Virus record (IMG/VR): IMGVR_UViG_3300030708_003584
Location: 1-36,032 of that record
Reading direction: 5' to 3' (one strand)
DNA length: 36,032 bases
Source: a virus
Taxonomy: Duplodnaviria > Caudoviricetes
Made by a program: the position numbers and the translations under genes. Positions 1 to 36,032 of the stretch are shown here, in pieces; positions within the stretch are counted from its first letter, which is position 1; each line of letters opens with the position of its first letter. The notes beneath the pieces were generated by a model that saw nothing but the letters and a program-made list of their open reading frames with translations, had not been told where the DNA came from and did not search any database.

Positions 1-300
1 TCTCAACTCGCGCAAAAAAGGTAGTACCTCCGGCGGGGGGGTGCTGCCTAGTTGACAGCCTACCACCACGTGGGGGGGGTATAAATGGGGAAAATGTTAT
101 CACAATGATGACAAAATGGGCATAAAATCGCGTTAAAGATATCCCACGAGAAGCCCGTATAAGCCCGTATGCGCGCGTTTGCGAGAATGGCATTAGGGGT
201 AGGCTGAATAGAAAATCGCGTCAGAATGGGTCCTGGACCCTATCGCGTGATAATGGCGATATGATAGCCGCCAAAATAATCGGGATTATTTTGGTACGCG
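1..300. other. Non-coding terminal region, putative packaging (cos/pac-like) region
   Basis: No long ORF; G-runs at 35-41 and 72-79, GGTAGTACC near-palindrome at 20-28, tandem AAGCCCGTAT x2 at 151-170; adjoins the terL end if the genome is circular. Function is inferred. Confidence 0.35.
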
Positions 301-305
301 CATAG

Positions 306-341
306 AAAAACCCCCATTGATATCGCTATCAATGGGGGTTT
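306..341 (-). terminator. Rho-independent terminator of the GP88-like gene
   Basis: Perfect 15-bp stem AAACCCCCATTGATA-tcgc-TATCAATGGGGGTTT with an A-run at 306-310 (U-tail on the minus strand), ~20 nt after the stop at 362. Confidence 0.85.
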
Positions 342-361
342 GAGGTTAACCGATTCGCGGT

Positions 362-1327
362 TTAATGAATCCCGATCAATACAGGAACATCTTGCATACG
401 ATCACTCGCGCAAGCTGGTTCACCACTTGGCAAACAATCGCCACAATCACCGGGGCAAGAGAATACGCGGTTGCCATATTCCGCGCGGCCGATGTCCCTT
501 ACTTCTTTGTGATACTGCTTGTCTTGATATCGGGAATTGTCACCATACTCATTTTCTAATTCAACCGCGCCGAAAATGCCGCGCGTAAATGGCAAGCTTT
601 CGACTATGCGGCGCAATTCATTATGATCATGGGATGGCGTATCATACCGCGAGCCGCTCGACATATTTAACGTGTAGTTGCGCGGCATGGGTACGGTTGC
701 CCCGTATGCCGGATTCATGAATACAGATTCATCATACGTTGCAAGTAACCGCCACGACTTTGAATAACCATAAGCAGTTATGTCCGGTCGATCGTTTAAC
801 AATTCCCACCATAGCGCCATCGTTTTATGACTATCAAAGTCACCATCCACATACAACCGCAGCATAATATCAAAGTCTAATTCCATGAACGCGCGGCGAA
901 TTGCGTCAGGGTTCTGTTGTATCAAAATGGTATTGAGTACTTGTCGACAAAATGCCGCAGGGTATCGCCATGCCTTAAGTGAATAACACCATTCACCACA
1001 TTCCCCATATCCGGGGCAAGTAAATAAGGGCAATGTGCTAAAGTTCTTATAGGGCAATTTTGAATTGCCGGTTGTGAAAATGCTAAAGCCCTTATATTCG
1101 GTTACATAGTCGCGATAGTGGCGCAGTGCATTAGATAAGCTTTTCAGATAATACCCCCACGAGCTTTTTTTTCGGATTCCGCCAATGCGCCGCGCCTCTT
1201 GATGCGCGATATCCGCCGCGACATTGAATCCGCCATTGTCATCAAATCGCCGATTTTCAAAGGGCGATAGAATACGCTCGATAAAATTCATACAACGTTG
1301 ACGATTCATTTTGCTACTTTTAGCCAT
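362..1327 (-). CDS. Phage gene product 88 (GP88)-like, radical-SAM-like Cys-cluster protein
   Basis: GNSKL...TCPGYGECGEWCY, RLYVDGDF, YGYSK and C-terminal CPGDCGDC motifs typical of the GP88 family; RBS AAAGGTG. Confidence 0.75.
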   Translation of the reverse strand: MAKSSKMNRQRCMNFIERILSPFENRRFDDNGGFNVAADIAHQEARRIGGIRKKSSWGYYLKSLSNALRHYRDYVTEYKGFSIFTTGNSKLPYKNFSTLPLFTCPGYGECGEWCYSLKAWRYPAAFCRQVLNTILIQQNPDAIRRAFMELDFDIMLRLYVDGDFDSHKTMALWWELLNDRPDITAYGYSKSWRLLATYDESVFMNPAYGATVPMPRNYTLNMSSGSRYDTPSHDHNELRRIVESLPFTRGIFGAVELENEYGDNSRYQDKQYHKEVRDIGRAEYGNRVFSCPGDCGDCLPSGEPACASDRMQDVPVLIGIH

Positions 1328-1363
1328 AGTTACACCTTTAATAGAATAGTAGTTGACATGCTT

Positions 1364-1392
1364 ATCCTATCGGTACACCGATAATAAATCAA
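1364..1392 (-). promoter_or_regulatory. Sigma70-type promoter with palindromic operator
   Basis: Minus strand TTGATT-17bp-TAGGAT; operator TATCGG-N4-CCGATA at 1368-1383. Confidence 0.7.
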
Positions 1393-1472
1393 CAGACTAT
1401 TCCACCATCGGCAATAGTACGCGGCAATTGTGCGCGGATATGTCGCGGCATTTTGCCGCGCGGCATGGTATC

Positions 1473-1503
1473 AAAAAAAACACACCCCCATGACGGGGGT
1501 GTG
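1473..1503 (-). terminator. Rho-independent terminator within cassette 1
   Basis: CACACCCCC-atgac-GGGGGTGTG stem preceded by A8 on + (U8 tail on -). Confidence 0.75.
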
Positions 1504-1597
1504 CCAAAATGGCCGATTTGCCAGAGTGGCAGAATCGCGAAAGCTGCTCAGATCTCTGACAGATTTTCGCGCGTAGGCGCAAAAGTGCGTTCAAAAA

Positions 1598-2023
1598 TTA
1601 TTCCCAGACGCGACGATCCAATTTCTCCGGGTAGAGGCTCTTAAATTTATCCATGCATTTGATGATGTGTTCGAGCACGTCCGCAGGCTCATCAAACTGC
1701 GTGAAATCATAGTCGTTGATGTCGTCCGTAAGCAGACTTTCAGCGACCACATATCCCACGAGCGGCTCTGGCATTTCACTGTGCGGATCTCCCGAGCCGA
1801 GTTCCGCGGCGTAGAACACTTGTATGTAAATGTCCAAGTGAGAACGTTCCAACAGGGTGATGCCGAGCGACGGGAATTCGTCGTGCGAAAACTCAAAATC
1901 CTCACACGAAAACCCCATGAGGCTGAGGGTGGGTAGTAGCGTCTCGAACCCTTCTGGGGCGGTGAGTGACCAACCCGCGATTAGCCCCTCAAAATATTCA
2001 GCGTTTTTGAAATTGCGATTCAT
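1598..2023 (-). CDS. Small acidic hypothetical protein
   Basis: ORF track 1598-2077; ATG at 2023 preceded by AAAGGAAG. Confidence 0.65.
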   Translation of the reverse strand: MNRNFKNAEYFEGLIAGWSLTAPEGFETLLPTLSLMGFSCEDFEFSHDEFPSLGITLLERSHLDIYIQVFYAAELGSGDPHSEMPEPLVGYVVAESLLTDDINDYDFTQFDEPADVLEHIIKCMDKFKSLYPEKLDRRVWE

Positions 2024-2037
2024 CGTTGGTCTTCCTT

Positions 2038-2337
2038 TCACACGAGAAGGGTGATTAGTTGTTGCACTTCTTCCCATGGCAAAATCAATTCCGCAGCACC
2101 GTTAAACGCACTGATGTGAATCGGCTGAAAATCGGTGTTTTCAAAAAACCATTTTTGCTCGGCGTAATCTAAATTACGACCCCACGTGATGTACACGTCC
2201 TCGCCATCCTCGGTTACACATTCGCCTATGTCCGCACATCCTAGCGCGAGAAAACTTGGAACAGATCCAAGCCGCCGCTCGCTATCAGGTTTAGCGCACA
2301 CTGTGCATTCATATAATTGATCTAAGTATTCAGACAT
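2038..2337 (-). CDS. Hypothetical protein (CxxC near N-terminus), first gene of cassette 2
   Basis: ATG at 2337 after leader AGAGGTGCAAACG. Confidence 0.7.
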   Translation of the reverse strand: MSEYLDQLYECTVCAKPDSERRLGSVPSFLALGCADIGECVTEDGEDVYITWGRNLDYAEQKWFFENTDFQPIHISAFNGAAELILPWEEVQQLITLLV

Positions 2338-2340
2338 CGT

Positions 2341-2600
2341 TTGCACCTCTTAAGAAAAATGTAGTTGACTCATTTAAATATATCGGCACACCGATAGGAA
2401 ATCAATAGCTTTGCACCACAATATGATTTAACCGCGAGATATCATGTGCCGCGCGGCATGCGATCACAATGAGACACCCCCAGAATGGCCGCGTGTCAGA
2501 ATGGCCGCTGTGCCAACCTGGCAGGATCGCAATTCCTGTCCAGATCTCTGACAGATTTTCGCCCGCATACGCGAAAGTGCGTTCAAAAATCATGAGCTCG
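2341..2600 (-). repeat. Early promoter cassette repeat, copy 2
   Basis: Same blocks as copies 1 and 3; internal CAGAATGGCCGC duplication. Confidence 0.9.
2377..2405 (-). promoter_or_regulatory. Sigma70-type promoter with palindromic operator
   Basis: Minus strand TTGATT-17bp-TATATT; operator TATCGG-N4-CCGATA at 2381-2396. Confidence 0.75.
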
Positions 2601-2847
2601 TCTCGTCCTGCCTCGGACACCAGAAGTTGATTATTTCTTCCCAGAGATCGTCGTATTCGCCATCCCTATGGGAATAGGTAAGTGTGGATGAGCCATCGTT
2701 GAAATTCAACACGCACACGTAGGTCACTAGCTCACCTTTTGCGTTGTAGCCACAATCGATGATATCGATTGACGTTACGCTTGAAGCATATACACTCGCA
2801 TCGAGCATATGCGTATTGTTGTCTGGATATAATCTTACTTTTTCCAT
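2590..2847 (-). CDS. Small acidic hypothetical protein
   Basis: ATG at 2847 after AAAAGGTGCAAC; ORF track 2590-2868. Confidence 0.65.
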   Translation of the reverse strand: MEKVRLYPDNNTHMLDASVYASSVTSIDIIDCGYNAKGELVTYVCVLNFNDGSSTLTYSHRDGEYDDLWEEIINFWCPRQDETSS

Positions 2848-2860
2848 GTTGCACCTTTTA

Positions 2861-3070
2861 TCATTCAATAACTACTTTGATGTTCAAACCAACCGCCTTC
2901 GCCATTGCGAGCACTTGATCCCAGCTGGCGAAACGCTTACCTGTTTCCACCTCCGACCAGCTTGATTGTGCGATGCCAGCCTTGCTGGCGGCAACCGTTG
3001 TGGTGATGCCACCGCGTTTGCGTGTGGCTGCGATACGTTTAACTACCGTTGCTTTACTGAGATTTCTCAT
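2861..3070 (-). CDS. XRE/Cro-type helix-turn-helix protein
   Basis: AASKAGIAQSSWSEVETGKRFASWDQVLAMAKAVG is a typical HTH_3 signature; 69 aa, no peptidase domain. Confidence 0.85.
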   Translation of the reverse strand: MRNLSKATVVKRIAATRKRGGITTTVAASKAGIAQSSWSEVETGKRFASWDQVLAMAKAVGLNIKVVIE

Positions 3071-3399
3071 GCTTGACTCTTCTTTCCCCGTGCAACCTGC
3101 TCGGCCAGTTCTATGATTTCAAAACGAATTCCGTCGAGCCAAGCGAGCTCATCACGATCTAACGTGTACGGTTCAGAATCCTCGTAATATGGATTCGGTT
3201 CAAGTGTGCCGCGATTGATAAGCGTTTGGTTTACATCTGATTGATTCGCACCATCGCGGGTTCGGACGATGATCTTGTCATCGACCCAGACTTCTAACAC
3301 GCCATGGGTGAAACACATAGGCGGCGCGCCTTTGACCGTCACCGCCTTGCGAAAATAATCTAATTGGTCTGGTAATAGTTCTAGTTTACTCATCATCAA
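3067..3399 (-). CDS. Hypothetical protein
   Basis: Coupled ORF within the operon. Confidence 0.6.
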   Translation of the reverse strand: MMMSKLELLPDQLDYFRKAVTVKGAPPMCFTHGVLEVWVDDKIIVRTRDGANQSDVNQTLINRGTLEPNPYYEDSEPYTLDRDELAWLDGIRFEIIELAEQVARGKKSQA

Positions 3400-3718
3400 A
3401 TTCTGCTACCTTTCCTTCTTCATAATTGTCCCACTGAGATATCACCGTATGAAATGTGTTTGCGTCACACTCAACAGCCTCGATAAACCGTAATGGGCAG
3501 GACGACTCCCACCAGTCATGAAGCTGGCGAAGTGCTGCATCTTTATCTTTGACTAACACCATCTCATACCCAGCTTCGTTGAGAGACTCGTGGCTGGATT
3601 CATCTAGAGCCACATAAATTTTATGGCAACCATCCCATCCGATGCTGACAGCCGTGGACACACTGGCTTCAGCTTTATTTAAGAACGGTTGTTTGAATGT
3701 CTCTGCAATATTAATCAT
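3386..3718 (-). CDS. Hypothetical phage protein (WDGCHKIY...WWESSCPLRFI)
   Basis: ATG at 3718 after AAGGGAG; overlaps the upstream stop. Confidence 0.7.
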   Translation of the reverse strand: MINIAETFKQPFLNKAEASVSTAVSIGWDGCHKIYVALDESSHESLNEAGYEMVLVKDKDAALRQLHDWWESSCPLRFIEAVECDANTFHTVISQWDNYEEGKVAEFDDE

Positions 3719-4061
3719 TACACTCTCCCTTAAAATCATCTATGAGACTATGCAGCAAACTGTCTCCCTCAAAATCATCTATGAGACTATGCAGCAAACT
3801 GCTATATGGCTCTGGATCGTCTCCGAACCGTTTATCTGCTTCTGCATAATACGAGTCGTGATCCGCTCGATCGTAAAAGAAGACTTCATCCGCGCCGCCG
3901 TCACCATCGTTTTCAGCGACCCCGATGTGCCGCCCTTTGTGGTAAATGTCAGCGGTGTAAGCCAGCCCGGAACGCCGCTCGAAATAGTTGACGTTTCTTA
4001 CCGCGTATCCCCCGAACCACTTACGCATCCTCGCAGTCCACTGTTCTATTTCGTTAATCAT
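3711..4061 (-). CDS. Hypothetical protein with duplicated C-terminal 13-aa segment
   Basis: RBS AAAGGAAAG; SLLHSLIDDF(E/K)G occurs twice. Confidence 0.7.
   Translation of the reverse strand: MINEIEQWTARMRKWFGGYAVRNVNYFERRSGLAYTADIYHKGRHIGVAENDGDGGADEVFFYDRADHDSYYAEADKRFGDDPEPYSSLLHSLIDDFEGDSLLHSLIDDFKGECND
3724..3801. repeat. 39-bp tandem duplication
   Basis: TCTCCCT(T/C)AAAATCATCTATGAGACTATGCAGCAAACTG at 3724-3762 and 3763-3801, one mismatch. Confidence 0.95.
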
Positions 4062-4444
4062 ATTTCTTTCCTTTCCAGACCATCACCTTGTCCAGCTGGC
4101 ACTTCGTTCCAACACTTTTTGCAACACAAGATCTCATGCCCCATTTCATCGATGTGGTACGTCGAAAAAGCCCCGCAGCAATCAGTCAGACGTACGCCTG
4201 ATTCGTGATAATTTCTCACATTGTCATCGACAAATTCCCAGCCTTCGCCGCCCATCCACGTTGCACAATGCTCATCATCGGCATAGTACAATGTCAGCGT
4301 TGTATAGATCCAATCGCCATATGCATCTAAGTCGGTTCTTTCCTCAACCTCTGACGCTGTTAAGCTTTCTATTGAATGCTTAGAAATCAGCATTTGCTCG
4401 AAATCATACTGTGTAATCTTAATTCTCTCAGTAGCTTTACTCAT
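4058..4444 (-). CDS. Hypothetical protein with C-terminal Zn-ribbon
   Basis: TDCCGA...CCKKCW; RBS GAGGAG. Confidence 0.7.
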   Translation of the reverse strand: MSKATERIKITQYDFEQMLISKHSIESLTASEVEERTDLDAYGDWIYTTLTLYYADDEHCATWMGGEGWEFVDDNVRNYHESGVRLTDCCGAFSTYHIDEMGHEILCCKKCWNEVPAGQGDGLERKEI

Positions 4445-4682
4445 CGTTGCTCTCCTCTGTCAGCAGCGTTGTTGCGCTATCGATGACGTCCATCGTCCGA
4501 CCAAAATCGCCCGCAAGACTTTCCATGATCTGGTTATAGAGATACTCTTTGTGCTCATCGTCATACGTTGTTGCGTCTACAATCAGTGCGACAAGCACTT
4601 CCAATTGCTCCCGCGCGTGCTTTTCAGCGAGCCAAATGTAGAACTCGTCTGTCGGCTCAAAGTCTTTTTTATCGTTACTCAT
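4437..4682 (-). CDS. Small acidic hypothetical protein
   Basis: ATG at 4682 after AAAGGTGCAAAAA. Confidence 0.65.
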   Translation of the reverse strand: MSNDKKDFEPTDEFYIWLAEKHAREQLEVLVALIVDATTYDDEHKEYLYNQIMESLAGDFGRTMDVIDSATTLLTEESNDE

Positions 4683-4707
4683 TTTTTGCACCTTTATGAG
4701 AAGTTAG

Positions 4708-5130
4708 TTAGCTGGTGAGAGTGGCTCGTGATTTTTTCATTCCCAGATCAACGCACCGACCAAGTTTCATAGGTTGTAGGTTGTCACGATACTGGCTGTT
4801 TTTTAGTTGGCCGTCTGGGACAGTAACCCAGACTAACCGCTTACGCGGTTGATAGTGATAAAATCGAACCGAGGTTACCTCGACCCATTCATCCACGGTG
4901 GAGAGATCCGTCATCACTTTGCACATTGAGACGGGGGAACGGAATTCAAATTTCTGACCTTCCCCAGTTGCTTTAAATAGTTTGTGAAGATCTTCTATAG
5001 CTTCGCTATGAATTTGATGGCGGATGGCGTGATCAATTCCTCTGGTGAGATTTTCTATAGCTCTTGAGTCGGTAAGTCCGTGCTCGCGGCTTAGTTCTAG
5101 TACTTCGTTTTTAAATAGTTCGTAGCTCAT
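4708..5130 (-). CDS. Hypothetical protein, first gene of cassette 3
   Basis: ATG at 5130 after AGAGGTGCAAACG. Confidence 0.7.
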   Translation of the reverse strand: MSYELFKNEVLELSREHGLTDSRAIENLTRGIDHAIRHQIHSEAIEDLHKLFKATGEGQKFEFRSPVSMCKVMTDLSTVDEWVEVTSVRFYHYQPRKRLVWVTVPDGQLKNSQYRDNLQPMKLGRCVDLGMKKSRATLTS

Positions 5131-5132
5131 CG

Positions 5133-5412
5133 TTTGCACCTCTTAAGAATTTTGTAGTTGACATGTTCATTATATCGGCACACCGATAATGTGTCAAGAG
5201 GGTAAATATTTTTTTTGCATGCACGATGGTGCATCGCCACGCTTTTCGGTACACATTTCGGCCATGTGAGGTGTTATCAAAACGACCACCCGCCGCCTTG
5301 GGGGTGTGTCAACATGGCCGATTTGCCAGAGTGGCAGGATTGCGAAAGTTGCTCAGATCTCTAATAGATTTTCGCGCGTAGGCACGAAAGTGCGTTCAAA
5401 AATCATGAGCTC
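5133..5412 (-). repeat. Early promoter cassette repeat, copy 3
   Basis: Same blocks as copies 1 and 2. Confidence 0.9.
5169..5197 (-). promoter_or_regulatory. Consensus sigma70 promoter with palindromic operator
   Basis: Minus strand TTGACA-cattatcggtgtgccga(17)-TATAAT; operator TATCGG-N4-CCGATA at 5173-5188. Confidence 0.9.
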
Positions 5413-5419
5413 CGGCGGG

Positions 5420-5749
5420 CTAGTCGCCTAAAGCATCTCGCATACGAGTGATAGCCTGCTTCGCATCGTCCGGTTTTTCATCAAGTGCATGACCGGCGGC
5501 ATCAGCCAGGTGAGACAGACTCTTATTGGTTTTAGAAATACCTGCGAGCAGTTCAGTCTGTTTCTCGATCGCTTCAACCGTTCGTTTGTTCTGCATCTTT
5601 GTCGCATCAAGAAAGATGACATGTTCCTGTACGACCCGCTGGCCAAGGGGAGCAGCGTACTTCGCAATCCGGTAGATCGCAAAAATGATTACTAGCAATA
5701 GCCCGATCGGAAGTCCAACTGAGTTTATAATTTCTGTAATGGTTTCCAT
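5420..5749 (-). CDS. Single-TM membrane protein (holin-like)
   Basis: ATG at 5749 after GAGGGA; N-terminal TM VGLPIGLLLVIIFAIY followed by a coiled coil; end of the tail operon. Confidence 0.6.
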   Translation of the reverse strand: METITEIINSVGLPIGLLLVIIFAIYRIAKYAAPLGQRVVQEHVIFLDATKMQNKRTVEAIEKQTELLAGISKTNKSLSHLADAAGHALDEKPDDAKQAITRMRDALGD

Positions 5750-5771
5750 TCTTATTCCCTCTTGTTTTGAA

Positions 5772-5841
5772 GCCGCCCGGCGAGTCGCTGCGGGGCGTGG
5801 GTTACAGCAGGGCTTGTGATAAGCCAAAACTGCCGGGCGGC
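5772..5841. ncRNA. Putative structured RNA element (three-way junction)
   Basis: 10-bp outer stem GCCGCCCGGC/GCCGGGCGGC enclosing CTGC..GCAG and GGCTT-gtgat-AAGCC hairpins; intergenic. Confidence 0.4.
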
Positions 5842-5847
5842 AATTAC

Positions 5848-6048
5848 TCACTCGGCCTGTTTCGCGGGGTTGGTTGGCCGCAGTGAATCCCCGACGATTA
5901 TTGCTCCGGCGAGAGCGGTGATCTTCGTCAGCATTTCATCATCGAATAACGCTAGCTCACCATTCACTGAGACGACTGCTGCGGTGATGATCGCTAGTAA
6001 GACACGCTTTGATTTAAGCGCCTTTATCACGTCTTGAATGATCGTCAT
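5848..6048 (-). CDS. Small two-TM holin-like protein
   Basis: ATG at 6048 overlapping the upstream TAA; LKSKRVLLAIITAAVV...LAGAIIVGDS resembles small phage holins. Confidence 0.6.
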   Translation of the reverse strand: MTIIQDVIKALKSKRVLLAIITAAVVSVNGELALFDDEMLTKITALAGAIIVGDSLRPTNPAKQAE

Positions 6049-6311
6049 TAAAATAACCCTTTGAGTTTCGTGAGGATCGTTGTGCCTGCTCCGCTGCTCA
6101 GAATCATGTAAGCTGCAATACCGGCAACGATCAGGAAAAACAACCACTTTCGTTTTTGTCCTTTCGCTAACGCCAGATCTGCTTTCGCTTGGATCTTACT
6201 AGTCTTGGACTCAGCCTTGATCACCTTGTAATCACTCCGCGTCCGTGAAGACGTCGCCGCGTTATCACTTGTAACCAAATTACTTTTGCGTTTATCACGA
6301 CGTTTAGACAT
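6048..6311 (-). CDS. Small basic protein with C-terminal TM helix
   Basis: ATG at 6311 overlapping the upstream gene end; KRKWLFFLIVAGIAAYMIL. Confidence 0.6.
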   Translation of the reverse strand: MSKRRDKRKSNLVTSDNAATSSRTRSDYKVIKAESKTSKIQAKADLALAKGQKRKWLFFLIVAGIAAYMILSSGAGTTILTKLKGLF

Positions 6312-7131
6312 TGCTAATGACTCGTTGAACAATTCGGTTGGGGGCGGTGTCAGTTCCGATGGTTATGACAGACGGATCGTAAAAGAAATGTCCGCCGTTT
6401 TGGGCGAGCGTAGTTATCGTACGAGCACGACCGCTGTTCGTCATATTCACATTGGCCTGATCTTCAATTTGGATCGACGCATACGTGCCTGTACCGTTGA
6501 GAGTTGCAGATCCAGAGTATGCGGTGAGGGTTGTGGATATACCAGCGTCTTCACCAGTGGCAAACGAACCTTTGAGCAGCTTCACTGTACCAACGGATTG
6601 ATTAGTCGTAACCGTTCCACCCGTTTGCGTTAGTGCGGAAAAGCTTGAGGTCTGACTGCTTACATGTAGTCGACCTTTCGAGACGCTTGCCGTGTTGATC
6701 GATGCTGAATCACCGGCGTAGTATGCTATCGCCACCGCACCGCCGGTGATCGACAACACATCAATATCACCTTTCAAGTGAATCGCATATGTGCCAAGTG
6801 CGTACGATGCGGAGCTACTGATCACTGGGTCGATGCCACTGGACGTACCAAAGTCCATGTAGATGCGACCGCTTCCGTGATAACTAAAGTCCGTTGGGCT
6901 GGCCGTCAAGTAGACATCGGCACTTCCGATATCTGACGTAAACCCCTGTTCGACCAGAATTTCTGCATAGGCGGTCGTGCCTTGGTCAACATTTTCTGTG
7001 CACGGATTATCATACGCCGGTGAGAAGATAATAGTATCACCGGCAGACGGTGAGCCATTCGTCCAATTGGCCGCGGTATTAAAATCGGTCGGCGACGTGG
7101 AATCCGTGCCTTTCCATGTGGTCACAGCCAT
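6304..7131 (-). CDS. Virion structural/tail-associated protein (beta-helix-like)
   Basis: RBS AAAGGA; TWKG...DFNTAANW...PSAGDTIIF start and Thr/Ser/Gly-rich beta repeats. Confidence 0.6.
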   Translation of the reverse strand: MAVTTWKGTDSTSPTDFNTAANWTNGSPSAGDTIIFSPAYDNPCTENVDQGTTAYAEILVEQGFTSDIGSADVYLTASPTDFSYHGSGRIYMDFGTSSGIDPVISSSASYALGTYAIHLKGDIDVLSITGGAVAIAYYAGDSASINTASVSKGRLHVSSQTSSFSALTQTGGTVTTNQSVGTVKLLKGSFATGEDAGISTTLTAYSGSATLNGTGTYASIQIEDQANVNMTNSGRARTITTLAQNGGHFFYDPSVITIGTDTAPNRIVQRVISNV

Positions 7132-7196
7132 GAGGTATTTCCTTTCAAAATATCATTATAAAATGCTTAGCAACGACGTTTAATTGTGATAAACGG

Positions 7197-7457
7197 TCAC
7201 TGTTTATTTTCTACATCCCAGCGTCCATCTGGACACTCCTCGGATGCCCACCGGGTTTTTACCAGTCGACCCTGTCCAATCACTTTACAGCCACACAGGC
7301 TGCATCTGTCGCCTTTCAAATGTTCACACAGTGCACACATGAATTGTCGCTTGCCAATGGTTTCATGTGATGATTCTTTAAAACCGGAGGCCGCGTGTTT
7401 GATGACAGCTTGTGTGAACCTTGTGGCTTGGCGTAATTTGGACGGTTTGTTTGTCAT
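7197..7457 (-). CDS. Small Cys-rich protein (DUF6171-like)
   Basis: CALCEH...CSLCGC...CPDGRW pattern; RBS GAGGTG. Confidence 0.65.
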   Translation of the reverse strand: MTNKPSKLRQATRFTQAVIKHAASGFKESSHETIGKRQFMCALCEHLKGDRCSLCGCKVIGQGRLVKTRWASEECPDGRWDVENKQ

Positions 7458-8518
7458 GACACCTCTACACTCACGCTAGCTCCCGCACCGGCATTTGCAG
7501 GTTCAGTGTTATTAAATACAGTGCGGGTCGTTGGCACGACGGTGATGCTCGGAGGCGTCCCTGACCAGTCCTCCCAATAGGTAGGCAATGGTGCGCGTGT
7601 AAAAACAGGGTCTGGCCACTGGTCGAAGTCTCGGACACGTTTGTATTGGCGAGTCGACCATTTTTGTTGGCTCGTGGTAGCTAGCGGTACATCAATTCCC
7701 GCGTAGTCTTCACAGCGAATCTTGTCGGTAATAATATCGGTGTTGCCGGTGTGATAAATGGCCTTCTGTACACCGCCCCACCAACCACAAGCGATGCCTG
7801 AGAATGTATCGTAGCACCACGGCTGGTGACCTGGACCATATTCGGCATATAACCACTGCGAAGGATTTTCAATCGGCGTTTGTGGAAACGACCACGCATC
7901 TTTATATGGCCAGCTAATCCCGCCGGTGTCGGTAGTCGTTACCTTACACGGACCGCGAGCCCATGAGCGTGTTAGGACAACTGTGAGCCCAAATCCTTGG
8001 AACTTAACATCGGTCGTCCTTTTTCCATTGACGACATCGGATGTGACTAGAGTGTATTGACCAAGGTACATCGCGATGCCGCACATATCTGATGTAGTCA
8101 TCGTTCCCGAAAAGCCAGATACGGTTAAGCCAGGATTGGTAGGCCAGTACAAACTCTGCGTTTCAAAATCTCCGTAAGGTCCACCTGTTGTTCCGAAAAG
8201 ATGCTGTTGCGCCGGACTGTATTTGACACTCACCGTCGCTCTGGCTGCGTTTCCAAACATGGGACTATCCCCAGTGTCTGAACCACCGTTGATAATCACC
8301 GTCCATTTTTCTAGACACTTTTGATTGTCGTCATCTCCGTCGCCATCACTCGACGGATCAACATCGCAAATAGGGCACGCCGTTGGACGATTGCACGAAA
8401 GACAAAACCCGTGCGACCAGCTATTATCGGCAAGGAAAATTGGACGTTTTAAAATGTTACGCACCTCTACCGATCCGCTCGAACTGGTAGTGATCGTCGT
8501 TTGTTGTGAAAAGCTCAA
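7454..8518 (-). CDS. Putative tail/virion protein
   Basis: Probable TTG start at 8518 overlapping the upstream TGA (TTGA) with GGGAG 9 nt upstream; the ORF track extends to 8635. Confidence 0.6.
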   Translation of the reverse strand: MSFSQQTTITTSSSGSVEVRNILKRPIFLADNSWSHGFCLSCNRPTACPICDVDPSSDGDGDDDNQKCLEKWTVIINGGSDTGDSPMFGNAARATVSVKYSPAQQHLFGTTGGPYGDFETQSLYWPTNPGLTVSGFSGTMTTSDMCGIAMYLGQYTLVTSDVVNGKRTTDVKFQGFGLTVVLTRSWARGPCKVTTTDTGGISWPYKDAWSFPQTPIENPSQWLYAEYGPGHQPWCYDTFSGIACGWWGGVQKAIYHTGNTDIITDKIRCEDYAGIDVPLATTSQQKWSTRQYKRVRDFDQWPDPVFTRAPLPTYWEDWSGTPPSITVVPTTRTVFNNTEPANAGAGASVSVEVS

Positions 8519-9981
8519 TAGACTAAACTCCCATCGATCTCTTCGATAAAACCGGCTTCGACAAATGCCGCCGCTGCGACCGAACCGGAATCGAGCTCTG
8601 TTTGAAATGTGCTGCACCATCGCATTCGATACCATGTTTGCGATTTAACTGGGTAACTTTCACCGTTGATGCTTCCGCCAACGCCATCCGCGTCGCCGAT
8701 CACTAACGTCCAGCCGTGGACGATTTGATCACCGGCGTTACCCCGTACTTCGATATCCGAAGCCAGGCCGATCCGCACTGGACTATTCGTGTAATTGTCT
8801 TGCAATGTGCCATCGGGCTCAGTGTACGAACGTATGCCCATTTGGCTGGCGAGCTTTACTACCTGCGACGAACCAACAGTAACCGTTGTGCCGTCAAATG
8901 ACGCCGTGCCATCGATAACAAGTAAATCGGTTTCATCACGATTACGTGAGTCGAGCCATGCAATATCAGTAGCGTCACCGCATTGCCAAGAGATGCACCC
9001 CGGACAGGATGGTTCGTTATCGTCTGGGTCACTCTGATCTGTGTACGAAAGTTGGACGCTGTGACATTTAACGCTTGCGTCGAGTGAGATCCCAGCCTTG
9101 TCTCCCATGCCGGATACGCCGTCCCCGTAACCTGATCCATTTTGCATGCCCACCGGCTTTTCAATGGATGGTCCCACCAATGCCACAAACGACAGATCGC
9201 TGGTCGACATGCTTCCAGCGTTTTGCTGCTTGATGCAATACCTGAGAAACACTACCCCGTCGTCATTCGCTATCTGCCCGTGTAGTTTCCCGTCACTGGC
9301 TGGCAAAATGCCGAGGTTGGAAATATCAGGTGGACACACTTCGGTGGTTGACGAGCCTTGAACCAACGTCGACACCAGACGATAGTCATCCTGACAGTTG
9401 GTGCAGTCACTGAAGGTTAACTGCGTTTGGTTGTAATTTGCTGACGAGGCATCGCAAGAAGATCGAACACGCAGGTGGTCAGGATCTGAGGAATCACCGC
9501 GTCCACTGCCCGAGATTTCTAAGACATAGCTATAGAGCTCGTCTGCATCACTAATGAACAATGTGGAGCTCGCACCGGCATTCGACACTAAACACTCATC
9601 ATCAGTTACGCCCCAGAGGTAATTAGCTTTGGTTGTATTTGTGTAATATTCAGTCCCAAGCCGTTTGACTGTTAATTCTGAAATTCCGTTTGATTGCGGA
9701 TCGAGATCGGCTGGGTTCTCTGCGTCGCTAAAAAGAAAACGAACTGTGACGTTCGAGCCGCTCACATCATCGACGTACCAGTAGTATTTTTTGGAATCTA
9801 CGGTGGACGTACCGGCAACCGTATCACCGATCTGCACGTAGCTCGGTGTGCTCATCAGCGCGAGGGTCCAGGTGGGACCTGTGCCATATTGCGTGCTCAC
9901 CATCAGCGTTTCTAGACTGATCCGGCTAAACGAATCACGCAGCAAGCAACAACCGTCACAGAGTTCGTTACAACAGCCCAT
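8515..9981 (-). CDS. Cys-rich putative tail tip/virion protein
   Basis: MGCCNELCDGCC N-terminus; Ser/Thr/Asp-rich; downstream of the tape measure gene. Confidence 0.6.
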   Translation of the reverse strand: MGCCNELCDGCCLLRDSFSRISLETLMVSTQYGTGPTWTLALMSTPSYVQIGDTVAGTSTVDSKKYYWYVDDVSGSNVTVRFLFSDAENPADLDPQSNGISELTVKRLGTEYYTNTTKANYLWGVTDDECLVSNAGASSTLFISDADELYSYVLEISGSGRGDSSDPDHLRVRSSCDASSANYNQTQLTFSDCTNCQDDYRLVSTLVQGSSTTEVCPPDISNLGILPASDGKLHGQIANDDGVVFLRYCIKQQNAGSMSTSDLSFVALVGPSIEKPVGMQNGSGYGDGVSGMGDKAGISLDASVKCHSVQLSYTDQSDPDDNEPSCPGCISWQCGDATDIAWLDSRNRDETDLLVIDGTASFDGTTVTVGSSQVVKLASQMGIRSYTEPDGTLQDNYTNSPVRIGLASDIEVRGNAGDQIVHGWTLVIGDADGVGGSINGESYPVKSQTWYRMRWCSTFQTELDSGSVAAAAFVEAGFIEEIDGSLVY

Positions 9982-10863
9982 TTAGCATTGAACTCCCGTT
10001 AGTTCCCAGCGGTCGAGATACCACGAATAGCTTAGATCGACGTAGTAATCCTCTGCGCCTTCCATCGCCATTTGGTTATAGGCAGTGATAGTGTTCCCTT
10101 TGAATGTCGTCGGGAGCAAACCGTCAAACGGGATTAAATCTTTTACTAACACGCTCGTATCGCTAACCTCCAAGTTGGCATTAAGCTTTCCACGCAGTCG
10201 CGTAGCATATGGACTAACAAAAGAGCCGATCCGAACATAACACCAGGTGTACTTCGAGACGTCCGGGTTTGGCAGCGACGCAGGTTTTGAAAAAATCTCG
10301 AATCCTGACCGGCCAGCGAGACATCCACGGAGAGCTCCAGTCATTCCGGTATCACCGGATGTAGAGACATAGGCAATGACATCGTCGAGAGAGGATAACG
10401 CGACTCGACACGCAGCTATACCGGCCACCTGAACCAACCCAGCAGATCCTTTAAGAATCGCATCCTTGGTGACCCCAAACACTCCACGTCCGGCGTCCAG
10501 ACCGTAGGTGCTAGATTCGGTGTTGTCGACAATCGGACGACTGGCATAACACGCTGGGAAGTTAGCCAGCAGATTAGTGTTCACAGTCATGCCGACTGTC
10601 ATCCAGCTACGGTACGCGGTGGGTGCATGCGGAAAATCTCGCGTGATATCAACGATTGGACTTCCAAGCTGCACCACAGTGCCTGGCCTTAAGAAGTCGA
10701 GTGCTTTCACCATGATGTAGATATTATTTCGTTCATTGTTAATGTGTGTGTTATCACGTTCCACATTTGCATTCACATAGTTGACGGCGCGTGCCATCGC
10801 GTTATGCTCGTTCGCTGAGAGAGCTTTCGGCTGACCGGGAATTGCCGGATTGACGTTGGTCAT
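9982..10863 (-). CDS. Putative tail protein
   Basis: PGQPKALSANEHNAM N-terminus; position in the tail operon. Confidence 0.6.
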   Translation of the reverse strand: MTNVNPAIPGQPKALSANEHNAMARAVNYVNANVERDNTHINNERNNIYIMVKALDFLRPGTVVQLGSPIVDITRDFPHAPTAYRSWMTVGMTVNTNLLANFPACYASRPIVDNTESSTYGLDAGRGVFGVTKDAILKGSAGLVQVAGIAACRVALSSLDDVIAYVSTSGDTGMTGALRGCLAGRSGFEIFSKPASLPNPDVSKYTWCYVRIGSFVSPYATRLRGKLNANLEVSDTSVLVKDLIPFDGLLPTTFKGNTITAYNQMAMEGAEDYYVDLSYSWYLDRWELTGVQC

Positions 10864-10874
10864 CTTAATAGTTC

Positions 10875-11711
10875 CTAAACTGGCAAGGGATTGTCTGGTA
10901 TCTCAACGCGATCTGGAACAAACGAGGCAAAGTTCAGGTAATCGTAGACACGCTCTTCATACCCGGCCATGGGGACTTGAAAGCCAATGCCGGTGGAGAG
11001 GTCGACCTGTGGCATGAAGAAATACCAAAGGTAATTCCAGCCTTGGATTGTGTGCGGTACTTCGTTGTGAATCCACGTAAAGTTTCGCGATACGGAAAAC
11101 TCGAAAGACAGACCTATGAGATCCGGGTCTGTTTGGCCGCTCACGCCGAGGAACAGAACTTCGCCGGGCTCAAATCCTCTGAACTTGTCAGCATTGACCG
11201 TACCAGTTTTTTGCATGAACGAGGAAATAAGAGTGTCGGTCACTTCGCTCGGATCATATTTGTGTGTTTCTGTAAAAGACAGAACAGGTATCGTCACATC
11301 AACGCCTTCGACCTCGTCTTGCGTGACGTTTATTGCACCTTGGAAATCAGGCGGACCTTGCCACGGATTGTAGTCAAAATCAAACACACTCTCGGTTGCC
11401 TTAGATCGAAAGATTTTTTGGGTTGCACCTGTAGTACTCCATGAGACGTCGGTGACATACCGCATTTGTTCGTTCAGGCTATATGTAACGACCACCTCCC
11501 ACACGTCATGGTCAACCGGCTTGGCTTCAATACTAGATCGACGTAAGCCACGATATGAAACCGGCGAAGTCTCTTTGATCTTGTTCGTGACGATCGTGTC
11601 ATCACTCGTCCCGACGACACTGTATATTTTTTCTGAGGTCGGATCGGTGTTGTCGAGATTTGTCGATCCGCTACCAAGTTTCTCAGTAACTTGTACGTTG
11701 TTGTCTACCAT
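10875..11711 (-). CDS. Putative distal tail/hub protein
   Basis: Directly after the tape measure gene; GTVNADKFRGFEPGEVLFLG motif. Confidence 0.6.
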   Translation of the reverse strand: MVDNNVQVTEKLGSGSTNLDNTDPTSEKIYSVVGTSDDTIVTNKIKETSPVSYRGLRRSSIEAKPVDHDVWEVVVTYSLNEQMRYVTDVSWSTTGATQKIFRSKATESVFDFDYNPWQGPPDFQGAINVTQDEVEGVDVTIPVLSFTETHKYDPSEVTDTLISSFMQKTGTVNADKFRGFEPGEVLFLGVSGQTDPDLIGLSFEFSVSRNFTWIHNEVPHTIQGWNYLWYFFMPQVDLSTGIGFQVPMAGYEERVYDYLNFASFVPDRVEIPDNPLPV

Positions 11712-14365
11712 AACAGTCCTTTTAGTTGAGCACGGGTGTTTTTATCGACGTGACGCAGGTGGTCATTGATCGAGTCGAGCTTGTCGAGTACGTTGTTTTC
11801 CCACGTCGCTTCTCGGCCTAGCATGTCGGTGATATTGCGAAGCTTCGCGGCACTTTGAAACGCACCTTGATGACCCATTAAGATTGCGTTTGCAGCAGTA
11901 TCCATGCCGGTGGCCATGTCGCCCATGCTGTCGGACAGGCTCGCCAGTTGAGGTATCTCAATGTCTGGAAGATCTCCGGCGTCGATCTCGCCTGTAACAG
12001 AATCTACAAGAGCGTCAATGTACTCATCACTAACAGCCTCGACCGGCGCATCGTGTTCAGTCGCGCCTTCGAGCATTCCACGCTTACGTTCAAACTCGTT
12101 AAACTTATCAGCGACCTGGATTTCGAGCGATAACTCCTCCATCTCTGCGCGGATTTCATTAACTTCTTTAAGGTCTTCTTTAAGCGCCTCAGCACGTCGT
12201 GCAGCTGAATTTTGTTGGCGGCGACCTCCCTCAAATAGCGATCCTTGCGTTTTTACATATTCCTCATGGGCTTTCCTCCGCTCCTCTTCCCTGATACGGA
12301 CGTCTTCCATGCGGGCTTCGAGCGCTGCCTTTTTACGTTTTTCATCTTGCTCGGCCAGTTCTTCTGCACTGTCGCCTAACCCCGTCAAGTCATTCCATAC
12401 GCCTTCAACCCAGTTCCAGGTCGAATTCCAGATGTCTACAACAAATTCTTTTGTTGCCCACATCGCGTCAGAGATACCGTCCTTTATATAGTGGTAGATA
12501 TCAATGGTCGTTTTTGCTAACCAATTCCAACCAAAGATCAGTGTGTCAACAATGTCCTTTCCGAAGTCGATGACACTGTCGCGTCCACGTCTCCACAGGT
12601 CTTTAAGCCATGCCCAAAATCCGCCCCAAATAGCTTTCAGTCCGAGAATCGCCATCTCAGCAGCCATCTCAAACTTGCCCATCTTCATCGCGGTAACGAT
12701 TCCTCCGAACGCGGTAACGGCATCGTCCTTTATATTTCCAAATATCTTGCTTGTATTTTTTCCGAACCCGTCAAAGACGCCCTGTGTCTTAATGGCCTGA
12801 GCCATACAGAGGCCAAACGTCGTGAGAAGTGCTGTACCGAAGAGCAAGATTGGGTTTGTGGCGATGAGCATGATTGCTTTAAGAGCCAGCATGGCGGCGG
12901 TGAACGCGACTTTAACGGCAATCACTGCGAGAAGGATAGCTTTATAAGCTACCCAAGCTCCGATAACGACTCCGATTGCGACAGCTAACGATTGCATGAG
13001 CGTTAGCCCCCAATCGAAAGCCTGACTAGTTGCGTGAATTGCGAGTGTGATTGCGCCGAGTAGTGGGAGCAAAAAGCCAAATTTCGTGACGAGCTTCAAG
13101 ACCGCTTTTCCGAGGAACAGGACTACGACGCCTGCGACTTTGAGTAACGGTATGAAACTTCCAAGTGCGAGGGATAGAATTTTCAACCCGACCCCGGCGG
13201 TGAAGATGATCGCCGTCCATTTCACAAATGCCAGCACCATCGCTTGGTTTTGTTTTATAAACTGTTCCGTCCATACGAGTGCCTGTTTTATGTTCACCGC
13301 CAACTTCTGAAAACCGACCGCGAGTTGTTCACCCATGACCGTAAATACCGCTTTACCGTGTTGCACGATCTGATCAAAGACGTAGCTCATGGTCGACGTC
13401 ATCTTTTCAAACGCCTTCTCAGTTGCACCAGTTGAGTTACGCATCAAACTCATGTCTTTTTCGAGCGCTTGAAGATTGCGCACTAGCGGAAGAATCGCTG
13501 TCAGAGCTCGACGATCGGGAAATATCGTTGCGATTTCAAAGTCAGTCAGTGTGGAGAGATTCTTAATCAGTCCCGGCAGACCACCCATCTTCGAGAGTGC
13601 ATCGGAGTCCATTGTCATGCCAAACATTTTTTCAAACATCTCAGCACTTTGACTGGCTGGCTTGAGTAGTGTGCTAAATGCTTGCCGTAGGCCAGTGACC
13701 GCGATATCCGTCGGAATTGCATTTCTGGTGACGGTAGCGATTGCCGCACCAACCTCTTCAAACTCGATACCAGCGGTTGCAGCGATTGCCGTCATCTTTC
13801 CGAGATTATTCGATAGTTCGCTGAAGGTTGTCTTTCCACGTTTCACCGTCGTGAACAAGATGTCTGATACTTTAGTCGCGTCGGATGTTTCCATGCCGTA
13901 CGCATTCAAAACACCCGTGATCACGTCGGCAGTTTGCCCAACCTCGCTCAATCCGGCAACGGCTGCTTTAGCAGAGACGCCTAATACCTCAATCGATTTT
14001 TCAACCGGCACGGTAGCGGACAAAATGTTGTAAAGGCCACGACTTAATCCTTCGGTTGCGAGGCCAAAATGCTTAGACATCTTTAACACATCATCACTAA
14101 GAGTGCGTAGATGTTTGCTCGGCACGTCGATCATCGTCGAGACTTCTGCCATCTGTTTTTCAAACGTCGCGAAGGCTCGCCCTGCCATCGCCACTGGCAC
14201 TGCCATCATCACGCCGGTTCGCATCATCTGCATTCCAACGCGATCCGCCACGCGGGCAAATGACTTAAGTGATACGGCTGCACGCCGTAGCCCTTCGGAC
14301 ACTCGATCATGGACGAGAAGTTCTACAGAAGCTTTACCGGCTCGGATCGCACTTGAACTTGGCAT
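11705..14365 (-). CDS. Tail tape measure protein (TP901-like core)
   Basis: 886 aa, Ala-rich helical; FEKQMAEVST...ILSA...GKTTFSEL; hydrophobic middle region. Confidence 0.92.
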   Translation of the reverse strand: MPSSSAIRAGKASVELLVHDRVSEGLRRAAVSLKSFARVADRVGMQMMRTGVMMAVPVAMAGRAFATFEKQMAEVSTMIDVPSKHLRTLSDDVLKMSKHFGLATEGLSRGLYNILSATVPVEKSIEVLGVSAKAAVAGLSEVGQTADVITGVLNAYGMETSDATKVSDILFTTVKRGKTTFSELSNNLGKMTAIAATAGIEFEEVGAAIATVTRNAIPTDIAVTGLRQAFSTLLKPASQSAEMFEKMFGMTMDSDALSKMGGLPGLIKNLSTLTDFEIATIFPDRRALTAILPLVRNLQALEKDMSLMRNSTGATEKAFEKMTSTMSYVFDQIVQHGKAVFTVMGEQLAVGFQKLAVNIKQALVWTEQFIKQNQAMVLAFVKWTAIIFTAGVGLKILSLALGSFIPLLKVAGVVVLFLGKAVLKLVTKFGFLLPLLGAITLAIHATSQAFDWGLTLMQSLAVAIGVVIGAWVAYKAILLAVIAVKVAFTAAMLALKAIMLIATNPILLFGTALLTTFGLCMAQAIKTQGVFDGFGKNTSKIFGNIKDDAVTAFGGIVTAMKMGKFEMAAEMAILGLKAIWGGFWAWLKDLWRRGRDSVIDFGKDIVDTLIFGWNWLAKTTIDIYHYIKDGISDAMWATKEFVVDIWNSTWNWVEGVWNDLTGLGDSAEELAEQDEKRKKAALEARMEDVRIREEERRKAHEEYVKTQGSLFEGGRRQQNSAARRAEALKEDLKEVNEIRAEMEELSLEIQVADKFNEFERKRGMLEGATEHDAPVEAVSDEYIDALVDSVTGEIDAGDLPDIEIPQLASLSDSMGDMATGMDTAANAILMGHQGAFQSAAKLRNITDMLGREATWENNVLDKLDSINDHLRHVDKNTRAQLKGLLW

Positions 14366-14370
14366 ATGAC

Positions 14371-15096
14371 TTATCTCCCGTAGCGTGCAGCCGAAGCCTG
14401 GCCACGCTGGTAAAAAATATCTTTAAGCGTCGAAGGGATATTCATGTCGCGGAGCAGCTTGTTCATTCCTGCGGTCGGATGGTATATCACCTTCGTGAAA
14501 GCTGGCCGCATGTATGGACGCGGTGCATATTTAATTGTTTTGCGTTTCAGGTACTTCTTATCACGCGAGATAATAAGCCTGCCCGATTTAGATCTCTTCC
14601 ACGCGACATAGATGTTTTGCGAACCACCATGCTCCAGCAAACCTGCAATCCTCGTACCGCGAGGGATAGGACCAATCACAACATTAAGCTGACGGACTTC
14701 CGGCTTGAAGAAGATGTTGTTTTTAAGAAGCTTCGTGTGCGATTTTGGTGCGTTGCCAGCGGTGCTGTAACGCCAACTCTTATAGCGTTTGCCGTTCCAC
14801 CAAACTTTATCTTTTTCCCATTTACGGCGGATCGTGTTGCGACCGATTTCGCGTCTGGCCGTCGATCTTACGTACCCACCAAAGCGGTATAAAAACACAC
14901 GGGCGGCATTATCAATACGACGCTGCGCCTTTGCGTTGAGCACATGTACTGTACGAAAGTTCGTAGTGAATGAGATGCCGTTCGTAACAGCTTTACCTGC
15001 TTTGCCCAGTTCACGACGAAACACACCCCGCGCAGCCGATACGCTGGTACGCGGCATCTTTACGTTCATCGTACTACCGAGTCGCAGGGCGGGCAT
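14371..15096 (-). CDS. HK97 gp10-like tail completion/neck protein
   Basis: Basic; GGYVRSTAR...LLEHGG...APRPYMRPAF. Confidence 0.65.
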   Translation of the reverse strand: MPALRLGSTMNVKMPRTSVSAARGVFRRELGKAGKAVTNGISFTTNFRTVHVLNAKAQRRIDNAARVFLYRFGGYVRSTARREIGRNTIRRKWEKDKVWWNGKRYKSWRYSTAGNAPKSHTKLLKNNIFFKPEVRQLNVVIGPIPRGTRIAGLLEHGGSQNIYVAWKRSKSGRLIISRDKKYLKRKTIKYAPRPYMRPAFTKVIYHPTAGMNKLLRDMNIPSTLKDIFYQRGQASAARYGR

Positions 15097-15562
15097 GTTC
15101 CAAGCTTTCTCTGTCAGGATCGCCTTCTGGCAACAGCACCTTCAGCCAGTCGATTGAGCCGGTTGTGCGGCTCACCCGTTGCTTACGCTTGAACGGGTGA
15201 AACTCTTCGGCTTTGCGGACACGGCTTCCTCTCTTGCGGTTCATGTTGACATGCAGCGAAATCAGATGCGCAGTATGCCACCACTGCTGTTCTAATTTGC
15301 CGCTGGCCATCCAGCTTAACTCGCGATATGAGAAGGGTCCTGGGTCGACTCCGAGGAATCCGGCGAGACGATAGACTTCATTCCAGAGATTGCGTCCTGA
15401 ATCCCCGCCTCGCGAGCCTCTAGGAAGCTCTTTTCGAGGTGAGTCTCCAGACGTTTGTCGTCCAGAATCGACAGCATCTCGTCGTTCGCCTTGTTCATGT
15501 GCGCCGTCGACTTGTCCCACAGTTTCTTCACCCATTCCCGCTTTCGCGGGTTCGGGAAAAAA
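15074..15562 (-). CDS. Tail assembly chaperone C-terminal extension (gpGT-like, -1 frameshift)
   Basis: -1 frame open from slippery T TTT TTC (15562-15556) to 15074; VYRLAGFLGVDPGPFSYRELSWM...FHPF. Confidence 0.65.
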   Translation of the reverse strand, partial: FFPEPAKAGMGEETVGQVDGAHEQGERRDAVDSGRQTSGDSPRKELPRGSRGGDSGRNLWNEVYRLAGFLGVDPGPFSYRELSWMASGKLEQQWWHTAHLISLHVNMNRKRGSRVRKAEEFHPFKRKQRVSRTTGSIDWLKVLLPEGDPDRESLEHARPATR

Positions 15563-15849
15563 TCCACGAGTGCCTGTACCAGTGCACCAACCGCCTCATT
15601 AAGGCAGTCGCCTGAAAGGCTTCTTCCGAACTCGACATCTGAAATATCTGCCGTGTCCAGTTTGTCTTTGAGCGCTAGGTATAGCACATCAATGGCAAGC
15701 ACCAAATCTTCAGCAAGTTTTTGGAGAGTTTCGTGGACTTTCTCATCGAGAAGATCCAATCCAAGTTCTTGCTTTATCGACTTGATACTGTGCACATTGA
15801 GTGTTACTACCCAGTTTCGTCCGTCCTTATCGCTAAAATTATTAGCCAT
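15316..15849 (-). CDS. Tail assembly chaperone (gpG-like)
   Basis: FSDKDGRNW...LVDFFP; lies between the tail tube and tape measure genes. Confidence 0.75.
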   Translation of the reverse strand: MANNFSDKDGRNWVVTLNVHSIKSIKQELGLDLLDEKVHETLQKLAEDLVLAIDVLYLALKDKLDTADISDVEFGRSLSGDCLNEAVGALVQALVDFFPNPRKREWVKKLWDKSTAHMNKANDEMLSILDDKRLETHLEKSFLEAREAGIQDAISGMKSIVSPDSSESTQDPSHIAS

Positions 15850-15865
15850 TTACGCCCCTACCTTT

Positions 15866-16300
15866 CTAGCTAATTGTCGTCCATGCCGGTGCGGTTGCGT
15901 TGTACGCCGTATTGAGCGTTACATCGACCGTCATAGCCTCTTCTAAGTTTTCATTGATGTTAAAGCCAGTGATGGTGAAATAAGCTTCTAAGCCTTGTGT
16001 ACCGCTGACAGTGCGATCACCATCCATAATCTGAAGTTGCAGATCAGTGTTATTCATGAATGCGTCTTTTACGGCTGCGAAATCGTCTTGAGCCGTATCG
16101 TAGACCATTGAAAAACTCACGTTGCCGTCTTTCAGCGTGGCCACAGATTGTCGCCATCCATTTCCACCTCGGGTTGTGATATCTGCCGTAGCTTTTTCCA
16201 AATTCAATGAAAGGTCTTTTACGTTCGTCATTTCATTCCAGCTGGAAGCGCTACTGTCGTAGCGATACATTTTCGCGTTCAATCCTAAGACGTATGCCAT
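15866..16300 (-). CDS. Major tail (tube) protein
   Basis: NVKDLSLNLEKATADITTRGGNGW...ENLEEAMTVDVTL. Confidence 0.8.
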   Translation of the reverse strand: MAYVLGLNAKMYRYDSSASSWNEMTNVKDLSLNLEKATADITTRGGNGWRQSVATLKDGNVSFSMVYDTAQDDFAAVKDAFMNNTDLQLQIMDGDRTVSGTQGLEAYFTITGFNINENLEEAMTVDVTLNTAYNATAPAWTTIS

Positions 16301-16318
16301 TGTGGAATTCCTTTTCTA

Positions 16319-16744
16319 TTATTTGATGGTTAAATACGTGACGGTGATGATTGAAAGAAACTCGTTTCGATCAGCGAGTGCCTCCAGATCAAATGCCTGC
16401 TCGTTCTGAATGCTGCTGTAAGAACAATCAGCAAGAGATTTAAGAGCAAGCGCGTCGGCAACTTGTTCTGAAAAATACAGGTGTGTTGAAATATCAGGAT
16501 CAGCGGCTGGGCTCACCGGCACACGCACAACAACATTGAGTGTGTAGATGAACTGCTGGCTATCGCGGCTCGCTATCGCGGTTTGCGTTCCTTGCGGAAA
16601 CACACTGACCTGAGCACCAGTCAGTTCTTCACGTTCAAAGTCAGGGAGGTAAGTTCTAGATGCTGTGAACGACATCGATAGCGATTGGCTCGACAGGTGC
16701 GTAACAACTGCGTCACAAAGCGTCGTGATAGTCGCATCAGGCAT
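16319..16744 (-). CDS. Tail terminator-like protein
   Basis: Size and synteny (head-tail connector then tail tube). Confidence 0.55.
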   Translation of the reverse strand: MPDATITTLCDAVVTHLSSQSLSMSFTASRTYLPDFEREELTGAQVSVFPQGTQTAIASRDSQQFIYTLNVVVRVPVSPAADPDISTHLYFSEQVADALALKSLADCSYSSIQNEQAFDLEALADRNEFLSIITVTYLTIK

Positions 16745-17109
16745 TACTTAGTCCACTTGGTATGAACGCGAATAATCTTCCGAAAGGGATCGGAGTATTT
16801 GAAATACCGACCGCTCCCGGCGTTAGTCACCGGATAGGTTTGCTGCTGGCCGTTGACCGTTTCTGTTATGGTGTCGCCGCGATCAGGCAAAACCGGCTGA
16901 CCCCCGATGGTCAGGTCGGAGGCGGGGAACACGAAGTCCCTCGCCTCGACCGTTTCCATGTAGCCATCGCCGTCCGCCGAGACAAACTCGGTATCACTTG
17001 GAATAGCCGTGAGGGTAATGTTTACATCACCGCGTGCGTACGTAATCTGTACGCCTGCTGTGTTCTGCAACAGCTTAAAGTTCTGCGCAATCGTGTCGGC
17101 AAGAGCCAT
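16744..17109 (-). CDS. Head-tail joining protein (gpFII-like)
   Basis: Follows the capsid gene; LPDRGDTI...RVHTK. Confidence 0.6.
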   Translation of the reverse strand: MALADTIAQNFKLLQNTAGVQITYARGDVNITLTAIPSDTEFVSADGDGYMETVEARDFVFPASDLTIGGQPVLPDRGDTITETVNGQQQTYPVTNAGSGRYFKYSDPFRKIIRVHTKWTK

Positions 17110-18023
17110 TAACTAACGATCGCCTCCGTGCTGCTGATTTGATCCGTGACGATAATCGGCACGCCGAATGCAGATTCTGGGAATGGTGCTGGAGCGCCAG
17201 TAGCGTTCGTGGCTGTCCTAGAATTCTGCAATTGTTTGAGCGACCGTCGATTGACTGCGATCATGTTAGGTCCACGACCGGCAGGGAATTTGCTCAACGC
17301 ATCAGCGATCAGGTCATCGGTGAGTCCTTTTCCGCTGTCCTCAGTGAGGTTGCAGATTCGGCCAGCCGAGTAAGCTGAACCGTAGATCAAGCCGACGTAT
17401 CCGGTCACTGCTGTGTAGTAACTCGGGAACGTACCTGAAGCAGCAGCGGATCTTACGATAGTAGTATCTTTCGCTTCGATTACGCCTTGATTGCCCCACG
17501 CAACCTGCACGTCGTTGAAGCCACTGCGGATAAAATATGCGGAGCTTGCTGTGTCAGCTGTGCTCCCTCCCGCATCAACTACCATCGCATCGCTCGCACC
17601 ATCGAGCTCTTCGCTTAGTGAGGCAAAGCCATCGGACGCGCCACCATTGATGAGTTCATTCTCGATTTTTGCCATCATCGCTTGCATGTGATTTTGCATT
17701 TGCAGAGCAATGAAAGCCGCAGGACCAAGGCGGTAGCCTTCTGCAGCGGCGATATCGATGTTGAAACTGGCATCTGCGATAGCGAGATCCACGCTCACTT
17801 GCGTATATGTCGCCACGTCATTGTCCACGCCCGCGTTGAGAGCTCTGAAGCCCACTACTGGGTCGGCAGATTTTTTGACGTATTTTAATTGCGTACCGTC
17901 AACGCTAAATGCGCTGAGGGCACTTAAAACCGGAGCGTCATTAAGAACGTCGGAGACGTCAAAACTTAGATCCGACTCATTAAAGGTGATTAAATTCGCA
18001 CTTGTGTAATAATCATCAGCCAT
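17109..18023 (-). CDS. Major capsid protein
   Basis: 304 aa after the protease; GFRALNAG...FGVPIIVTDQI; RBS GAGGT. Confidence 0.82.
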   Translation of the reverse strand: MADDYYTSANLITFNESDLSFDVSDVLNDAPVLSALSAFSVDGTQLKYVKKSADPVVGFRALNAGVDNDVATYTQVSVDLAIADASFNIDIAAAEGYRLGPAAFIALQMQNHMQAMMAKIENELINGGASDGFASLSEELDGASDAMVVDAGGSTADTASSAYFIRSGFNDVQVAWGNQGVIEAKDTTIVRSAAASGTFPSYYTAVTGYVGLIYGSAYSAGRICNLTEDSGKGLTDDLIADALSKFPAGRGPNMIAVNRRSLKQLQNSRTATNATGAPAPFPESAFGVPIIVTDQISSTEAIVS

Positions 18024-18043
18024 GATGCTTTACCTCTTTCGTG

Positions 18044-19135
18044 TTATCGGGATAGTTGTTGTTCGATGCGAGCAGCTTGCGTTGCGACGAAGTCGCTACC
18101 GACACCGGCCTTCTTAAGCTCTTTAGCACGCAAACTGAGTTCGTCGTCTTCCTTCGGAAGCGCATCTGGGTGACTGAAAGAAACAGGCGTTTCTTCGCCA
18201 CGGTCGATTGCTCTCAGCTGAGACACTTCGTTCTCAAGTAATTCCGTTCGCGCGACGAGCGACGAGATATGAAGCTCGTAGCACTCTTCGATAGATTTGC
18301 CTTCTACAAACCAGACAGCACCCTGATCACCAAAAAGTTCGATGTAGCGCTGTCCGCTCGATTGTGAAAGCTGAACATCAGCGTTCTCAGGGGCGTCCTG
18401 CTCTTCGAGAGCCTCGGCTACTTCTTGCGTTTCGGTTTCAACAGGAGCGGCATCGTCTGAGATGACTTCTTCAACCGCTTGCTCGGTAGCTTCAGCTTCA
18501 ATAGCTTCTTCTGCCACAGCCACGGATTGTTGGTCGTCAGACATATTCGTCTCCATTTCAAAAAAATCGACAAGGATGTTGTTGCCCTCTTCAGACAACA
18601 CGATAGATTCGGTTTCCCCGTCCGCGCCGTACGGAGTTATTGCCACGCCACGCAATGGCCAAGATCGGATGATGGTTGCAGGTCCACTGAATTCGCGGCT
18701 GTTCACAGTCACAGTCTCGCCGTCAGGAACGCTTTCAACCTTGATGCCGTCACCGCCAAAATTGATGCTGGCTTGCCACGGAATACCGGCTTTGCTTTTG
18801 CGAGCGATGTCAGATGCCCGGTCATCGTCGCTGAAGCTGACCAACTTGCCTGTCGCCAGCAATCCTTCCGGTGTGTTTTCAAAGTTATCGAGGTATCCGA
18901 TCACCTCGCTTGTGTCGTGATTGAAATCAATCGGGATCTTGGCCGACACGTTCATTCCGGCAATGTCGTGAACTGTTTGTTGTCCCCAATACCAGTGCTC
19001 GATTGCCCCGGCACTGCGAGCTAATAGTGACACCTCATATTCGGTCGCTGGCGAATCCGTAGATTGCGGATCGCTAACGCTGATCTCGCCACTGCTAAAT
19101 CTCAGTGCATTAGCTGTTACTTCGCGCTTTGTCAT
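18044..19135 (-). CDS. Prohead protease with C-terminal scaffold region
   Basis: IDFNHD...VIG...GIPWQASI...GAD; acidic C-terminal half; in-frame internal GGAG-6nt-ATG at 18544. Confidence 0.75.
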   Translation of the reverse strand: MTKREVTANALRFSSGEISVSDPQSTDSPATEYEVSLLARSAGAIEHWYWGQQTVHDIAGMNVSAKIPIDFNHDTSEVIGYLDNFENTPEGLLATGKLVSFSDDDRASDIARKSKAGIPWQASINFGGDGIKVESVPDGETVTVNSREFSGPATIIRSWPLRGVAITPYGADGETESIVLSEEGNNILVDFFEMETNMSDDQQSVAVAEEAIEAEATEQAVEEVISDDAAPVETETQEVAEALEEQDAPENADVQLSQSSGQRYIELFGDQGAVWFVEGKSIEECYELHISSLVARTELLENEVSQLRAIDRGEETPVSFSHPDALPKEDDELSLRAKELKKAGVGSDFVATQAARIEQQLSR

Positions 19136-20565
19136 AACTCTTCCTCGTCTTCAACAATTTCAATTGCTTGCCGTTGTATTTCGTTACCGGCCTCATCCGC
19201 GTCGAGTGGGACGCCTGCCATATCCACGATGATTCCTGCGTCGGCCATGTACTGTTGCTCATCGCGTAGCTGATCAACGACGTCGCGGAATTCTTTTCCA
19301 TGTCGTTCACGAACGACCATCGACCGGCTCTTCAGTCCAGAATTGATTGCGGCGATATCTGCGTTGATCTCTTGAAGTGGATTCCACCAAGGCGTACCGT
19401 CGGCGACCCATTCCCAGTTCAGGTCGCCCAACGTCATTCGCCCGGGCAGACGTAATGTGCCGTCAGCGATGAAGAGCTTCATCCGCCAGCCAGTGATATG
19501 GTTAAGGAGCTCAGAAAGCTGTTGCTGTTTAACTTTGCATGCTTTTTCGTAATGAATAAAAGCTGAACGGCTGCCAAAGAAGTTTGTGTAGCCCTCGTCA
19601 AAAAAACTGTACGGAATATCGACGCTTTTAAGACTTAGCGATATCATTTGCTGAGAGAAATTCTGAAACTCATTCGATGGGTTTCGTGATTCAATGATCG
19701 ATGCTTCGTCACCCGGATCGAGGTCGAGCATCACTGGGCCTTTTCCAAAGTCGACTTTGTAGCCGCCGGTGACGTCGTCATCTTTTGTGACATCCGAAAA
19801 ACCACCAGCGTTCTCACGGGAGAGAACCAGCCCAAACATTTGACTGACTTTGAGCTTTGCTAATGCGTAGTCGTAAGATTCGTAGCAATCTCGGAGCGTG
19901 TTGATAGCTGGAGCAAGTGGCGAGACACCGCGCACCTGGTCAAAGCGTTGAAAATATCCGAGGTGATATACATTCTTCGATGGAACAGATCGTTCAAAAT
20001 CATACCCGCCGGTCTTGTCGCGACGCCAGATAGCCACCCGTTGGCTGCGACCACCGCGGTTCACCTGAATACCGTGAACCCAGTCTTCGTCAGTGATCTT
20101 TTCCGGGTCGCGTACACGGTCGCTCTCGATCGCTTGCAGTTGACCGTTAGAAAGCTTGATAAAGAAGCAGTCGCCATCCACTAACCGGCGTTCTTCAGCC
20201 ATGCGGATTAGGCTGCTGAGGTTATGTCGACCTGTCACGTCGCAGTTGTATGGCCGTCCAAACCATTCCATTAAGGCTCGCAGTTCGGCATCAAGACTTT
20301 TGTCTCCGGTTTTTGGTTCAAAGCTGAATCGTGACACGTAGTCGAGATGCCGACGAATGGCCCATGCGGCTACTGCGAAGTTCCTCTGTAAATCCCTCGC
20401 TGCTGCGGTGAGGCGTTTGCGTTTCACCGGCGAGAGGATCTGATCGGTGCTTTTTAGCCGTGTCGTGGGGCTAAAGCGACGGTCGCTCGTTTGAGCGCCG
20501 TCGTATTCAAAATTTGTATGCAGGCCGGTTAACCGTCGAGCCGCGTTAGCTATCATCGAGAGCAT
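19132..20565 (-). CDS. Portal protein, lambda family
   Basis: ARDLQRN...DGDCF...QVRGVSPLAP...PWWNPLQE. Confidence 0.92.
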   Translation of the reverse strand: MLSMIANAARRLTGLHTNFEYDGAQTSDRRFSPTTRLKSTDQILSPVKRKRLTAAARDLQRNFAVAAWAIRRHLDYVSRFSFEPKTGDKSLDAELRALMEWFGRPYNCDVTGRHNLSSLIRMAEERRLVDGDCFFIKLSNGQLQAIESDRVRDPEKITDEDWVHGIQVNRGGRSQRVAIWRRDKTGGYDFERSVPSKNVYHLGYFQRFDQVRGVSPLAPAINTLRDCYESYDYALAKLKVSQMFGLVLSRENAGGFSDVTKDDDVTGGYKVDFGKGPVMLDLDPGDEASIIESRNPSNEFQNFSQQMISLSLKSVDIPYSFFDEGYTNFFGSRSAFIHYEKACKVKQQQLSELLNHITGWRMKLFIADGTLRLPGRMTLGDLNWEWVADGTPWWNPLQEINADIAAINSGLKSRSMVVRERHGKEFRDVVDQLRDEQQYMADAGIIVDMAGVPLDADEAGNEIQRQAIEIVEDEEEL

Positions 20566-20806
20566 TTGACAACTTTATTGTTGGGGCAAGCGGACGAGTG
20601 CCGTCGGCACGGGCAACTTTTCGTTGCCAGTAATCCAGTTCTTTGAGAAGTTGTGTTCTGTTTACTTCGACCGTCGTGCCATCGATGGTGGTTTGAACAA
20701 CGCCGCCACTGCCAGCAAGAATGTCTGCTTGGAGCTTGGTGACCATTTGCTGCGCGAAGGTTGGCGTACTGGCCGCGGCGTCGGTTCGTGTAATATTAGT
20801 AGGCAT
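20546..20806 (-). CDS. gpW-like head completion protein
   Basis: Small ORF directly upstream of the portal; TIDGTTV...LDYWQRKVAR. Confidence 0.65.
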   Translation of the reverse strand: MPTNITRTDAAASTPTFAQQMVTKLQADILAGSGGVVQTTIDGTTVEVNRTQLLKELDYWQRKVARADGTRPLAPTIKLSNALDDS

Positions 20807-20873
20807 AATGCCATTGTCAGCCGCAGAGTGCTGATAGAGAAAATGGCAATAAACAACCGGCGATTAAAAAATG

Positions 20874-21059
20874 CTAGCCGAGTGTTTCGATTATTTGCTC
20901 AGGCGATAACGCGGTCATAGAAAGCTCATCGATTTGAGATGATTCCGCGTGAAACCGGAATTCTTTAAGAGCCAGATCGATATCCGTGAAGACGAGCTTT
21001 TGCTCGTGAGCGTCAGCCCATCTGATTTTTAGAATATACAACATCTTACAGTCTCGCAT
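20874..21059 (-). CDS. Hypothetical protein
   Basis: 61-aa ORF, no recognisable motif. Confidence 0.35.
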   Translation of the reverse strand: MRDCKMLYILKIRWADAHEQKLVFTDIDLALKEFRFHAESSQIDELSMTALSPEQIIETLG

Positions 21060-21335
21060 TATTGGTCGTGCCAGTAAGCGTTTGTTTATTAATCAGCTAA
21101 AAGTTACTACAGGTTTCGCACTTATGTTGTGGTCAAATTTGCTACATTCAATTTGCTTGTAGCGTTTTCAACACATTTTGAAGATGCAAATGACACGTTT
21201 GGTCACTGTCTACGATGAAAATCGCCGAAAATGAGGTTTTTCCGGCGTTCCTCAAGTGTCCAAACGCAACATTTGTCTCTGCTAGGTAGGGTTATTCGCT
21301 AAGGAGGTGGGCTTATTAAAGGGTTTTTTGCTGGG

Positions 21336-22835
21336 TTATCCTAATAATCTCTGTGTTTCAATCGCGAGATTTATGTCCTGACGCATCTTGGAGTAATGCG
21401 TGACCATCGAGTCTGTTAAATGCCCCATCACAGCCTGCGCCGCCGAACGACTCGCGTTTGCGACCAAATTGGCAGAGTAAAAATGCCTGATGGCAGAGGG
21501 GAAAAATGTAGGAATGGAAAAGTGGTTCAGCACATCATAAAGGTCAGTGCGATACGCCTTCGTATCGTACCTATCCATGACGGTCGTGTGTTTCTCGTAG
21601 ATCTCTCGCACGCTGCGAACCGGCAACGGTTCTAAAATTCCTGCGCGTATCAATGTGTATTCGCAGCGTTCGCCAGTTTTCTCGCGAAAAAGCGTCTTCT
21701 CAATTTCAAAAGCTCTATCTCTCAACTGCCTGATGGCCGCGCCTCGCTTATCGCGGTTTACGATCACATCATCTAGCGATATCTGCTGGCCAAGATGCTG
21801 TTCCAGACGGGCGGCTATTAATCGGGCATTACGAAGTTTATCTTGCTGCGGTTTCGCAAAACTGAGTCGATACGCTTCTGCGACGCGGCGGCTAAATACA
21901 AACCCGCTGTCCGCGGTAATCATTTCGTCGCGATGTTTTTTCAGTGCCTCGACGCTGTGTGGGCCAAGGACGGTAATCAGCGTAAGGTGCTTCTCTGTTT
22001 TGTGCGAACTAGGTCGATAGATCCAAACTCCGTGCTCATCTTCATCACTTGTATCAATATCTTCCCAACGCATGTTGCAGATGTTACCAGGTCGAAGCCC
22101 CGTGTGCATTTGCACAGTGAGCATCGTCGCGAGAACCGGCGGTGAGAGTTTAATCGCTTCAAGTAGATCCGCTTCGTCCGGTGCGTGTACGACTTTACTT
22201 GCTGGAACGTCATGGTCAAAGTTGCCAAGAGGTTTCAGTGCGTTGATCGCGAGAAATACGTGATCAGGAAATATTCCTTCCTCCGCCCCCCAAGAAAACA
22301 TACGTTTGAGCACACTAATCTTTTCGTTTATCGTTTTGCGGCAGTTGCCAGTCATGTCAATTTCAATTTGCCGAGCACGCTTGAGGTCGGCGAGAGTAAA
22401 TTCTGCGGCAGGTTTTTCTGCAAACGGCATCAACATCAAACATGCGCGGCGGAGCAGCGTGATCTGTGCGCGGTCTGCTTTAGACTCATCAGGTAGGCCA
22501 TGCCTGCGGCGTTTATCGTGCCATGTGCGATATCGCTCTACCAGATCAACTACTCGAAAACTCTGTTCTTGTGGCTGATGCGCGGGCATCTCGGAATTAG
22601 TCACTACCGGCGGGGAAGCCACCTGATCAATGCCAAGCTCAATGCGCAGTTGCTGTAAGTCATCATACATTTCTCTGCTATATGGATCGCCACTTAGATA
22701 GATAAAAGGGTAACTCTCGTTACCGCTGTCATCGACCATCTTTGGTCGTACATAGGGTCGACCTCGGTCAGCCTTCACTTTGACAATGAGCTTCGTACCG
22801 GCAAATGTTTTGCCGAGAATCTGTTTACGAATCAT
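21336..22835 (-). CDS. int: Tyrosine recombinase (phage integrase)
   Basis: TGLRPG (R), SHKT (K), SAIRH (R), MGH...HY (H,Y); SAM-like core-binding domain; ATG at 22835 after GAAGGTGCA. Confidence 0.92.
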   Translation of the reverse strand: MIRKQILGKTFAGTKLIVKVKADRGRPYVRPKMVDDSGNESYPFIYLSGDPYSREMYDDLQQLRIELGIDQVASPPVVTNSEMPAHQPQEQSFRVVDLVERYRTWHDKRRRHGLPDESKADRAQITLLRRACLMLMPFAEKPAAEFTLADLKRARQIEIDMTGNCRKTINEKISVLKRMFSWGAEEGIFPDHVFLAINALKPLGNFDHDVPASKVVHAPDEADLLEAIKLSPPVLATMLTVQMHTGLRPGNICNMRWEDIDTSDEDEHGVWIYRPSSHKTEKHLTLITVLGPHSVEALKKHRDEMITADSGFVFSRRVAEAYRLSFAKPQQDKLRNARLIAARLEQHLGQQISLDDVIVNRDKRGAAIRQLRDRAFEIEKTLFREKTGERCEYTLIRAGILEPLPVRSVREIYEKHTTVMDRYDTKAYRTDLYDVLNHFSIPTFFPSAIRHFYSANLVANASRSAAQAVMGHLTDSMVTHYSKMRQDINLAIETQRLLG

Positions 22836-22929
22836 GATATGCACCTTCTATATTTGAACGCGCGTAAACGCGCGGAAACCAGAGTATACCAGCGGTAATC
22901 GGCAAGACAAGTGTTTACTGTTTAAGAAA

Positions 22930-22946
22930 TTGTGCACCGTGCACAA
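22930..22946. repeat. Putative integrase arm-type sites (left)
   Basis: TTGTGCAC-c-GTGCACAA, same motif as 23196-23225. Confidence 0.65.
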
Positions 22947-23035
22947 AAATAGATCAGTTAAAACGTCCGCCCCGTGGCTGAAAATGCCTGTGTTTAGAGT
23001 GTTTAAGCACGCTGAGAGATGCGTGTGTATGAGAC

Positions 23036-23076
23036 GGTTATGAGCCTCGCGAGCTACCGGGCTGCTCCACCCCGCG
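23036..23076 (-). tRNA. 5' half of tRNA-fMet(CAT); putative attP identity block (not a full tRNA)
   Basis: CGCGGGGTGGAGCAGCCCGGTAGCTCGCGAGGCTCATAACC, then divergence with no T-arm; lies between arm repeats next to int. Confidence 0.85.
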
Positions 23077-23094
23077 ATGTTGTTTCGTTCGGTA

Positions 23095-23123
23095 ATTATA
23101 GTCTCAAACCTCTGTTTTGCTAG
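23095..23123 (-). promoter_or_regulatory. Promoter upstream of the tRNA fragment and int
   Basis: Minus strand CTAGCA-17bp-TATAAT, ~18 nt before the tRNA 5' end. Confidence 0.5.
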
Positions 23124-23195
23124 GGGGTGTGATTGGTTTAAGTTGGTGTACCAAAGACCCATTAAAACCCGTTGTATTTCAATCGCGCCCAATTT

Positions 23196-23225
23196 TTGTG
23201 CACAATTGTGCACAAATGTGCACAA
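23196..23225. repeat. Putative integrase arm-type sites (right), 3 x 10 bp
   Basis: TTGTGCACAA TTGTGCACAA ATGTGCACAA. Confidence 0.75.
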
Positions 23226-23245
23226 TTCAAAAACGAGGAGTGAAA

Positions 23246-23506
23246 TCACCCATCCACCCCGCGGCTGTCACGGACGTGCTTACCGAGCCTGTGTTCAAGC
23301 AAGCTCTCCCTGATCGCAGTTGTGAAACTTTGAACACGCCGCATCCCTTCAACAAAGTTGCGGTGGTTCGCAACCGGGAGCTCCTCGATCTGGAGTGTCT
23401 CTAATTCTTCCACACACACTTTGAGATCGACGAGCATCTTCTCTAGCTCAACTGTAGCCTCGCGAAAGGCTTGGATCTCAAGCACCGTTAAGTTCTTCTG
23501 CGGCAT
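23246..23506 (-). CDS. Hypothetical protein in the repressor position (no obvious HTH)
   Basis: RBS GAAGGG; divergent from the xis operon. Confidence 0.6.
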   Translation of the reverse strand: MPQKNLTVLEIQAFREATVELEKMLVDLKVCVEELETLQIEELPVANHRNFVEGMRRVQSFTTAIRESLLEHRLGKHVRDSRGVDG

Positions 23507-23640
23507 CGCAACTGCCCTTCCTTATATACATCAATATTGATGTGTGTAATCAAAACTATACCTATTTACACCAATTATCACCATCTCTCTGTACGGCTAA
23601 ATCCCCATATTTAACTATTTTTGGGATTTATTTCTGTAAA

Positions 23641-23672
23641 CGCTTGTAACCGCGGGTACAAGCGGGTAGATT
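23641..23672 (+). promoter_or_regulatory. Rightward early promoter with overlapping inverted-repeat operator
   Basis: TTGTAA-17bp-TAGATT; CGCTTGTA-N8-TACAAGCG at 23641-23664; second inverted repeat TAAATCCC..GGGATTTA at 23598-23630. Confidence 0.65.
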
Positions 23673-23712
23673 GCGTCACGATTTAGCACAAGGTTTGTAA
23701 AGGGGGACAACG

Positions 23713-23979
23713 ATGGATTCCGCGACTATGCAGAATTTAAAGACGGTTAAAGAAGCTTGTGAGATATTGCGGTGCAGCCGCAACACAATCTACCGCTGGT
23801 TAACTGAAGGCAAGATTGAAGGTTATCAAGTCTGCAACAGCTATTGGCTCATCCCAGATGAAGAACTCTTGAGAGTCATCTCGCAGGGGCGTAACACTGC
23901 GCACCGCAATCAGGATCGTCCTGAAGCCGCGACGCAGCTAACGCCAGAAGAGCGTATGAAAGAACTATGTAAGAGCTAG
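23713..23979 (+). CDS. Excisionase-like HTH_17 DNA-binding protein
   Basis: LKTVKEACEILRCSRNTIYRWLTEGKIEG. Confidence 0.85.
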   Translation: MDSATMQNLKTVKEACEILRCSRNTIYRWLTEGKIEGYQVCNSYWLIPDEELLRVISQGRNTAHRNQDRPEAATQLTPEERMKELCKS

Positions 23980-23987
23980 GAAGTACG

Positions 23988-24317
23988 ATGCAACAATCAT
24001 TATTTACCGAACCGCATACATTATCACGGGCTTCTGATCCAGACACGAGCAAAGAAGCTGCGTCAGAGATATCATCCGGCGGCACAGTAGCAAACTTAGA
24101 GCTCCTCGCACTGAATCTCATAATGCTGCATCCGGGCAAAACAGCACGGCAGCTTGAAGACATTGCTGATCTGGAACGCTGCACTCTTCAGCGACGCATC
24201 TCATCGCTCCTGCAAAAAGGGCTGGTCGTGCGGGGCGAGAAAGCAACTAACGACAATGGTCGCACTGCATACACATTGTATTTACCAACCGCCTTTAACA
24301 AAAGGAAGCCACGATGA
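23988..24317 (+). CDS. Winged-helix DNA-binding protein
   Basis: RASDPDTSKEAA motif plus PGKTARQL...RRISSLLQKGLV. Confidence 0.75.
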   Translation: MQQSLFTEPHTLSRASDPDTSKEAASEISSGGTVANLELLALNLIMLHPGKTARQLEDIADLERCTLQRRISSLLQKGLVVRGEKATNDNGRTAYTLYLPTAFNKRKPR

Positions 24318-24559
24318 CTGTCTATCACTTTAAAAATCGCGAAGAGGCACTCAAGTTTTGCAAGGAAACCGACGGCGACAAGACGCTGATGGAACGAAAT
24401 GGCCAAGTGTTTGTACACGTTGCCGATGGCAAAGACGATTCGGAAGCACCCGTCGTGGAAATCGAAGCGGACGATGAGCCACAGGAAGATGAGCCTCAGG
24501 AAGACGATGCTCAGGAAGACGAGAATGACGCGAGCGAAGAAGAAAACAACGACGACTGA
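24314..24559 (+). CDS. Small highly acidic protein
   Basis: C-terminal EADDEPQEDEPQEDDAQEDE...; 15-bp repeats x3. Confidence 0.6.
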   Translation: MTVYHFKNREEALKFCKETDGDKTLMERNGQVFVHVADGKDDSEAPVVEIEADDEPQEDEPQEDDAQEDENDASEEENNDD

Positions 24560-24803
24560 CCCGATCCGCGAACCGGCTCACTATGCTCGACGCGAGGGAT
24601 CGCTTGAGTGCTTCGATGCCTTTGTCGCTGCGCATGGACGCAAGGCGGGTATCGAGGTGTGTCGGTGGAGCGTCTGGAAATATAGTTATCGATTTGATTT
24701 GAAAGGGTCACCGTCGGCGGACTGGGAAAAAATTCGGCAGTACGCCGAAATGGCTCTCCGCCTTGATCCAGATGGGGTGTATGAGAATGGCAACTGTGAC
24801 TAG
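24525..24803 (+). CDS. DUF3310 (SaV-like) protein
   Basis: DPIREPAHY...LECFD...KYSYRFDLKG...DWEKIRQY; start uncertain. Confidence 0.75.
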   Translation: MTRAKKKTTTTDPIREPAHYARREGSLECFDAFVAAHGRKAGIEVCRWSVWKYSYRFDLKGSPSADWEKIRQYAEMALRLDPDGVYENGNCD

Positions 24804-25011
24804 CGAATTTGCAAAATATGAACTGCGTTATTACGACGCTGATCGTCAGTTACGGTTGTATCTCATTCACGACTTCCCACTGGCAACCACGGAGGAGCTC
24901 CTAAAGATTTTTCCTTCGCCCAACGGCGAACACGACGATCACGCCCGTTCCTCCGCGATTGACTTTATCGTCAAACAGAGACACGAGGAAATTGATGGTG
25001 AGCAAAGTTAA
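24787..25011 (+). CDS. Hypothetical protein
   Basis: Coupled ORF; RBS GGGGT. Confidence 0.5.
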   Translation: MATVTSEFAKYELRYYDADRQLRLYLIHDFPLATTEELLKIFPSPNGEHDDHARSSAIDFIVKQRHEEIDGEQS

Positions 25012-25198
25012 ACCGGAGGGGATTTATAAACACGTCGCGAAATGGCGATGTCCAGAGTGCGGAGGTTCAGTCCGCACACAGATTTGCTTGAAGTGTTACA
25101 TCGAAAGGTTGAAACAGATCGATGCTGAACCCGCTTTACACCTACCAGACGTACAACCACATCATGACAGACGAGGTGCTCCGTACCATCGCGAATGA
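24995..25198 (+). CDS. Small Zn-finger protein
   Basis: RCPECGG...CLKC; RBS GAGGA. Confidence 0.55.
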   Translation: MVSKVKPEGIYKHVAKWRCPECGGSVRTQICLKCYIERLKQIDAEPALHLPDVQPHHDRRGAPYHRE

Positions 25199-25433
25199 TA
25201 ACGCGAGCCTGGCCGATCAGATGTCGCGTGCCAGAAGCCTTGTGAACGGAGGACGGCTTGGTAACGGCGAGCCCTTGGGCATCTTGGACATGCACATCCT
25301 GACGGGATACCTCAGATTCACAAACAGGTTTTTTACCGCTTTTAAAAATTTTGAGAGAGAACATTTATTGCTATTAGAAAACTTAGAAAGGGTGCGTAAT
25401 GCAAGTAAAAGAAAAACAGATCAGCCTGAGTGA
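25122..25433 (+). CDS. Hypothetical protein
   Basis: Fills the gap before recT. Confidence 0.5.
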   Translation: MLNPLYTYQTYNHIMTDEVLRTIANDNASLADQMSRARSLVNGGRLGNGEPLGILDMHILTGYLRFTNRFFTAFKNFEREHLLLLENLERVRNASKRKTDQPE

Positions 25434-26172
25434 CTCGCTCCAGAAGACAGAAACATTGCTGCGAGAGACACAGCAGAAGTGGCAGCACCTACTGCCCGCA
25501 CATATTGATCCAGAGCAGACATTCCACCTGGTTATGAATGTGCTTCGGCAAAACCCCGAGTTGCTCAACTGCTCGCAACCGAGTTTTTGGGGCGCGATCA
25601 TTCAAACGATGAAGCTGGGGCTGCGTCCAGATGGCGTCATGGGCGAAGCGTACCTTGTTCCGTTCAAAGGGACAGTCAAACTTTTCATTGGATACAAAGG
25701 GTTGATAGCTCTTGCCAGGCGCAGCGGCGATATCGCGAAGATAACTGCGTCGGTTGTTCGCGACGGTGACGAATTTGCGTACGTGATGGGAGATGAAGAA
25801 AAGATTGTTCACACACCAAACCCATCTCCGACGCGAGGGGAAGGTGCAATCACACATGCGTACGTGATCATCACGCAAACGAACGGCGAAAAAGTTCGGC
25901 TGGTCATGGATGCCGCAGCAATCGAGGCTCACAAGCAACGCTACGCTAAGGGAGCGTCGAAGAAAGACTCAGCGTGGCACACAGCTGAAGAGCAGATGAC
26001 TCTCAAAACAGTTCTTCGCAAAATGCTCAACAGCGGCCTGATTCCATTATCAACGGAAGTCTCAGACACGCTCAACGCAGACGATTCCGTTGAACCGCTG
26101 GGGTTTTCCGACCTCTCGCAATCTTTTAATGAAAACGTCATCGACGCGGAAGCGATGGAGGTTGGAGTTTAG
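25399..26172 (+). CDS. recT: RecT-family single-strand annealing protein
   Basis: LLNCSQPSFWGAI...LGLRPD...GEAYLVPF...IGYKGLIALARRSG...MTLKTVLR. Confidence 0.92.
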   Translation: MQVKEKQISLSDSLQKTETLLRETQQKWQHLLPAHIDPEQTFHLVMNVLRQNPELLNCSQPSFWGAIIQTMKLGLRPDGVMGEAYLVPFKGTVKLFIGYKGLIALARRSGDIAKITASVVRDGDEFAYVMGDEEKIVHTPNPSPTRGEGAITHAYVIITQTNGEKVRLVMDAAAIEAHKQRYAKGASKKDSAWHTAEEQMTLKTVLRKMLNSGLIPLSTEVSDTLNADDSVEPLGFSDLSQSFNENVIDAEAMEVGV

Positions 26173-26175
26173 CAA

Positions 26176-27057
26176 ATGAAAATCTGCTGTGTTAATCACG
26201 TCAAAACCAAGACGCTGCAACGTCTATTGGGACTGCGGCATTACGAAGCGGTTGGTCTTCTTGAAATGTTGTTCAACTTCGCCGCCCAGAATGCTGATGA
26301 CGGCCACGTTGGGAAATACACTAACAACCAAATCGCCATTTGGATCGATTGGTTTGGAGATGCAGATGATTTAGTTCACGCATTAGTCGAATCAGGATAC
26401 TTAGAAGAGACGGATGGAGACGCGCGTCTGGCGGTGCATGATTGGAACGAGCATGCTCCCACGTACATCAAAAAGAGGCTCGACAAGCGTCGCCAACGGG
26501 CTCAAAAAGCAGGGACGCGGGATTCCGTGTCGCCTGATGTCGCCGCGTGTCTCCAAATGTCTCCCGATGACGACATTAACCATGCCAAGCCAAGCCAAGC
26601 CAAAGAAAATACGATCGGAGATCGTGATATCAATCTTTTGATTGAGAAATGGAATAAGGTCGCGCAAGTTGCAAAATGTAGGTCGCTTTCGGCACGTCGG
26701 CAGAAGGCGGTTAGTCGCAATCTAGATGAAGACGAACGCTGGATCGATAACGCGATGAATGCGCTCGATAAGTTCCCTCTGCCGTGCTGGACGGATGGAT
26801 CATTCACTCCGAACTTTGACTGGTTCATTAAGCCAGACACCGTCACGCGGATTCTCGAAGGGCAATACAACTGGGGCGATAACGCCAAACCACAGCCGAT
26901 ACAGCGGAAGAAGAAGACGAAAGAACAGATACAAGCAGCACAACAATATCGTTCTTTGCACGCAGAGCTCAAAGAGTTCCAGCGTCGCGGCGAAGGGTTA
27001 ACAAAACCGGCTGACGATATACGCGCGTCCCTTAACAAACTTGAGGCCAAATTATGA
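26176..27057 (+). CDS. Phage replication initiator (replisome organiser-like)
   Basis: N-terminal wHTH (AVGLLEMLF...ALVESGYL...VHDWNEH), C-terminal FDWFIKP..RILEGQY; internal iteron-like repeats. Confidence 0.75.
   Translation: MKICCVNHVKTKTLQRLLGLRHYEAVGLLEMLFNFAAQNADDGHVGKYTNNQIAIWIDWFGDADDLVHALVESGYLEETDGDARLAVHDWNEHAPTYIKKRLDKRRQRAQKAGTRDSVSPDVAACLQMSPDDDINHAKPSQAKENTIGDRDINLLIEKWNKVAQVAKCRSLSARRQKAVSRNLDEDERWIDNAMNALDKFPLPCWTDGSFTPNFDWFIKPDTVTRILEGQYNWGDNAKPQPIQRKKKTKEQIQAAQQYRSLHAELKEFQRRGEGLTKPADDIRASLNKLEAKL
26528..26603. repeat. Iteron-like repeats (putative replication origin)
   Basis: TGTC(G/T)CC at 26528, 26538, 26548, 26558 (exact 10-bp period); GCCAA x4 at 26584-26603. Confidence 0.6.
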
Positions 27058-27503
27058 CAACGCACATCGGAATCGATCCCGGGAAGAAAGGTGGTATTGC
27101 CGTCATCACGTCTGACGGGATCACAGTTGCTCACCCTATTCCTGAAACCGAACGAGATACTCAGGAAATATTTGAAGAAATAAGCCAATATCGGAAGGTG
27201 TTTGCGTTGATCGAAGATGTTCATGCGATGCCAGGCCAAGGCGTAAGATCTTGCTTCACGTTCGGTAGAAACTACGGCATGCTTCGGGGGATGCTGGTGG
27301 CGAACTACATTCCGTTCGAGACGGTCACTCCGGTGACTTGGCAACGCGAATTCGGGTTGATCAATCGCACGCTGACAAAAACGCAAAAGAAAAACAGTCA
27401 TAAGGCTCGGGCGCAGGAGCTCTTTCCACACATCGAGAAAATGACACACGCAATCGCCGATGCGTTACTGATCGCGGAATACGCACGAAGGAGTACTAAG
27501 TAA
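27054..27503 (+). CDS. RuvC-like Holliday junction resolvase
   Basis: IGIDPGKKGGIA...IEDV...FTFGRNYG...VTPVTWQ...ADALLIA. Confidence 0.85.
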   Translation: MTTHIGIDPGKKGGIAVITSDGITVAHPIPETERDTQEIFEEISQYRKVFALIEDVHAMPGQGVRSCFTFGRNYGMLRGMLVANYIPFETVTPVTWQREFGLINRTLTKTQKKNSHKARAQELFPHIEKMTHAIADALLIAEYARRSTK

Positions 27504-27676
27504 TGAAAGCTAGATTCATCAAACCACACAAAAGGCAACGCTGTTTGGTACGCGCAAGCACCATCGACGTGTTTGCAGCCATTAAGCCACAGATCAAAAA
27601 CTTGGGGATGGAAGAAGTTGGAATTGTACGTTTCTGGCTGCACGTCGTTTTTTGGTGGCGGAAACCGAAAAAATAA
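27503..27676 (+). CDS. Small basic hypothetical protein (57 aa, below the ORF-track cutoff)
   Basis: TAATG coupling with the upstream gene; GGAG RBS; MKARFIKPHK...WWRKPKK. Confidence 0.45.
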   Translation: MKARFIKPHKRQRCLVRASTIDVFAAIKPQIKNLGMEEVGIVRFWLHVVFWWRKPKK

Positions 27677-27739
27677 GTCGCTATTGGGTGTGGCGCAAAA
27701 TACAGAAATTAGTTGCGCCGATACGAGAAAGGATTCTTT

Positions 27740-28579
27740 GTGATTAGCGTCGGAGAGTTGTTTGCGGGCATTGGCGGAATCGGACTGGGTCTGGAGATGA
27801 CCGGCGGATTCGAGGTTAAGTGGCAAGTCGAGCTAGACGAATATGCGTCACAGGTGTTAGCCAAGCATTGGCCAGATGTAACCCGCTGGGATGACGTCTG
27901 CACGTTTCCTCCGGCAGATGGCGACTGGACGGTAGATATGATCACGGCGGGCTTTCCGTGCCAAAACATAAGCTCGGCTGGAGACGGGAAAGGACTCGAT
28001 GGACGGAAAAGTGGACTCTTTTACGAAGTTGTGCGAATTGCACATGGACTCCGACCTCGACTCATTCTCCTGGAGAACGTCGCAACTTTGCTTATTCGGG
28101 GGATTGACCGAGTTCTCGGGGAGTTGGCCGCGATCGGGTATGATTCGGAATGGCATTGCATACCAGCTGTCGCCCTTGGTGCGTTACACCGACGTGATCG
28201 GGTGTTCATCCTTGCCTACCCCGAACACGATGGATGCGACCGGGACGGGACGAATGAACACAAATGCGAATGTCAAAAAATGGGGGGGAGTGAACAGCCT
28301 TGGGGGGATGGCGGCGACCGGGTTGTGGCCGACTCCAACCGCGAACGAAGATGCGGCAGGGACTCCGAACGGAAAAATGCAGCGTATGTTAGGCAATCAC
28401 CCCGAAGTGCGCAATCAGGGTACTGGGACATTGAACCCGCAGTGGGTCGAGTGGCTAATGGGATTCCCAAGCGGGTGGACAGACTTAGAGCACTCGGAAA
28501 CGCAGTCGTGCCACAGGTAACCCACTTCATCGGAAACCAAATTCTAGAAAGACTCAAGGATGATAGTGCTAGAAGATAA
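27740..28579 (+). CDS. DNA (cytosine-5) methyltransferase, large subunit
   Basis: Motifs I ELFAGIGG, IV GFPCQ, VI LLENV, VIII HRRDRVF, X LGNAVVPQV; GTG at 27740 after AAAGGA; motif IX missing in this frame. Confidence 0.9.
   Translation: MISVGELFAGIGGIGLGLEMTGGFEVKWQVELDEYASQVLAKHWPDVTRWDDVCTFPPADGDWTVDMITAGFPCQNISSAGDGKGLDGRKSGLFYEVVRIAHGLRPRLILLENVATLLIRGIDRVLGELAAIGYDSEWHCIPAVALGALHRRDRVFILAYPEHDGCDRDGTNEHKCECQKMGGSEQPWGDGGDRVVADSNRERRCGRDSERKNAAYVRQSPRSAQSGYWDIEPAVGRVANGIPKRVDRLRALGNAVVPQVTHFIGNQILERLKDDSARR
27999..28520 (+). CDS. Nested +1-frame C5-MTase small subunit (TRD and motif IX)
   Basis: WPRSGM...LPTP...WPTPTA...LNPQWVEWLMGFPSGWT; AAAGGA before the ATG. Confidence 0.7.
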   Translation: MDGKVDSFTKLCELHMDSDLDSFSWRTSQLCLFGGLTEFSGSWPRSGMIRNGIAYQLSPLVRYTDVIGCSSLPTPNTMDATGTGRMNTNANVKKWGGVNSLGGMAATGLWPTPTANEDAAGTPNGKMQRMLGNHPEVRNQGTGTLNPQWVEWLMGFPSGWTDLEHSETQSCHR

Positions 28580-29141
28580 AGAGGTCGTAATCATTACACC
28601 ACCGCGAACCGGATCGTTAATGCTACACGAGCTCTTATGTAAACGCAGACACTCATATTGGATTGAGTCGACGGACAAAAACAGGCACACGATAACGATA
28701 CCAAATGAATTTAAGCGATTCCGGCAGATGCTGCTGGTGCGAAACCCTTATCCGAGACTACTCGGATTGAGAGACGAACTGAATGAACATTTGGCGATCC
28801 GGCAAAAAAGGCCGTTGTCGTTGCCTGAGTACATCGATCGCCGACATCAATTTCGGATGCGTCACGCGAGCCTGATGACCACATGGGTTGATGGGATAGA
28901 AGCGTGTGCAGTGCTACATCTCGAAACGCTCAAGCGGGATTTGGCAGAACACCTCGGTATAAACGTCCGAGTGCCGAGACTAGAAGAAGACAAGCAGCGG
29001 GATTGGTTGAAAGAATTTAAAAAAGTTGACTATGAGCGACTGGCCGTTTTATATACAGAGCTCGTGCCCGACCTAGTCTATGGTTATTACCACAGTGCGA
29101 TTACACCTGTTAAAGCGAGGGCTTGGTCCCCGTGCCTTTGA
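28560..29141 (+). CDS. Sulfotransferase family 2-like protein
   Basis: IITPPRTGS (5'-PSB-like) and LVRNPYPRL (3'-PB-like) motifs. Confidence 0.6.
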   Translation: MIVLEDKEVVIITPPRTGSLMLHELLCKRRHSYWIESTDKNRHTITIPNEFKRFRQMLLVRNPYPRLLGLRDELNEHLAIRQKRPLSLPEYIDRRHQFRMRHASLMTTWVDGIEACAVLHLETLKRDLAEHLGINVRVPRLEEDKQRDWLKEFKKVDYERLAVLYTELVPDLVYGYYHSAITPVKARAWSPCL

Positions 29142-29314
29142 AGCTCCGTTTAAAATCCGGCGACCGGCTGATTCTTGGGTCTGCATATTTAGAGGTAGAA
29201 AAAATATCTCCGTCGACTGTCCGGGTTTCGGTGGAAGCTCCACAAGAAGTTGTGATTTTTAAACAGCGCAGAACACGCACTTGTAACGATGACAAACAAA
29301 ACGAACCGGAATAA
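29132..29314 (+). CDS. CsrA/RsmA-like (carbon storage regulator fold) RNA-binding protein
   Basis: LKLRLKSGDRLILG..LEVEKISPSTVRVSVEAPQEVVIF aligns by eye with the CsrA pattern MLVLSRK.GE.I.IG...VRIGIEAP.EV.V.R. Confidence 0.65.
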   Translation: MPLKLRLKSGDRLILGSAYLEVEKISPSTVRVSVEAPQEVVIFKQRRTRTCNDDKQNEPE

Positions 29315-29360
29315 ATCGTAAAAATGGTTGCCATCTGCTCGTGAATAAGAACAATAATTA

Positions 29361-29437
29361 GCGTAGTTGAACTACGAACAACCGAACATTACCTGTCGAA
29401 CGGGCTATCTCTTAACGAGGTCGCCCGTTTTTTTTTG
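29361..29437 (+). ncRNA. Short leader/sRNA ending in a strong terminator
   Basis: CGTAGT-tga-ACTACG hairpin, then AACGGGC..GCCCGTT stem with T9, directly upstream of the late gene block. Confidence 0.5.
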
Positions 29438-29451
29438 AATTGGGAGAACCT

Positions 29452-29895
29452 ATGAGCGGCACAACTGACCGTGGCAAATATCTATTACTAAAGTATGCGT
29501 TCGACGGAGAAACTGTCCCGACCACCTACCGACTCATTCTTTGCACCGACGATGATACGCCTACCAAAGCAAGTAACACTTTGGCCGACGTCACCGAGAT
29601 AGCCTCTGGGTCAGGCTACGATTCCGGTGGCAAGGAACTCGCGACGTCAGATGCGACTGTCACGGAAGTTGACGGTACGATCGGTGCGAAAGTTGTTTTC
29701 AGCGATCAAACTTGGTCTGCCACTGGTACGTTTCCATCGAGCGGAACAGGTGCGAGATGGGCTGTCATCACGGACGGGACGAGCTCAAGCGATAATATCC
29801 TTGCTTACTTTAGCTTAGGGAGTAACCAGACTCTCACGAGCGGACAATCACTTACGCTTCAATCTGTAGAAATAGATTGCAATGAACCTAGTTAG
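29452..29895 (+). CDS. Virion structural protein (tail-fibre-associated type)
   Basis: EIASGSGYDSGG...DQTWSATG...LAYFSLGSNQTL; RBS GGGAG. Confidence 0.65.
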   Translation: MSGTTDRGKYLLLKYAFDGETVPTTYRLILCTDDDTPTKASNTLADVTEIASGSGYDSGGKELATSDATVTEVDGTIGAKVVFSDQTWSATGTFPSSGTGARWAVITDGTSSSDNILAYFSLGSNQTLTSGQSLTLQSVEIDCNEPS

Positions 29896-29903
29896 GAGTT
29901 GCC

Positions 29904-30677
29904 GTGGAGCTTCTGCTGAAGGTCGGTGATAGTGAATCGCCCGTAGGGTATAGGGATGGAGATATCGTGTGCGCGTTTGCGACCGATCACATCCTGAAGG
30001 TGAACGCGCAGACGATAATGTCTGCGCCGGTCGAATTAGATTCAGTTTCCGGCCTCAATCCATCGGGAACACTTCTCGAACTGGTGTGTGAGATCTCTAG
30101 TGAGTTTAGGTTCGTTCGTGACGCGGACACCGTGACGCGGACGAGCCTGGCCACTGGTGAGCAGACAGTTCACGACGCCACTACGCCTGAGTCGATTCAT
30201 GTAGATGCGTTTTTAAAACGTCGACTAAAACATCCTCGCCACAGAATCTTTGGTGATACAGGAAGCGAATATTGGTTCGGCGGTAAACGCGAGTTTTCAG
30301 CTGCGGATATATGGTCGTTATTAGAGCAGCACTCTGATCACGTCCGCGATGATTACCGGCAGTGGCCGTTTACGTGTGCGGAGCGATCGCATTTTCTTCC
30401 GATCTCCTGTTCTGGCTACGGAGGACACGAAGACGACATTTCTCATCACACCGCACAGCTACGATGTGCGCCGGTCACCGAAGATACCGGGACGCCTGAA
30501 CCGATTGATATTGCGAAGCGCGAATGGTTCGTGCCGTACTGGGATCTCTCAAATACTCTCAACCTCACGGTCGACGATGTACGCGATAACGAGCGGATTA
30601 TCGATGCAAGGCTGATGCAAGGGAGTCCGGCGTTAGATAGCACAAACATTAGCAAAGTCGTAAACGGTCTGATTTAA
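29904..30677 (+). CDS. Hypothetical protein
   Basis: AGGAG RBS plus GTG; 257 aa. Confidence 0.7.
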   Translation: MELLLKVGDSESPVGYRDGDIVCAFATDHILKVNAQTIMSAPVELDSVSGLNPSGTLLELVCEISSEFRFVRDADTVTRTSLATGEQTVHDATTPESIHVDAFLKRRLKHPRHRIFGDTGSEYWFGGKREFSAADIWSLLEQHSDHVRDDYRQWPFTCAERSHFLPISCSGYGGHEDDISHHTAQLRCAPVTEDTGTPEPIDIAKREWFVPYWDLSNTLNLTVDDVRDNERIIDARLMQGSPALDSTNISKVVNGLI

Positions 30678-30679
30678 AA

Positions 30680-32821
30680 ATGGCAACCGTCACTACAAGC
30701 ATTGGAACAAATAGCTCGCTTGGGACTGCAACTCCTAGCGGTTGCAGCGGCTCTGGTCCGTGGGATGTGACAATTTCACTGAGCCCACATAACGTGAGCG
30801 TCGGTGACACTGCAAAGATTACGGATTATACGCAGGGTGATTTTTACTACTTAATCACGGAGATCTCAGGGACTACCTGGACCTTTAAGTACATCAGCGG
30901 GGGCATGGGATCAACCAGTCCTTGTACGCTACAAAACATGTCTTATGGTCAGGCCAGCGCCACTTTCCAGCGTACGTACTCGACTATCAGTGCTTGGGAA
31001 AGTGACCTAGATGACACAAGTTATTATTCTTCCGGCGATGACGCGGTAGGGGAAGCTTACAACGACTCAGTCTTCGATGAATATATAGTGATCGCCAGCG
31101 GCGGCACGGTTGGTCTCTCTTCCGTAACATTAACTGCGCCTTCATCCGAGAGGCATGATGGAAAGGCTGGCACTGGGACGAGGATTGAATACACAGGAAA
31201 CCAAGGCAGTTCATTTCGTATTCGTCGAAGTCAGTGTACCGTAGAATGGCTTGAACTTGATCTCACAAGTACAAACTCAGCGGTGTCGACTGGATTAAAC
31301 TTTGGAACAAATTCAACGCAAGAAGTTTATGCCCGGAACAACATAATTCACGGTTTGACGACGCAAACTGTGCATATACACGGCGTATACATCTGGGGCA
31401 CAGGTAACTCGTCAAACAGTCGTTATTTGATGAATAATCTCATTTACAATCTGGACAACTCTTCCAGTAGTAAATCCGCCTCGGGCGTCACTGTATCGAG
31501 CGGAAACTGGAACGTCTATCTGTATAACAATACTGTCTACAACATAAAATCTACTGCGGTCGGTGACGATGCTTTCTGTTTCTCGATTCATGATACCGAT
31601 ACTTACATTAAAAATAACATCGCAGCACGACCGAGTGCCTGGCATTCCAGTTATCAAAAATGTTTTGCCGAATCCGGTTTTTCTGGGTCTACGCACGATT
31701 ACAACCTATCAACAGATTCAACTGCGACGGGAACAAACTCGTTAACAGGCGAGGACTATGAAGATCTGTTTGTCTCTGTAACGGGCGGGACGGAAGATTT
31801 GCACCTGGAGGAAGGTGCGGCTGCTATCGATGCGGGTACTGATCTCGGGACATCACCCACAGGCGTAAATATAGATATCGACGGTTTTAACCGGGACACG
31901 GTGGCTTCGTGGGACATTGGGGCTGATGAGTATGTGTCGAGTGCAATCAATATCACCCCAGCCTCGGCTGAGTGCGTATTTGCCGCGGATCTCACAGTAA
32001 CGATTGAAAAGTTCGTTACACCCGATGCCGCCGCATGCGTGTTGGCAGCTTCTATTGACAATGTTGGTAAAGCTATTGCGCCAGACGCCGCAGCATGTGT
32101 ATTTGCCGCGGATCTCGCAGTCACGATTGATAAGGTGGTTACGCCCGATGCCGCAGCATGTGTATTCGCCGCGGATCTCACAGTCACGGTCGATAAGGTA
32201 GTCTCACCTGCCGCAGCAGTGGCTGACGTAGCCGCAGTTGATCCAACCGTCTTTATTGAAAAGTTCGTTACACCCGATGCCGCCGCATGCGTGTTGGCGG
32301 CTGTTATTGATAATGTTGATAAAGGTATTGCACCAGACGCCGCTGAGTGTGTATTTGCCGCGGATCTCACAGTAACGATTGAGAAGGTCGTTACACCAGA
32401 CGCCGCTGAATGTGTATTCGCCGCGGATCTCACAGTAACGATTGAAAAATTCGTTACACCCGATGTCGCAGTTGCTGATTTATCCGCAGTCGATCCAACC
32501 GTCTCGATCACGGGTGGCGGCACGACAGTGTCACCCGCCTCCGCAGTGGCTACTCTCGCTGCAACCGATCCGACCACAATCATTGACACGGTACTCACAG
32601 CCACAGCATCCTTCAACTTGGCTGCTCAGTCTCCGACCGTTGTGGTGAGTGGTAACACAACGATTACGCCATCAGCAGCTACCGTTCTTCTCGGAGCATC
32701 GCTTGGGGCAGTGAACCCGGCAGGCTTAATCTACGTCAGCGATCCACAAATCAACGCACCATTCATCAGCGGTGCACGAATCGATGTACCGAATATATTC
32801 AAGCCACGACTCGAGAGGTAA
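30680..32821 (+). CDS. Fibre/spike-like protein: parallel beta-helix domain plus tandem ~21-22-aa repeats
   Basis: NNIIH/NNLIY/NNTVY/NNIA beta-helix ladder, DLHL..AAIDAG..DIGADEY, then PDAA(A/E)CVFAADLTVTIEK repeats. Confidence 0.7.
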   Translation: MATVTTSIGTNSSLGTATPSGCSGSGPWDVTISLSPHNVSVGDTAKITDYTQGDFYYLITEISGTTWTFKYISGGMGSTSPCTLQNMSYGQASATFQRTYSTISAWESDLDDTSYYSSGDDAVGEAYNDSVFDEYIVIASGGTVGLSSVTLTAPSSERHDGKAGTGTRIEYTGNQGSSFRIRRSQCTVEWLELDLTSTNSAVSTGLNFGTNSTQEVYARNNIIHGLTTQTVHIHGVYIWGTGNSSNSRYLMNNLIYNLDNSSSSKSASGVTVSSGNWNVYLYNNTVYNIKSTAVGDDAFCFSIHDTDTYIKNNIAARPSAWHSSYQKCFAESGFSGSTHDYNLSTDSTATGTNSLTGEDYEDLFVSVTGGTEDLHLEEGAAAIDAGTDLGTSPTGVNIDIDGFNRDTVASWDIGADEYVSSAINITPASAECVFAADLTVTIEKFVTPDAAACVLAASIDNVGKAIAPDAAACVFAADLAVTIDKVVTPDAAACVFAADLTVTVDKVVSPAAAVADVAAVDPTVFIEKFVTPDAAACVLAAVIDNVDKGIAPDAAECVFAADLTVTIEKVVTPDAAECVFAADLTVTIEKFVTPDVAVADLSAVDPTVSITGGGTTVSPASAVATLAATDPTTIIDTVLTATASFNLAAQSPTVVVSGNTTITPSAATVLLGASLGAVNPAGLIYVSDPQINAPFISGARIDVPNIFKPRLER
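31951..32520 (+). repeat. Intragenic tandem repeats of ~63-66 bp
   Basis: Near-identical GCCGCGGATCTCACAGT..ACGATTGA.AA units; about 9 protein repeats. Confidence 0.85.
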
Positions 32822-32824
32822 ACC

Positions 32825-33457
32825 ATGTCAACCGCTTTAAAAAATTCGTCTGGGGAATACATCACTATTGAAAGTGGTGAGTCATGCAATCTGACCGGCA
32901 CGCTCAAGAGCACCGAGGGTGAAACAGTTAGCAGCGTGAGCTCACTAACAATCACGCTCTACGATAAATCCAGTGGCACTATCATAAACAGCCGAAACAG
33001 CCAAAACGTGAATAACGTGAACGGAGGTACATTCTCCGCAGGCGTGTATACGATCGAGCTCGATGGCGCAGACACTGAGGCAGTCGGTGAGGTTGCAGAC
33101 GGTAGCAGCCAAGAACGAATTGCTCGGATCGAGTGGGGTTATAGCGACGGCGATTCGACACGCACTGGAATCGAAGAATTCAGTTTTCTGGTGCACAAGA
33201 TGGTTACAGCGATAGGGGTAGGCACAGGTGCAAATCAAATAACGCTGACAGTAACGGATAGCTCATCAAATCCAGTTGCGGAAGCAACCGTTCATGTGAG
33301 TACCGATCTTGCTGGTCAACAGATAGTGGCTGGCCCAGTCTTTACAAATGTATCAGGCGTGACGCCCACGCTTTATTTAGACACAGGCGAATATTATTCG
33401 TGGAGCTCGCACACCGACTATAGCTTTACGAATCCGAGCAAGTTTACAGTTAGCTAA
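32825..33457 (+). CDS. Ig-like virion protein
   Basis: ITLTVTDSSSNPVAEATV (carboxypeptidase-regulatory-like pattern); RBS GAGGT. Confidence 0.6.
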   Translation: MSTALKNSSGEYITIESGESCNLTGTLKSTEGETVSSVSSLTITLYDKSSGTIINSRNSQNVNNVNGGTFSAGVYTIELDGADTEAVGEVADGSSQERIARIEWGYSDGDSTRTGIEEFSFLVHKMVTAIGVGTGANQITLTVTDSSSNPVAEATVHVSTDLAGQQIVAGPVFTNVSGVTPTLYLDTGEYYSWSSHTDYSFTNPSKFTVS

Positions 33458-33501
33458 GGGGTGAGCTAATTTCTACAGCGTATGAATCACATCGCGAGAC
33501 G

Positions 33502-35538
33502 ATGCGGTCGCGTACGGCTGCACAGAGTCAGTCCGGGCGTGACATCGCACCCCTTCCACGCATCCGCAGTGGTACGCGAAAAAAGGCGTGTTCGCTCAAC
33601 TTCCGAAAGTTCTGCGAGACGTATTTCTCCGGCACGTTTCATCTCGACTGGAGCGACGACCACCTGAAGGTGATTGAAAAAATAGAGCACGCTTGTTTGA
33701 AAGGTGGCCTGTTTGCGTTGGCGATGCCGCGGGGATCAGGAAAAACGAGCCTTTGTGAGACGGCGGCATTGTGGGCAATCCTCTACGGCCATCGTAAGAG
33801 TGTCGTGTTAATTGGGGCGTCTGAGGATGCGGGTGCGATGATGCTCGACAGTGTTAAAGCGGAAATCGAGATGAACGAACTGCTAGCCGCTGATTTTCCA
33901 GAGGTGTGTCACCCGATAGAAAAGCTCGATGGCATTGTCAACCGCACAGCGGGTCAGTTGTACAAAGGCAACCGCACGCACATCACCTGGACCGCAAAAA
34001 AAATAGTGCTGCCAACGATACCAAAGTCCCACGCCAGTGGCGCGGTTTGCCTCGCACTGGGTATCACAGGAAGGATACGTGGACTAAAGCACAAGCTTCC
34101 AACCGGCGAAGCTGTCCGACCGGATTTCGTTATCGTAGATGATCCACAAACGGATGAGTCTGCACGGAGTCCAAGTCAGTCGGCCACGCGGGAAAATATA
34201 CTGGCGACGGCCATCCTCGGACTCGCTGGTCCAGGTAAAAAGATGTCTGGTTTTATGCCGTGCACGATCATCAGGCCAAATGACATGGCAGCGAGCATTT
34301 TGGATCGGGACAAGCACCCTGAGTGGCAGGGTGAGACAACGCAGATGGTCTACAAGTGGCCTGTCAACGACGCATTGTGGAATGAGTATGCAGAAATCAG
34401 GCAGGAGGATCTCAAAGCCGACGGTGATGGCTCGCGGGCAACGAAGTTTTATTCTAAGAATCGAAAGAAGATGGACGAAGGTTCAGTTGTTGCTTGGGAG
34501 TCACGATATAACGATGACGAGCTCTCAGCACTCCAGCATGCCTTCAACCTACGGATTAGGGATGAGAACGCTTTTTTCTCAGAGTACCAAAATCTGCCAA
34601 TGGTCGATGAAGAGACTGCTGATCTTTTGACGGTAGACGAGATTTGCCAAAAAGTTAATGGGTACAAGAAGCTCGAAATCGCTAACGATGTTGAACGCAT
34701 AACTACGTTTATTGATATACAACAGAAGTGCCTGTTTTATGTCACAACCGCATGGACGATGGGATTCACGGGGTACGTTATCGACTATGGTGCGTACCCG
34801 GATCAACAGCGACGATATTACAGTTTGCGGGATATTTCAAAAACGCTACAGCGAGCGAAGCCCGGAGCGGGGCTTGAAGGCGCTATATTCGCGGGGTTGC
34901 AAAACCTAACAAATCATATTCATGAGTCAGTCTATCTACGCGATGACGGGGCGGAGATGACTAACGACCTGACGCTGATCGATGCAAACTGGGGTACGTC
35001 GACCGACATCGTCCACCAGTTTTGCAGAAATACTAACCATCGCGGTCGCATCATGCCTGCACACGGTAGGTATGTCGGTGCGAGTAGCAGAAGTTTCAGC
35101 GACTACGCCAAACGCAAAGGCGAGCGAGTTGGATACAACTGGCGTATGCCGACGGTGAAGGGGAAGCGGGTTGTTCGTCACGTTCTGTTTGATTCAAACT
35201 TCTGGAAGTCATTCGTACACGCAAGACTTTCACAATCCCTTGGAGATCCCGGCTGTTTGAGTCTTTTTAAAGCGAAGCCATCAACGCATCAGATGCTCGC
35301 AGATCATTGCCACGCTGAGTATCGAATCAAAACGACTGGACGAGGCCGTGAGGTAGATGAGTGGAAGCTGCTACCCAACAAGCCAGATAACCACTTTCTT
35401 GACTGCCTGTCAGGATCAGCCGTCGCAGCGAGCGTCACCGGCTGTAACTTAAGCGGGATAAATAATCGAAGCGCCGAAGATCTGGCGATGCAAGGCGAAA
35501 CAAAACGCACACGACGGCAACGGGTTACGTACCTTTAA
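33502..35538 (+). CDS. terL: Terminase large subunit, GpA-type
   Basis: Walker A AMPRGSGKT, Walker B VIVDDPQ, nuclease IDIQ...IDANWG...DNHFLDC; true start may be ATT at 33469. Confidence 0.92.
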   Translation: MRSRTAAQSQSGRDIAPLPRIRSGTRKKACSLNFRKFCETYFSGTFHLDWSDDHLKVIEKIEHACLKGGLFALAMPRGSGKTSLCETAALWAILYGHRKSVVLIGASEDAGAMMLDSVKAEIEMNELLAADFPEVCHPIEKLDGIVNRTAGQLYKGNRTHITWTAKKIVLPTIPKSHASGAVCLALGITGRIRGLKHKLPTGEAVRPDFVIVDDPQTDESARSPSQSATRENILATAILGLAGPGKKMSGFMPCTIIRPNDMAASILDRDKHPEWQGETTQMVYKWPVNDALWNEYAEIRQEDLKADGDGSRATKFYSKNRKKMDEGSVVAWESRYNDDELSALQHAFNLRIRDENAFFSEYQNLPMVDEETADLLTVDEICQKVNGYKKLEIANDVERITTFIDIQQKCLFYVTTAWTMGFTGYVIDYGAYPDQQRRYYSLRDISKTLQRAKPGAGLEGAIFAGLQNLTNHIHESVYLRDDGAEMTNDLTLIDANWGTSTDIVHQFCRNTNHRGRIMPAHGRYVGASSRSFSDYAKRKGERVGYNWRMPTVKGKRVVRHVLFDSNFWKSFVHARLSQSLGDPGCLSLFKAKPSTHQMLADHCHAEYRIKTTGRGREVDEWKLLPNKPDNHFLDCLSGSAVAASVTGCNLSGINNRSAEDLAMQGETKRTRRQRVTYL

Positions 35539-35554
35539 AAAAAAGGATTTTGCA

Positions 35555-35812
35555 ATGGCTAAAAAGAAGGCTGTGAAACGTGGACGACCGAAAGGGAGTC
35601 GAAACAGAGACGTAGATGTGGTGGAAGTGATTGAAAGTAGATGCACCAAGTGTGGTTCGGGCGAGCGGGAGAATTACATCAATAAGCGGACGCTGACCTT
35701 GAGCGGACGGACGATGGACGGTAGGTTATACACGTCGGTCACATGGCGACGCACGCGATGCCTCAAGTGCGGACAATGGCGCGACGATAAAACATATGAT
35801 GACCGTGGATAA
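35555..35812 (+). CDS. AT-hook plus Zn-finger protein (Ogr/Delta-like late regulator candidate)
   Basis: KRGRPKGSRN; CTKCGS...RRTRCLKCGQ. Confidence 0.65.
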   Translation: MAKKKAVKRGRPKGSRNRDVDVVEVIESRCTKCGSGERENYINKRTLTLSGRTMDGRLYTSVTWRRTRCLKCGQWRDDKTYDDRG

Positions 35813-35816
35813 TACA

Positions 35817-35890
35817 AATCGAGCGTAGTTGACATATGTCTCGATTCTGCGGCGGGGAGTTCGATGCACCTTTCTCCCCGCCGCTCTTTT
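35817..35890 (+). ncRNA. Putative two-hairpin antisense sRNA, doubling as the terL operon terminator
   Basis: Hairpin 1 AATCGAG..CTCGATT presenting GTAGTTGACAT; hairpin 2 GCGGCGGGGAG-ttcgatgcaccttt-CTCCCCGCCGC followed by TCTTTT. Confidence 0.6.
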
Positions 35891-36032
35891 AACTGGCTGG
35901 TTTGCTGGCCACTCTAAGTGACTCTCTGATCGTAAACCCCTGTAAACTAAGGCTTTAACGTGTGTACCGTTCCGGCCACTGCACGCCCAAGACCCACTGG
36001 TGCATAAATAAAGTCTACAGTACAGTCTACTA

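Follow-up and report, generated by a model that had tools for sequence, protein, structure and literature searches.

The DNA analysed here, referred to below as the window, is a stretch of 36,032 bases that makes up the record of a whole virus and is a complete 36-kb temperate phage. PHROG and Pfam scans identified a tyrosine integrase on the minus strand, with the head and tail genes downstream of it, and a plus-strand run that leads from an excisionase-like gene through recT and replication genes to a gpA-type terL and a zinc-ribbon gene. The landmarks outside the left arm are:

21336..22835, minus strand: tyrosine integrase (int), 499 aa
23036..23076, minus strand: attP-like piece; the 5' part of one Pirellulales tRNA gene has the identical sequence
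29396..29438, plus strand: terminator-like hairpin before the operon 29440-35812
35555..35812, plus strand: zinc-ribbon gene, 85 aa, last open reading frame of the terL operon

The host is probably a member of the Pirellulales, as inferred from the 41-nt tRNA-like match of the attP-like piece and from a terL scan that located relatives mainly in planctomycete genomes. The match was present in three of the four planctomycete genomes tested and exact in one Pirellulales genome; the tRNA is one that we take to be Met-type. Sequencing runs containing the phage DNA are labelled marine, except one with a coded organism, and a metagenome scan yielded two near-identical phages. No RNA run occurs among the sequencing runs listed as matching the phage, which has no bearing on expression. 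The zinc-ribbon protein was without a match among INPHARED phages, and its possible NrdR-like Zn-ribbon nature is a lead only. The head and tail genes of the window (5400-20806) are separated from terL (33502-35812), and in many planctomycete prophage loci terL, the zinc-ribbon gene and the head genes stand in a single run.

Two adjacent hairpins follow the terL operon, the first beginning 4 nt after the zinc-ribbon stop codon:

35817..35846, plus strand: hairpin 1, the 5' hairpin (stem AATCGAG 35817-23 / CTCGATT 35840-46)
35825..35835, plus strand: seed A', GTAGTTGACAT, complement of the first nucleotides of three cassette transcripts
35849..35890, plus strand: hairpin 2, intrinsic-terminator-like (11-bp GC stem, 14-nt loop, U tail)
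35864..35873, plus strand: seed B', ATGCACCTTT, an anti-RBS within the terminator loop

A first-pass annotation of this DNA, made from its letters alone, had described these hairpins, and all of its coordinates check, including the perfect 11-bp stem of hairpin 2 (35849-59 / 35874-84), the loop at 35860-73 and the TCTTTT that follows. The structure it marked also folds well, with -35.6 kcal/mol for 35812-35892 (z -5.76) and none of 200 shuffles as good. A promoter/terminator consensus scan of 35400-36032, in which terminator loops were restricted to 3-8 nt, returned no promoter and no terminator. The RNA is placed on the plus strand because the U tail lies on that strand in all four lineages described below and because the stem of one of them (L002) contains a G-U pair, which would become A-C on the opposite strand. 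In strain contigs from four runs, none of the 33 changed places of 35300-36032 falls inside 35744-35911, a result that is weak alone since non-coding 35891-36032 has only four changed places. Directly 3' of the terminator are short tandem repeats in variable number (window 35891-35910, L001 6665-6740, L003 12415-12465), with a 12-mer unit in the relative G001 and a 10-11-mer unit in G003.

The sequences complementary to the two seeds lie mostly in the left arm of the phage. The left 5.4 kb contains three minus-strand cassettes, each with a sigma-70-type promoter and a short leader, and the P3 promoter is perfect (TTGACA-17-TATAAT). The relevant features are:

1325..1395, minus strand: cassette promoter P1 (palindrome 1368-83; box A 1349-59; box B variant 1331-39; ATG 1327)
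2335..2405, minus strand: cassette promoter P2 (palindrome 2381-96; box A 2361-69; box B 2342-49; ATG 2337)
2850..2858, minus strand: box B of the internal gene starting at 2847
4687..4695, minus strand: box B of the internal gene starting at 4682
5128..5197, minus strand: cassette promoter P3 (palindrome 5173-88; box A 5154-64; box B 5135-42; ATG 5130)
22839..22847, minus strand: integrase RBS, AAGGTGCAT, a 9-nt complement of seed B' (ATG 22835)

All three cassette promoters carry the palindrome TATCGG-N4-CCGATA between -35 and -10, and a 69-aa XRE-type HTH protein, encoded at 2861-3070 in the P3 operon by a gene without box B, is a candidate for binding it. The gene at ATG 1327 belongs to the GP88 family. 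A 137-nt repeat lies upstream of each cassette promoter (1471-1607, 2463-2599, 5276-5412), with a terminator-like hairpin in at least one copy. Strain contigs show genes joined and exchanged at these repeats and at the promoters, so that the left end is a shuffled cassette array. As a structured RNA the repeat was rejected (compensatory changes at none of 34 pairs). In one such strain cassette, found in run X9 at a loose end before window position 5154, the gene is a different one, box A is retained, box B is identical to that of the integrase, and the spacer differs.

The first-pass annotation had placed a shared RBS box before six genes, and the pattern [AG]AGGTG[ACT]A-N2-7-ATG indeed precedes six real open reading frames, all on the minus strand: those starting at 1327, 2337, 2847, 4682 and 5130 in the cassettes, and the integrase at 22835. 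The sole plus-strand match stands before a 3-codon frame, and in the window no replication gene or other plus-strand gene carries the box. The match to the window's own loop is only 8-9 nt long; among 531 candidate starts the best targets rank 5-7, with a few unrelated candidate starts outscoring them. Among the 48 annotated genes the six targets rank 1, 2, 3, 5, 6 and 10, and rank 4 is recT. Whole-RNA cofolding gains only -0.5 to -5.6 kcal/mol, loop kissing being outside that model. In five host-group genomes the box-B motif occurs seven times, as compared to six in the reversed control, and some of the matches precede real-looking genes; the word is a usable but rare host RBS.

Viral contig scans yielded one complete close relative, G001, with 91% nucleotide identity over the terL region, and fragments of three further lineages with terL identities of 77-83% (G003, G004 and L002). 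With G001 grouped with the window, there are four close lineages. In all of them, a small hairpin starting at most 10 nt after the zinc-ribbon stop is followed by a large-loop GC stem of 10-11 bp and a U tail. The loop measures 14 nt in the window and G001, 17 nt in G004, 18 nt in G003 and 22 nt in L002, so that a pyrimidine-rich loop of 14-22 nt is kept in four of four lineages on a freely changing stem, in which 7 of 10 predicted pairs show a double change (four-row alignment, imperfect register). Between the window and G001 the RNA differs at 0 of 78 positions and the preceding gene at 24 of 258; the cassette genes of G001 are largely different, yet six of them again carry box B. Long-loop terminators are otherwise rare. 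Only 11 distinct ones were found in 242 sequences (3.08 Mb, redundant), of which three are this RNA, the G003 copy having been missed owing to a bulge; apart from a self-match and an A-rich run, the scan of all 242 added no loop/RBS pair.

In the collections searched, the element was found in these four lineages only. Two more distant complete relatives have neither a tyrosine integrase nor a hairpin after the zinc-ribbon gene. The terL scans added 77 viral and 80 genome loci at 51-60% identity, and in part of the first 35 viral loci the head genes mostly follow the zinc-ribbon gene directly, without a hairpin. The 401 Pirellulales genomes contain 13 zinc-ribbon loci in 12 genomes; a long-loop scan found the RNA in none of these loci, and a close integrase occurs in none of the 401. 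The cassette arms of the three lineages other than the window's were not found by left-arm protein and tail alignment searches.

In G004, the only exact complements of at least 9 nt to the loop in 18.5 kb are two 12-mers, both at RBSs, one belonging to int and the other to the gene that opens the int operon; they rank 1 and 2 of 209 candidate starts. The opening gene is the first of two extra genes between the attP piece and int (L215 3995-4650). In G003, the phage's own int start ranks first of 200 candidate starts with 10 bp including one G-U; an exact 9-nt complement of the loop is lacking from the G003 int leader, and the loop pairs with the G004 sites as well as, or better than, with the G003 one. 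Near its predicted +1 the same leader (L124 14545-14575) contains GGTACAA, which complements the G003 loop over 7 nt in addition to the RBS. Six bases are inserted in the L002 loop, and their complement is inserted in the int RBSs of contigs L211 and L213, giving matches of 13 nt (L211) and 12 nt (L213), with an A-C mismatch beyond the 13-nt match; the int start ranks 1 of 95 in L211 and 2 of 122 in L213. The L002 contig is without int and this covariation is read across different contigs. Because L002 and L213 are the closest by overlap, we read them as one lineage: L213 is the nearest to L002 (74% nucleotide identity over 800 nt), and their RuvC-like segments share 89% of amino acids as compared to 58-61% for the others.

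A cross-table of loops and RBSs separates two loop/RBS types. The L002 loop reaches -20/-19 kcal/mol on the RBSs of its own lineage and -6.1 to -11.5 on the others, whereas the three other loops reach -11.8 to -21.7 on their own type and -9.5 to -13.0 on L211/L213. Shuffled loops did as well in 7, 2, 1 and 1 of 3000 cases. Since the integrases are only 30-46% identical between lineages, the target sites have been kept against deep divergence. Seed and target change together in one mirrored 6-nt insertion, read across contigs of one lineage, and in one change from G-C to G-U; the insertion is the one clear covariation event. The covariation proposed as a check between loop seeds and leader boxes in related phages was seen, in that one event, for loop 2 and the integrase RBS; seed A' is missing from the three other lineages. 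The core proposal of a trans-antisense RNA gains from the loop in all four lineages, the first-ranked int of G003 and G004 and the mirrored insertion, which argue for it at the sequence level; its second seed does not generalize.

That second seed is real in the window but restricted to its lineage. Exact GTAGTTGAC occurs four times in the window, always on the plus strand: at 1349, 2361 and 5154 in the three leaders and at 35825 in hairpin 1, as the complementarity to box A noted earlier would have it. With at most one mismatch there are 16 matches against 6.6 +/- 2.4 expected, a number reached by 0 of 100 shuffles. When both strands were divided into 72,004 windows of 30 nt, complementarity of at least 9 nt to all three promoter leaders was found, apart from the leaders themselves, at hairpin 1 alone. 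Both seeds had been assigned to loops, which holds for seed B' and in part for seed A': only GUUGACA, 7 of its 11 nt, is in the predicted loop, and GUA is in a weak inner helix. When the RNA is cofolded with the three promoter leaders, A' pairs and B' does not. A single colinear duplex of A and B was rejected, as A' is 5' of B' in the RNA and A is 5' of B in the mRNAs.

The two-seed design stands for the window's lineage, where seed A' is present in the window and G001 (one G001 cassette being without box A), and does not extend to G003, G004 and L002, which have a C(UUCG)G hairpin without box A' in place of hairpin 1. In this lineage hairpin 1 has probably acquired an additional seed, directed at the 5' ends of the three cassette mRNAs, that would make a loop contact of its own. 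A search of viral contigs for the DNA pattern A'-gap-B' gave 38 stretches, with the two-hairpin fold only in the close relative and the others chance-like. Four copies of the GTAGTTGAC 9-mer form the -35 region of forward promoters in G011, an integrase-less relative (2420, 3688, 4747 and 20118, with near-palindromes AACTRTAGTT on both sides), which indicates that the seed A' word can arise as a DNA element. In the window, seed A' was rejected as the -35 of a plus-strand promoter, there being no -10 at 16-18 nt. A palindrome CGTAGT-TGA-ACTACG at 29360-29375, just 5' of the terminator preceding the terL operon and with one arm base changed in G001, has 11 nt in common with hairpin 1.

Two promoters had been suggested for the RNA. 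TATGAT at 35795 was discarded, as it reads TATGAC in the 91%-identical G001. The other is a weak candidate in the window and G001 that is not found in all lineages:

35808..35813, plus strand: GATAAT, weak candidate -10 (with ACGATA, 8 of 12), not common to all lineages

ACGATA-18-GATAAT occurs only in the window and G001, with TACAAT at the same distance in G003; a -10-like hexamer 9-10 nt before hairpin 1 is thus found in three of five genomes, and G004 and L002 have no such promoter. No sigma-70-like promoter before the RNA is common to the four lineages. Because no promoter is conserved, a late RNA derived from the 3'UTR is likelier than an immunity RNA, and immunity is the weaker role since no replication or other plus-strand gene carries the box; between the lysogenic immunity and the late shut-off that had both been offered, the evidence favours the latter. 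The terminator-like hairpin before 29440-35812, seen in the window, G001, L002 and G009 (G003 and G004 have another gene there), hints that this operon, which has the RNA at its 3' end, is controlled separately and late.

The feature is real. Most likely it is an antisense RNA that acts in trans and forms part of a terminator, conserved among a small family of temperate planctomycete phages. Our main reading, to which we give a probability of about 0.6, is that the terL-operon terminator doubles as a trans antisense RNA predicted to block int and cassette translation. Transcription of the terL operon, probably in the late lytic phase, would cause an RNA of some 75 nt (35813-35890) to accumulate; it would be either the unprocessed 3' end of the mRNA or a fragment cut from that end and shielded by hairpin 1. 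The terminator loop would pair over 9-13 nt with the Shine-Dalgarno region of the int and cassette mRNAs and block translation initiation on int and five cassette genes, keeping Int and the strongly promoted early cassette products off after commitment to lysis. Pairing would be chaperone-independent. PF17209 (Hfq) was found in none of five host-group genomes of unstated completeness as compared to 5 of 14 controls, a result consistent with loop-initiated pairing. That pairing is the function of the loop we hold to be highly probable; the timing is less secure. The structure, the complementarity, the restriction to six minus-strand genes, the conservation and the mirrored insertion are read directly from sequence, and from them we infer synthesis, timing and repression.

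Alternatively, the RNA could be made in the lysogen from a weak promoter of its own in the zinc-ribbon gene and, in the manner of C4, keep int and the cassettes silent in the prophage or in a superinfecting relative. The ACGATA-18-GATAAT of the window and G001 and the TACAAT of G003 would serve this purpose; no helix-turn-helix repressor is present at the usual divergent position, which is occupied by an 86-aa gene without a convincing family, and lineage-specific seeds could yield immunity types, as reported for C4 (PMC5320573). We nevertheless consider it unlikely, as the promoter is missing from G004 and L002, the cassette promoters already have a palindromic operator-like site, and with no boxed plus-strand replication gene the replication of an incoming phage would stay unblocked.

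It is improbable that the shared words are protein sites, whether because a translational regulator binds AAAGGUGCA and a minus-strand hairpin transcript acts as its decoy, or because A and B are DNA sites. The hairpin folds almost as well on the minus strand, GTAGTTGAC is part of the four G011 promoters, an 11-nt copy of the hairpin-1 word lies within the palindrome 29360-75, and some E. coli sRNA terminator loops act without target pairing, according to PMC11979758. Against this, the U tail and the G-U pair point to the plus strand. In the G003 loop a C has become U, which leaves pairing intact (as G-U) although the motif is no longer identical, and six bases inserted in both loop and RBS are expected from pairing and would be poorly tolerated by a protein site.

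Highly improbable, in our view, is an ordinary terminator whose pyrimidine loop matches purine-rich RBSs by chance, like any anti-Shine-Dalgarno. The window's matches of just 8-9 nt, the resemblance of the loop to the 16S 3' end of the host group and the use of the RBS word by a few host genes would fit; however, no more than 7 of 3000 shuffled loops of equal composition do as well, the same RBS sites give only -7.7 to -11.5 with the host anti-SD, and the match singles out int in three other lineages and follows a 6-nt insertion. Barely credible is a reverse control, in which the leaders of int and the cassettes capture the nascent loop and lower termination, with readthrough over the genome end into a long antisense RNA on the cassettes: in G004 and G001 the matches do extend 1-2 bases into the 3' arm of the stem, and P4 CI RNA controls termination via pairing (PMC4825925), but GC stems of 10-11 bp are far too stable for such an overlap to undo and the partner words lie exactly on RBSs, fitting translational control.

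The antisense RNA favoured here has likenesses among known systems without belonging to any of them. The C4 RNA of P1/P7, as described in PMC5320573, is about 77 nt long, is processed from a longer transcript and has two loops, with b' pairing partly over the RBS and a' upstream, and the c4 motif is listed for Proteobacteria and phages in PMC2864571. The same division of labour, an RBS loop and an upstream loop, is seen in the RNA of the window and G001 and is absent from the three other lineages. However, C4 (RF01695) is an RNase P substrate with three stem-loops (P1-P3, P1 being the enclosing stem), whereas the phage RNA consists of two tandem hairpins with a terminator in four lineages; it sits inside its target operon, whereas the phage RNA is encoded at least 13 kb away from its targets on the map, or on the other side of the genome end; and it targets an antirepressor operon, whereas the phage RNA matches int and accessory cassettes. 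RNase P processes C4 at a GGW 5' end, and hairpin 1 starts AAUCG. P4 CI RNA is likewise processed and pairs with two separate sequences (PMC4825925). It terminates its own operon early via the flanking seqA/seqC, whereas the six sites of the phage RNA are RBSs of opposite-strand operons. Rfam scans of the window, L215, L124 and L002 gave 0 matches to RF01695 at E <= 1 and none to P4 CI, and with structure, place and targets all differing, the element belongs to neither family, in line with the earlier remark that it does not look related to them.

Closer in the use of a terminator loop as a seed on a translation start are two chromosomal stress RNAs: E. coli OxyS, whose terminator loop binds the translation initiation region of fhlA while a second loop makes a separate kissing contact (PMC11979758), and Listeria LhrC, whose loops bind the SD of lapB (PMC4132741). 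Both differ in having their own promoters, no sequence relation and no phage lifestyle control. In Streptomyces coelicolor, the approximately 90-nt s-SodF is processed from a 3'UTR, like the likely origin of the phage RNA, and pairs another mRNA from its 5' end to the RBS (PMC3919588). It has one target with one 19-nt perfect match, whereas the phage RNA has short loop seeds and six targets. By its predicted exposed seed and remote targets, the two-hairpin RNA would fit the class of trans-acting base-pairing sRNAs.

Retroregulation of int by lambda sib relies on a cis structure on the int mRNA that is cut by RNase III. The outcome is the one proposed here, Int kept low in lytic growth via RNA, whereas the phage element would act in trans from another operon. 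In the literature covered, with few subscription papers, neither this RNA nor any phage RNA acting in trans on an integrase RBS was found to be described. The word 'integrase' is absent from the main text of a 2025 phage sRNA review (PMC12197685), and the part of PMC7067206 available presents no comparable case. The motif was not found in the part of the supplement of a virus structured-RNA survey that was covered, and may be listed in the rest (PMC10690425).

If the main reading is true, this would be a trans-acting phage RNA controlling integrase, a target not met among described phage sRNAs, and a rare case in which seed and targets visibly change together from sequence alone. It provides a first concrete regulatory hypothesis for planctomycete temperate phages, with natural orthogonal loop/RBS pairs directly testable by reporters, and it suggests a screen in which genomes are searched for long-loop terminators with a loop matching RBSs of their own. 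A wider and tentative reading, possible though we would not lean on it, is that a family of planctomycete temperate phages with no recognisable CI at the usual position uses the terL-operon terminator as a programmable anti-RBS switch that forms a main part of the lysis-lysogeny decision, with all silenced genes (int and the freely exchanged cassette genes) tagged by a private RBS word and loop and tag co-evolving into lineage-specific codes.

Several smaller features accompany these elements. The 86-aa gene (23246-23506), at the immunity-repressor position, was absent from the 401 phylum genomes searched and is kept in G003 and G004 (35% in G004). In the P3 operon, two genes meet at a 39-nt tandem duplication (3724-3801). 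The tRNA piece is flanked by repeated TGTGCACA words (22930-23230), which are likely integrase arm sites, and each lineage has a different word of this kind.
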